Assembly: GCA_963709405.1 (NCBI GenBank)
Contig: CAVPXM010000046.1
Span: forward strand, 1-56,886
Reading direction: 5' to 3'
Source: an uncultured Nitrososphaerales archaeon
GTDB lineage: Archaea; Thermoproteota; Nitrososphaeria; Nitrososphaerales; Nitrososphaeraceae
DNA: 56,886 nucleotides
Under the pieces are notes generated by a model. The model worked only from the letters and a program-made list of their open reading frames with translations. It was not told the DNA's origin and did not search any database. The position numbers were made by a program, and so were the translations under genes. Numbering within the stretch: position 1 is the first letter of the stretch; the number at the start of each line of letters is the position of its first letter. Of this stretch, positions 1-56,886 are shown in pieces.

Positions 1-2
1 GT

Positions 3-329
3 CGGAGAAGGAGGAGGAGTTCTTCGAGCGGCCAGCGCCGGCGCTTGCTCATTGCCCGGGCGATCGTCCGCCGTCCCCGGATACTCCTGCTCGACGAGGC
101 GACCGGCGCACTCGACAGCGTGACTCAGGCGATTGTCAGCGACAGCCTCACCAACCAGCTTCGGGGCATGACCCGACTCGTGATCGCCCACCGCCTTGAC
201 GCGGTCGTCAACGCCGATCGCATCTACGTCCTCACCGACAGCCGCATCGTCCAGTCCGGTCGATACCACCAGCTTCTGGACGAACCAGGACCGTTCCGAG
301 ACCTGGCCCGCCGTCAAATCCTCTCATGA
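3..329 (+). CDS. ABC transporter ATP-binding domain, C-terminal part (peptidase/bacteriocin-exporter-like), 5' partial
   Basis: Signature SGQRRRLLIARA, Walker B ILLLDEATGALD, H-loop VIAHRL. Confidence 0.85.
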   Translation, partial: RRRRRSSSSGQRRRLLIARAIVRRPRILLLDEATGALDSVTQAIVSDSLTNQLRGMTRLVIAHRLDAVVNADRIYVLTDSRIVQSGRYHQLLDEPGPFRDLARRQILS

Positions 330-680
330 TTGGTTCTTCTTGGGCACCACCTTGATCAGGAACGGCTTGGTGTACCGGCTGATGTGCCCGACACTGTCGA
401 GCGCCCGTAGCTGGAAACGATGAACGCCCACGCTCTGGGGCGTCGTGATCTGGACCTTGTAGTTGTTGTTCTTTTCAACGCTGGTCTGACCCACGACGAC
501 GCCCTCGGGCGTGACAACCTGGATGACGGTGTGGAAGTGGTAGCTCCCCACGAGGTTCGGTCGGTGGAGCGGAGTCTTGATGTGCTGGGCATCAGCCTGG
601 ATCCCTTGGTTCTTCGTGATTTGTGGGAGCGCGGGGGCCGGCATCGGGCGGCCGATGGCATCCGCATTCGAGGAAGTCAT
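324..680 (-). CDS. Bacterial protein with C-terminal Ig-like beta-sandwich
   Basis: Beta-rich NYKVQITTPQSVGVHRFQLRALDSVGHIS; convergent with the ABC gene; start uncertain. Confidence 0.45.
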   Translation of the reverse strand: MTSSNADAIGRPMPAPALPQITKNQGIQADAQHIKTPLHRPNLVGSYHFHTVIQVVTPEGVVVGQTSVEKNNNYKVQITTPQSVGVHRFQLRALDSVGHISRYTKPFLIKVVPKKNQS

Positions 681-849
681 GACAAAACGCGGTTCACGGA
701 TGGCCTCCAAATCCCCACGCCGCAAACCGCGCCCCGCATCCGCGCGCGGAGCCGCCGGCCGGACAACTCCCCGCCGCGCTCCCGGCGCCCGCCAGCCCGC
801 CTCCCGCCGGGCCGCCCCGCTGCGCAACCATCCGCCGAAATTCCGAATA

Positions 850-918
850 AAAGAAAGCTGCAAGTCCTGATGGTCGAGGATCTGGAAGACGACGCCCTCC
901 TGATGACCCGCGAACTCG
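850..918 (+). pseudogene. Response-regulator receiver domain N-terminus, cut at the junction
   Basis: KLQVLMVEDLEDDALLMTREL matches beta1-alpha1 of REC domains. Confidence 0.6.
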
Positions 919-1347
919 ATAACTGGGACACCTATTATTATTCGCATACCACGGGAAAAATATGTAAACTATGGAATTGAGTCTAGACTAGGTTATGAAT
1001 ATCTATATTGGAGAAAGGATTACCCAATAGAACTCTTTATATGTCAGCTGTGGCAAAACTTGCTAAGAAAATACATAGAATATTTCAAGATTGATCTTGC
1101 TCATCTAAGGTCATCTGAAAATGTTGATACTGATGCTTTTCAAATTTTTAATAAATTTGTGTTTAAAAAACAAATCTCTACTAAGATAATAATGAAGAAT
1201 ACACAACATATTGTAATAGGAACCATTTGGGAATTTCAATTTCAAGGATTAGAGGATGTGGAGGTCATACAGTTTGCATTGGACGCTGGATTTGGGGAGA
1301 GGAATTCTATGGGTTTTGGTTTCATGAATCTAAAGAAAATGTCGTAG
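919..1347 (+). CDS. cas6: CRISPR-associated endoribonuclease Cas6, 5' truncated
   Basis: Frame of ORF 1060-1347 is open back to ITGTPIIIRIP at 919; C-terminal G-loop DAGFGERNSMGFG; adjacent to array. Confidence 0.92.
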   Translation: MTGTPIIIRIPREKYVNYGIESRLGYEYLYWRKDYPIELFICQLWQNLLRKYIEYFKIDLAHLRSSENVDTDAFQIFNKFVFKKQISTKIIMKNTQHIVIGTIWEFQFQGLEDVEVIQFALDAGFGERNSMGFGFMNLKKMS

Positions 1348-1439
1348 GTATGTCTGTGTTTATATATGAACTGCTTGACCGGAGGTTGACGTAACAAATT
1401 TATAATTTGATATGCTATTTTGAACGTAGAATAGTGGGG
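1348..1439 (+). promoter_or_regulatory. CRISPR leader with TATA-like box
   Basis: AT-rich 92 bp before repeat 1, containing AAATTTATAAT at ~1397-1407. Confidence 0.6.
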
Positions 1440-1734
1440 GTTTAAATCGAACTATTATAGGATTGAAAGGTATCTTCAAATACGGCTATGTATGCTGTGT
1501 ATAGTGGTTTAAATCGAACTATTATAGGATTGAAAGAATGCGGTCTGTTCGAAATATTGAACGTTTTTAGTCGTTTAAATCGAACTATTATAGGATTGAA
1601 AGATCGCGTGCTCACCGATTGGCTCTATGACCTTACCTGTTTAAATCGAACTATTATAGGATTGAAAGGCTTCACCCCACAACAGCGGTTGCTCGCACTC
1701 GCGGGTTTAAATCGAACTATTATAGGATTGAAAG
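1440..1734 (+). CRISPR. CRISPR array, 5 identical 30-bp repeats and 4 spacers
   Basis: GTTTAAATCGAACTATTATAGGATTGAAAG at 1440, 1507, 1573, 1639, 1705; spacers 37, 36, 36, 36 bp; 3' ATTGAAAG handle gives + orientation. Confidence 0.99.
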
Positions 1735-1818
1735 AGAGACTTGCCACTACCAGCCATGATACGTTTCTTGCCAACAGCATACAAATATGCTTATAATGAA
1801 AATACATGTCTCTAAAAC

Positions 1819-3349
1819 ATGGATAACACCATTGAGATACTGAGAACTGGTGATTTTTGGATAGATTTAGGAGTTTGTTACATATGGAGGCAGACTTCTA
1901 TCAAGAGGATCTAATATAAAGATAGATGAGGCGGAGAAAAGAATAGTCTCAGAAATCTTAATTGGCAACGATAAAGACGATCCAGACCTGATAGCAATGC
2001 TATATCCTTCTAGGATTGCAATAGAATATTCAGATAAAAAGGTATTAAGCGAAGAACTGACTGATATCTTAGAGACCACAAGGTCGCATTACCTAGGGAT
2101 CTCCAAAAAGGGTAGAGAAAAATGGGATAGGCAGGGACTATTTTTCAGTGCCGTTACACAAAGGAGATTGTTCTTTGAGCCTCCAAGATTAGACGTTCGA
2201 CGTAACCGATCCATTAAGTGCGCCTTTTGTGGATCAGAAAGATTTGCAATAAAACAGTCTGGTGCAACCAACCAGCCATTAATAGCAAATCCTGGCAAGT
2301 TCAGTAGCTTCTATTCTAATTTTAGAGGGGATATAAAAATTTGTGAAATGTGCAATTTTGTTAGCAAATTTTCACCCCTTTGCATTTTCTATGGGATATC
2401 AAAAAAGTTGCTCACTGCCATTATATTTGAAAGTAATGATCTTAGGGATCTCGATTCTGTTCTTAAAGAATTCAGTGAAATATCCACTGGATCAGATGGC
2501 TATAGGAACTTTCGAAGCACATTAGGTTTTACGAGATATCCTCTGGAAACGTTTCTCGACTTCTTATTCTCAATAATTCAAGGCATAGAAAGAAAGAAGG
2601 ATTTAGAAGGTTTAAACCTGATGATTAAAGGGCTAATAAGTAAGGTGCACATAATTCAGGGAACATTAGGTAAGGTATTGTCGTTAGACAAATACTACGT
2701 TATACCCAACCTACCACGTGTCTTAGACTTTATATCAATGTGCAGATGGTTAAGCAGGAACCAAAGGATGTATAACAGTATGCTGGAAACTGCAAAATGG
2801 CTGGTTTTAAAAAGAAAAAGAGAAAAAGATACGGACACGACAGTTAGGGAAGAATTTGCAAGACGGATCATTTACAACACAGATGCTACAGACCTAATAG
2901 AGGATTTCTTAATATCTCGTGTCGAAGACGAGAGACTGAATCAGTTTGTCAGGATAAATTTAGATAAATTTATCAAAATGTATTCTCTTAACGTATTGGA
3001 CTTGGATTCAAATCAGCTAAAGCTGGCTAAACTTCTTGGCAATATGGTTGGAAATCTTGCCGCTAAACAGGAAAAATCGTTGCTTTACAACCTTAGGAGC
3101 ATCGGAAATCTAGAGAGTTTCATAGAATTTTTTCATAGACTGTTGGTAAGATATCCGGATGAGATTAACCGGTTTGAACTGAAAGATAAACCATCTAATA
3201 ATGACTTCGACAACTTGCTGACCGCACTTGATAATACCAATTGGCGCACATATAAATCTCTTATCGGGATCTATTCAGCCTTAAAATTTAGTGAGGTAAC
3301 GAGTGGACTAGATGTTAAGAATCCAATTAATAATGTGATAAGCCAATGA
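1819..3349 (+). CDS. cas8: Type I-B Cas8 large subunit (Cst1/CXXC-CXXC type), with +1 frameshift near 1891
   Basis: CAFC and CEMC motifs, position before cas7. N-terminus MDNTIEILRTGDFWIDLG starts at ATG 1819 in another frame and joins RLLSRGSN of the 1997 frame. Confidence 0.85.
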
Positions 3350-4581
3350 GTTCAAACACAGAAAACCGTCCATCAAGAAGTATCTCTATAGGATTGCTAA
3401 TGCGAGTTGATATCGGAAACGTTAACTCTGGTTGGACCGAGGGGGTAGTGACAGCAATAAAGAAAGTCGAGAGGCCTGATGGTTATTTCCATCCCTACAT
3501 TTCGGGTCAGGCTTTAAGACGCTACATTCGTGATACAATGAAAGATATCATCCTTGATAATGAATCATATAAAACCTTCAAGATCTCCCCAGAGGAAACA
3601 GGGCAGGATAGGAAATCACCAATTATTACCAAAGGAGATCCTAGGAATTATTTTGATGACGATTTGTTTGGATTTATGATGGCAATTAAAAATACTTCTC
3701 AAAGGAAGGATAATACCGAAAAATCAAAAGATCAAAAAAAATCAAAGTCAAAACATCTACTGACAACAAATGAACAGACAATCAAAAATCAAAATCAACA
3801 ATCTTTGGTCAAAATACCTGCAGAACTAGATAATGTAGATACTACACAGATAAATAATGTCGGGAAGGACGAAGGAGGAGAATCTACTAGGAAAAGGACA
3901 TCACCCTTACGAGTATCACCTGCGTTTGGGTTGTTTAGACTAAATTCTGACAGAGACCTTGGCACACGTTCTGCAATGGAAGTCAAAGGTTCTGCTGATG
4001 CTGGAGGATCAATATTTGAAACGGAGATTACAAGTAATATCTTCAGATCTTCGTTATTATTAGAACTTGATCGTGTAGGTGTATGGAAAAGATATGAAAC
4101 TACTGATCGTAATGACTGGAAAAATGACCCGAAACGGAGGATTTCGCTTGAGTTATCAGAGCGTAAGCAAAGAATAAAACTGTTACTTGAATCTCTTAAA
4201 TACTTATGGGGAGGAGGAAGACAGTCCAGATTTTTGGTAGACCTTGTCCCAACATTTATAATTTATGCTAGAACGACGCAGAAATTTCCTCTTTTCTTGA
4301 ACTGCCTGAATGTTCATTATAACAATAGTAATAGCGATATTAATTATAGAATCAATACCGAGTTACTTCAAGAAACCATCAATGATTATTCAGATGTTAT
4401 CCAAAACATTATAGTGGGAATTCGTAAGGATATGTTTACCAATTCAGAGAGTGACTTTACAAAAATGTTTAATAATGTATCGGTGTTTCCTCCCGGAAAA
4501 GCAATTACTCTTATGACTACAGATATTGATAAGGCATCAATTGCTGAAACTAAAATTGCAAGTAATCAGACTAGGGGTTAG
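3346..4581 (+). CDS. cas7: Type I-B Cas7 (Cst2/DevR family)
   Basis: PYISGQALRRYIRDT, DDDLFGFM, RTSPLRVS, GGGRQSRFLVDLVP motifs. Confidence 0.93.
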   Translation: MSSNTENRPSRSISIGLLMRVDIGNVNSGWTEGVVTAIKKVERPDGYFHPYISGQALRRYIRDTMKDIILDNESYKTFKISPEETGQDRKSPIITKGDPRNYFDDDLFGFMMAIKNTSQRKDNTEKSKDQKKSKSKHLLTTNEQTIKNQNQQSLVKIPAELDNVDTTQINNVGKDEGGESTRKRTSPLRVSPAFGLFRLNSDRDLGTRSAMEVKGSADAGGSIFETEITSNIFRSSLLLELDRVGVWKRYETTDRNDWKNDPKRRISLELSERKQRIKLLLESLKYLWGGGRQSRFLVDLVPTFIIYARTTQKFPLFLNCLNVHYNNSNSDINYRINTELLQETINDYSDVIQNIIVGIRKDMFTNSESDFTKMFNNVSVFPPGKAITLMTTDIDKASIAETKIASNQTRG

Positions 4582-5304
4582 AGGTAGTTTTAATTCTTTC
4601 AGAATACCAACTGATATAAGATACCATAAAACATTTCATGTGCCGACCAAAACCACTCTCGTTGGATTGCTTGGGCAGCCTTTGGTTTAGAGGAAGTTGA
4701 GCTGGAAAAGTTATACGCGCGAATTCAGACAAATGCTTTATTGGAACGATATAATGGAATGGCAAATGATCTTTGGCTCATTACTAAGATCAAAACTGAC
4801 AATCTTAACAAACCAGAATCTTCTCTCGTATCCAGAGAAATGTTATTTGAACCTCAATACACCGTATATTATAATATAACTTCAAAGAAAGACGAGCAAA
4901 AAAATATAGAATATGATGACATCATCGCGGCTTTCAATGAACCTGAATTTCCGCTTACACTTGGAAGATCTGATGAAATGATAGAGGTCGTGGCCAAGCC
5001 TAAGATTATAGATTTAATACCTACAACTATCAATGAAAAACAATACTATAGAAATACAATATTACCCTTTAACTATAAGGATTATTTTGGAGGATATGAG
5101 AAAACTCTGATGAGGAAAGGATATACATTTAATCTTCCCCAAGTTTTATCCATTCCAATAGGTTTCGATATTAGTCAAACGGGATTAAGAAAACCTTCTT
5201 CAAATTTACAGATAACTTTGGTTTATGATACTGCTGTTAATATCATCAACAGGAATGATGGTTGGTTAGACAATGAAAACGGAAGATACGTATATTTCTA
5301 CTGA
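4541..5304 (+). CDS. cas5: Cas5, frameshifted at GGG 4673-4675
   Basis: FNSFRIP...HKTFHVPTKTTLVGLLG then AAFG in the next frame; C-terminal FPLTLGRSDE. Confidence 0.9.
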
Positions 5305-7570
5305 TATTCTTGCAAAATCAGATCCCGAGGAAACCCTTGCTGTTCATACTAATAATGCCATAACATATCTAAAACAAGTAATAAAATGGTATTTCAAAAA
5401 TATATCATATATTTCTAATTTGCTAGGGATTAGTTATGATGAAATTGTAGCCAGACTATTTGCGATGGTCTATCTGCATGATATTGGAAAATCAAACCCT
5501 TCATTTCAGAAATACATAAGAGAAAAGGAAGGTAGACAAAGGCCGTTTCCACCCCATGCATTGCTGTCTGCCCATTTTATTATCAATTCAGTTATTCCAA
5601 TCAGGATAAATGGAATTAACCAATATCCCGAAACCTTGGCAGTCTTATCCCACCATACGCCATATTATAATGATTTATATTTTGATTGTTGTTATGATGC
5701 AGATCCAGAGACTCAGTTTAATCTTCACAACAAATATGGTTTATTCTGTAAGAATTATGGGTTATTATTTTATGATTACTTACCATTTGCCTATGCTTCC
5801 TATTTTGGAAAAGAATTCCCATTTGTGATATCAAGGCCAGACTTAGGTAAGAAATTTGGCTCAACTCTTTCTACAATAAAGGAAACTTTACTTAGGGATG
5901 ACCGACCAAAATTTCAGCTCCGTTTTCTGCATTCTTTGTTTGTTTCGATTCTTCACTATTCTGATTGGCTATCAAGTGGAAAATCATACTTTAGATACTC
6001 TGAGGAAGCAATAACTCCACAATTAGAACTTCAGGCAAGATCTTATCCACAATTTAATGGTTGGTATGATTACCAGACCCAGGCTGCAGATATCAAAGAA
6101 AATATGCTTCTTTGTGCTCCTACCGGGATGGGAAAAACAGAAGCCGCATTATGGTGGGCCAATGCCAATCTTGAAGGAGGAAAGATACTATATCTACTTC
6201 CTACCAGAGTAACGGCAAACGCAATGTATGCTAGATTAAGGAGATTATTAGGTAATAATACTGGCATTTCGCATGGAACTGCTGTTCTCAGAATTGCCGA
6301 GGATGAGAAATGGAATTACGCTTCAATATTAACAAAGAGACTGATTTATGGCACATTCATGAGCCCCACTACAGTTGCAACAGTGGACCATTTGCTATTA
6401 TCGATTTTTAATTGGCGACATTGGGAAATGATAGAACAAAATGCTTCAAATGCTTCAATAATATTTGATGAAATTCATGCATATGATTTCTACACAATTG
6501 CGCTTATCTCTCAGATCATAAGATCTGTTTCCAGAGTTGGTAGTAGATTTGCATTCTTGTCAGCCACCTTGCCGAATTATCTAAAAGAATATTTCACGGA
6601 TACCCTGACCGATTGTCAACCTAAATTAGTGGAAGATAAACAGTTTAGCCAACTTGTCAGACATAGAATCAATTTTTTTGCTATGGATATAAGTAACGCG
6701 ATTGAAGATATCGTTTCTCAATATAGAATCTGTAAAAAAATATTGGTAATATTAAACACCGTAGACGGCGCTATAGACTATTATCTTAGAATTAAAGATT
6801 TCTTAATTTCTAAAAATGAAGATACATCTCATCTAGTTTTGTATCACTCAAGGTTTATAGAAAGAGACCGAAATAAAAAAGAAAGTATTATCGAGGATGC
6901 ACCAGAACAAAAGAACGGATTCATTGCAGTTACGACTCAGGTTGTCGAAGTCAGCTTGAATATTGACTATGATATACTCTTTACTCAGATTGCACCAATA
7001 GATGCCCTAGTCCAACGCTTTGGTAGAGTAAATAGAAAAGGAATGAAGTCTATTTCAGATGTCGGAAACATAATGATCTATAACTACGGACATACAGATC
7101 ATAAAGTCTATGGTGAAACTAACCTTGTTAGGGCAAGAGAAATAGTAGAAGCAAAGCTGGATAAAAGGTCGCCATCAGAAGCATATATCCACTCGCTTAT
7201 CGATAGTCAATATCCTATCGAGAATACCTTTGTGGAACTAAAAAAGGAAGAGAAAAATGTAAATACTGACCTAAAAATGCTGCGAAATGATCTATGGGAA
7301 ATCCAGACCTTATTATTAGGTGACAGAGACAACGCTCTGTATAGGATTGCGAGGACTAGACAAGAAAAAGTCCCTGATATCGAGATCATTCCTAGCATTT
7401 ATGAGAATGAGATTTCGACAAAAAAACACGCCATAGAATCAATGTATTATATAGTTAGAGTGCCTTTATACAAATTTGAAAAATGTATAAGATATAAGAC
7501 TGGCAACTCATTCATTCCGATTGGAGACGTAGACTACAGTATGGAATTAGGAGCAACGGGATGTCTGTAA
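5273..7570 (+). CDS. cas3: Cas3 HD nuclease-helicase
   Basis: LHDIGK, SHH, APTGMGKT, DEIH, SAT, QRFGRVNR motifs; 765 aa. Confidence 0.97.
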   Translation: MKTEDTYISTDILAKSDPEETLAVHTNNAITYLKQVIKWYFKNISYISNLLGISYDEIVARLFAMVYLHDIGKSNPSFQKYIREKEGRQRPFPPHALLSAHFIINSVIPIRINGINQYPETLAVLSHHTPYYNDLYFDCCYDADPETQFNLHNKYGLFCKNYGLLFYDYLPFAYASYFGKEFPFVISRPDLGKKFGSTLSTIKETLLRDDRPKFQLRFLHSLFVSILHYSDWLSSGKSYFRYSEEAITPQLELQARSYPQFNGWYDYQTQAADIKENMLLCAPTGMGKTEAALWWANANLEGGKILYLLPTRVTANAMYARLRRLLGNNTGISHGTAVLRIAEDEKWNYASILTKRLIYGTFMSPTTVATVDHLLLSIFNWRHWEMIEQNASNASIIFDEIHAYDFYTIALISQIIRSVSRVGSRFAFLSATLPNYLKEYFTDTLTDCQPKLVEDKQFSQLVRHRINFFAMDISNAIEDIVSQYRICKKILVILNTVDGAIDYYLRIKDFLISKNEDTSHLVLYHSRFIERDRNKKESIIEDAPEQKNGFIAVTTQVVEVSLNIDYDILFTQIAPIDALVQRFGRVNRKGMKSISDVGNIMIYNYGHTDHKVYGETNLVRAREIVEAKLDKRSPSEAYIHSLIDSQYPIENTFVELKKEEKNVNTDLKMLRNDLWEIQTLLLGDRDNALYRIARTRQEKVPDIEIIPSIYENEISTKKHAIESMYYIVRVPLYKFEKCIRYKTGNSFIPIGDVDYSMELGATGCL

Positions 7571-7868
7571 TCTATAACAGAAGAATATTGTGCAATGAGG
7601 CATACTGAAAATAATGACATTTTTTGACTCTCCAAGAGATTAAAAGATTGATGGCGACCTAGCCTATGTTGTTGTTAAGGATGATTTTCGTTAAACGATA
7701 AATAGTAGCAACATCTGTAGTTGTAGATATGTCTGGCAAATATAGATAGATTAGATGAAATTAATTTTTGAGAAAACAATATTTATTCAATGAAAAGATT
7801 AAGAACCTTGTGATATCTGACTTCTCTTATTCGTTTGTTTTATCTTCTAGATATTGCCCCTTCATATG

Positions 7869-8684
7869 TTATTGAATCTGAATTGGAAACTTGAATGTCT
7901 GTTCGTTACCATAATCCATTCCAGCCTTAAAGCGGAATTCTGCGGTGGGAGAGGTATAATTTAAGGGTTCAAACAATACAACACCTTTTTCCTCAATACC
8001 AGAAGGAATAGTTGTTTTAATTTTCTTGTAATTTACATCCATGGATCCAGAAGTAGTCCCAAATTGGGTTTTTCCCTGAATTGCAATTGACTCGTATTCC
8101 CTAAAATTGAGATCATTATCACTTGTTTTATTTAAGTTCTCGACTGTCAAATATGCTCTTGTGTTCTTATCAGAGAATTCTACTTTGTGTAGTGTCATTC
8201 TTATTCCTTGTTTTTCTTGTGTCTTTTCAACCATTATCGTCTTTTTAGGTGGTTCATATACAAACATACAATCTATTTTTTCTACGGACTGTGCTTTTAT
8301 TGGTAACGCAGTAAGGTTTCCTCCTAATAAAGTCCTGTATTCTATAGTATTTCCTGTAGTCCCAATAATCCTTACGCAGTCATCACTACTAAATCGAATA
8401 TTCGTATAGTTATAACTTACAAGAACGTTCGTATCGCTATGACCTCCCTGATATACCTGTAAAGTCTTATAATTACCAAATTCAAAGGAAGGTATATTAA
8501 AGATCTTTGCTGTGATGTTTGCTTGTGAATTTACATATGCACCAGGATTTGCATATAGGTTATCAAAATTAGAGTCTGTAATTATTTGAGTCTTTGCAAA
8601 AACTACTTGTCGTGTTGTGGCAATCGAAAAGAGTGATAAGGAAATGACAAAGACTAGAGTTATACGTGAAAATAAAATATGCAT
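7869..8684 (-). CDS. Secreted protein, OB-fold-like plus Ig-like (DUF4352-like) domains
   Basis: N-terminal hydrophobic signal; beta-rich C-terminus RAYLTVEN...IPSGIEEKGVVLFEPL. Confidence 0.6.
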   Translation of the reverse strand: MHILFSRITLVFVISLSLFSIATTRQVVFAKTQIITDSNFDNLYANPGAYVNSQANITAKIFNIPSFEFGNYKTLQVYQGGHSDTNVLVSYNYTNIRFSSDDCVRIIGTTGNTIEYRTLLGGNLTALPIKAQSVEKIDCMFVYEPPKKTIMVEKTQEKQGIRMTLHKVEFSDKNTRAYLTVENLNKTSDNDLNFREYESIAIQGKTQFGTTSGSMDVNYKKIKTTIPSGIEEKGVVLFEPLNYTSPTAEFRFKAGMDYGNEQTFKFPIQIQ

Positions 8685-8938
8685 TTTACTATTTTGGTAT
8701 AGACATATCTTATAAAATCTTTCTTCTTCGATAGGCTTTTGGATATCTCATTTTACAATAAAAACGCATGAGTATACTGTTGATGATATACAAGGAATTC
8801 AATCGCCGCATTCCAGACAACAGGCATTTTCATATCATCTTCATTTAATTCACGCATATCCTGAACTAGATGAAATACGTGTCCAATTTATGTTCTGCAA
8901 TCTGTGGATGATCTCAGGGTCGTATGTTACAGGGTTAT

Positions 8939-9439
8939 TTATTGCATATCTTCGCCTACGCCTTTACCGATCGAATCTATCTGCAATGTTGATACGCCAT
9001 TTGTGAACAACATTCTACCTGTTGCAGGCATTTCATTAGCAAAGTTGCCAATAGTTATCCATGAGCCAGGTCCACCAAGTTCGACTATATCAACGCCTAC
9101 AGTATTGGTTATGTTCTTTACTTTCAATGCTATTGTTGCACTTTGCTCGGTCTGCCCTCCAGATGGATATTGATAGATTAGTGCTCCTTGCCAGACAAGT
9201 GACTTCGCATCATATCTGAATTCTACTTGACCGCTTGGTGTAAATGTTGCCATGTATATCGTTCTATTTGTTCTATCTATGATTATTGGGCTATCCAATG
9301 TGTATATGACAGATCCAGTCTGGTTATCTTCTCGCAAGAATTTTACACGTGCAGTAATACTAAAACCCTGAACTTCCTGCACTATTACTATTACAAGTAT
9401 TGCTATTGTGACTGTTAACACAAGCACTAGTTTTTGCAT
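8939..9439 (-). CDS. Hypothetical secreted beta-rich protein
   Basis: 166-aa ORF with signal peptide; start 1 nt after the DUF2080 stop. Confidence 0.65.
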   Translation of the reverse strand: MQKLVLVLTVTIAILVIVIVQEVQGFSITARVKFLREDNQTGSVIYTLDSPIIIDRTNRTIYMATFTPSGQVEFRYDAKSLVWQGALIYQYPSGGQTEQSATIALKVKNITNTVGVDIVELGGPGSWITIGNFANEMPATGRMLFTNGVSTLQIDSIGKGVGEDMQ

Positions 9440-9440
9440 T

Positions 9441-9578
9441 TCATCGTTTGGCCTCCTTTATTTTAACAATGACTGTTTTACCTATCCAGGTTTTGGGTAG
9501 GTAAACATGGCCACTGTTTCCAATTTCTGTAACTGTATCCTCTATCTCTCCAGAAATGACCTTGCGATGCTTTGTCAT
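9441..9578 (-). CDS. DUF2080-family (AbrB-like) small protein, not in ORF track
   Basis: Hand translation MTKHRKVISGEIEDTVTEIGNSGHVYLPKTWIGKTVIVKIKEAKR (45 aa); GNSGHVYLPKxWIGKxV signature. Confidence 0.8.
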   Translation of the reverse strand: MTKHRKVISGEIEDTVTEIGNSGHVYLPKTWIGKTVIVKIKEAKR

Positions 9579-9593
9579 TTGACATCCCAAACC

Positions 9594-10594
9594 TCAGCCA
9601 TTTTGTTTTTCGCTATTCTGGCTTTCTGTTTGAGATGTATTCCCAGCATAGTAAACATCACAGTTACGCCAATTGTCGCTAGGCTGAATGGCATTTAAAT
9701 CAGACGCGTCAAACACTGCAACATCCGCAGAAATAATGTCGCGAGCAATCTCATTGAAAAGATGTTGTCCGTAACCTGCTGACAATGGTTTAAAAACTAA
9801 ATCTATGTTGAGAACATCCGAATTTTTGTTTTTATAATCTCTTATGGTATCTTCGAACATTTTACGTATATTTTTCACTAATTCCTCAGCATTATAGTAT
9901 TTTGATTCGAATTTATATCCAAAAACTACAAATAACTTTCCTCGATTATTTTTTCGCTCTAGAACTATCTCCCAATCTATATCGGTAAATCCAAAAGGTG
10001 ATCCTACAGGAGTCGGAGGAAGTGATACCCTCTTTCCTTCAGATACCTTCCTATCTTCGCTTGCCTCTAACGACTGTTCTCTAAATTGCCTTACGTATTC
10101 ATACTTTCCTCTCGGAGTCAATTTGACATCGGTAAAACTTGAATGGGTAAACTCGGCACCCCATTTTTTGTTGAAACAAAACCTGCTTCCTCTAAAACTT
10201 CAATAGAGTCATTAATTTCAATTGGGGTGAGATCAGTTAGTTCCTGTAATTTACGGCCATCAACTGATGCTGGTCCTATACCAACCTTGGGGCGAGTTGC
10301 AAGACTTCGTAGGATTAGTTCAACATTGCTTTCGATCGTCCTATTTAGTCTATTCTTTCCTCTCCTAGTAATTCTAAATTGACCATTTATTTCACATTCT
10401 CTTACCAAACCTTGGCTAACAAGTTCTTGGACTATGGTTGGGATTACGTCAGGGCTAAATGCGGTTAATCCCATTGCATTAAATATTTCAGTGCTTCCAA
10501 CACACTTGGCTTCATCGCCATTAACATATTCATTGAGCGATTTCAAGAATCCATTACTTAGTCGTTTCATATCATTTTCATCTAATTCCCGCAT
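9594..10594 (-). pseudogene. Tandem winged-helix plus TIR/nucleoside-deoxyribosyltransferase-like protein, frameshifted and 3' truncated
   Basis: ORFs 10118-10594 and 9594-10121 fuse with one extra base in T6 10164-10169; wHTH-type FRITRRG and KLTPRG; IARDIISADVAVFDASDLN breaks off at ~9695 before the expected NVxxE helix. Confidence 0.55.
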
Positions 10595-10724
10595 GTCCTC
10601 AACTAGATGAAATATGTCTACAATTTATATTCTGCAATTTGAAGAATCGCATAATCTTATGCATGTTCCTTCAGATTCGCAGTAAATACTAAATCCGTAG
10701 CCTCACAATAACTAATAACAAACG

Positions 10725-11495
10725 TCACTTTCAAAGATGTGAAAAACGAGTTAGTGTGAAAACAATTCACCAGAATTTACTCTATGAGAGATTAAAAAAT
10801 AAACCATTTTTGGTTATGGGATAAGGAGCAACACAAGAAGACAGATATTGAAAACGAATGGAGATTGTTGCTTCAATCATATTATCAGGCTACCACGGAA
10901 GGAAACGATCGAAAAACCAATCTTTGAGTATCAAAAATTGTTCTATGATAACTTGCTAGTTTCAAATATAGATAGTCAATCAAAGTATGATTATAAACAC
11001 AAGCATCTATGGGTTAAAAAGGCTACTGGGCTAGGAGTTATAGAATTCTTTCTTAAATTGACGGTTTGGTTATGCTCGAAGGATGATACTCATCATAACG
11101 CACAGATGTGTATAGCAACAGGTCCGAATCAAGATATTGCTATCAAACTTATCAAGAGAATGAAGATATATTTGAACCTCATAACATCACATTTACAAAT
11201 AAAGAAATAGTATGGGAATTAAATGGCTGCACTATTGAGGCGTATCCTTCAAATCACTTGGATGCTTATCGCGCTTTAGATAATCGTAAATTCATTTTGT
11301 TAGATGAAGCAGACTTTTTCAGAAAATCACAACAGGAAGATGTTAGACATGTTTCAGAACGCTATATTGCAAAATCAGATCCATATATAGTGATGGTATC
11401 TACTCTAATGCACCTGGTGGTCTTTTCGAAAAGATAGAAAAGGAACCAGAAGAGACATGCATTTACAAACGCCTCAAACTGGATTATACTTATAG
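10725..11495 (+). pseudogene. Terminase large subunit-like ATPase domain, multiply frameshifted
   Basis: KKATGLG (Walker A-like), MCIATGPNQDIA, FILLDEADFF (Walker B), IVMVST (motif III). Confidence 0.75.
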
Positions 11496-11595
11496 AATAG
11501 TTAACGAATCGCAAGACATGATTCAAGTTATTGATAGAAATCCAGACAATCTGACGATAAAATGGATTCCAAGAATCTTAACATCAGGAGAACAA
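11488..11595 (+). repeat. Diverged direct repeat of 18509-18616 (3' end of Cys-rich gene)
   Basis: ACTTATAGAATAGTTAA and ATGATTCAAGTTATTGA shared; both encode RIVNESQDMIQVID. Confidence 0.85.
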
Positions 11596-11743
11596 GTCAG
11601 TCATTTCCGAAAACTTTTGTCATAACAGAACTCGTTGTGATTAATTGTAGTTATACACAAAAGAGAAATTATGAAGAAAATTGTTAAGCAGTAATGCATT
11701 GCACCGCACTGCATACGTAGACAGTATATCTAGTGGTCATTAA

Positions 11744-11941
11744 GTGGATGTTGTAAGTGAATATGACAAGATGATATTAGAAAAAACTACTAGGACTAAA
11801 TCCCAGGTCGATGGAATAGTGCGATCGGCTGGTATTGACGGCAGCGCTGGCAGGATATATGTTCCCAAGGCGTGGATCGGTAAAATGGTCATAGTTAGAC
11901 TGAAGGAAGATAAGACCGCTCAAGGGGGTGAGAAAAAATAA
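11744..11941 (+). CDS. DUF2080-family (AbrB-like) small protein
   Basis: GSAGRIYVPKAWIGKMVIV; stop overlaps the next start. Confidence 0.8.
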   Translation: MDVVSEYDKMILEKTTRTKSQVDGIVRSAGIDGSAGRIYVPKAWIGKMVIVRLKEDKTAQGGEKK

Positions 11942-12408
11942 TGTTTGGCAGAGACAGGGGCGAGAAAAAAGAAGTGAAGAAGGAACAGGAAAAAGCATAC
12001 GAAGTATTCGACTGTGAATACATGGGTGGACACATGTTGTATCCGAAAAAGACAGATGCAACGGTATATCTATTCAGCAGCCACTTCGAAATTAGATTCG
12101 GACTTGTCCACAAGAAATTCATTGAAATTCCATATGAATCGATAGTCGGTATTGAGAATGAAGATGAAAGCAGGATTACCAAGACAAGAATATTACTTAC
12201 ACCACTACTGGTAGGTCTACTCTGGAAGAAGAAATTCCGCTATACCGTCATAGAATACGAAGACCAGTTTGGAATGAAACAAGGTGTTGTCATAGACTTT
12301 CATCGCAAGGCAGAGAAGGCACAACAGACAATCTATCTAAAAATGGTTGAGTCTAGAAGCAGGGCAGAACATAACCTAGTGTTTAGAAAAGGATGTGAGA
12401 TACAGTGA
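11941..12408 (+). CDS. Hypothetical PH-like domain protein, paralog of 15028-15417
   Basis: YxGGH, IPYxSIxxIEN, RITKTR, LLWKKK, DFHR shared with 15028-15417. Confidence 0.7.
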   Translation: MFGRDRGEKKEVKKEQEKAYEVFDCEYMGGHMLYPKKTDATVYLFSSHFEIRFGLVHKKFIEIPYESIVGIENEDESRITKTRILLTPLLVGLLWKKKFRYTVIEYEDQFGMKQGVVIDFHRKAEKAQQTIYLKMVESRSRAEHNLVFRKGCEIQ

Positions 12409-13232
12409 AGGAAGAGCACAAACTTGTTGCATTAGGAATTGCTTTGTTATTGCTCAGTTCGGTGCTTGTTACTGGCTTAGGAATGACTACATGGGTTGAG
12501 GCAAAGAAGAAGAGTTCAGACAGCGGTAGCGGTAGCAGTGATTCAGGTTCAAGTAGTGGAGGTAGTAGCGATTCCAGTAGTGGAGGTAGTAGCGATTCCA
12601 GTAGTGGAGGTAGTAGCGATTCCAGTAGTGGAGGTAGTAGCGATTCCAGTAGTGGAGGTAATAGTGTGGGCTCAGATAAAGGTAGCAGTGATAGTGGTAG
12701 CACAGGTAAGACAGACAGTGGTGATAGTGAGCCACCAGGGCCAAGCAAGGAAGATACGAAGAACTTGGCTAGCGATACACCAACGACTGATGCAGCACTA
12801 AAGGCAGTAGAGGGAAGCCCTGGAAAACCAGCTAAGGGAGAAGGAATTGCTAAGGTTCCAGAACAAGGCTGGGTAGATGGAAGATGGACTGGTGGAAGTC
12901 AGGAACGGTTTGAGAAAGGCCCTAAAGGTGATGGCGTAATTCCACCTGGATGCACGCCTGGCGACTGCAAGCCCCAGACTCATATACCAATACATGATGT
13001 CTTTACGAAATCAGACAAACACAAGATACCAATTGTGCATCAAACAATCATCATCGTAATCAAGAATAGAATACATCACAGCAACAGTGGAGGAGGACAT
13101 CACACACATACCCCAGCAGGAACATATTGGAGCAATGAAGATACGGCAACCTTGAATATGATTTGGAGCAATGGAATCAAGAAGGGTGAAGATCCAGTGG
13201 TAGATGCATTCATGACAAGAATGATAGAGTAA
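12405..13232 (+). CDS. Secreted Ser/Gly-rich, His-rich low-complexity protein
   Basis: Signal peptide, SSSGGSSD repeats, overlapping start with upstream gene. Confidence 0.75.
   Translation: MKEEHKLVALGIALLLLSSVLVTGLGMTTWVEAKKKSSDSGSGSSDSGSSSGGSSDSSSGGSSDSSSGGSSDSSSGGSSDSSSGGNSVGSDKGSSDSGSTGKTDSGDSEPPGPSKEDTKNLASDTPTTDAALKAVEGSPGKPAKGEGIAKVPEQGWVDGRWTGGSQERFEKGPKGDGVIPPGCTPGDCKPQTHIPIHDVFTKSDKHKIPIVHQTIIIVIKNRIHHSNSGGGHHTHTPAGTYWSNEDTATLNMIWSNGIKKGEDPVVDAFMTRMIE
12552..12660 (+). repeat. Intragenic 24-bp tandem repeat, 4.5 copies
   Basis: AGTAGTGGAGGTAGTAGCGATTCC x4 plus a 13-bp partial copy. Confidence 0.95.
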
Positions 13233-13909
13233 TAGATTAGGTTAGGTTACCAAGCAACTTGACCTTTTCCATATTTTGCATATGAAACAGAACTCCTTAG
13301 AACGCTTCTTTTTATTCTATGACTAGGTTTACGTTGAGATATTTCGTTTTTGTTTCTCCATATCTATCTCCTTCCACTCAATGTCTTTGCTTATGTCTTT
13401 ACCCTTTATTCCACAAGTCCTTGAAGTCCTTGCTCTTTGAGTATTCTTTTGGTTTCCTTCATCTGGTCTCTGGCCTTTGTTGTGGTTCTGGAGTGAGAAC
13501 TATTCTTTTGCTTCTGGTTCTAAGCATTGGTCATGCTATCACTTCTTTTTCTTGTATGCTGCAGGATGCTGCTTACGGTCTATTGATGTAACATAAGCGG
13601 ATGCACGTTCCATTGACCACATGAACACAAGTCTGGCGGCAGCGGTAGTGACTATGGTAAGGTAACTATGACTCAGAAAGAATATGCAATGATAAAGATG
13701 ACAAGAACCATTTTATCCTCCCAATCTAGAAAATTCCAAATGGCTACCAAACTTGCTAAGTAACAAATGATGAAAGACTCCATGATGAAAGAGACTCACA
13801 CAGCATGAAGATATCCATCTTGGGCATTTCAACCATCTAGTTTTTTATAGAGCAAACATTTTGATTGACAAGGAATTAGAAGAATACGCTCTGCAATATC
13901 TAGAGTTCA

Positions 13910-14425
13910 ATGAGCATAGATATACTTAATAGATACATTTGTTCCGCATGTGTTATGGGAATGAGAAGGATTCTAACGATGCCATTTGCACTTATACTTG
14001 TGGCCGCACTGACACTAAGTTTAGGTCTGACACTGTTGGTGCCGGTTGGGGTGATGAAGATTGCTGCGGCCCAGCCATCAGTTAAGGAGGTTAGTGCACC
14101 AGGGCTAAAGCCAAATGAATATTACATTTTTACCCAAGAACTGAACGCTGACGAATCTAAACTTGGCGTGCCAGTTGCAGTATTCACACTGACAAATATT
14201 ATAGTGCATAAGGGAGATAACGTTACAATTCATTTCTACAATACTGCAGATGAAGCTACCGACAGACACACATTCAGTATGCAATCACCTTACAAGATGG
14301 ATCATGATCTAGCAGGCGGACAGAATGCAACATTTAGTTTCAAGGCTGATACAGTAGGTGGTTTTACATACTATTGTAGATATGATCTACCCAGCATGAT
14401 AGGCCACTTAGAAGTTCTGCCATAG
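13910..14425 (+). CDS. Secreted cupredoxin-domain protein
   Basis: VHKGDNVTIHFYN, RHTF, FTYYCRYDLPSMIGHLEV; true start probably downstream. Confidence 0.85.
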   Translation: MSIDILNRYICSACVMGMRRILTMPFALILVAALTLSLGLTLLVPVGVMKIAAAQPSVKEVSAPGLKPNEYYIFTQELNADESKLGVPVAVFTLTNIIVHKGDNVTIHFYNTADEATDRHTFSMQSPYKMDHDLAGGQNATFSFKADTVGGFTYYCRYDLPSMIGHLEVLP

Positions 14426-14489
14426 CATCTTGATAACAGCACAGCATACTGATGCCGCGGTGTGGTTGGGAATTACTATTCCTTACTGG

Positions 14490-14726
14490 AAAGTAAGCCA
14501 ATTTGTTCGTAAAAAGACTTGAAAATTGACACTGACTTTTGTAAATATCATGAACATGGATTTCAACGTCCTCGTATTCCCTAAAATGTTTGTTCTTATA
14601 CTGCTGTGTCCTAATTTCGAACTGCCGAATATCTAATTCGTGGATTATAACGCCCGAAATGACATAGTAATCAATGTTATCTTTGGGATTAGGACTACCA
14701 GAATCATCAACATACATGATATACAA
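14490..14726 (-). pseudogene. DUF3800-family (RNase H-like) protein, N-terminal fragment
   Basis: MYIMYVDDSG, YYVISGVII, EIH motifs; truncated against the cupredoxin gene. Confidence 0.65.
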
Positions 14727-15027
14727 TAATAATTCTTTTAATAGTTGACCACAGACAAAATTAAATCTATTATTGTCAGAATGATCTAAAGGCGACTTTT
14801 CCTTTCATTTTTGTCCTAAAATCAAGAAGTCTAATATAGATACCAGGCAAGGCTTATCGGTAAGCGACATGAGTTATTTGTTAATGTTAATGTTAGTTAT
14901 CTGTCCCAGTATCAACGAGTCTAAACATAGCAGGCCACTAGTTGGCACATTTCCGCTCATTACATCATGCTCTACCTCTAAAGATAAAATTTAAATCGAT
15001 GCTTTCAACATCAAATAAATAACTGGG

Positions 15028-15417
15028 ATGCCATTTGGTTTTGGTAAGAAACATGAGAAGCCTGAGCAGAAGTTTGATATAAAATATGTCGGCGGTCATA
15101 AAGCCTTTCCTAAAGGAAAAGATACTGAGGTTTTAATTTTTCCAGATAGACTCGAGATAAAGGCAGGCATAATAATACCATATAGTTCGATCACAGATAT
15201 AGAAAACATGGAGGATCACCGGATAACAAAAACGAGGGCATTTCTTACTCCGTTTTTCCTTGGATTATTCTGGAAAAAGCATTATCTATATACAGTTATA
15301 GATTACAATGACGGAAGAGATATCCAATCAATTGTGCTTGATTTTCATAGGTCGGCAGAGGAGGCGCAGCGGCTAATTTACGAACGGATGCTGGACTCAG
15401 AACTCCGTCCCTCTTAA
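15028..15417 (+). CDS. Hypothetical PH-like domain protein, paralog of 11941-12408
   Basis: Direct sequence similarity over nearly the full length. Confidence 0.7.
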   Translation: MPFGFGKKHEKPEQKFDIKYVGGHKAFPKGKDTEVLIFPDRLEIKAGIIIPYSSITDIENMEDHRITKTRAFLTPFFLGLFWKKHYLYTVIDYNDGRDIQSIVLDFHRSAEEAQRLIYERMLDSELRPS

Positions 15418-15875
15418 CATATGAAAATCCTATCTATGGAATAAAAATACAATATCCTTCGACGTGGGACAAACAAGAAAATAGCACAAGACAAGACACA
15501 GAAACTGACATTATTACATTCTTTCCTCCAGTTACGAACTCAAGTGCGAGTCTCGACATATCAATAGATGATCTTACAGATAAAAAAGATATATCTTTAG
15601 ATCAATATGCAAATGACGGAATTGTCAATTTACAACAAACTCTTAAGGGTTTCAAATTGATCGGATCAACTACAAATAATGTTCTTGCTGGATTAGATGC
15701 ATACAAATTGGCATATAGCGACGTAGATAAGAAGATCGTTTTTAAAAATATGGAAATTGGAGCAATAAAAGGAGATAAGGCGTATATTTTAACTTTTGCA
15801 GCAGGAGAGAATGAATATCAAAAATATTTGCCAGTTATACAGGAAACGGTTAATTCAGTTCAAATAACAAAATAA
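15414..15875 (+). CDS. PsbP-like domain, no own start (fragment or frameshifted fusion to upstream gene)
   Basis: Frame of ORF 15657 is open upstream: LTYENPIYGIKIQYPSTW...LAGLDAYKLAY...KAYILTF...YQKYLPVIQETVNS. Confidence 0.75.
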   Translation, partial: LTYENPIYGIKIQYPSTWDKQENSTRQDTETDIITFFPPVTNSSASLDISIDDLTDKKDISLDQYANDGIVNLQQTLKGFKLIGSTTNNVLAGLDAYKLAYSDVDKKIVFKNMEIGAIKGDKAYILTFAAGENEYQKYLPVIQETVNSVQITK

Positions 15876-16446
15876 ACCAATTTCATAACACAAAGATTGA
15901 GAACCAAAAAATTATGACTAAAAGTCACGTATTATTTTATGTGACATGCTTATTTCGTGTGCCAAATCCATCTAGGGTATAACCTTCCATCCTCTTACAT
16001 GGTCATAAAGAGAGCGGATCAATTATGCCCTTAGTGGTCAGATCGAAGCGATTGACCTAGACCTCGCCTAATAAATGATACCTATTAAAAGTATCATTGA
16101 TGTGAACTTTCAAGAGAAAGAGAGGCAATGATTTAATCTTACATACCAGTCACATTGAAAGAAGGATAACGGATCCATAAATATTTATTTTTAAGAAGGC
16201 ATTGTTTAGAATAATTCTAAATAAAATATATCTGAAGTGTGATAACAGAATTAAATACTTACATTTCTTAAAAACCTTATATCTATGCAATATTATTAAT
16301 ACCTACCCCTGGACGATAATCATCATACCTTGCAGTTATCATATCTGGGCCCCTGTTGTCATAAAGGCGGTAAAGTCTTGCCAAATAATCAAGCAACAGC
16401 AGCGTCTGGAGTTGTATTAATATAAAACATATCTTATAGACAAGCA

Positions 16447-16844
16447 ATGAATAAAGTCACCAACCTTATCGTATTATCAGCAATAATATTGATAATTACA
16501 TCGACAATGACTGTGAGAGTAAAAGCACAGGGTCTTGATGCAATGGTTACAGAGTTAAAGAATAAAGGGATGCATTAAAGACAGAAATAGCAAACACCAA
16601 TTTAGCAAATACTGGTAAGGTGCAGGATTTGATTAACAAAGTGTATTACTATCAGGGTCAAATATCAGTAATGGGCGGCGGCACATGGGCTTATCTTCAT
16701 GATGTGCAAGATGCATTAATTGCAAAAATTAAAGCAACCGGACAATCAGGATTTACAGTAGCAGAACAAGCATCTATCGATTCATTTGCAAGTGATGCCG
16801 CAAAGAGTAAGCAAGAACATCCGAGTTCGAATGTATTTGGTTAA
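16447..16844 (+). CDS. Hypothetical secreted helical protein, frameshift near 16567
   Basis: Signal peptide MNKVTNLIVLSAIILII joins the frame of ORF 16620-16844. Confidence 0.5.
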
Positions 16845-17377
16845 TCAAGCAAGCAAGCATGGGCAACTCGAGTATTCAGCGTTCCCAAATTGAGTTCCAT
16901 TCCTAAAATATGGGTAGTTTAAATGGGAGTTTTGTCGGTATGTATGACATAATTCTAACAAAAGTAGGATAGTGGGTGGTCTGATAACAGTTTCATATCC
17001 CAGATATCAACACATGTTGACAGGTATATGATGAATATATTACGCAGGTTAGATATGGATCCAACTTTGGAAATCGTGCCGTATTGGACAAAGGGAAATC
17101 CTATCGGTTAGTCAGTTACCAAATTCATTAATGACTTAACCATTATGTGCTTGTGGAATACACCGACAAAATTCTCTGAAACTCAAGAATAACATTTGGC
17201 GGAAGGTTTCCATATTATCTCATAGACGTAGATTTGAGTGAGAAGAATACTTATTACAAGAACTGAATTGAATTTATTTCAAGTCTAATTGAAGAAATAA
17301 AAGTATGTAAGTTTAAGTATATGCAACGTGTGAAAATTGCAAGACCACCACTAAATGAGCGTGAATAAATGCAATAA

Positions 17378-17885
17378 ATGAGCACAAAAACTGCAAGTTG
17401 AATGGCGAAGAACCAAAGTGTTAGAGATGATAAGTAAGGGTAATTCTCAAACTGAAATAGCAGGAATTCTTCAAGTGGATTTGTCTATAATTAGTAGAGA
17501 TGTATCCTATCTAAGGCAACAAGCAAAACAAAATATCAAAAAATACATTGATGAACGATTACCTGAAGAATATGAAAAATGTCTTGTTGGCTTAACTTCA
17601 ATTCTGAAAGAAGCATGGAATACTGCTACTAACACTGAAGACAAACGAGAAAAGATACAAGCATTATCATTAGCAAAGGAGTGCTATGGAATGAAACTAG
17701 ATCTACTTACAAATGCTACAGTGATAGATGATGCTATTAGGTTTGTCTCAGATAAGCAACAAGACTTTTCAAGAGAAATAAGATTAAAAAGTGACAAGAA
17801 TATTCCTGAGCCAAACAGTGCTATGAGTGTTTATAATTCCAGTCAGTTTTGCTCAAGAACACAAGAAGATGTTGTTACATGCTAA
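17378..17885 (+). CDS. HTH protein, putative terminase small subunit-like
   Basis: WRRTKVLEMISKGNSQTEIAGILQVDLSIISRD HTH; ATG 17378 out of frame at an A-run; directly precedes a terminase fragment. Confidence 0.65.
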
Positions 17886-18081
17886 AATGTTGTTAGAAGA
17901 CCAACGTGGTTTAGTAGCAATAAATCCTAAATTTGATAAACTGATCACATCGTTAAGAACAGCAGTTGAGAAAGGTGAAGGAACTTTAGACAAGGAAGCA
18001 ACTTCCTACAACGATATTTTCGATGCTTTTAGACTCGCATTACATCATTATGAGAAAAAACCTGCAAGGAATGTGGTATGA
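17827..18081 (+). pseudogene. Terminase large subunit-like C-terminal nuclease fragment
   Basis: IPVSF...KLITSLRTA...LDKEATSYNDIFDAFRLAL with terminal DxxDA acidic motif. Confidence 0.7.
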
Positions 18082-18087
18082 TTTGAA

Positions 18088-18619
18088 ATGATAAATGTTA
18101 ATGATTCCGTTGTAAATCGCCATTGTTATGTTTGTGGATATGTTCACGAAAGCAAGGAAGATTATAGAATCTGCGATTATTGTCTGCAGCACAAACGTTG
18201 GGTATATCTACCAAGACCAGTATATTACAGATATGGTTTTGCTAAACATTTAGTCTCAATCTGTGAAGATTGTAATGTATACGAATTTGAATGTCTAAAA
18301 GTTAAGCCAAGAATTATTACTGTTCCTACGCTGATCAGTGCTTTTGAATCAATCTGTAGGATTATCAAAAGATCAGGTGATAATATTGACTACTATGAAG
18401 CCGTAAAGATGGCATATTTCGAAAGTAAGGAGTTAAGAGAATATTTTTGTTCCGATGTCACCGACATAAAACAGATAGACAAAAAGCCTCAAAACATTAT
18501 GGCCTTTCACTTATAGAATAGTTAATGAATCTCAAGATATGATTCAAGTTATTGACATAAATCCAAATGATCTATTACTAAAATGGGTTGATAGTGCTTT
18601 AACATCACGAGAACAATGA
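18088..18619 (+). CDS. Cys-rich (3x CxxC) hypothetical protein, probable frameshift near 18505
   Basis: CYVC, CDYC, CEDC; continues as TYRIVNESQDMIQVID in the adjacent frame. Confidence 0.6.
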
Positions 18620-18897
18620 TAACAATTTAGGAATACTCTCATTAAGACAAAAAGAAGTTTATATTGAGTTTGGTGTAAAAATTTATACAACTTAGAACTG
18701 AGTATCAAAGAGAGCACATCTGCCAAAAAAAATGGCATAAATTTTAGTAATTTCGATCCAAAATATCATTCAATCTTCAAATTAGGACGAGATTATAAAT
18801 CGGATTCTGTTTTTCATTTTCCTTCTTTACTCACATATTCAGATAGTCATATAATTATGTCAATCTTAATTAGGACTTAACGAATTCTACTGACAAT

Positions 18898-20137
18898 ATG
18901 TTATCCTGGGAGTTATCCCCTATTGCAGACGAACCTGTAAATGATGCGACGCTACTCGGACTTGGAGAAAGAATCGATGCTTTGTATCGCTTCCTTTACT
19001 CTCATGATATTATTACACCGTCAGTAATTGCTATCAATGGCGAATGGGGATCTGGAAAAACAAGTCTAATATACACTCTGCAGAAAAAGATTGAGGCAGA
19101 TACTAATGACAAGAAAATTATTACAGTGTCATTTGATGCTTGGAAATATGAGTATTCAGATCCTGCTTTAGGACTATTTTATAAAATTGCAAATAAACTT
19201 GCATCACAAAAACAAAAGCGAAACGAAGAATTTAAGAAGACAGCAAGAGAGGTCATAGAGTTGGGCAGCAGATATATTTACTAGACATTATACTGGAATG
19301 ACTTTAGATGAAGTTAAAAAGCATATTAAAAATGATGCTCTGCCAGCAGAAGATCTTAGTAAAAAGTTAGCAGACCTAGTAAAGAAAACTTCAGGCGACA
19401 AAAAGATAGTTGTATTTATAGATGACCTTGATAGGTGCAGCCTAGAAAATGTTCTTACAGTCCTTGATGCCTTGAAATTATTCTTAAATATCAACAATTT
19501 TATTTTTATCATTGCTGTTGATATTTCAAAGATTAAACTTGCGTGGTCATATAGATATGGAAAAATCGATAATAAATCTGATGAGGGATTAAAATATCTG
19601 GAAAAAATCATCCAGATTGAAACTAAAATAAATAGTGCGAATACAGAACAGATTAAAGAATATGTTCGGCATTTAAATCAAAATATACCACCAGTCTTTA
19701 TTGATCTGATTTCTGTAACAGAAGTTAAGAATCCCAGAAGAATCAAGAGGTTGTTAAACTTGGTTGCATTAAGAAAATATTTTGGTGATGAGAAGGTAGG
19801 AAAACTAGAGATAGTGTTTCTATGGACTATATTTGAAGAAATAGTAGGGCCAACTAGAGCGTTTAACTTTTATAAGCAAGCGAATGGTGCAAGTCAATTT
19901 TATGATTTTCTTAACCGATTTAATAAAATTGAAATTAGACCTGGCATGGGTGATGATGACAAGCGTCGACTAATTATGGAAGGTAAAGGTTATGACCACT
20001 ACGTAGATATATTACACGATAATAAGATGCTGGGATATATGGAGCATAGCGCAAAGATATTAGACACACTCAGGATGAATAAACAAGACATTACAAACAT
20101 AATCGAAGAAGTCGTAAATTATTCAAGTGAAACCTAA
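18898..20137 (+). CDS. KAP-family P-loop NTPase, frameshift at GGG 19263-19265
   Basis: GEWGSGKT, FDAWKY, VVFIDDLDRC, YLEKIIQ, NPRRIKR. Confidence 0.92.
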
Positions 20138-21138
20138 AAATGTTAATCTCCACGATCGGCAGAAAAGACGAATTATTCAGGAAGGAATAGTTATTGTCGT
20201 AGCGATTTAGGTAAGCACATATTTGTATTAAATCCTACGCTACAGACCAAGAACCACGTTATAAATTATAATGAGATACTATATTAATAGCAGTGTATAG
20301 GAACATAATGATAAACTTGATATCGAGGCCAGATATTTTACTCGTAACCAATTGAAACTCCATATGTTTAAGAAATAGGCCATGCAAATAAGGTAGTATT
20401 CACAACTAATTTATGTAATGATAAACTCTATCCATAGATTTGGTCAGCATGATATGCATATTAACTGTTGCAATGACAGGAATTTTAATGCCTCCAAATT
20501 ATGTGAGCGTATTATTATGACGATGACGTTGTGATAAACAATGTTTATTTTTAGTTTCTTTATAATGACAGATCAGGTTGCTTATTTTTATGGAATAAGT
20601 AACAAGAATCAATGCTTATCCAAAAAATATCGAAATGCATACCCTGTCTCATACCGTAACAAGTGATAGATGCAGATTGTTTGATTCTTTCATTCTATCA
20701 GCAGGACACAAATGATGCATACATTCGTCAAAATTGTAGATTATGAATATCATTGCAGACTCTGCATCCTTGGATGAAAGGAAATGTAAAAGTGATTAGT
20801 TAATAGCCAGTCAGGTATTGGGAATTATGCAATCATTAAGATCCAAGAGATAAAACCTTTGTCTTAAATATGGGATTGTTCTTCGCTTTCTCGAACAACT
20901 TCTTTTACAGTTCCGTTTCCTTCCGAAGGCATCAATTCACTATGTGTCCATTAGATTAGGAGTTCAGGCTCTAGTTGCAATAAGTTAATTCTTCTTGTCT
21001 TTATCTAATAGCTTTCAGTATATTATCATATCCACAGCATCTATTCTAATTGGTATTCATATCATCATCATGTCATCGATAGGAATGGTAAGTTAAAAAT
21101 GCAACCGGCATGCTTAAAAATACAATTATAGGAGGTAT

Positions 21139-21825
21139 ATGATGATAAAGAAGACCTTGTCTGAAAGAGAATTGGAAGAGTTAAGAGATGAAATAATTAT
21201 TTCAAGAGACAAGATACACAGACAGGAGAAAATATATCAGTTATACACACATGGACCTTTAGCAATTAAGTATCTGAGAGAAATTATGGATATTCTTATA
21301 GAAGATGATGAAGTGCTCAAGAATTGTAATGAGTTCATAAAGAAGATTGAGCTTTCAAGCAAGAAATTTAATAAAATATTGGTTTCCATAGATGGCTCTG
21401 AAGAATCATTTGATGCAGCTGATTATGGAATATTTCTAGCAAAACGATTCAATGCAAATATGACTATCATTCATATTCTACCACAGGAAATAAGATATGA
21501 GTATGACAATGTAGATACAATACAGCCAAATATTCCTGCAACTCCTGTAAAAGGAATTGTAGAGTTATCAAAACAAGAAGTGCATGCGAAATGGTTTATC
21601 AGAATTATAGAAAAAGCCAAAGAAATGGATGTAAATTTACAAACAGACATAGTTGTCGCTACAAGATCTATAGCAACAGAAATAGTAGATTATGCTGACA
21701 AACTTAATGCAGATCTAATTATTGTTGGAACTAGAGGCATGGGCGGAGTGAAAAGGATGTTGCTTGGAAGTGTGGCTTCAGGTGTTATGAAAGATGCTTG
21801 TTGTCCTGTATTAATAGTAAAATAG
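21139..21825 (+). CDS. Universal stress protein with N-terminal helical extension
   Basis: KILVSIDGSEES, ADLIIVGTRG, LLGSVASGV, CPVLIVK. Confidence 0.92.
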   Translation: MMIKKTLSERELEELRDEIIISRDKIHRQEKIYQLYTHGPLAIKYLREIMDILIEDDEVLKNCNEFIKKIELSSKKFNKILVSIDGSEESFDAADYGIFLAKRFNANMTIIHILPQEIRYEYDNVDTIQPNIPATPVKGIVELSKQEVHAKWFIRIIEKAKEMDVNLQTDIVVATRSIATEIVDYADKLNADLIIVGTRGMGGVKRMLLGSVASGVMKDACCPVLIVK

Positions 21826-22310
21826 AAGCAGATCTCTTAATCTAGATCTTATTCCTATCCAATATCTTATTGCTTTAGAACACAAAGTAGGGATCTTGCT
21901 GAGCCTGAAAAATCGTAATCTAATCTGGTACCTGTAGACATAAACATCCTTTCATATTTTTTGTATAAACATGAAAATTAGGAATGACAGGTCAGATATA
22001 GCACTTCAATCATTTACACAGGATCCCTTTTTCCGGTTATAGGATAAATCTCGAAAGTGGATAAGTTTGAGTTAGCCGATTTTTATTTTGATTATGTTCT
22101 AAGACCTGAATTATTTACTTGTTCACGGAATCCTTTGTCTACGGCTGTCTATTCTTAATATTGTCAAAGGTATGGAAGGTCCTCCTCTTTTGGCACTATA
22201 TATATCTGTATTATAATTAGTCCTGTTAACTTAGAGATACCTCCACCTCCTTAGATCATCAAATTTAGTACTAGATTTGATAACGCTATTGTGCATAAAT
22301 ATGAATAGGA

Positions 22311-22486
22311 TGTGCCTTAGTCTCTATACTTCTAAATGTATCATTGAAACCCTTTTTCATTTCTCTTCTCATTTCAAAGCCTCTAAAAATATCAGGTAAA
22401 CCAAATCCACTAACTTGCTAACTCGTCTGCCAAGAAATCTAATGGACCCAATCAAATGGTTCAATATCACGATCTTCGAAAGCCAT
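22311..22486 (-). pseudogene. Archaeal Hsp20 N-terminal remnant
   Basis: MAFEDRDIEPFDW...PDIFRGFEMRREM...FNDTFRSIETKA; disrupted, no alpha-crystallin domain. Confidence 0.55.
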
Positions 22487-23011
22487 TTTGTCTCATTTTT
22501 CCAGTATTATTAGTGTCTTAAATCGGTTGTCCTCTCGACAACTAAATAAAATTTTCATTAATTGACATTTAAAGTGCTATCTGTGAATGTAAAATATCCT
22601 TCAGAGCAATAATTGGTACCAGCATCAACACTATTCCCATCATCATGCTTGTATACAATTATTTTATTGAATATTGCCCATCGCTATCTCCTAGTTTGCA
22701 TCTTCAATTAGTCGACAATAATATTATATACATTACTATTGTAGTGATAGAGATACTGAACATGATCCATCAGCAAGAGATACAACATTTAATGATGCTT
22801 ATGCTATGAACATTTGATCCTTCTCTTACTTTCTTGTTACGAAAAACACTTAGAGAATCATACAGTTTTGAAGTCATTCGTTTTAGATCCATTGACTATT
22901 ATGACTCTAATAACAGAGTCTGAACTTAGTTATATTGTTTGTATTTTGTGCATTGCACTGCACACCCACTTTTATAATACAGCTAAATCAAGAATTTATC
23001 ATCATAGTCGC

Positions 23012-23749
23012 ATGTCAACAATTTCAGAAGAAAACAATAATATGATACAAATAAATAGTGAAAATAACAGTAATGCTCGCGCATTATTTCTAGACAGAAT
23101 AGAAGCAGCTAATATACTTGCTGAAAAGTTGAGGTCCTTAGTCGAGAAGGAATTAAGAGGAGAAAAAGATAACCAACGACAACTAATCATACTTGCTATT
23201 CCTCGGGGTGGTGTGGTAACTGGAGATGTTATTGCATCGATTCTCAATGCTGAATTAGATATTGTGGTTTCAAGGAAAGTCGCATCTCCTTACAACTCAG
23301 AGCTTGCAATTGGTGCCGTGATGCATGATGGTACATTTTTTCCCAATATCGACATCATTAAAATGTTAGGGGTATCCCAAGAGTATATTGATGAGCAGAT
23401 ATCTGCACAGACTAAAGAAATAGAGCGTCGTCTTAGACGATTTAGGGCAGCTAAGGGTCACCACTATTCTATACAAGGTAAAACCATAGTTTTATCTGAC
23501 GATGGTATAGCTACAGGAGCAACAATATTTGCTGCTATAGAGTGGATAAAAAGACAAAATCCAAAAGAACTGATAGTAGCAGTACCTGTAGCACCCAGAC
23601 ATACTGTCGAGAAATTAAGACAAATAGTAGATAAGGTAGTTGTTTTGCATGCACCTGTACTATTTGAGGCCGTTGGAGCATTTTATCAAGACTTTTCACA
23701 GGTTAGCGATGATGAGGTGGTGGACATAATGAGCAAATATGCTAGATGA
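23012..23749 (+). CDS. Phosphoribosyltransferase-family protein
   Basis: LAIPRGGV, ELAIGAV, PRPP loop VLSDDGIATGAT, AVGAFYQDFSQVSD. Confidence 0.92.
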   Translation: MSTISEENNNMIQINSENNSNARALFLDRIEAANILAEKLRSLVEKELRGEKDNQRQLIILAIPRGGVVTGDVIASILNAELDIVVSRKVASPYNSELAIGAVMHDGTFFPNIDIIKMLGVSQEYIDEQISAQTKEIERRLRRFRAAKGHHYSIQGKTIVLSDDGIATGATIFAAIEWIKRQNPKELIVAVPVAPRHTVEKLRQIVDKVVVLHAPVLFEAVGAFYQDFSQVSDDEVVDIMSKYAR

Positions 23750-23900
23750 AGAGTGGTAGCAAGGTTAGTTGCATTGTGTAATAAAGGGTTAGATGAGGGA
23801 AACAGATAAAGAAAAATAAATTGAGAACACCACTTTGGTCTATTCCTCTATGATTACCAGATACAAGAAAAGTATTGCAATGTTTTTGTCAATCTACCAT

Positions 23901-24059
23901 TCAATATTCTTCGTTTCTTTCCATGCCTTCATGACAGTTGTGACATACACCACACCATTCACATATTTTTGAAGTTTGTGTACTACACTTTTTACAGATA
24001 CTTTCTGGATTATGAATTTTTACTTCATGAAAGCCGTGAGGTGAACGAACTCTTGTCAT
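23901..24059 (-). CDS. Cys/His-rich microprotein (52 aa), not in ORF track
   Basis: MTRVRSPHGFHEVKIHNPESICKKCSTQTSKICEWCGVCHNCHEGMERNEEY. Confidence 0.6.
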   Translation of the reverse strand: MTRVRSPHGFHEVKIHNPESICKKCSTQTSKICEWCGVCHNCHEGMERNEEY

Positions 24060-24388
24060 TTTATTTCACACTTTGTACTTTCTTCTGAGATAATATAGAT
24101 TTTACGCTGTTAATCTGAACTCCTCTAGGGACATCATTTTAGTATATTGCAATATACTTATCATGTTGATTACGAAAAGTATTACATGTATCCAGTATTA
24201 TATATATTCATTTTGGGGATTTCAAGACTTTCTCTTCCATACTCGTAAGTTAATTTGCATATTCAAGAGTAGTTGATGACGCGATCAGGCTTGCTTTATA
24301 TTACAAATCGATGAATGATTAAAATAATAAATTTGATTATGATTTATCTATTCTCAGTTAGAATTTTCAGGCTTATTACGCAGTTCTC

Positions 24389-25283
24389 TTACGAAACTAG
24401 TCTGAAGTTGAAGTCATCACTTATCCTTTGAGATAGTATCTGACTACCTATTGCCGTAATTTCAGTTCTTATAGTATAATCATTTCCTGGTTTCATGAAA
24501 TTTCCTTCTACATGATAGGCGCCTGTGATAGGGTCGGTAAAGTCAGGTCCGTACGTTACTGTTGTATTTCTATCAGGTCTTGGAATCAGTTCTAATTGAA
24601 GATCGTTATTACCTAGACTAAAAAAGCTTCTCGAAAATGTTGTTGCTGGCGATGGCACAGTATTGTTATTTCTATTCTTCTCTATAATAGCAATAGTGTA
24701 AGTGATTGGAGTAGTTTTTTCTGATCTTACCGTAATTGGTTTAATGTCCAATAATGTTCTATGATGTTGGGTCAAGTTAAGTATCTGACCAGTTCCACTG
24801 GCTAAAATGAAGTTCTGCCCTTGTGCAAAAGCATTACTTACAGACACCACTCCGATCCTCCATGGGTGAATTTCACAATGATATATTACATTTCTAGTAC
24901 CATCAAATGTATGTTGAAAGCCTGCAGTATACGGAATTATGCCTGAGTTGAAAAATGCTCCACTTGCTTTGCTGCCAAATTCACCACTAGTTACAGTGTG
25001 GGGTTGTCCTGGATTATCGTTAAACCACACAACTGTGATTCCAGAAGGAATAGCGATGTTATCTGGATAATAGTGAATAGGACTATCTCTCATAGCTCGC
25101 TCCGGGCGGTATTCTTACTACATATGTTGGAAGGGTTTCTTGGGAAGTAGGAATCGGAGTCAATCCAAGCTGTCCTTGCACTGTAGTGTTAGTTAAACTG
25201 ATTAATGATAATACAGAGATTGAAGATAATACCGTTACAGTTGCTAATAAAATTGTTGATAAATTCCTCCACATTTGCAACAA
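24389..25283 (-). CDS. Secreted plastocyanin/azurin-family copper protein, frameshift near 25088
   Basis: Signal peptide ORF 25083-25283 plus TVVWFN...PHTVT...YHCEIHPWR. Confidence 0.85.
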
Positions 25284-25675
25284 CTGAAAATGTGCACTTA
25301 TCCTATTTTAGTTTTCTGCATTATTGTAAAATTAAGTAAATCGCACCTACTTTAGGATGTCAATATGATCATTTACTAATCATAGTAATTCCTGACATAG
25401 GTGTGAGAACATAGATTACTTACATGGGGGGGTTATACTTCTGCTGTCAGGAAGCGTATCCAACTAGAAATAATAAGAGTGTTTAATTCAATACATGAAA
25501 GAGGATGGACTAGCGACACCGTAAATAGTGTTTTTAAAAAATATGTTGCCTCCAGGAAGACTCACTATAAGTAGAATAAAAGATACGAACAGAAAAGGAT
25601 AGTAGGGATTATTTATGACTCTAGAAGGGCTTCACAATTTTAGGCGTAGATCAGGTAGAACTATAATATAAATCG

Positions 25676-26296
25676 CTATTGCTCTTTTTGTCCTACAAAA
25701 ATAGAATTAGGATACGAAAAATAAATCTTATCTCCAACAAATTGACTCTCTAGTCCAAGTATATCCTTTTTGGTATCTTCAATAAATAATTGACGAATCT
25801 TATCTACGTCATCAGGATTGGGAAACGAGGTTTGTAGTTGATCTTCCAGTTCAATTTTCATCCTGTAAAATCCCTTTCTTCGTATCGGTATTCCTGCTTT
25901 TTTAAATAAATCCTCAAATTCAGAAATAGTTAAAGCTTTTACATGGGAGGGGTCCCGAAGTTTCTCAACATAGTTGTACATTTCTGCTTTATCCTGAGGA
26001 GGTGTTGGATCTATTACTACAATTTGCCCCCCAACATTACATACACGATTCATTTCATTTAATACCGAAAGCGGGTTCAATAAATGATGGAAGATATACC
26101 TGCTAACAACTATAGAAAATGATCCGGTTTGATATGATAAATTATTAGATATATCACTTGTATCCCATTTTATGTTGTTCAACATATTTTTTTTCTGAAG
26201 GAGTTTGGCTTGTTGAATCATTGCAGGAGTAATATCTACTCCTGTTACTTGTTTAGATATTTTTGGGAATTCGATTGAAATCAAGCCCGAACACAA
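25676..26296 (-). pseudogene. Class I SAM methyltransferase, 5' truncated
   Basis: VTGVDITPAMI, FSIVVSRYIFHHL, EKLRDPSHV; motif I mostly missing. Confidence 0.8.
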
Positions 26297-26645
26297 TTAC
26301 TTTGTGATTTGAAGAAAGACTCCTTAGAAAGGACTGGTCCCAGGCATCCACACTAGCAGAAGCACCATTGAAAAGTAAAATAGGGTCACCTTTGCCAAAG
26401 GTCTTGTATGCAATGTCAATATCTCCTACGTGAACTTTTTTTACTGGTATATTTTGTATGTTTAGTGAATTTGTAACATTGGAGTTCATTTGATCTGATA
26501 GACCATATGCAAGATTGGTAGTACCAAAATAACAATTCAATAATGAAGTACTTGGAATAATAAGTAGAAATGCAAAAGCAATAAAGAGCGGCATAACAAG
26601 CCGTAGTTTCGTGACAGATTCGTGGTTTGGCATATCATTTGGCAA
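26290..26645 (-). pseudogene. Secreted alpha/beta hydrolase N-terminal fragment
   Basis: KKVHVGDIDIAYKTFGKGDPILL...HKVIVF, then fused into the methyltransferase. Confidence 0.75.
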
Positions 26646-26881
26646 GTGGCAAACTATTTAAGAAATTTCTGCTGAGGATAATAAAACCCATACTACCTAT
26701 CTTTCTTTGTATCCATTCTTAACATGATCTGCTTGTATTTCCCAAGATTCTCCTATTATGCAACATTTGATTATCTATGTACTTAAATCCGCCGAAGGAC
26801 AGTTAGTGAAACCTAAAATACAAGTTGAATATTATTAGGAACGCCATAAACTGAATAGAACAAAAGGAATGACCATGTTTT

Positions 26882-28117
26882 TTGGGATTATTATTAATAT
26901 GTATACTTGCGTTATCTTGCTTGATTGCTACTATTTTTAAAGAGCAAGAGTCGGCACTAGCTCAATCATTTATCCAGACAATAAAATATAGAAATTTAGT
27001 AATAGACATAGGTAACGGAATAAAGACTAATGCTCAATTAACTCTTCCTGCTATTGGAAAAGGACCTTTCCCTGGTGTTCTTCTTATTCCTGGTGCAGGC
27101 CCTGCTGATATGAACTATGGTGGAATATTTTGGCAAATAGCTCAATATCTATCAGAAAGAGGGTTTGTTGTTCTTAGATATGACAAGAGAGGTATAGGCG
27201 AAAATGGCACAATTATTAACAACAATCTATGGGGAAATATGAATACAATGATCTAGAACAAGATGCACAGAAAGCTGTAAATGTTCTAATACAGCAGCCT
27301 GAAGTTGATGCAAAGAAGATAAGCATGATTGGTCATAGTGAAGGAGGTGAAATTGCTACAAGAGTTGCCACTGATAATCCAATAACTAAGTTTAAGAATA
27401 TAGTGCTTATGGCTGCCAGGATTCAGAACCCACATGATGCAAGCGTACTACGGGTTCGTTGGTTTACCACTTGAATACGCTAAACAAGTATTGGACAAAA
27501 ATCATAATGGATCTTTTTCATTGCAGGAAGCATCACAAGATCAAATTTTCCAAAGTATGGTTGGTGGTAATACCAGCTTAATTCTCACTCAGAGTCTTCC
27601 CGATGGTACTAAACTTCTAAAATCAGGATACAATCCCAATAATGATAGATACATAAACATCAATACAGAACTCAAACCTATGCTTGAGAGGAGATTTGAA
27701 AACGCATTTGAAGCACCTAAATGCGAGAACCCTATGGAACGCCCATGTCCTATTTATTTAAAATCGATTCTTAGTTTAAAACCAACCTTGAGTATCATAG
27801 GTAATGTCTCTTCATCTACTGGCATTCTAATACTCCACGGACAAAATGATTCAGGGAGTCGAGTTCAACAAGCATTTCTCCTGCAGCAAAGACTAATTGA
27901 ACTGAATCGTCCTGATCATACATTAATAACATATCCAGATCTAGGACACCATTTCTATCCTTCATCTCAGTGGACAACAGAAAGTGGACCCATACCCGAG
28001 TATGTTTTGGCGGATCTTTATGCATGGCTTGCGGCTCATTCCGGATTTACAAGTCCTGCTACTGCCGCGCGCATCTCTACTATATCTATACCAGTATTGA
28101 ATTCTACCACTAAATAA
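26882..28117 (+). CDS. Secreted alpha/beta hydrolase, two frameshifts
   Basis: GPFPGVLLI, VLRYDKRG, GHSEGG nucleophile, LILHGQND, YPDLGH across three ORFs. Confidence 0.85.
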
Positions 28118-28144
28118 CTCATGTTATTACGATGATGATTGAGT

Positions 28145-28196
28145 GGCGCGCAAGTACATGTTCCCAGATGAATCAGATTTCAGCTCATGTAGAAGA
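28145..28196 (+). repeat. Dispersed GGCGCGC repeat, short copy
   Basis: GGCGCGC-N5-CATGTTCCCAG...TTCAGCT...TAGAAGA, as at 35906. Confidence 0.65.
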
Positions 28197-28231
28197 GGGG
28201 CCAGGAGATCTGCGAATTTACTTGATCCTTA

Positions 28232-28699
28232 CTACTTACCATAGTCCCAAGTGGAGTAATACTTTGGGCTAATTTCTATGACAACTGATTGGCCTTTCTT
28301 CTGCAAATCTAAAAGTGCCTTAGCCATTGGATGTTCTACATTTCCCAAGTACTTGACCATTATCTTCTCTGTGATAGGAATATTAAAGTTCACATCTTCA
28401 TGTATCTTCACAGTTCCCTTACCACGTGCCCCCTTATACGGAGGATTCGGATCATCGATACAAAAGTAAACATTCTCTTTCTTTCTGAGATTGTACGTTT
28501 TCTTAGCCTGCTTTGATGTTTCTATGTATATCTTGTTGGTCGGAAGATCGTAATAGTACCATGCAGGATGGATATTTGCATCGCCACTCTCATCCACTGT
28601 TCCAAGGTGTACATTTAGTTTACCGGCCGTCAAAAAATCCTTCGTCTCTTGTTCATTTAAAGGCCGACCAAATCCTGGACTTGCTTCTAAAATCTTCAA
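28232..28699 (-). CDS. Pyridoxamine 5'-phosphate oxidase-like (F420/FMN split barrel) protein
   Basis: LGTVDE...PAWY, KKTYNLRK...VYFCIDD...PYKGARGKG. Confidence 0.88.
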   Translation of the reverse strand: MKILEASPGFGRPLNEQETKDFLTAGKLNVHLGTVDESGDANIHPAWYYYDLPTNKIYIETSKQAKKTYNLRKKENVYFCIDDPNPPYKGARGKGTVKIHEDVNFNIPITEKIMVKYLGNVEHPMAKALLDLQKKGQSVVIEISPKYYSTWDYGK

Positions 28700-28765
28700 C
28701 GAAATTCAGCGTCTATAACTTGTTTACATATTTAAATTCTTTCGAGCATAAACAATATTCACAAC

Positions 28766-29931
28766 TAAGTCAAGTGTCACATTAAATGTCATTATTCCAT
28801 CTTCCAAATCTTTTGTCTAGATATTCTGATACTGCGGTTTTCTGCTCTTCTATATTTTCATAAAACCTATTCGCACATACATGTGACTTTATCAGCTGGT
28901 TTACTTTTCTTTCATTTGGATTTAGGTATGGAGCCTTCTTTGGTAGGTGGATTATAGTTAGCCAGTCTTCTCCTTTCTGTGTATTGATATAATTCCGTAC
29001 CATTAGGCTTACATGGTATGAAGCGTTATCCCATATGAGTATGAGTCTTTTACACCAATCATTTTTCATAATGTTTATCTTGAGATTCTCCAGATGGTCG
29101 ATAGTATTCGTAGAATTCATTCTATCATAGAAATCATACATCAACTTCTGATCTGGCCATAGCATGGATATGTATGCAGAGAACTTCTTTCTACTTCCAT
29201 CATGTTCTATCCTTTGTTGCTGGCCTTCAAAACTCATAGATCTTCGTATGCAAGGTTTCTGTGTTATCGTAGTTTCATCTTCAAATACTAACATCACTCC
29301 TTTTTTTCAGAGCTGATGCTACACGTTTATAATCTTCCACCCTCTCTTTTCCTTCTTCATAATCAGGTCCATGTAATAGTTCCAATTTTGGTCTTTTACA
29401 CCTAATCCCCATATCCTTAGTTATTCTTTGCAGATGTTTGAAACTGATTGATATTCCAAGCTCATCTGTAAGACATCTTGCAAGTGACCTTAGACTCCAT
29501 GTATTTCTAAGATAACCAAAGATATGGGGATCATTAAATAATGCAGAAAGGATAACCTCTTTGTTTTCATCTGTTATACGTGAATTCAGTCCTCTCGGTC
29601 TCTTCTTTATCCTTACCACTCCTATCTCACCATGAGTAAACGCAACAACCCATCTTTGTACAGATCGAATATTGACTTCGTATTCATGTGCTATGTCTTC
29701 ATAAGATCTACCTTCAACTTTTTGAAGTATAGCCAGTACCCTACGATACTCCTTCTTGTTAGTTGTATTATTCATGAGTGATTCTAGACTTGTTTTCTGT
29801 CCCCGGCTTAGATTCAACTTAGAAGCACGTCTCACATGATGGGAATATCCTACATCTGTTAAGCTTTATCTATCTAAAGATCTAGACTGTGCAATAAAAA
29901 TAATATGACATATAACTAGACACTTCACTTA
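28766..29931 (-). mobile_element. IS630-family element
   Basis: Inverted ends TAAGTCAAGTGTC / GACACTTCACTTA (1 mismatch, terminal TA); two-ORF transposase. Confidence 0.9.
28782..29835 (-). CDS. IS630 transposase (HTH ORF + DDE ORF, A7 slippery site 29301-29307)
   Basis: FEDET, LIWDNASYH, PYLNPNE; LKKR/KKGV overlap typical of programmed -1 frameshift. Confidence 0.92.
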
Positions 29932-30636
29932 ATATGTGACTTTTAAGTGTGAAGGGTGTAGCCGTTACCATAGTAATTGGCGATCCTAAGCAATCAAGGC
30001 TCCCTCTGACGGTCGTGATTATAGTATATTAGAGTGGATAATAAAGAGAACTCATTCAGAACTCCTTTTACTATAGGTAGATACTATGTCTTTACAGTCT
30101 ATTATGGAATAGAATATCAGTACTTGATGTATAGAAAATCAACCCTGACGGATTAGATTTGCGTATTATTTTCGTCGAATATCACGCTCAAATCTTTAGA
30201 GATATTCTCTCCGTCAGGGTATCCATAGTATCCATAGTACATATTCAATTCAGTAGGTAATTGTATCTACTATGCCATACCACGTACTAGTGGGAATATA
30301 AAATCCAATATACCACAATGGATACTTTGACGTCAATGATGCCATAGTTAAGCCTGAATGAAATTCCCACCTCAAATCATCCGATTCAATTGATTGAAGT
30401 ATGAATACGAATACATATTATCAGTTGTTTAACTGTCCGATTTGCATGTACATGGAAAACAGATCTTAATTCAATAGAAAAACTCCTTAACTTTCAGACA
30501 CTCTCGGATTATATCGGAAAAAGTGTCTTATAATACGATGTGAAGCATGTGAGATAATAAATATTTTCTAAAATTAGGCATTGTAATACATTCCATAAAC
30601 AATATTCTTTTTAGTTATGGAAAATATCTTGGTGTT

Positions 30637-31647
30637 ATGAGTGGCCTTTTGGGCTTTGTAGTTGTTATCATTTGTTGCACTGCATTATTATTGCTGTCAA
30701 CTACCGAAGTATCTTACAGCCAATTACCCTATTTCCCCCATAACCAACAATTATCTAACAACCATGAAGTAAATGCAACAGTCAAGAATGGATCTAGGGG
30801 TCAGATGGGTTCTTCAAATATAATAGAACATAAAGCTAGTGTAACGAACGCCCCCAAAGTTGCAATTTTAACTTTTGGTGATGGATGGAAAAGCCAATTT
30901 ACTAATGCAAAGCCAATTTTAGACAAATATGGATTCAAAGCTAGCTTCTTTGTAACATGTGATAGAGTAGGAAGGCCTGCAAAGATGACTTGGCAAGATT
31001 TAGTAACTCTGTATAATGAAGGACATGATATTGAATCCAAGACTATGACTGCACCTATATTGACCAATGTATCTGCTGACCAATTGAATTTTGAAGTAGG
31101 TCAATCGAAACGATGCTTATTAGATCATGGTATGAATGCTACAGTTTTTGCTACTCCTCATGGTAAAGGTTCGGATAATGCTACAGTTGTGAATGCAATT
31201 TCTAAATACTATGATTTTGCAATAAATGGCTTCTCTAATTTGATGTTTTTGCATTGTGATGGATGGAAAATATCTTCTCCCAACCAAACTGATTGCAGAA
31301 CATATTATGATAATGGCACTCTTACCTATGCAAATAGATACGTAGTTAGAGAATGGAGTCACAACCATCAAGATATAGCCTATGCACACAATAATACAAA
31401 GATATTTCAAATATTTGTGCAAGCAGTCAACAACCAGACTGCATATAACGGAAATGGGACTATTGATGCTATTCCAATCGTGGCATACCATATCATAGGT
31501 AAGACAACATCATCAGATAGTACTGATTTGGTTCTGTTTGCGGAGGAAATGAAATATTTGCATGATAATGGGTTCAAAATAATAAGAGTACCGGATCTAG
31601 GATATGATGATAAGACCAAGGACTTGTATATTAAAAGATGGGGATAG
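30637..31647 (+). CDS. Secreted polysaccharide deacetylase (NodB-like)
   Basis: ILTFGDGW, ILDKYGFKASFFV, GHDIES, YLHDNGF; catalytic motifs partly degenerate. Confidence 0.85.
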   Translation: MSGLLGFVVVIICCTALLLLSTTEVSYSQLPYFPHNQQLSNNHEVNATVKNGSRGQMGSSNIIEHKASVTNAPKVAILTFGDGWKSQFTNAKPILDKYGFKASFFVTCDRVGRPAKMTWQDLVTLYNEGHDIESKTMTAPILTNVSADQLNFEVGQSKRCLLDHGMNATVFATPHGKGSDNATVVNAISKYYDFAINGFSNLMFLHCDGWKISSPNQTDCRTYYDNGTLTYANRYVVREWSHNHQDIAYAHNNTKIFQIFVQAVNNQTAYNGNGTIDAIPIVAYHIIGKTTSSDSTDLVLFAEEMKYLHDNGFKIIRVPDLGYDDKTKDLYIKRWG

Positions 31648-31889
31648 CTGAAATAAGCTGATATCTACATATTCATATCAATATGATGATCTTGAGTTAG
31701 CGATCCTTTTAGAGTTGGCAAACTAATTGAGCTCAGATTTAGTGAAGGTCCAATATAACAATAGACTTAGGACATCTGTTAGTTAGATACGCAATTTTTG
31801 TGCGAATCATCCGGCCAGATTCTATCATATCCTATTCTATTTATTTCCTAGATGAGCTTAGTCATTTAAGGAAAATTAAACGAGAAAAC

Positions 31890-32838
31890 ATGACTAAAAC
31901 AGTAGTTTTCAAATCAAACCCCGCCACGTCCGGCAGCCCAGTCACAGTCGGACGCCTATTCGTTCAAGATTTAAGCGGTGGTCGTGTCTTCTCACTGAAT
32001 GCGGACGGCTCCGACCAGAAGGTTATCGTAACAGAGTGCCGACACCCCGATGGTATAGTAGTCGATGTTAAGGCCGGACACATTTACTGGACCAACATGG
32101 ATGTTCCCAATCTAACGACGGTTCCGTCGAGCGCGCCGACCTCGACGGGCGGAATCATAGGATAATCATTCCAGAGGGCGGCACGTTCATGCCAAAACAG
32201 CTCCATCTCGATAAGAAGAACGGCAAGCTATATTGGTCGGATCGGGAGGGGATGCAAGTCATGCACTCGAACCTCGATGGTTCGAAGATTGAAACCTTTG
32301 TAGAGACTGGCCAGGGCGATCTCGACCGTCACGACGCGATGAAATGGTGTGTCGGGATTGCTGGTGATGCCGAGCGCGGACAAATCTACTGGACACAGAA
32401 AGGTCCGGATGATGCCGGACAGGGGCGCATCTTTCGCGCAGGTATTGAAATACCAAAGGGCCAAAGCGCAGCCAAGCGCACTGACATTGAAGTGTTATTC
32501 GACTGCCTGAGCCGATTGATCTGGATCTCGATCTTAACAGCCGTATGCTGTATTGGACCGATCGTGGCGATCCCCTACGTGGTAACACGGTGAATCGCGC
32601 CCCGATGGATGTGGATCTGAAGAAGAGGCAGACTCCGGAGATTCTGCTCACCCACTTGCAGAAAGGAATTGGTATTTCTCTCGATCTCAAAGGGGAACGA
32701 ATGTTCTTGACTGACTTAGCTGGTTCGGTCTATTCGGCCAAGCTCAACGGATCGGATAAGAAGACACTACTCTATGATCAGGGGAACTTCACTGGCATCG
32801 CATACGCTGAACTGCCCTCAAAGCTTGCACGAACATAA
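31890..32838 (+). pseudogene. YWTD (LDL-receptor class B) beta-propeller protein, two frameshifts
   Basis: IYWTN, LYWSD, IYWTQ, LYWTD repeats; higher GC than flanks. Confidence 0.85.
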
Positions 32839-33210
32839 TTGCATCCTGACCTAAAGGATGCATATCTTGAATTGATAGAGCGTCATATCATGTACAAAGA
32901 TCCTGAGAAGCTTGGAGCGGAGTTATTAAAAATGCTAAATATTCCACATAAGGACTAACTAATTCTATTGATAGGTAAAGTTACTAAACTTAAAGTGAAC
33001 TTAACTATTCATAAGGAGAATTGCCTATTCTGTAAATTGATTTCTATAGATAGTAGCAACACAAGTATATGGGCTATGCAACAGTAAAAAGCGGACAAAT
33101 GGCAAGATGCTTGAAATTTTGAAGCGGATTCATGAAATGACATTCCTGGGCTCCAAGTGCCTGATTAAATAAATTAATTCCTAGCCTACGTCGGTTCCTG
33201 GGAAGATCTG

Positions 33211-33588
33211 TCAGAGCGGGACTTCAACGGCTACATCAAATTTCGTATAATACTTTTTCACTTCCGCTTCACCATATTTAGACTTGAATTTCCTCACGAT
33301 ATCGTCAACCCTATTACTATCTGTTATTGGTTTACCTCTTGCAGATATTTCCACGCCATTTACAGAAATCTTCAACGTTGGACCGACTAGCAGGTTCTTG
33401 TACCAGTTGGTGTCAGAGCCCTGAACTGGAAGCAAATACAGAGTGTTGCCTTCATGCACAAACCAGACTGGTCGAGGGATATCTCTGCCTGATTTTCTAC
33501 CTTTAACGCTGAGTCCTATCTCGTATACTCTATCCAGTCTCTGGTAAAGATCGGGTTTGGACATAACATTCAATGCTGCATATATCAA
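33211..33588 (-). CDS. Deazaflavin-dependent nitroreductase-like protein
   Basis: GRKSG...PVWFV...TNWYKNL. Confidence 0.8.
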   Translation of the reverse strand: MIYAALNVMSKPDLYQRLDRVYEIGLSVKGRKSGRDIPRPVWFVHEGNTLYLLPVQGSDTNWYKNLLVGPTLKISVNGVEISARGKPITDSNRVDDIVRKFKSKYGEAEVKKYYTKFDVAVEVPL

Positions 33589-33677
33589 ATATGGGTTTCG
33601 TGTGTTGCTCTATATCTGAATGCTGTAAGCCAGTTAGCTATCACTATTGGAAAAGCAAAGCTCTGCATTTTGGGTCA

Positions 33678-33898
33678 AGACCAAGTTAACCCCATTTCGC
33701 CGCGCCCGATGTTGACGATCGCCGGCAGCGAAGAGGCTATCCAGAAGGCCCGAGCCCAAGGAACTGGATCTGGTTGAAGGCGCTACACATGTTGATCTAT
33801 ATGACAAGGAAAAATATGTCGGCCGGGCCGTCTAAAAACTGAGTAGCTTCTTCGTACAGTATCTAAGCAAGCCGCTGGATACGAAAGCTGGGACATAA
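33678..33898 (+). pseudogene. Alpha/beta hydrolase C-terminal remnant
   Basis: ISPRPMLTIAGSE...EPKELDLVEGATHVDLYDK, with indels and an internal stop. Confidence 0.65.
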
Positions 33899-34100
33899 AA
33901 TCACGCTGGTAAAGCTGATCTGAGCCTCCTTCGTTGTAGGATAATTTCCATTCCGGAGCTAGGGAAGGCTCGTGGGATGGCGCCTTGGCTGGTGTCGGTG
34001 TAACTTTGATCGTTCTCCAATATGTTTCAGGCATCAGTTCGTCAAGTTTTTTCAGGAGGCCAAAACAAGGCGAAGCTAAGCTAGCTGAGAACTATTCATC

Positions 34101-34619
34101 ATGCAGCTTATTACAAACTTGCTAGTTATTTTAAGAATGGCTGAACTCGGCTTAGTTGACTATTTTGTTATGGAAGAAGCAATTGGAATAGTTGCCACGT
34201 TATTTGTGTCATTTTATTATTCAAGAAAGCAAATGCAAAAGCTTTCAATTGATATAGAAACCAAAGTTTTAAGTGATTTGGATGAAAAAATCCACGGCCT
34301 TACCCAGATGGCAGTTGAAAAGCCAGTGTTAATAAAGATAGTCAGCAATGTTGAGTCAGACCTGACAGAAGAGATAGCATTTACATATCATCTTTTGTAT
34401 ACCTTTGCACATGCATATCATATGCACCAAAGAAAAGTAGTAAGCGACAATGAATGGACTGGATGGGTACGTATGATGAGAAGTTGTTTTGAACAGGGCA
34501 AGGTAAGGGAATATTGGGAAAGTGACCTTGAATTAGAGAAATGGTTCGACCCTGAATTTCAAGACTTTATTGATAACGAAATAGTTCGGAAGACAAGTCC
34601 AAAGCAGAAAATGTGGTAA
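34101..34619 (+). CDS. Hypothetical protein, N-terminal TM helix
   Basis: 172-aa ORF, IGIVATLFVSFYYSRKQ, C-terminal FDPEFQDFI. Confidence 0.7.
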   Translation: MQLITNLLVILRMAELGLVDYFVMEEAIGIVATLFVSFYYSRKQMQKLSIDIETKVLSDLDEKIHGLTQMAVEKPVLIKIVSNVESDLTEEIAFTYHLLYTFAHAYHMHQRKVVSDNEWTGWVRMMRSCFEQGKVREYWESDLELEKWFDPEFQDFIDNEIVRKTSPKQKMW

Positions 34620-34775
34620 GAGAATCAAATGTTGAATAGCATGACCGAAAAGGTGACAGAGAGGTTCATAGCCTGCTGCCCTTGTAGCCTAATCTGTCAG
34701 GGCCTCACCATAAGAAGCAGAGTAAATAGCAGTAGCACCGGTGTATATTCCATGAATAGTACTATGACGCTTTAA

Positions 34776-34826
34776 GGACGGGCAGAGTCTATCTATTCTG
34801 TTCCGTCCGCCCCTCTCTTCTTTTTA
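34776..34826 (+). terminator. GC-rich hairpin followed by pyrimidine/T tract
   Basis: GGACGGGCAGAGT-loop-ATTCTGTTCCGTCC then CTCTTCTTTTTT. Confidence 0.4.
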
Positions 34827-35424
34827 TATCTATAAAAGCAGACCAAATAATACACTACCAGTTGTGATATACCAGAATATATGTAGGAAGTCATAGCTAC
34901 CAAGAATATGCAATCAAGGAATCTGCTCATAGAACTGATATTGTCGTGCGTTCCTCTGTATTAGGACCGATGACAACTTCCTCACCTTACTATTCATCAT
35001 GGAATCAAAATTTTCAGTGATATCATTAATTTCCTGCTCGCTAGGCCACTTTATGCATCAACGTTGATGATAGGTTGACATCACAGCGGTTCATAAAAGC
35101 GTGTGTAGTAAATGTCGTTTGGGCCTCATAATAGCGCCAAAAATGTTCCTAATCCTCTTGGGCTACGTCATTTCCTGGACCACCGGCAAGACGATCATCT
35201 TCGTTACCACCACCACCACTTATGACATCTCTTCCATTACATCCATTTATCACGTCATCTACACAAAGGCCACTAATGATATCTGAGCTCGAATATCCTA
35301 ACACAGTTCATGAATGTGAATTTATAGAGGAAGATAATAAAATACTTGCAGCAAAGAATAAAATATATCGAAAATGTAAGGATGCAGAGAAGACAAATGA
35401 TATGTTGCACGAGGCTGGGCTGAA

Positions 35425-35592
35425 ATGAGACGATGTGTAAACTGTAACGCTATAATAACCAGTAATCCAAATTACATGCGTATTGAGGAGTTATTAGGCG
35501 AACCTATGGAGAAATGCTTAAGTTGCTTTATCGACTTCTTAAGTCATATCGAGTACTTGAACGGGGCTAAGCGTAAACATGACCATAAGTGA
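35425..35592 (+). CDS. Zinc-finger microprotein (55 aa), not in ORF track
   Basis: MRRCVNC...EKCLSCF; ATGA overlap with ORF 35222-35428. Confidence 0.6.
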   Translation: MRRCVNCNAIITSNPNYMRIEELLGEPMEKCLSCFIDFLSHIEYLNGAKRKHDHK

Positions 35593-35905
35593 CTCGAGCG
35601 GTTTTTGCTATAATTGCTGTGCCTAAATGAAAAAGGTGATCGAATCATTATTGCGCCCGGGATACCCGGGATAATCTTGTATTCTAATTACACTCCATTA
35701 TATCAATATTTTAGGTAACTATTGATGGAGTATGATCGTGGTAGGCGCTAATGTATCAGCACCATATTCCAAACTGTAGGCAACAGATCAATTTGCAATG
35801 GGTTATGCGGTTGCTGACGTGTGGTTTGATGTTGGACCCTAAACAACTAAGTGAGGAGCAATGGAAATCAATGTGAAAGGCCCTAGTATTTACTGTGGTG
35901 ACGAT

Positions 35906-36033
35906 GGCGCGCCTGCTCATGTTCCCAGTTATTAACGGATTCAGCTATACATATAGAAGACACAGGCAAAATCAGCTCGATAACTGAGTTCGTTTATGAT
36001 GATCCAAGTATGACTAATGTACCACTTCCAGAA
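35906..36033 (+). repeat. Dispersed GGCGCGC repeat, long copy
   Basis: Colinear with 39289-39413: GGCGCGCCTGCT, TTCCCAGTTA, CTATACATATA, GATGATCCAAGTATG, CTTCCAGAA. Confidence 0.85.
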
Positions 36034-36523
36034 CATGATTTAGACCAAGCCCATGTCATCCCATCATAGCTATAAAGCAGGGATACTATTACTAAAATGT
36101 ATCAACTAGATTATGCAAATTCGTAACTCTAATAATTTCTGTTTTTCTCAATACAATCATCACGAAATAATATTTTTAATTTTATCATGTAGTTCACTAA
36201 GTATAGAAGATATCTTGCTCTCATTATTAATCCCCATAACCTTTTTCATTTCTTCAATCTGATATTCCCATACCGATTTGGCTGGCATTCCATTATCTAA
36301 CGTTGATCTTCTAATTGCGATATGAGAGAAATTTTGATCCTTACTTCTTGAACCATGACAATGAAGTACAATTTCGTGGGATGCAGACAGTGTCCCCTAC
36401 TCTATCTAGAAAAATCGGCTTGCTAATATTAAATTCTAGATCATTATTTGTTTCAGAACCTTCACTCTTCTCTATAAGAACAACAAAGCCTCTTCCTATA
36501 TCTTGCAAGGGAGTATGTTCTGG

Positions 36524-37099
36524 TTATCTAATCCAAGATCCAAATATTGCACCCCATATCAAGTGAAATGCAATTGCAACTAATGTAATATTTCTAATGG
36601 ACAAATTAATGTCTTCAGATACTAGTACCTTCTGCGATTGCATAGCCAACATAGTAGTGATGGAATTAATAGCCGGTTGAACCAGGAACGTCGTTATCGG
36701 AAGGAACAATACTAGCCATACTAAAATACCTGCTCCCGTGCCAACCAATGCACTCTTGTACGGATTGAGCATACGCACCTTTTTCCATCTGATGCCAATG
36801 ATACCAAGTATAGCCCCTATCATAGTTCCAATCAAAAGATGAAGACCAAAAGCTGCAGAGGTAGCAACTGTGATATCATTTATTCCTAAGCTAATGCCCA
36901 TAATCGAGTAAAATGTACCAATATTTAATCCAAGTAATATTTCAGTTACGGCGATCACTGAAGATATGGACCAAGTTGCTATAAAACCAGCAAAGGCTCC
37001 ATACTTTAATCCTTTGAAGGTAACCATTAGTTGGTTCCTATTATTATTACCCATGCTCTTATTTTTTGGGATGGAGAGCACTTGCAATCTTATGTGCAT
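36524..37099 (-). CDS. Multi-pass membrane protein
   Basis: Four hydrophobic segments, LHLLIG and FHLIWGAIFG; 3' end probably frameshifted. Confidence 0.7.
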   Translation of the reverse strand: MHIRLQVLSIPKNKSMGNNNRNQLMVTFKGLKYGAFAGFIATWSISSVIAVTEILLGLNIGTFYSIMGISLGINDITVATSAAFGLHLLIGTMIGAILGIIGIRWKKVRMLNPYKSALVGTGAGILVWLVLFLPITTFLVQPAINSITTMLAMQSQKVLVSEDINLSIRNITLVAIAFHLIWGAIFGSWIR

Positions 37100-37487
37100 A
37101 ATGTATATAAGCTATCATAACAATCATTACTGATTTTTCTGTATGCTAGCTTATGACGATGCGGCTCAGATTACTACTCCCTCTGTATCACTGAGCATAC
37201 TTAGCACCATTTAAGGAATGAATCACCTATCAAGGAGAGAGGGATTGTCAATAGCCAACTATCTTTTTTTCTATGTTAGCTTTCAAATTGCTATTCGGAT
37301 TAAAAAATGCACTAGAGGAGAAACGTGAAGTAAATATGAATTATTATGTTTTTTTCTTTTCGACATCAATTATCGATGCTATCGTTATTAGATCATATTG
37401 ATAAAAATAAAAGATGTGGTTAGTTGAGATGATATCTTTTTTTCTACTGTGCGCTAATTTTATGATGTCGTGTTGCCGCCAATTTGG

Positions 37488-37715
37488 TTAATAACGATTA
37501 CCGCCACTAGTACCAGTTGTGCTACCACCGGCTGCTGCGCCGCCGCTAGTTGAGTTGCTACTAGTCTGGTTACTACTACTACTACCACCGCCTCCACTGG
37601 TCTGGTTACCCTGTGCTGATGCTTGTTGTTGTACAAAGCTAATAGCGAATACAGATGCAACCACTAAGGACGAAATAACTATTGCATATAGTGCTGTAGT
37701 ATGTTTGTTGAACAT
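37488..37715 (-). CDS. Small secreted Gly/Ser-rich protein
   Basis: Signal peptide ending QQQASA, then low-complexity tail. Confidence 0.6.
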   Translation of the reverse strand: MFNKHTTALYAIVISSLVVASVFAISFVQQQASAQGNQTSGGGGSSSSNQTSSNSTSGGAAAGGSTTGTSGGNRY

Positions 37716-38374
37716 CGCAAACAGATTGTATCCACCACATTTATATTTTTTAGGTTCACACAACCTTGGACCCAAATCAATCCATTGATTTATTTAGACC
37801 AGCTTATACAATAATTAGAATCTCGAACGACCTTTAAGCAAAAACTAGAGCAGGACCACTGCTGATAGATGTACATAGACAATGATGACAAAAATTATGT
37901 GCATTTCTATAATGAGGCGCGCGTCGGATACCCAATTCTATAAATAAGAATTATTTCATAGAATAATAACGTAGTTCATTTCTGAAATATGGACGCTTCG
38001 TCAATTGCAAATCACGGTGAGGTTATATTTACGAATTACAGGATACTGACCATCATATTCTCTCAATGGCTGCATTTTAGGTGAAATCAAAAAATGTAGT
38101 GATGATGATGTAATACCATAATTCATAATACAGAATCCAATATAGTACTATGGATACCCTGACGTCTATGACGGTGAGTTCTGGCAATTTGAAGAGAGAT
38201 TTTAGTTATCAGTACCTGACGGGAGATTGCTGGACGACATGAATCGCATGCGTTAAGACCACCTAATACCTGACCTTCGTGAATGTACTCGTGTAGTTCG
38301 TTGAACAGCCAGCCAGATTCACACGTGAAGAAAGGTTTTAAATCCTGAATCCACATATAATTAGTGTCAGTTAA

Positions 38375-38638
38375 ATGAACTTTACTCCTACATCGGGTAC
38401 ATTTTGGGTTACTTGTAATAAACACGCATGTAAAGAATTAATTAAAAGATCCAAGTCAATAGAAGGTGTTGTTTATGCGTTTATGGTGGAGAAAAAAACA
38501 GATAACGATCCAGACGTTATTATCAAGTTGACTGGCGTAAATGAGCAACAGATTGTATCGGCACGGAATATTATCAGTGGAATCAAAGGTGTAGTGCAGG
38601 TTACCCCCGAATTAGGCCAATCCTTAATGTTTAAATGA
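38375..38638 (+). CDS. Lrp/AsnC ligand-binding (RAM)-like domain protein
   Basis: IEGVVYAF...DVIIKL...ISGIKGVVQ pattern. Confidence 0.6.
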   Translation: MNFTPTSGTFWVTCNKHACKELIKRSKSIEGVVYAFMVEKKTDNDPDVIIKLTGVNEQQIVSARNIISGIKGVVQVTPELGQSLMFK

Positions 38639-38669
38639 TTTATTATAAGAAATTCGCAATTATAGACGA

Positions 38670-39134
38670 ATGCATATTCCGGTAGAAATAAACATAACTT
38701 GTAACAGAGGAAATACGAATAAAATTAAAGAATTTCTTTCACCAAACAAACTTATTTATGTTATAGACATTAGCGATACAGCTCCAGATAATCAAGAAGA
38801 GACCACATTAGATATCTCGGGCATTATTTTTGATGATCAAGATTTGACAATAATCGAAAAACAGTTAATGTTTTATGGTCGAGTGAGCTCGAGAAAAGAA
38901 AAAATGAAACTTTTTACCCAAAACACAATTTTAAGCAGTCTAGTGGTGGCGGGCATTGTATTTATCGCCCTCCTCGCCCATAATTTTAATGAAGAATTCT
39001 ACCATGAAATCTTTGTTACACATGACATTGAGGCAGTTTTAATAACCACCTTGATCGTTGGAAGTTCTGCAGCCGCAGGTTTCTTGTTAGAAATGCTGAT
39101 AATCTATCGTGAGAGAAAGGATATTCATCACTGA
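38670..39134 (+). CDS. Hypothetical membrane protein (2 C-terminal TM)
   Basis: 154-aa ORF co-oriented with the RAM gene. Confidence 0.6.
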   Translation: MHIPVEINITCNRGNTNKIKEFLSPNKLIYVIDISDTAPDNQEETTLDISGIIFDDQDLTIIEKQLMFYGRVSSRKEKMKLFTQNTILSSLVVAGIVFIALLAHNFNEEFYHEIFVTHDIEAVLITTLIVGSSAAAGFLLEMLIIYRERKDIHH

Positions 39135-39288
39135 GATATGCTGCTCTATTCCATCTCCACTCTTATTACCACCCGCTTGGATCCTGTTTAAATTACTAGA
39201 ACTACGGTTTGCATTTGTACATACGAAAAAAATGAAAAGCCATGCCAAATCAGTAGCAGTACGGTTGGAAAGATGACTGGATATTGAG

Positions 39289-39413
39289 GGCGCGCCTGCT
39301 GATATTCCCAGTTACCAACCAAATCATCTATACATATACAAGACAAGACCAGTATGAGCTCAAACAGTTTCTTTTACGATGATCCAAGTATGCCATATGC
39401 ACCGCTTCCAGAA
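39289..39413 (+). repeat. Dispersed GGCGCGC repeat, long copy
   Basis: Colinear with 35906-36033. Confidence 0.85.
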
Positions 39414-39552
39414 TACAACCTCATCAGACGCTCACATTTATTAAGTCGAAATTACTCAAATTGAGGACAGTATATTAGGTGATAAAATTATCGGATATGA
39501 AAGGTTTCATGAAGTTTAGATACAAGTATTATCAATTAGCATTATAATATAT

Positions 39553-40445
39553 ATGCAACTTAAAGCAAAAGAGAGCCTATCAAACTTGAACCACACGGAA
39601 CTCTCTATGATGCTCGCAACAGCATGGTAAAATATAATATTAGCAGAGTTGTAATTGCAGACAAGCATAACAAAGCTGTGGGAATAATCACAGAAAAAGA
39701 CATTTCTCGATTCTTATATCAAGAAGTTCCAAATAGACATCTCAATGAATTTCGACTAGACGAAGTGATGAGTAAGAATTTGATAACTGTAACAGAAGAC
39801 CAAGATGTCAGCTCTTGTGCAAAGTTAATGTTACAGAATGATATCAGCTCTATAATTGTTGTCAATAATGAAAAAAATGATAATTATAGTTACCTAACAG
39901 GTATTTTTACTAAAAGCGATTTAGTTGAAGTATATGCAAGACAATACATAGGAAAGAATTCAGTAGCACAATACATGGCTAAAAGAGTCTTTACGGTAGC
40001 ACCTGATGAGACTATACATATGGCTCTTATGCTAATGATCACTAATAAAGTATCGAGGGTTGTTGTGGTAACAAGAAATAACAAAGCTGTGGGAATAATT
40101 AGTGGGCATGATTTGCTTCCAGTTAGTTCATTATTTGGGACTGGCATAAATGGAAGTTATTGGACAACTCAAGAAAAATCCATAGCCAAAAGAAAGGAAC
40201 AAATGTTTATACCATCTGGAATAAAAGAAATGTTTTTGGCCAGAGATGTAATGACATATGATCCAATAGTTATCACAAAAGACTCAGATTTGGCTGAAGC
40301 TGCTCATATAATGATGAGACATAGTATAAGTGGCATACCAGTTATTGATTCATGGACCGATTTAGCAGGCATAATAACGAAGACTGATATAATAAGAGCA
40401 CTAGCTGGTTCTTATAACACTCTAATTAAAGACAAATTCGAATAG
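39553..40445 (+). CDS. Four-CBS-domain protein, 5' end disrupted
   Basis: GIITEKD, GIFTKSD, GIISGHD, GIITKTD; ATG 39553 out of frame. Confidence 0.9.
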
Positions 40446-40529
40446 TAGTAGGGAGATACATATAGTTAATTCTAATGCTCTGTTGCATGATTTGTCATGA
40501 TTAGTTTGTGTAAGGCGATGGTTATATCA

Positions 40530-41120
40530 TTCAATTGAACTTGTTATAAAGAGTTGCTTTTAGAAAGATTTCCTTTACCATATTAGGAAATCTTTCTAGC
40601 TGTTACATGCTCACCAAACATTCTTTTAATAGATGAAAAGACAGTTTTTGCTATCCATCTATGCCCATAGCTCACGCTACGCTTCCATCTTTTGAGGTTT
40701 GTCTGTTGCCTTATTACGGACATATTTCTAGCATGACAGTTAGTTGTCTTGATCTTGGAATTAATTACTTCTTGTCTTTATACCAGGTTTAATGTGGTTC
40801 TTTGATAGATATCTAAAATTGTTATTGCTATCGTACATACCATCTGTTAATACACCCTTCAGATTATTATTTTCAGAAGCATTTGTCTATTAACTAACTT
40901 CTTTTAGCATCTAACCCTCTGACTCTCATGTACCTCTTCACTTGTTACCTCCAAAGATGGGATTTTTTCTTCGTGATGTCAACTGCTATATGCATCTTTA
41001 GAATCTTTTCTAACAGGCCATTTGTGCCGCATCCAGTCTCCTCGATTAGTTACTTTAATGCCAGTGCTGTCTAAAGCAATCGGAATATCGTTTCCTAATT
41101 TTTCATTGATTCTTATCTAT
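40530..41120 (-). mobile_element. IS5-family (IS903/ISH1-like) transposase remnant
   Basis: IALDSTGIKVTNRGDWMRHKW, EVTSEEVH, YGHRWIAKTVFSSIKRMFGE with many frameshifts. Confidence 0.85.
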
Positions 41121-41181
41121 AGTCTGTTTGTTGCTCAGTTATGATATAGCTCAACGAGTAAGCCAAACTGAGACTGGCCTT

Positions 41182-41346
41182 TTATCTGTTCGGAATACAA
41201 ACGGTTCCTCCTGCTGTACCCCAAGAACTACACAATGTGATTCCTAATCCTGTTGCAGAAGCTTGGGTGTTCAAATTAGTTGAGATCACAATAAATCCTA
41301 GTGCTGTGACGATTGCAAAGATTGTCAATATTGTTTTTGTATTCAT
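41182..41346 (-). CDS. Small secreted peptide with a Cys pair (54 aa)
   Basis: Signal peptide ending QASA; mature TGLGITLCSSWGTAGGTVCIPNR. Confidence 0.6.
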   Translation of the reverse strand: MNTKTILTIFAIVTALGFIVISTNLNTQASATGLGITLCSSWGTAGGTVCIPNR

Positions 41347-41371
41347 TAATAATATATAGGCTATAGTTAAT

Positions 41372-42404
41372 TGTTGTACTTGCACGGATAGGTTACATTT
41401 CTAATTACCTACATGGGTTACACTTTTCTGTTTAGTTCTCGTATGTGTACTGGATGTAATTAACCTTTGTAGGAACATCTCCGATGGAGTAAGACCATTT
41501 ATGCCTCCATGTTCTCTGGTTTCGTTATATGCTTTAACAAACATGTCGTATCTTTGTTTACCATCATCTATGTTTGGTATATCTTCTAATGCTATGAATT
41601 CACTCTTTACAATCTTGTTATATGCTTCTACTTTGCCCTGTAACTGCGGATATGATTTTGGTATTTGCTTATCTTTTATCCGATTATGTATAAGGAAATG
41701 TCTGAATATTCTGGATGTAAACTGTTTACCGTTATCATGCATCATCATCTTAGGCTTACCATTAATCATTATCCAGTCCTCTAATACATTAAGAACATCC
41801 ACTGACCTCTTTCTTTCGGACCACTTGCTAGCTACCTTCCTAGAACAATCATCTAAGCAACTAATGATGTAATTCCTTTGACTGGAATTACTCAGATAGA
41901 AAGGGCCAAGGATATCCACTTGCACCATATCATTTGGATGCTTCATGACAAACCGTTTGTAAGTTCTTGCTTTGGCCTTACACATGAGGATATTAAGACA
42001 ATGTCTCTTTAGTATCTTGTATATAGTTCGGGTGCTTAATGAGATTCCAATGATTCTTTTTAGTCGAAACTTGATCCTATTACATCCAAATCTCTTAGTT
42101 AATCGTAGATCAAGTATAGTCTCTTCTACTTCTGGTGTTACCTTCCTGTAGTTGATTTTATGAGGCCTTCTGAAGTTATCTGATAGGCCTTCTATCCCTT
42201 TCTGCTTGTATCTATTATTCCACTTGTAGTAAGTCTTTCTGGATACACCATATCTCTTACAAATATTACATATGGTATCGCCAGTCCATTCTTTTTCGTG
42301 TATTAGATTAAACCTTGTTCTGATTTCTATATGGATTCACTTCCCGACAGAAGTGTAACCCATGTCTGTAAGCTATAATGTCACCTATGTCAGTAAGTAC
42401 AACA
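41372..42404 (-). mobile_element. IS481-family element
   Basis: TGT...ACA ends, ~28-bp imperfect IR starting TGTTGTACTT, second perfect 15-bp IR pair at 41411-41425 / 42351-42365. Confidence 0.9.
41401..42340 (-). CDS. IS481 transposase (HTH + rve), start GTG one base out of frame
   Basis: GVSRKTYYKW, VQVDI, DDCSR, HDNGKQF, PQLQGKVEAYN; frame open ~115 codons upstream of the called ORF. Confidence 0.9.
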
Positions 42405-42462
42405 CCTAACTATCAGTGATAGCGTGATATCACTTATATAATAGCAAGTACTATAACTTTTA

Positions 42463-43122
42463 ATGGTACATGATTTAATAATACGCGGCTTTGATGATGG
42501 TATTCATTCTCAGCTAGGAGATTTATCAAGACAAAAAGGCATTTCCATAAACTCTATTGTAAAGGATGCTGTAGATAAGTGGCTAAAACAGCAAAAAGTG
42601 ATACCAAAACGACATCATCTTCTTATCTATGATAATGAGGAGTCTATGAGGTCCTTGTTAAAATCTATAGATGAATTGGCAAAGAAAGGCGAATGGTTTA
42701 GATGTTTTGTCCGATCGTCTGATTCTTCAATTACGGATTTATTAGAAAAGCTAAACTGGTTTGATGGTACGACAGTATCATATAAACATTCACAAAAGGA
42801 TTTAATGAAATACTTTAACAGTATAATACAAAATATTTTAAAAAATTCTAGGAATAAAGAGGTATGTTGTGTGGACTTCCTTATCAATGATATAGCTAAT
42901 TCCTCGATAAAGGACGCAATTAAAGTTGAAAAAGTATATAATGAAAATAGATTAGAAGGCATCGTGTTTTGTGCTTATAATACAAATAACCTTTTGAGTG
43001 CATCTATAGCAGATATGATAGAAATATTTGATCTACACGAACAAATATTTATTATCAAGGATGAGCAGGTATACAAATTACATGTAACCAAAGAAAATGT
43101 ACATAAATTATTTTTAAGTTGA
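42463..43122 (+). CDS. Ribbon-helix-helix plus MEDS-like domain regulator
   Basis: DLIIRGFDD...GISINSIVKDAVDKW; HLLIYDN...VFCAY...LHEQIF. Confidence 0.6.
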   Translation: MVHDLIIRGFDDGIHSQLGDLSRQKGISINSIVKDAVDKWLKQQKVIPKRHHLLIYDNEESMRSLLKSIDELAKKGEWFRCFVRSSDSSITDLLEKLNWFDGTTVSYKHSQKDLMKYFNSIIQNILKNSRNKEVCCVDFLINDIANSSIKDAIKVEKVYNENRLEGIVFCAYNTNNLLSASIADMIEIFDLHEQIFIIKDEQVYKLHVTKENVHKLFLS

Positions 43123-43186
43123 TTACATATTGATAGTTTGCAAATAAAATCATTAGATTATTACCCTATATGAATGTCTTTCAGTG

Positions 43187-43867
43187 GCTCTGTAAAGTTA
43201 AGGAAAAGCTAAAGGTTTCTTTCTCGTTTTCTATATGTGGTATACCAAGTAAGAAAGAGAACGGAACTTGAAGACATAGTATATGCTTTGCATCTTTATT
43301 TTAATGGTCTTTCGTTAAGAAATACTAAGGCCATATCCAAATTTGTTACAAGAAGCCATACTGCCATAAGAGATTGGATTCAAAAGTATAATCCTAAAAG
43401 ATTGTTCTATAGGAAGACCAAGATATTCGAATTCATACTCGACGAAACCCAAATCAAAGTTGGTTCTGAGTTAATTAATTTGGCTTTGGGTTGCTATAGA
43501 GCCTGAAAGTAAGGAGCCTGAAAGTAAGGAGGTTCTAAGATTGAATATATCAAAAGAGAGAAATATGTTTGTGGCAGAGCGATTTCTATCGAACGATAAA
43601 AGAATATGGAGAACATCCGGTTTCTACTGATTGCTGTGCTTGGTATCCACAAGCCTGTCAATTCTTGAAACTAAATCATCACATCCATTCTTCATATGAG
43701 AAAAGTATCATAGAAATGACGATACAGTACATAAAGGATAGAACTGAATGTTTTGATGACTATTTTCCATGTAGAAAGAAAAATTGCAAGCTGAAGCACG
43801 TACAAAAATGGTTAAATCTATTTGCATATTATTATAACAAGGAGAAAATATCTTAACTTTACAGAGC
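43187..43867 (+). mobile_element. IS6-family element, frameshifted transposase
   Basis: Perfect 16-bp IR GCTCTGTAAAGTTAAG / CTTAACTTTACAGAGC; LYFNGLSLR, LDETQIKVG, VSTD, IKDRTECFDDYF; internal 15-bp duplication at 43499-43528. Confidence 0.92.
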
Positions 43868-44380
43868 TGTTCCAACTATTCCGATTGTTTGGGCTATGCT
43901 CAGCATTTCAGAAAATCCAATACCTTCTGTCATACGCTGAATAATATATCGATAATAATAGTTGTTTAATGCCAACTTATTTCAATATGGATTGATAGGC
44001 ACGCCAAATCTACTATACGAGTCTTCCTCCTGTTGAAACTGTTCATAGGCATTTAGAATCGATCTTATAATTTAAATTATCATGTTTGAGAAACTATCTA
44101 AATATTTTTAGATCTGACCTCTTGAATTGAAACATAACTTAATTCTATAATTCACAATACATCTGCAGAAATAGATGGCATCAATTATAATTAGGTACAG
44201 TGATTTTGCACATCATATCTGGATCAAGTCAATATAACATTTATTGATTATATTCTATAAAAGAAATTGTCATACTTTAGCACGAAATTATCCCCATTAC
44301 AGAATTCGTGCGGAAAAGTGCATGAATAGAAAAAATTTATTCCAGTGATAACTTTTCTATCGTAATAGTTACACTTTATC

Positions 44381-44707
44381 TTAATACAATTTATTGATAG
44401 TGTCAGCTAATTTGATATCATACGTACTTATTCCTCCAAGATCATGGGTCATTAATTCAATCTTTACACGATCATAAACATTAAACCATTCTGGATGATG
44501 ATTCATTTTTTCTGCTTCCATAGCAACTTTTGTCATAAAACCGAATGCTTGTACAAAATTCTTAAATTGAAACTCTTTACTAATCTTTCCACTCTCAGTG
44601 GTATTCCATCCTTGAATCTTGGTGACTTCTGTTTCTATTTCGTTTTGGGATAACTTTCTATACTCTATCTCTTTTAAACCATGAGCCATTCTTATTATTA
44701 CGTCCAT
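44381..44707 (-). CDS. Pterin-4-alpha-carbinolamine dehydratase
   Basis: [33 protein letters not shown]. Confidence 0.95.
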
Positions 44708-44714
44708 ATGATGT

Positions 44715-44906
44715 TTATCTGACTCCTACTATCGACCAGACGTTAATGAAATCTTGACAGAATATCTCAAGGCCGTTGACTTGTTAACAATAAACGATGA
44801 AAATAGACTGCGTAGAAAGATTCAGGTTCTAGAAGTCAAAGCGGACAAAATAGAAGAGCTGCAACGAACGATAGACGATGTAAAGAATAAGTTGGGTTTA
44901 ACCTAG
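44715..44906 (+). pseudogene. Tyrosine integrase C-terminal remnant
   Basis: [36 protein letters not shown] plus coiled coil, recalled as the tail of thaumarchaeal integrases. Confidence 0.7.
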
Positions 44907-45080
44907 GCCGGATAATGTAACCTAGCTAGACTAATGATTTTGATAAAGTTTAGCCGTATTATATTTCTGTGAAGATGTCTATATATCGACTAAATACTAA
45001 ATACTAAATACGAGTGAAAATATTTATGCACATATTAAATGATATCCAATATTTGTCAAAAAGCGATAGACAAAAACCCT

Positions 45081-45140
45081 GATGTTTATATGAATAGCCA
45101 GATGTGTATAGTAACTGCTCCTAATCAAGACATTGCTATA
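45081..45140 (+). pseudogene. Terminase-like remnant
   Basis: DVYMNSQMCIVTAPNQDIAI versus DTHHNAQMCIATGPNQDIAI at ~11085-11144. Confidence 0.75.
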
Positions 45141-45224
45141 ACTCAAATTTAACTAATGAAAATACGTAATGTATATCCATAAGAAGAGAATAGCCTATAT
45201 TTGAATAAATATGTGTAAGTGTTA

Positions 45225-45682
45225 ATGATAAAAGAAAGTTACCACTTTTATAAAACGACCGATTACCGAAGGAATACATAAGGTATAGAAGGAACAATAA
45301 TACAAGAATAGCAAGAATATTACATAAAAGAAGAGAATTAGAAGAATCAAATCCTAGATATCGTATAGAGAAGGCAATCGAAGATTTACATAAACTCGAA
45401 AAATATTATATAGACACAGAATATAGGAATAGTCTTATATCAGCAGATTATCTTTCTTCAGAATACTTTGAATTAGAAAATATACACAAACAAGATGAAA
45501 AAGTAAAGGAGAAATTAAATTTACCACAAAATAGCCTGATAAGATATGAAAGGGTCAGATGCTCAAAACTTTGCAAACACAATACTCCGCCACACCAATA
45601 TTTCTATGCATATATCTGGGATTCTAGTTCTAAGAAATTAAAGAAAAAATACATCGGAAAACAATTGCCGTTAGTGATGTAG
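45225..45682 (+). CDS. DUF6788-like basic protein, 5' frameshift, not in ORF track
   Basis: Open frame 45254-45682 ending YERVRCSKLCKHNTPPHQYFYAYIWDSSSKKLKKKYIGK. Confidence 0.6.
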
Positions 45683-47350
45683 TAACAGCGTTTGATAAAA
45701 TTTATGATATTGCTGACCATTGCTTTGATTCTCTTCCTTTACTACTAACCGTTGCTGACAAATAGATACAAACTATACATCAGTTTCTTCTTCTTGAGTA
45801 ATATGAAGATTGTAAAATCACATTTGAAAGACATACAGATATTCTCCTACTTAGGTAAGAAATGACATAATAACTGCTTTATCGCTGCTCGATAAACGAC
45901 CATATCTATAGATTTCTTGGGTAAAATAAGAATAAATCATCATCAAGTTATTCAACTATCTAGTGATTATTCTAGACAAAAATACTCGCTAAAGAGAAAA
46001 CTAATGCTGTCGTCATTAACACTCATACAATAGCCGGCTCAACGCTTACTTCTGGCCCAGAATCATACACGAATATCAAGAAAAGCCTATCAGAGAAAGA
46101 AATTACTAGGCTTCTCTCCAACTCCTGGCAGCGTTAGGTTCATTTTATGTACTACCTGCATCAATGTTTCCTGGGATTTCTATAACTCCAGCATGAGCTT
46201 TGTCTTATGTGAAAGTGTAGCCTCAAGTCGTCCTAAAGAACCTTAAGTGCTTACCTGCTGCTGTTCTCCCCCCTGGTAAACAGAACCTTGTTCTGGTTCT
46301 GCCTCACGGTAACGATGTTGCTGTTCAGCATTAGCATTATCTTTCTGGAACCTAGTTACCGAAGGACCCACTTATTCATCCTTATCCTATAGTTGTAATT
46401 AGCAGTTTCTACCCTTTGCATGTCGAAGACTGGTTGTTTGAATAAGGCATAGATTTCTGGTTCATACTGCTGCAGCTGCTTTAAGTTAGCAAATGCTACC
46501 CCTGGCTTTGTACCATCTTTCCATTTGAAAGTTGAAGTTACTACTGTTGCTGTTATGCTGCTTGTCCTCTATCTACACTTGTCTCAAACACTAATAGGGT
46601 GTTAACTAGTTCGTCTACAGTCATACATTCCGCTGTGCCCAATACCTGAGTTTTTCATAGACCCGACATAGCTCATACTCCTGTCGTAAAAGGTATTATT
46701 CCAGCAAGAGGTAAGCGAGTTATTAGAATGGAACTATTGAATGATACAGTACTAGGCATAATCCTAATTATCGTAGTTCCAGGAGCATTGATTTTAATCA
46801 GTGCTAGAACGAGTCCGATAAAAAATAAAGACAGAAACAAACACAATAGCACCAACAATAACAAGACTGAATAGAAAAAGGCAGGTTGGTATATCTATTC
46901 TATGGATTATGAGCGGCCGATTGCTAGTTTGGAGCCGTTCAAGTATTGTCCGTGGTATAGTAAGAAACTAAAGGCAATCTAAAACTAGACTCCACTACTA
47001 TTAGCATAGTGTAAGAGTTTGTCAAAAATTTTGTTTACATATCTGATATATTTGCTCTACTTTCAAAGAAAGAACTAATACAATTTATTTTATAATCTTC
47101 AGCTGTAGGATTCCCTTCCAACCAATGGATGTACATTTATTCCTTAGACCATTTAAGAGTTTGCATTTGTCCAATTAATTCTCTATTCCGTAGGATTACT
47201 AAGTTGATAAAGGAATATCAAAAAAGATTCTTCTGTGGTTGTTGTGTAGATCTGAACTCTGATTACCGCACAAGGACAGTTTTCAATCTTACTCTTTCTA
47301 CATTATCACACAGCATTATAGTATACCTTATTCAAGAAGCATGGTTCACT

Positions 47351-47734
47351 CTAAAGACTCAGCCTAGATGCAGAGGCGCCACAATTTAATTCTGACCATC
47401 TCCTTCCTGCCTCTGTGAGGTATACTCTTCTTGTTTCGGAATTGAAAGTGATGAAGCCTTTATCTACATTGTTTGAAATTATTTGATTAAGTATTACCGG
47501 CACGACAAGTTGGTCGTACGCATTGTAGTTCAAGACATGCCAAATATCAAACGGATTCATACCATTGGTTTTAACCTCAATGCTATTATTGTCTTCGTTA
47601 TAAAGACGACATAAAAAATTTTTAGTCATATCGGCTTCAACATATGGATTATCAATTATGTTACTCATATTTTCGTATATGATTAGGATATATTTAGTCT
47701 TGACTTGGAGCATAAGTCGTTGTTGACATTTCAT
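47351..47734 (-). CDS. Small winged-helix-like hypothetical protein
   Basis: NVDKGFI...RVYLTEAGRRW; inserted within the decayed module. Confidence 0.5.
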   Translation of the reverse strand: MKCQQRLMLQVKTKYILIIYENMSNIIDNPYVEADMTKNFLCRLYNEDNNSIEVKTNGMNPFDIWHVLNYNAYDQLVVPVILNQIISNNVDKGFITFNSETRRVYLTEAGRRWSELNCGASASRLSL

Positions 47735-47925
47735 ACAAAGAGTTCATAAACCGAGCGCAAAATCACTTGCGATATTGCTAATAATATTTGAATAGCAAAC
47801 GGGAGGATAAATATACTGTTAAGTCCAAGACGTATCTTTCGATACAATATTCATATTAATGATCATTTATAGAAAGGATATCTTGAATATTGTAATGCTT
47901 AGGAGCAGTTATCGCAAGAATGAAC

Positions 47926-48010
47926 TGCATCGCAAGAGTGGATGGATCACATTTATCCTTGGCGTATCGAATACGAATATACTTTAGTCGTAATTATGTT
48001 ATGCGGTGGC
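47926..48010 (+). ncRNA. Candidate structured ncRNA, copy A
   Basis: 23-nt and 30-nt blocks identical to copy B; stems conserved, loops variable. Confidence 0.4.
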
Positions 48011-48974
48011 ATGTTGCTTTGGCTATAGTTGTTGCATCTAGTAAAATAAACATCTTTTATTCGAATATATATATCAATTCTTCTTTGCATGGGTTAAGAA
48101 GAATTCTATAAGAATGTTTAATCTGTCATCGCTGATTGAATATGAACTGGTTGAAAAACAGGGAGAACAAAACGAACAGATAATACCTATAATTGCAACG
48201 CTATAGGAGTCTGTTCCCCAATCAACATTGCACTGAATGAAAAAGCTTATCTATTTACTTAGTATGGATAAAAGATCCAGGTTATTTTCTTTAACGCGAT
48301 GTATTAGTATGGCCAAACCTTTCCTTCGTCGGTAAGAACAAGGTTTTATAGGCGCAGGTTAATCCTTATGCTCTTGGATTGTATTACTTGTGGCACTTAA
48401 CTTTATCAAGGACTTTTCGTATACGTTTCCTAATTATTCCTTTGCCTTTTATTTGATTGCAAACAGGCAACTATAGACATTCTAGCATTCAGAAAGCAAA
48501 TTGTTGCACTAATGGATATATACCAATGAAGGAGGCAGTCAACTAGTCTAAAGTGTGGATTTAGCCAATTTATCTAGTACTGTTATTTGTCATCCTATTT
48601 GCTTCAACTTTCACATATAATCAAGATATCTCCTAGAAATGCTACTATACAGGTAATAATGCATCAGATGGTGATATTTAGCTTTGTTGCATTTTGCTAT
48701 CAGATCTATACATACAAAACGGTATATCATTATATCGGTAATTGTGTATTTTCATATTTTAATAGCGGTTAATCAATCACGTATGCTTATGTATTGTCTA
48801 AATATTTGAACTCATACAAATGATGATGTAATTTTTCACTGATAATTCGATGTCACATATGAATTAACAATTCATTTTATTATTCAATGCTGTGTGGAAT
48901 ATTAAGAAGCTACAAGTGAAGCCAGTACCATTATAGGGAAGTACTATGTATATATAGGTTCTATAAAATAAGAA

Positions 48975-49822
48975 ATGTTAAGTATAGCAGTATCCTCCGA
49001 TCTTGTAAAGGATCTTGCGCCTGCACGACTGGTGTCTTCTAAAAAAGGTGATAATGGGACAGTTCTTGTTGTAGGAGGAAACAGAATTTACCATGGCGCG
49101 CCAATTCTTGCATCACTATCTGCATTGAGATCAGGTGCAGACTTGGTATATACCGCCGTGCCTAGATCTAATATAGTAACAATTAGGTCGCAATCGCCAA
49201 ATATTATTGCTTTACCATTATCTACTGACGAATTAACCGTAGGCTCGGCAAATCGGCTATTATCTAATCTTCCAGAAAGACCTGACGCAGCTGCCATAGG
49301 AATGGGTATGACCATTGCTAAACCAAGGGCGTTAGCGGTATTAATAAGAGGTTTACAATCTATTGGTACAAAGCTTTTATTGGATGCTTCGGCTCTGGTA
49401 CCTGAGGTTTTGGAAGTAATATCTGGTACAAATACGATTATTACTCCACATCCTGGAGAGTATAAACGAATTTTTGAAGAAAAAGTAGGGATAAATCAAA
49501 ACGAACAAATTTCAAATATTTGTCGATTATCAAACAAATATGGTATCACTATAGTCCTTAAAGGATTTACAAACTTTATTTCGTCATTCTTTAATAACGA
49601 AGTACTCCTGCGATGACAGTTGGAGGTTGTGGAGATGTATTGTCAGGTTTGATCGCAGGTTTACTAACAAAGCTTAGTCCTTTTTATGCCTCTGTATTAG
49701 GCATTTATTTTAATGGATTATGCGCTAGTATGGTGTATGATCAGGTTGGCCTTCACATGGTAGCAACTGATTTATTGGAAAAATTACCTGACGTCATGAA
49801 AAGATTTGACAAGATTAATTGA
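48975..49822 (+). CDS. nnrD: ADP/ATP-dependent NAD(P)H-hydrate dehydratase, disrupted near 49610
   Basis: KGDNGTVLVVGG..YHGAP, LDA, ITPHPGE, VLKG, MTVGGCGDVLSG. Confidence 0.92.
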
Positions 49823-50532
49823 TAACATACGGTTAACTTTTCATATATATCTTCTATATCACCATTGTTGTTTTGTCATTATTCTGACGATGTTTATAAT
49901 TGTCTAGCAATCGAGTTAAATCAACAAAAACTTTATGTTATATTCTCAGTTGCTATATCTGCAATCCCCATGATTAAAACAAGGATATTTTAACTAATCA
50001 TACATCAAAAATATGATGTTTGCCTAATATGACATAGATTGAAAGACTGAAAATATTAGGATTGTTTTATAAAAAGATAATCTCTAAAGAATGCAAACTG
50101 ATACATTGTCTCAACTATACTTGTTAGTCATACTTTTAATCTTTACAAAAAGTTTGCGAATGTTGTGATGCTCAATTGATTACTGCATTTCAGTCTCCTT
50201 TATTAAGTTCGATTTCATTTTCGTCTGCGAGATGCTCAACTTCAGCGTTCTCATGAGTCTCTGCTTCTCCTTTTTCAGTTTGTATTGGCACGTTATCCTT
50301 CTCATTATACTTGACAACACGTTCGGCCTTTTCCATACCCTCTTCCTCTAAATACGATTGTTTTCATTATCATTCAATTCTTTTCATTGATGTATGGTAA
50401 TTATCATAGAAAACAATTTAAGGTCTGTGCACATCAGAAGATACGCTAGTAATTAAACTTTCCTTTAGCACTGACATATGCTCTAACGATGAATATATCT
50501 GTCCCTTATGCATAAAATTGATTTAGATAATT

Positions 50533-51700
50533 GAGGCTTGGACATAATTGAATTCTATATTTTTCATATATTATTTGGTAACATATTAACTACATAACAT
50601 GTGTTTGATTGATTTTGGTCGTTGACTACGTCTGGTTTTATAATTGTAGTAGACAAGGATCTGATATAGTAGTACCGACAGAAGTGCTATTCCAGCAGCC
50701 TTATGGTAGCCTCTTACTGGTAATGGGTCTATTCTAAAAACAGATTTAATATGTTCTATTAGTGGTTCTATCGATTTACTTCTCCAAGAGTAAATAGCCT
50801 GTCCTAACTCAGATTCATAGAATTGTATCAGCTCAAGTCTGTCAGTAGGGGTATGTTCATATCTTTGTACTGGACATACCAGTTCAAATCCTCTTTTAGT
50901 ACTCAAGCCATATAGTTTATGGTCGTCATACCCAGAATCGCCTATCATGAAACATGTTTCTGGAGACAGAGATGATGATGATATCATCGGATTGTACATT
51001 TGATTATCTTGTACATTAGCAGTTGTAAAATCTGCTGCTAATGGGACTATGACGGAACCAGTACTTGATATCATATGTAGTTTGTAACCAAATATCCATC
51101 CTTTAGTATGGCTGAATCCCCATCTTGCGTCAGTATCTATGCCAGAACATGGTACTATACCTTTGTTCATAGATGATTTGTGCCAAACATGTCCTTTGGC
51201 TTTCAGTAAAGTACTATCTATTGCAACAATGTATGGATCTATCATCTTTTCGCATACAAACATGCAGGTCATGATAGTAATCCTTTTTTTGATGTCTGTG
51301 GATATGGTCTTAAGTCGTCTGTCAAATGTTCGCCTGTCTGGTATTTGGGTAAGACCACATCTTTTCATTATCTTCTTATTGTAAGGATAATCCAATTCTA
51401 GGAATTCATGTAATGCATTGTTAGAATCCAGTCTAAACCATAGCCTAACTATGAAACATCTCAGAATTACAGTGGGAGAATAAACATATGGTCTGCCCCT
51501 TCTTCCCTTTTGCGATTCTGACCACGGTATCGAACCTATCAAGTACAGAATACTAAAAAGAATAGATTCACATTTACTACCATATGCTATCCTTTGGGAA
51601 TGTTTGATTATGTTTCATCACAAATTCAGACACTCAAAGGATAGCTTTATCCTAATTCATTATAGACATAAAATATGGATCTGGAATATGCCCAAGCCTC
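50533..51700 (-). mobile_element. DDE insertion sequence (IS982/IS4-superfamily-like) with 8-bp target duplication
   Basis: IR GAGGCTTGGACATA / TATGCCCAAGCCTC; AGATAATT at 50525-50532 and 51701-51708. Confidence 0.93.
50586..51542 (-). CDS. DDE_Tnp_1-type transposase
   Basis: VAIDST, DTDARWG, FGYKLH, IGDSGYD, RSKSIEPL. Confidence 0.92.
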   Translation of the reverse strand: MIGSIPWSESQKGRRGRPYVYSPTVILRCFIVRLWFRLDSNNALHEFLELDYPYNKKIMKRCGLTQIPDRRTFDRRLKTISTDIKKRITIMTCMFVCEKMIDPYIVAIDSTLLKAKGHVWHKSSMNKGIVPCSGIDTDARWGFSHTKGWIFGYKLHMISSTGSVIVPLAADFTTANVQDNQMYNPMISSSSLSPETCFMIGDSGYDDHKLYGLSTKRGFELVCPVQRYEHTPTDRLELIQFYESELGQAIYSWRSKSIEPLIEHIKSVFRIDPLPVRGYHKAAGIALLSVLLYQILVYYNYKTRRSQRPKSIKHMLCS

Positions 51701-52526
51701 AGATAATTATAATTTCATTTCGATATTGATGTGTGTACTTTTGAGCCATTATAGGATTAGTTGCTATAGAATTAGAAACGATTATCACTATGTTGGCTTC
51801 CAATAGATAATTATGGAGAACTTTTTGAACGTAGGATTAAGCAAGTCAAACAATGCATCAATATATCCTTCTTCCAGAGTTGTACGGTTTGTACAAATTT
51901 ATTTGAACTTGATAACCGTCTAAATTATTTGAAATCAAAATTCATTATACGAATATTGTTTGGTTTATTAGATCTCAATATAAATATTGACCATCATAAT
52001 CAAACTTTAAGTTAGTATAAGCCGTTCGACTATGACTAGGATCTATGGAATCTATTATTGAGTTTCTACATCATTCAAGGAAAGGTTTACAGAATGAATT
52101 TCATTTTCGCAGTCAGTGCACATTAATCTCTTAAATAGGACACCACTGGACTTCGTCGGAACTGCTACAGGCATTACATTTTCTTATATTATTTTCCGAG
52201 AATTTCCATAAATTTATCTCTGAACATTTTGGCTAACATAGTATAAAACTAAAATATGGTTTGAATGCAACTTAAGCTATCTAATATATATTCAGCACTA
52301 AGCTGAATATTTGAGAGCGAGAAGAAATAATTGAACTGCTAGTGTTATAAATCCTGATAAGAAAATTGCAGACTGGTCATTTTGAAGCTGAAGCAGAATA
52401 TGTATGGACGGCGTGTTTGTGATAATCATGATTACTTAAAACAACGTTAAATAAAGAAGAACTTTAGATAACATAGATAAACCTATTATTTAATGCGTTA
52501 AGAACTTTGCACAGAGGAAACACAAA

Positions 52527-52682
52527 ATGAAGGAGTTTGTAGGAACTTGTAGAAAATGTAAGCGGGATTTCAGTTGGTTTGGCTACGAAGGTTGGAAAGC
52601 TCCACCAATTTGTAACAGTTGCTCTGATATTATTCTTGGGAGAATAAGAGAGTTTTTCAAAGATGAAGTTCGAAATGCTTAA
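52527..52682 (+). CDS. Zinc-finger microprotein (51 aa), not in ORF track
   Basis: MKEFVGTCRKCKRDF...PPICNSCSD. Confidence 0.6.
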   Translation: MKEFVGTCRKCKRDFSWFGYEGWKAPPICNSCSDIILGRIREFFKDEVRNA

Positions 52683-53030
52683 TACGAAAATGTATTATCG
52701 TTTTTGTACTCAGGTTCAGTAAATGTGTCAACTTTCTATATTTGGCATGGACTTAAGTTAGCAGGTTTGCTTTAAGGTGGTATTCTAGATCTGTCTCAGG
52801 CTACTAATTGCATATACAATTCATGAATTATTAGTATCAATGGACCGGGCTGCCGACGCCTCGAAAAAAACTAAACTTAAAGTTAGTTAATACCAATCTT
52901 AGGATAGAAATTATTCTGAATTTTCACATATCTCTTTAGAGAGCATTTTTTAAAAGGCAAGATTTAGTCCAATTTATTTTATAATCTTCAGCTGTAGAAT
53001 TGTCAGCGAACCAAGATGTCTTTTCCTTGA

Positions 53031-53360
53031 CTACCTAAGAGGTGGCCGTCTTCCGAATCTAATTGTTATTCCTGGCTTACCAACTTGGTAGTCTATTTGA
53101 GAAGCTTCTTCTATGGTCATTGGTAGTTCTGATAGCTGATTACCGCACAGAGGACAATTTTCAATCTTACCTTTTACATTAAAACAGCAGCATGACCAAC
53201 TACAATAGTCGCATAATTCCAATAAGTTGTCAGGAAAGCTTTCTCCGCTGATTCTTCTTTGTCTCTCATTAATATCTTCATATGGTATTACCAAACTCTC
53301 GGGCGACTCTTCTTCAGTTACGTCATACGATACATCATTAGGACTCATCATTCCGCTCAA
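53031..53360 (-). CDS. Zinc-ribbon protein
   Basis: LCDYCSWSC...CPLC...LSELPM...GITIRF. Confidence 0.7.
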   Translation of the reverse strand: MSGMMSPNDVSYDVTEEESPESLVIPYEDINERQRRISGESFPDNLLELCDYCSWSCCCFNVKGKIENCPLCGNQLSELPMTIEEASQIDYQVGKPGITIRFGRRPPLR

Positions 53361-53656
53361 TTTATATTATTACAATGGAGCATATAATTATTACAATATT
53401 CGATTTGTTTCAACTTGATAAAAGTATTAGTAATAATAGGTCAATTTTTTATGAGTAGTTGAATGCGAGCAGACTTAAAAGTAATCGTATTTATACATTA
53501 TACCATATATTCATTATGCTACATATGCGTTAAACTCGCTAGAAGATTTTGAATTAAGTCCCAAGATGTATCTTTCGATACGATTTTTATATTCTGATCA
53601 TTTATAAAAGATACTTGAATAGTGTAATGCTTGTAGATTTGTCCCAAAAATGGAAT

Positions 53657-53742
53657 TGCATCGCAAGAGTGGATGGATCTAAATTTATCCTTGGCGTATC
53701 GAATACGAATATGCTTTGTCGTAATGATGTTATGCGTTGCCA
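53657..53742 (+). ncRNA. Candidate structured ncRNA, copy B
   Basis: Upstream TTTATAAA (~53601), three stems, downstream T-rich tract. Confidence 0.45.
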
Positions 53743-53865
53743 TTTCTTTGCTTTTGATTTGCTTTTAGGAAAAAACATCTTTTATTGGAAAATATATATC
53801 AATTTTCTTGATAGTTCTCAGATGAATTCCCTAAGAATGATTAATATGGCATCGCTGCTGGGAAT

Positions 53866-54201
53866 ATGAACCTGGGTGAGAAAATGAATTCTAACAATAA
53901 CGAATCAACTAATGGCTCCATAATTGCTAATGCTGCTACAAGCTATTCACAACAAATTGAACTGAATCAAAAAGTAAATTTAAAGAAAAAAGAAACCATA
54001 TTCATTTTGTGTGACTCATGTATTTGGTGCGCCACCTTTTTTGGAAAGTACATGCTACCTGCAGAAAATAGATGCCCTTATTGTTTACAGACTGAACTTT
54101 CAAGTTTTCCTATATTGCCTAATGAATCCTTTACTTTTAATTATAATGTAAAACGAGGCATAGAATTGAAATTCCACACTAGAAAGAAGTTGTTTAGCTA
54201 A
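53866..54201 (+). CDS. Zinc-ribbon protein, paralog of 53031-53360
   Basis: LCDSCIWCA...CPYC...LSSFPI...RGIELKF. Confidence 0.75.
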   Translation: MNLGEKMNSNNNESTNGSIIANAATSYSQQIELNQKVNLKKKETIFILCDSCIWCATFFGKYMLPAENRCPYCLQTELSSFPILPNESFTFNYNVKRGIELKFHTRKKLFS

Positions 54202-54610
54202 TTATTTATGAAAATTGACACAAATCTAACGTTAGGTTATAAAATGTTTTCTGACGTACGTTATCTTTCAATGGTTTCTTACTAAACAACCGCAATCTGT
54301 TCCTAAATTTTTAGCCCCAATATCCGAGTTACCAATTAACATATTGTTAGGCCCATAATCCTTATTCAAAACGATGCTATCATTTTGGTAGTAGTAGCAA
54401 GTCTTTGTAATGTTCTTATAATTATATTTGTAGTTCCATCAATATTTTCCGTTCTAGTAACCTTACTTTTCCAATCCTAGAACTGAATTTAATCATGGTA
54501 AGTTATTTATGTTTACGAGGGCAACGGCGTAACCAATCTGTTTTGGCATGAGTCTTCCGAAGCATAACAAAGAAATATTGTTGTTAATCTACAACTACCT
54601 TAACTGTAAT

Positions 54611-54709
54611 TATTATAAGTTGAGGCTGTGGTTGGGCTAGCATGAAGATTTCTTGATGATTGTCTTTGAAGATATTATAAGTTGAGGCTGTGGTTGGGCT
54701 AGCATGAAG
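54611..54709. repeat. Two perfect 37-bp direct repeats separated by 25 bp
   Basis: TATTATAAGTTGAGGCTGTGGTTGGGCTAGCATGAAG at 54611 and 54673. Confidence 0.95.
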
Positions 54710-55014
54710 CCTCAATAGATACTATCTCATTCATTGCCTCATTAAGCAAACTTGTCAAGGAAACAGGTAAAAATGGTCTTTCAGTATTTGAAGATGTGGG
54801 TCAATTCTTTTATTACCACAAGCTAAATCATCCATTAAGATATGAAGCCTTGCTATCCTCTTCATACAAACCTTGGGTTAAAGCTAAAGCATTTTGTCTT
54901 TACAACAAACATGACTATAACGCACTCCTGATAAAACAAAAGAAAAAGTTACTAAAACATCATGTTAAAGAGTTAAATATAATTGTTGGATGACGGCTTG
55001 TTTTACTCGACTAA

Positions 55015-55918
55015 GAGCCTATCCCAAAATTATCCTCCTGTAGATAACAATGCAACAGCCGAAACATACTAACGCAAAATAGTTTAAGTTCTATTCATAT
55101 CTAAACAAAAGTTTTCTGAACCTGTTATGCCAGGAGTTAGTTCTTTCTGCAATCCATCTTCTTCTCGTAGTATGATGAATACTACCCTTTGTTATTGATT
55201 GTTCTCCTCTATGTCGAATATGTGGTAGGTATCCTTTCTTGATAACACCATTCTCAATCTCTAGAAAGTCATATCCTTTATCAAGATAAAGATTCTGTTT
55301 CTCGTTATACTTCTTAGAAGACGGTCTTTTAACTACGATATTATCCAGTGTGTTTATAGCAACCTTCATATCATGCGTATTAGCCATAGTTATAACAGCA
55401 CATAATGGAATACCTTGTCCATCAGTTAATACATGATGACGTTTTGTTCCTAACTATCTTACCTCTATCTGTAGAATAGCGCCAACCAGTCATTTCCACC
55501 TAAAGGTGCCTTTATAGATATAATACTATCAAGTGATTGCCATTTCCAACGAATACCTACTATACCATCATACACTTTTAGCAGTCTAATCCATAGTCTT
55601 TGAAATACCTTAGATGTAGACCACTGTTGGAATCGTCTATGATATGTCGAACCAGACCCATACTCATTCGGCAATATCTTCCGTTTCATTGACATCCAGT
55701 TCTTAAGACATATAGAATGCCATCCAGTACCTTCCTAAATGATATTGCCGGACGTCCTATGGTATTCGCTGGTTTTTCTGAGGGAAGTATCAATCTTATT
55801 TCATCCCATAACTTGTCAGGGATTCTCTTGACAGTTGGAACGTACTTGATTTTGTCGTAAGCCACACTTTGAACAGACACTCTCTAGCTATATGTCTATC
55901 TATTTTTGGGACGAGTTC
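55015..55918 (-). mobile_element. IS5-family (IS427/IS1031-like) element, fragmented transposase
   Basis: LDGILYVLRTGCQ, YGSGSTYHRRFQQW, LYLDKGYD, RWIAERTNSW; imperfect IR with TCCCAAAA core; TAA on both flanks. Confidence 0.9.
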
Positions 55919-56106
55919 TAAGACAATGTAAAGTGATACAAAGTTTCAGGCATTCACCTGAATTGATACGTACATAGTTGTTGTATCATTCGTAGACCGT
56001 TAAAGCGTTACCAAAAATCAAAATAATTCTGAGATTTGTGATACATCACATCTACGATTCAAGTTTATATCATATACGCTATAAAGTACAACGATCTTAA
56101 TTAATC

Positions 56107-56637
56107 TTATTTTAAAGATAGCATGTCTTTATATTCAATGTCATTCTCAAGAGACACCATTTGTTCTTCCTTATCTGTTTTTAGTACAGTCATTAACTCT
56201 GATTCAAGAATATGAGGTATTTTACAGATCTTATTTTCAACTATATCTCTCATCTGATTTAAATTCTTAGCACGAATTTTTAATAATAAATCAAATTTAC
56301 CATGCATTTCATGCATTTCTAAAACTTCCTCAATTCTTAATAGATCGGATATGATCTGATTTGCCGAACCGGGCGAAATATTTATTCCCATAAATGCCAG
56401 GTGATCATATCCTAGAAGGTCATTATCTACAGATATTGTAAATTTGTTGATTATACCTGCTGCGATCATTCTTCTAACTCTAATATGCACAGTTGCATCT
56501 GAAACACCTATTCGTTTTGCTATATCAACGAATGGTGTTGAAGAGTCTTTATTTAAAATATCGATAATTTTGAGATTAATGTCATCAATTTGCAAAGAAT
56601 TCCTAACATCATCGTCTATCCTAGCGTAGTTATGCAT
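56107..56637 (-). CDS. Lrp/AsnC family transcriptional regulator
   Basis: IDDINLKII...IAKRIGVSDATVHIRVRRM, HGKFDLLLKI. Confidence 0.95.
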   Translation of the reverse strand: MHNYARIDDDVRNSLQIDDINLKIIDILNKDSSTPFVDIAKRIGVSDATVHIRVRRMIAAGIINKFTISVDNDLLGYDHLAFMGINISPGSANQIISDLLRIEEVLEMHEMHGKFDLLLKIRAKNLNQMRDIVENKICKIPHILESELMTVLKTDKEEQMVSLENDIEYKDMLSLK

Positions 56638-56886
56638 GAAATGATATCAATTATAGATTATTTTAAGCTATCCATTAAAGTATTTATAGTTGATAAACAA
56701 TAAATCTATCATTATTTGGAGGAAATATTATTAAAATTTTTATAACGTTCGACGGTTTGTATAAAGTCTATGATATAGATTCTTAGAATGAGAATGCAGT
56801 CTACATATTAATTCGAAGCCACTTATTCTATCATCTTCAATTTTGTAAATATATACACAACAGATTTTGTTCTATGCATTATTTTT

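Follow-up and report, generated by a model that had tools for sequence, protein, structure and literature searches.

Ca. Nitrosopumilus koreensis AR1 harbors NitKor-E1, a cryptic integrated element that, as described by Krupovic et al. (2019; PMC6563490), lacks capsid genes; TerS and TerL are its only virus-type genes and are accompanied by a tyrosine integrase. NitAQ6f-E5, an integrated element given in supplement file 1 of the same paper, has its TerL split into two ORFs, and the TerL search described there gave five matches in 20 genomes, none of them in the lineage considered here (PMC6563490). Likened by its described gene content, NitKor-E1 appears to be the closest precedent for the present family, which also consists of integrated thaumarchaeal elements with terminase genes. 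NitKor-E1 and NitAQ6f-E5 are single elements of other families, described as probable relics, whereas the present TerL lineage is monophyletic, is found in many copies in 30 of 36 Nitrososphaeraceae genomes, and is under purifying selection.

The phage satellites SaPI/PICI, cf-PICI, P4, and PLE likewise combine an integrase, their own replication genes, one or more packaging genes, and cargo with an incomplete set of virion genes. Classical PICIs have TerS alone and depend on the helper for TerL; cf-PICIs additionally carry capsid and portal genes. All of these satellites are bacterial, whereas the present elements have a TerS-like gene plus TerL and no head gene. The preprint that cites these satellites (10.1101/2025.02.15.638363) presents pSSVx and pSSVi as the sole archaeal virus satellites described previously. 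The latter are plasmid-type satellites of fuselloviruses, packaged by the helper virus; unlike the present elements, they have spindle-shaped virus helpers and no terminase. Finally, tailed viruses of Nitrososphaeria in IMG/VR (L036-L083) encode a TerL 33-48% identical to that of the present family and, in the TerS position, a gene that in a few of them shows weak similarity. In these viruses, portal, protease, and major capsid genes come after TerL (47 loci with related TerL, 39 with one portal cluster and 4 with another), in contrast to the present family, which has none. The terminase module is all that the elements and the portal-linked viruses have in common.

The window analyzed here, a stretch of 56,886 nucleotides, is contig CAVPXM010000046.1 of an uncultured Nitrososphaerales archaeon of the Nitrososphaeraceae (GCA_963709405.1; genome 91% complete). 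A module of three genes, namely an HTH gene in the small-terminase position, TerL, and a gene for a Cys-rich zinc-ribbon-like protein, is present in it in two copies, independent of each other and both dead. Both copies are pseudogenes with stops in every frame. Profile matches reach E=1e-41, indicating that the features of the module are real rather than due to chance. We are highly confident in the anatomy of the two copies and in their assignment to the family.

Copy 1 (10665-11595) begins with a TerL pseudogene on the plus strand (10665-11493) that covers codons 1-250, i.e. the ATPase domain. In a tblastn search with the intact 493-residue paralogue G000:C31, TerL residues 1-250 were matched at 10724-11493 in three frames, and the TerL profile was matched over positions 41-251 of 485, also in three frames. 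The stretches VKKATGLGVIEF and FILLDEADFF of the ATPase domain are still readable. The closest copy, C86 40733-41562, displays 87% nucleotide identity over 10665-11493, and copy 1 differs from it by single-base indels, of which five or more are apparent (near 10742, 10807, 10851, 11168, and 11404). From 11488 on, TerL sequence gives way to a 108-nt stretch that repeats 18509-18616 in direct orientation with 80% identity. This is the end of the Cys-rich gene (last ~35 codons; 11488-11626, plus strand), identified by the direct repeat, the reading frame of C13, and matches to C13 and C20. According to the earlier note, the ATPase half of the terminase runs directly into the 3' end of a Cys-rich gene. 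This was correct, since TerL codon 250 and the Cys-rich end meet in frame at an ACTTAT (Thr-Tyr) common to both. In C13 55680-56000, a fourth copy, the frame stays open across this stretch ('...IDKDFKALWPFTYRIVNES...'), which identifies the sequence from 11488 onward as genuine 3' coding sequence of the gene. Copy 1 arose by an internal deletion between sites sharing a 6-bp microhomology, which removed everything after TerL codon 250 up to the last part of the Cys-rich gene; frameshifts accumulated later.

Copy 2 (17350-18622, plus strand throughout) starts with the HTH (TerS-like) gene devoid of its last ~25 codons (17350-17826). This gene was identified by the HTH profile (positions 11-147 of 175 at 17382-17882), by tblastn (residues 17-148), and by homology to C42, C51, and C37, which begins at 17350. 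Alignment of the junction revealed that ORF 17418-17885 continues past the HTH gene into out-of-frame TerL sequence. The last ~80 codons of TerL follow (17827-18081; codons ~411-489, the end of the nuclease domain), with profile positions 411-482 of 485 matched at 17827-18078 and 89.7% nucleotide identity to C86 42103-42751 over 17828-18470. The Cys-rich (CxxC...CxxC) gene at 18088-18622 is frameshifted near 18483, as deduced from frame comparison with C13; its first part is ORF 18088-18516 and the remainder is in the +1 frame. The encoded protein is 75-81% identical to that of the C86 copy, belongs to no Pfam or PHROG family, and had nothing above 0.83 in Atlas. The HTH and TerL profile positions agree with the description of copy 2 as HTH, terminase nuclease tail alone, and Cys-rich gene. 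In copy 2, a deletion has removed the last part of the HTH gene and TerL up to codon ~410, in addition to the frameshift in the Cys-rich gene.

TerL codons ~251-410 are missing from both copies. Thus, the two copies do not rebuild one TerL gene, and the proposal that they are complementary halves reconstructing HTH-TerL-Cys-rich was not borne out, in contrast to their anatomy, which was mostly as described. The overlap between the copies is limited to the 108 nt at 80% identity, indicating that they are separate and old. For the same reason, shuffling of cargo by recombination between the copies is not supported. A third, tiny TerL fragment, 'NSQMCIVTAPNQDIAITQI', was detected at 45081-45164 on the plus strand (64% identity over 28 aa by tblastn; 88% over 41 nt by blastn).

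The DNA between the copies spans 5.78 kb (11596-17377). The cupredoxin gene (13882-14457, plus strand; ORF 13910-14425; Pfam Cupredoxin_1, E=8.4e-7), which encodes an N-terminal membrane or signal segment, had been regarded as shuffled cargo. Instead, it is a regular upstream neighbor of HTH-TerL: the window gene is 97.6% identical at the nucleotide level to C42 9229-8654, with an HTH gene starting ~400 nt further on C42, and cupredoxins 81% identical in amino acid sequence occur in the order cupredoxin-HTH-TerL in G012:C98 and directly upstream of HTH-TerL at L024 (3797-4267). The cupredoxin cluster is present in 6 of 103 TerL loci, and the window gene is probably part of the copy-2 element. 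A truncated DUF3800 gene on the minus strand (14364-14726; Pfam E=8.5e-5, profile positions 1-99 of 149) overlaps its 3' end. The product of 12405-13232 has Ser/Gly repeats and a hydrophobic segment at its N-terminus. Two small plus-strand ORFs (11941-12408 and 15028-15417) are paralogues with 46.5% identity and no Pfam match. Their nearest named Atlas clusters are bacterial PH families (scores of 0.84-0.86), and 'PH-like' is only a lead. A PsbP-like fragment (15657-15875, plus strand; weak Pfam match, E=0.078) is similar to L093 4835-5401, and its cluster was found near TerL modules in 4 of 103 loci.

Intact TerL homologues contain 493 residues and match PHROG 2 (terminase large subunit; E=2.6e-17, residues 66-485), and many homologues carry the precomputed Pfam assignment Terminase_6C. 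The earlier note had made its reading depend on the protein being a terminase by structure. The predicted fold of the intact protein (AlphaFold, mean pLDDT of 86) matches solved terminases, the best Foldseek matches in the PDB over both domains being T4 gp17 (E=2.3e-17), HK97 TerL, Sf6 gp2, and D6E TerL. Residues K91, G96, D187, D318, D373, D476, and D479 are invariant in 18 TerL sequences, and dN/dS among intact paralogues is 0.07-0.10 (dS of 0.29-0.88). The intact family members are therefore true two-domain terminases under strong purifying selection. Among 8000 candidates scored, 2865 proteins were TerL homologues at E<=0.001. Matches were found in 34 of 61 related genomes, including 30 of the 36 of the host family, with up to 28 per genome, the majority partial or stop-containing. 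The present genome harbors ~28 HTH loci and ~15 TerL loci (two intact, one 5'-truncated, one frameshifted, the others fragments). In the tree, multi-copy TerLs from the genomes group in a single clade, separate from the portal-linked viral TerLs. The TerL lineage to which the module belongs is thus monophyletic and very abundant in soil Nitrososphaeraceae, and most of its copies decay to fragments like the two in the window.

The identification of the HTH protein as TerS is weak. Only one of 25 members matched a TerS PHROG (E=2.9e-4), and 17 of 25 matched a family labelled 'RNase E'. The small terminases of G20c and P74-26 ranked first in the fold search (E=0.15-0.5), with Z scores of 7.4-7.8 that are within noise for helical models. 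Of the 54 metagenome loci with sufficient upstream DNA, just 23 have the HTH gene immediately before TerL.

Portal, capsid, tail, and replication genes were not found in the window by a Pfam search of 61 of its 62 non-overlapping ORFs of at least 75 aa or by profiles of 28 viral gene clusters, of which TerL alone matched; integrase and replication-protein queries had no match on this contig. The 28 profiles, built from the IMG/VR loci with related TerL, were also run on the 43,884 six-frame ORFs of the 91% complete genome. They matched TerL (14 ORFs), MCM, and methyltransferase-type genes only, and no portal, major capsid protein, or protease was found among these ORFs. The same three profile types gave no match at the flanks of genomic TerL loci in relatives or in any of 80 metagenome loci, many of which are on short contigs (at least 3 kb downstream of TerL in only 18 of the 80), and no portal or major capsid family was present among 121 neighbor proteins. 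Two portal profiles from the nearest viral relatives matched 0 and 1 of the 36 family genomes, in contrast to 30 for TerL. The same search matched 6 of 24 genomes of other families, indicating that it was able to find portals. Two neighbors gave weak matches of virion type: L022 6037-7275 weakly matched head-maturation-protease families (E=2.8e-7), alongside a much stronger match to an unknown family; L002 5294-5764 weakly matched a tail-spike family (E=1.8e-5), with no stretch passing.

These counts bear on the possibility that the copies are decayed complete head-tailed proviruses, of which TerL, as the most conserved gene, alone is still recognizable. The window copies are indeed decayed, broken mobile-element genes abound in the genome, TerL diverges more slowly than structural genes do, and NitKor-E1 was read as 'likely a relic' (Krupovic et al., 2019; PMC6563490). 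In addition, the Pfam capsid model PF05065 matched nothing, even in portal-positive genomes, and models of this type are therefore insensitive here. We nevertheless consider this origin improbable, in view of the absence of viral portal, capsid, and protease matches in a genome with 14 TerL ORFs, the portal counts in the family, the low dN/dS of intact copies, and the monophyly of the lineage. Moreover, full-length TerL is followed by unrelated small genes, defense genes, or integrases.

TerL neighbors include tyrosine integrases, primase/helicase or MCM genes, cupredoxins, and defense genes, and never portal or capsid genes. Among the 103 TerL loci, an integrase was found in 18, the HTH gene in 34, and an unknown 787-aa protein in 11; D5-like primase-helicase, MCM, PriX, and DNA primase genes also occur nearby. 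The order Rep-TerS-TerL-Zn-ribbon-integrase is conserved between L027 and L030, both from one genome. Thus, the earlier note was right in proposing a portal- and capsid-free TerL family within or beside integrative-element genes. The window copies themselves are not functional, nothing points to cargo being shuffled between them, and the idea that only packaging genes are kept does not hold, since fuller copies in relatives have tyrosine integrases, primase-helicase, MCM, or PriX.

Homology between paralogues is limited to about 2.2 kb (HTH plus TerL): it starts ~130-190 nt before HTH and stops with the TerL stop codon, and the flanks are unrelated. Within ~9 kb of the two intact copies of this genome (C31 and C51), neither an intact integrase nor an intact replication gene is present, which a simple model of a whole element would not predict. 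These observations, together with the strong purifying selection, would fit selection on the HTH-TerL pair as such, in a role other than packaging of its own element: interference with infecting tailed viruses (by cutting their DNA or occupying their procapsids, as defense or competition), initiation of the packaging of adjacent host DNA into viral heads (promoting transduction), or processing of replicating element DNA. Defense genes are often alongside, as in the window (CRISPR-Cas, KAP NTPase, DUF3800) and at L022, where TerL is followed by GmrSD-HEPN, NurA/HerA-like, and type I restriction subunit genes. However, integrase and replication genes recur near the pair in relatives, heavy decay (~2 intact of ~15 loci) is more in keeping with a selfish element than with a gene that benefits the host, and we know of no experiment or example of such a pair as a defense, transduction, or processing module. 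We regard this explanation as rather unlikely, though less so than a provirus origin. The multi-copy family and the unrelated flanks immediately outside the cassette could also evoke a transposon-like 2.2-kb unit with the RNase H-fold nuclease of TerL as transposase. This is very improbable: end alignments of four copies revealed no terminal inverted repeats or target duplications, homology stops at gene borders, and a dS of 0.3-0.55 indicates that the paralogues are not recent copies of each other. Furthermore, the full packaging-ATPase domain is kept, and solved terminases were matched over both domains.

The best reading is that the window copies are decayed capsid-less integrative elements with a TerS-like/TerL pair. 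Besides the limited paralogue homology, the following observations count against it: no att sites were found, no helper virus was found in the 91% complete genome, the clade has no member in IMG/VR (best identity of 48%), and none of the 80 metagenome loci has the identical ends expected of circles. Live elements would integrate by their own integrase and replicate by their own replication proteins; the TerS-like/TerL pair would then cut element DNA and load it into procapsids of a co-infecting head-tailed virus of a related lineage. Because the elements carry a packaging enzyme and no virus-shell genes, they would travel in the shell of another virus, and packaging by a helper is a tentative proposal that we hold somewhat short of probable. 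For the statement as a whole, dead copies of capsid-less, helper-packaged integrative elements, we see the arguments as evenly balanced. The function may be satellite-like or transduction-promoting; if the proposed packaging is true, these elements of soil Nitrososphaeraceae would be satellites of tailed archaeal viruses.

The window contig belongs to a genome of 4.83 Mb in 100 contigs (about 36% G+C), and its host is presumably a soil ammonia-oxidising archaeon of the Nitrososphaeraceae. The intact paralogue on contig C31 of this genome, which encodes a 174-residue HTH protein followed 9 nt downstream by a 493-residue large terminase (TerL), was used as the reference for the two copies of the module in the window. 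Both copies lie on the plus strand and both are pseudogenes. In copy 1 (10665-11595), the C31 protein query recovered TerL residues 1-250 from positions 10724-11493 in three frames, and the profile search matched positions 41-251 of 485. Contig C86 carries the most similar copy, with 87% DNA identity to copy 1 across 10665-11493, and single-base indels relative to this C86 copy occur at about 10742, 10807, 10851, 11168, and 11404. At 11488, TerL sequence in copy 1 gives way to a 108-nt stretch with 80% identity to 18509-18616. Since the copy on contig C13 is read without interruption through this stretch ('...IDKDFKALWPFTYRIVNES...'), the 108 nt are the true 3' coding end of the Cys-rich gene, and their origin also led to the rejection of the 108-nt repeat, with its two diverged copies, as a pair of att sites bracketing an element. 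Copy 1 keeps the reading frame across this join, which falls at ACTTAT, a sequence found in both parents (TerL '...DYTY', Cys-rich '...PFTY'), the hallmark of a deletion by microhomology. Just upstream of copy 1, three ORFs on the minus strand, one of them (10118-10594) encoding a winged-helix protein, are flanked by a direct repeat of 77 nt (87% identity; 8828-8904 and 10565-10641).

In copy 2 (17350-18622), the profile searches matched positions 11-147 of 175 of the HTH protein at 17382-17882 and positions 411-482 of 485 of TerL at 17827-18078. The frame of the Cys-rich gene slips near 18483, and copy 2 is 89.7% identical to C86 across 17828-18470. The features described in the earlier note are real and lie where it had placed them, including the fusion of TerL to the Cys-rich gene. 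Its proposal that the copies are complementary halves of one gene does not hold, since they retain only TerL residues 1-250 (copy 1) and about 411-489 (copy 2), and residues 251-410, approximately, are missing from both. Nor do the copies show any sign of the recombination between them that the note had also suggested, the shared stretch being limited to the 108 nt. As the copies are less similar to each other in this stretch than each is to C86, they are two old and separate copies. A third TerL scrap, of about 28 codons, is located at 45081-45164. The window itself adds two dead copies, whose value is as a record of module decay, by microhomology deletions and then by frameshifts.

The 5.78 kb of DNA separating copy 1 from copy 2 encode a Ser/Gly-repeat protein with an N-terminal hydrophobic segment, two small paralogous ORFs (46.5% identity), a cupredoxin (Pfam, E=8.4e-7), a truncated DUF3800 gene (Pfam, E=8.5e-5), and a PsbP-like fragment with a weak Pfam match. 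The designation 'PH-like' for the two small ORFs is only a lead; the Atlas search yielded no more than leads for the PH-like ORF and came up empty for the Cys-rich ORF. As for the cupredoxin, it is no random cargo: a gene with 97.6% DNA identity to it lies about 400 nt from the start of an HTH gene on contig C42, and a cupredoxin with 81% protein identity is directly upstream of HTH-TerL at locus L024, in a genome of another genus.

Pfam analysis covered 61 of the 62 non-overlapping window ORFs of at least 75 residues. Besides housekeeping genes, it identified type I CRISPR-Cas genes, a split KAP NTPase, and several insertion sequences; no portal, capsid, tail, integrase, or replication gene was found among these ORFs, as the earlier note had reported for portal, capsid, tail, and replication genes. 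Queries with integrases and replication proteins did not match the window contig either, and no Rfam family was detected in the window. Genes for tRNAs were found neither in the window nor at nine loci. The CRISPR-Cas genes, at 1060-7570, comprise a C-terminal fragment of Cas6, a CXXC_CXXC Cas8-like gene, Cas7/DevR, and Cas3, and no CRISPR repeat array was found anywhere in the window. The KAP-family P-loop NTPase (18898-20137), directly after copy 2, is split into two ORFs of 128 and 279 residues. Insertion sequence genes at 28782-29835, 41401-41985, 50586-51542, and 55091-55695 are of the IS630-like DDE_3 + HTH type, rve integrase core type, and IS4/IS5 type (DDE_Tnp_1 fragments). Positions 1-925 have a G+C content of 62% versus about 35% elsewhere and code for the C-terminal portion of an ATPase of the ABC-transporter type ('...LLLDEATGALDS...'); this segment has the appearance of either a chimeric end of the contig or foreign DNA attached to archaeal sequence.

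The protein encoded by the intact paralogues is, on the basis of its predicted structure, a terminase large subunit. Pfam searches with the window fragments and the intact TerL returned only sub-threshold matches to DEAD and Terminase_6N. The intact protein matched PHROG 2 ('terminase large subunit', E=2.6e-17) over residues 66-485, and precomputed Pfam annotation assigned Terminase_6C to many homologues. A search of PDB chains by sequence produced nothing at E≤1, whereas a search by fold did: the AlphaFold model obtained from an alignment of 18 sequences (mean pLDDT 86) matched T4 gp17 (E=2.3e-17), HK97 TerL, Sf6 gp2, and D6E TerL as best Foldseek matches in the PDB. These matches span both domains, with about 460-500 aligned columns, and the N-terminal ASCE ATPase and C-terminal RNase H-like nuclease are both present in the intact paralogue, so that identification as a terminase holds at the level of structure. 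Residues K91, G96, D187, D318, D373, D476, and D479 are invariant in the 18 sequences, and E188 is nearly so; we take these to be the Walker A and B (nucleotide-binding) residues and the acidic residues of the nuclease site.

The assignment of the HTH protein as a small terminase (TerS) is less certain than that of TerL. The model (pLDDT 85) consists of an HTH followed by a long helical hairpin. The small terminases of G20c and P74-26 were the top Foldseek rows at E=0.15-0.5 only, and the corresponding Z values of 7.4-7.8 are within noise for helical models. A TerS PHROG was matched by one of 25 HTH members. The main argument is the position of the gene, which is found immediately upstream of TerL in several genomic loci and in 23 of the 54 metagenome loci that extend far enough in that direction. 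Among viral loci, the HTH profile matched one ORF in TerS position (E=1.1e-4; one of 48 loci), and no clear relationship to the HTH protein was seen for the 163-residue protein encoded ahead of TerL in viral locus L039 (E=0.03).

Profile searches detected about 15 TerL loci and about 28 HTH loci in this genome. Two of the TerL loci are intact (C31 and C51), one is 5'-truncated (C62), one is frameshifted (C86), and the rest are fragments. TerL matches were obtained in 34 of 61 related genomes. Within the family, 30 of the other 36 genomes had one or more, and the largest number in a single related genome was 28; about 16 of the 150 matches listed span nearly the whole TerL query without a stop codon. 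At least 2865 relatives are present in the protein collection (8000 candidates scored). For the intact paralogues, dN/dS was 0.07-0.10 at dS 0.29-0.88, indicating that the copies are old and that each has long been kept functional. Searches of the full-text literature did not reveal a description of this Nitrososphaeraceae TerL lineage.

DNA homology among C31, C51, C62, C13, and a copy from the relative G006 is limited to about 2.2 kb; it begins 130-190 nt ahead of the HTH gene and ends with the stop codon of TerL, and the flanks outside this segment are unrelated. Dispersal of such a segment as a transposon is very improbable and fits the data poorly: end alignments of four copies contain no inverted repeats, homology ends at gene borders, and the terminal inverted repeats and target-site duplication of a transposon were not found. 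Several other features of this genome were recorded. Genome-wide (for example at C31 15599-21000), it is a mosaic of segments of 0.3-1 kb that are 85-99% identical to other contigs, one piece of about 314 nt occurring on more than 20 contigs, and one type of tyrosine integrase gave 70 HSPs on 31 contigs, only one of which covers at least 85% of the query; this pattern points to massive decay of mobile elements. At the C51 module (locus L003), the HTH gene, interrupted by an IS630-like insertion, lies within 5167-6206, and a fragment of a family B DNA polymerase (10227-11093) is located about 5 kb from it.

In public sequencing runs, coverage of the words sampled from the intact C31 module stayed below one half in every case; the highest values, 0.28 and 0.24, came from two soil runs belonging to a single study. 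In the four public runs aligned to this module, only short contigs of 90-99% identity were obtained, with no joints suggesting excision. Small contigs from one RNA library cover the HTH gene and the N-terminal part of TerL, which does not establish transcription.

Neighbour proteins were clustered across 103 TerL loci (23 genomic and 80 metagenomic). The HTH gene was present in 34 of these loci, a tyrosine integrase in 18, a 787-residue protein of no named family in 11, cupredoxins in six, the Cys-rich gene in five, and PsbP-like genes in four. Pfam and PHROGs further identified a D5-like primase-helicase, MCM, PriX, a DNA primase, and a second type of integrase, together with defence genes (GmrSD-HEPN, NurA/HerA-like, and a type I restriction subunit). 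At L022 10647-19698 (contig C146 of the relative G018), intact TerL is directly followed by a defence island encoding GmrSD-HEPN, NurA-like and HerA-like proteins, and a type I restriction R-subunit. Two loci of one well-assembled genome, G017 (L027 and L030), have the common order Rep, TerS-position gene, TerL, zinc-ribbon gene, integrase. In G017, a protein of about 153 residues with two CxxC pairs is encoded directly after TerL (L027 10589-11050; L030 9465-9923) and may be the counterpart of the window Cys-rich gene, with no sequence similarity detected between them. The integrase and replication genes characteristic of satellite-like elements of the PICI type were found in relatives only, with no match on the window contig. 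The flanks of L027 hold only short, imperfect repeats, none convincing as att sites, and no terminal repeats were found in the 80 metagenome loci.

The earlier note had read the modules as parts of satellite-like or transduction-promoting, capsid-less integrative elements. A scan of IMG/VR with a single protein found no TerL relative; an alignment-based scan identified 48 loci (L036-L083) with 33-48% TerL identity as the nearest viral relatives. These are real tailed viruses. In 47 loci of the viral TerL cluster, one portal cluster is located about 2.5 kb downstream in 39 and another in four, followed by protease and major capsid clusters with PHROG support. When profiles of all 28 conserved viral clusters were searched against this genome (43,884 ORFs in six frames), the matches were to TerL (14 ORFs), methyltransferase-type genes, and the host MCM. 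The portal, capsid, and protease profiles had no match in these ORFs, in the relatives' loci, or in the 80 metagenome loci. Within the family, the two portal profiles matched 0 and 1 of 36 genomes; the first matched six of 24 genomes from other families of the order, indicating that the search does find portals where they are present. PF04860 had no match in this genome. PF05065 had none in 37 genomes and is insensitive here, since it was silent even in genomes with a portal match; phrog_9232 and phrog_544, also unmatched in this genome, were uninformative, as their controls were silent too.

Among 121 of the 176 neighbour proteins selected, none matched a portal or major capsid PHROG, and the only virion-type matches were weak, one protease-like (E=2.8e-7) and one 'tail spike' (E=1.8e-5) with no passing stretch. 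Outside the viral loci, no TerL examined in this genome, in the relatives' loci, or in the 80 metagenome loci had a portal, major capsid, or maturation protease gene detected by these profiles nearby; intact homologues are therefore not always part of complete proviruses. The TerL tree groups the multi-copy genomic sequences in a single clade, separate from viral sequences linked to a portal, and the terminase module is all that the elements share with the nearest tailed viruses. That the copies are relics of proviruses is improbable and poorly fitted by these data, even though a related case has been read as a relic: Krupovic et al. (2019; PMC6563490) described as enigmatic and 'likely a relic' the 15.4-kb element NitKor-E1, integrated in Ca. 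Nitrosopumilus koreensis, which encodes TerS, TerL, and an integrase and is otherwise devoid of viral genes. They stated that no terminase had previously been reported from a non-viral element, and their supplement includes NitAQ6f-E5, in which TerL is split. At the family level, our elements resemble the NitKor-E1 type in gene content, with TerS and TerL as the only viral hallmark genes and a tyrosine integrase.

The element reading of the earlier note thus anticipated the family-level picture well. The two copies of the window are dead, and it is the family, with better and intact members elsewhere, that is of interest. We propose as a serious possibility, short of a probable one, that live elements would integrate via their own tyrosine recombinase, with a primase-helicase or MCM of their own serving for replication. 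Upon infection by a related tailed virus, the TerS-like/TerL pair would cut the element DNA and then pump it into the procapsids of the infecting virus. The main rival, which we regard as rather unlikely, is that selection acts on the HTH-TerL pair as such, through a role in virus interference, transduction of neighbouring DNA, or DNA processing. Selection on the pair would explain why the paralogues conserve the pair only and why two intact copies are present here without a nearby integrase or replication gene.

In a further-reaching reading, less likely than not, the family would be a large and undescribed one of integrative satellites of head-tailed archaeal viruses in soil Nitrososphaeraceae; its members would have their own replication genes and a TerS-like/TerL pair, lack head genes, use helper procapsids, and transfer genes for copper proteins and defence from host to host. 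No earlier satellite of a tailed virus would then be known from Archaea, and no earlier satellite at all that combines a whole terminase with the lack of any capsid gene. According to a 2025 preprint (10.1101/2025.02.15.638363), only pSSVi and pSSVx, both satellites of spindle-shaped viruses, had previously been described as archaeal satellites. In soil ammonia oxidisers, this TerL lineage is far more common than recognisable proviruses (30 of 36 versus at most one of 36 genomes of the family), and TerL is treated as a marker of the viruses of these organisms by Lee et al. (2024; PMC11849493). If the family is indeed capsid-less and helper-dependent, counts of proviruses and 'viral contigs' based on TerL would need rereading in these organisms. 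Such elements would also provide an added route for the movement of copper proteins and defence genes among nitrifiers, and a concrete system to test hyperparasitism of tailed viruses in Archaea.
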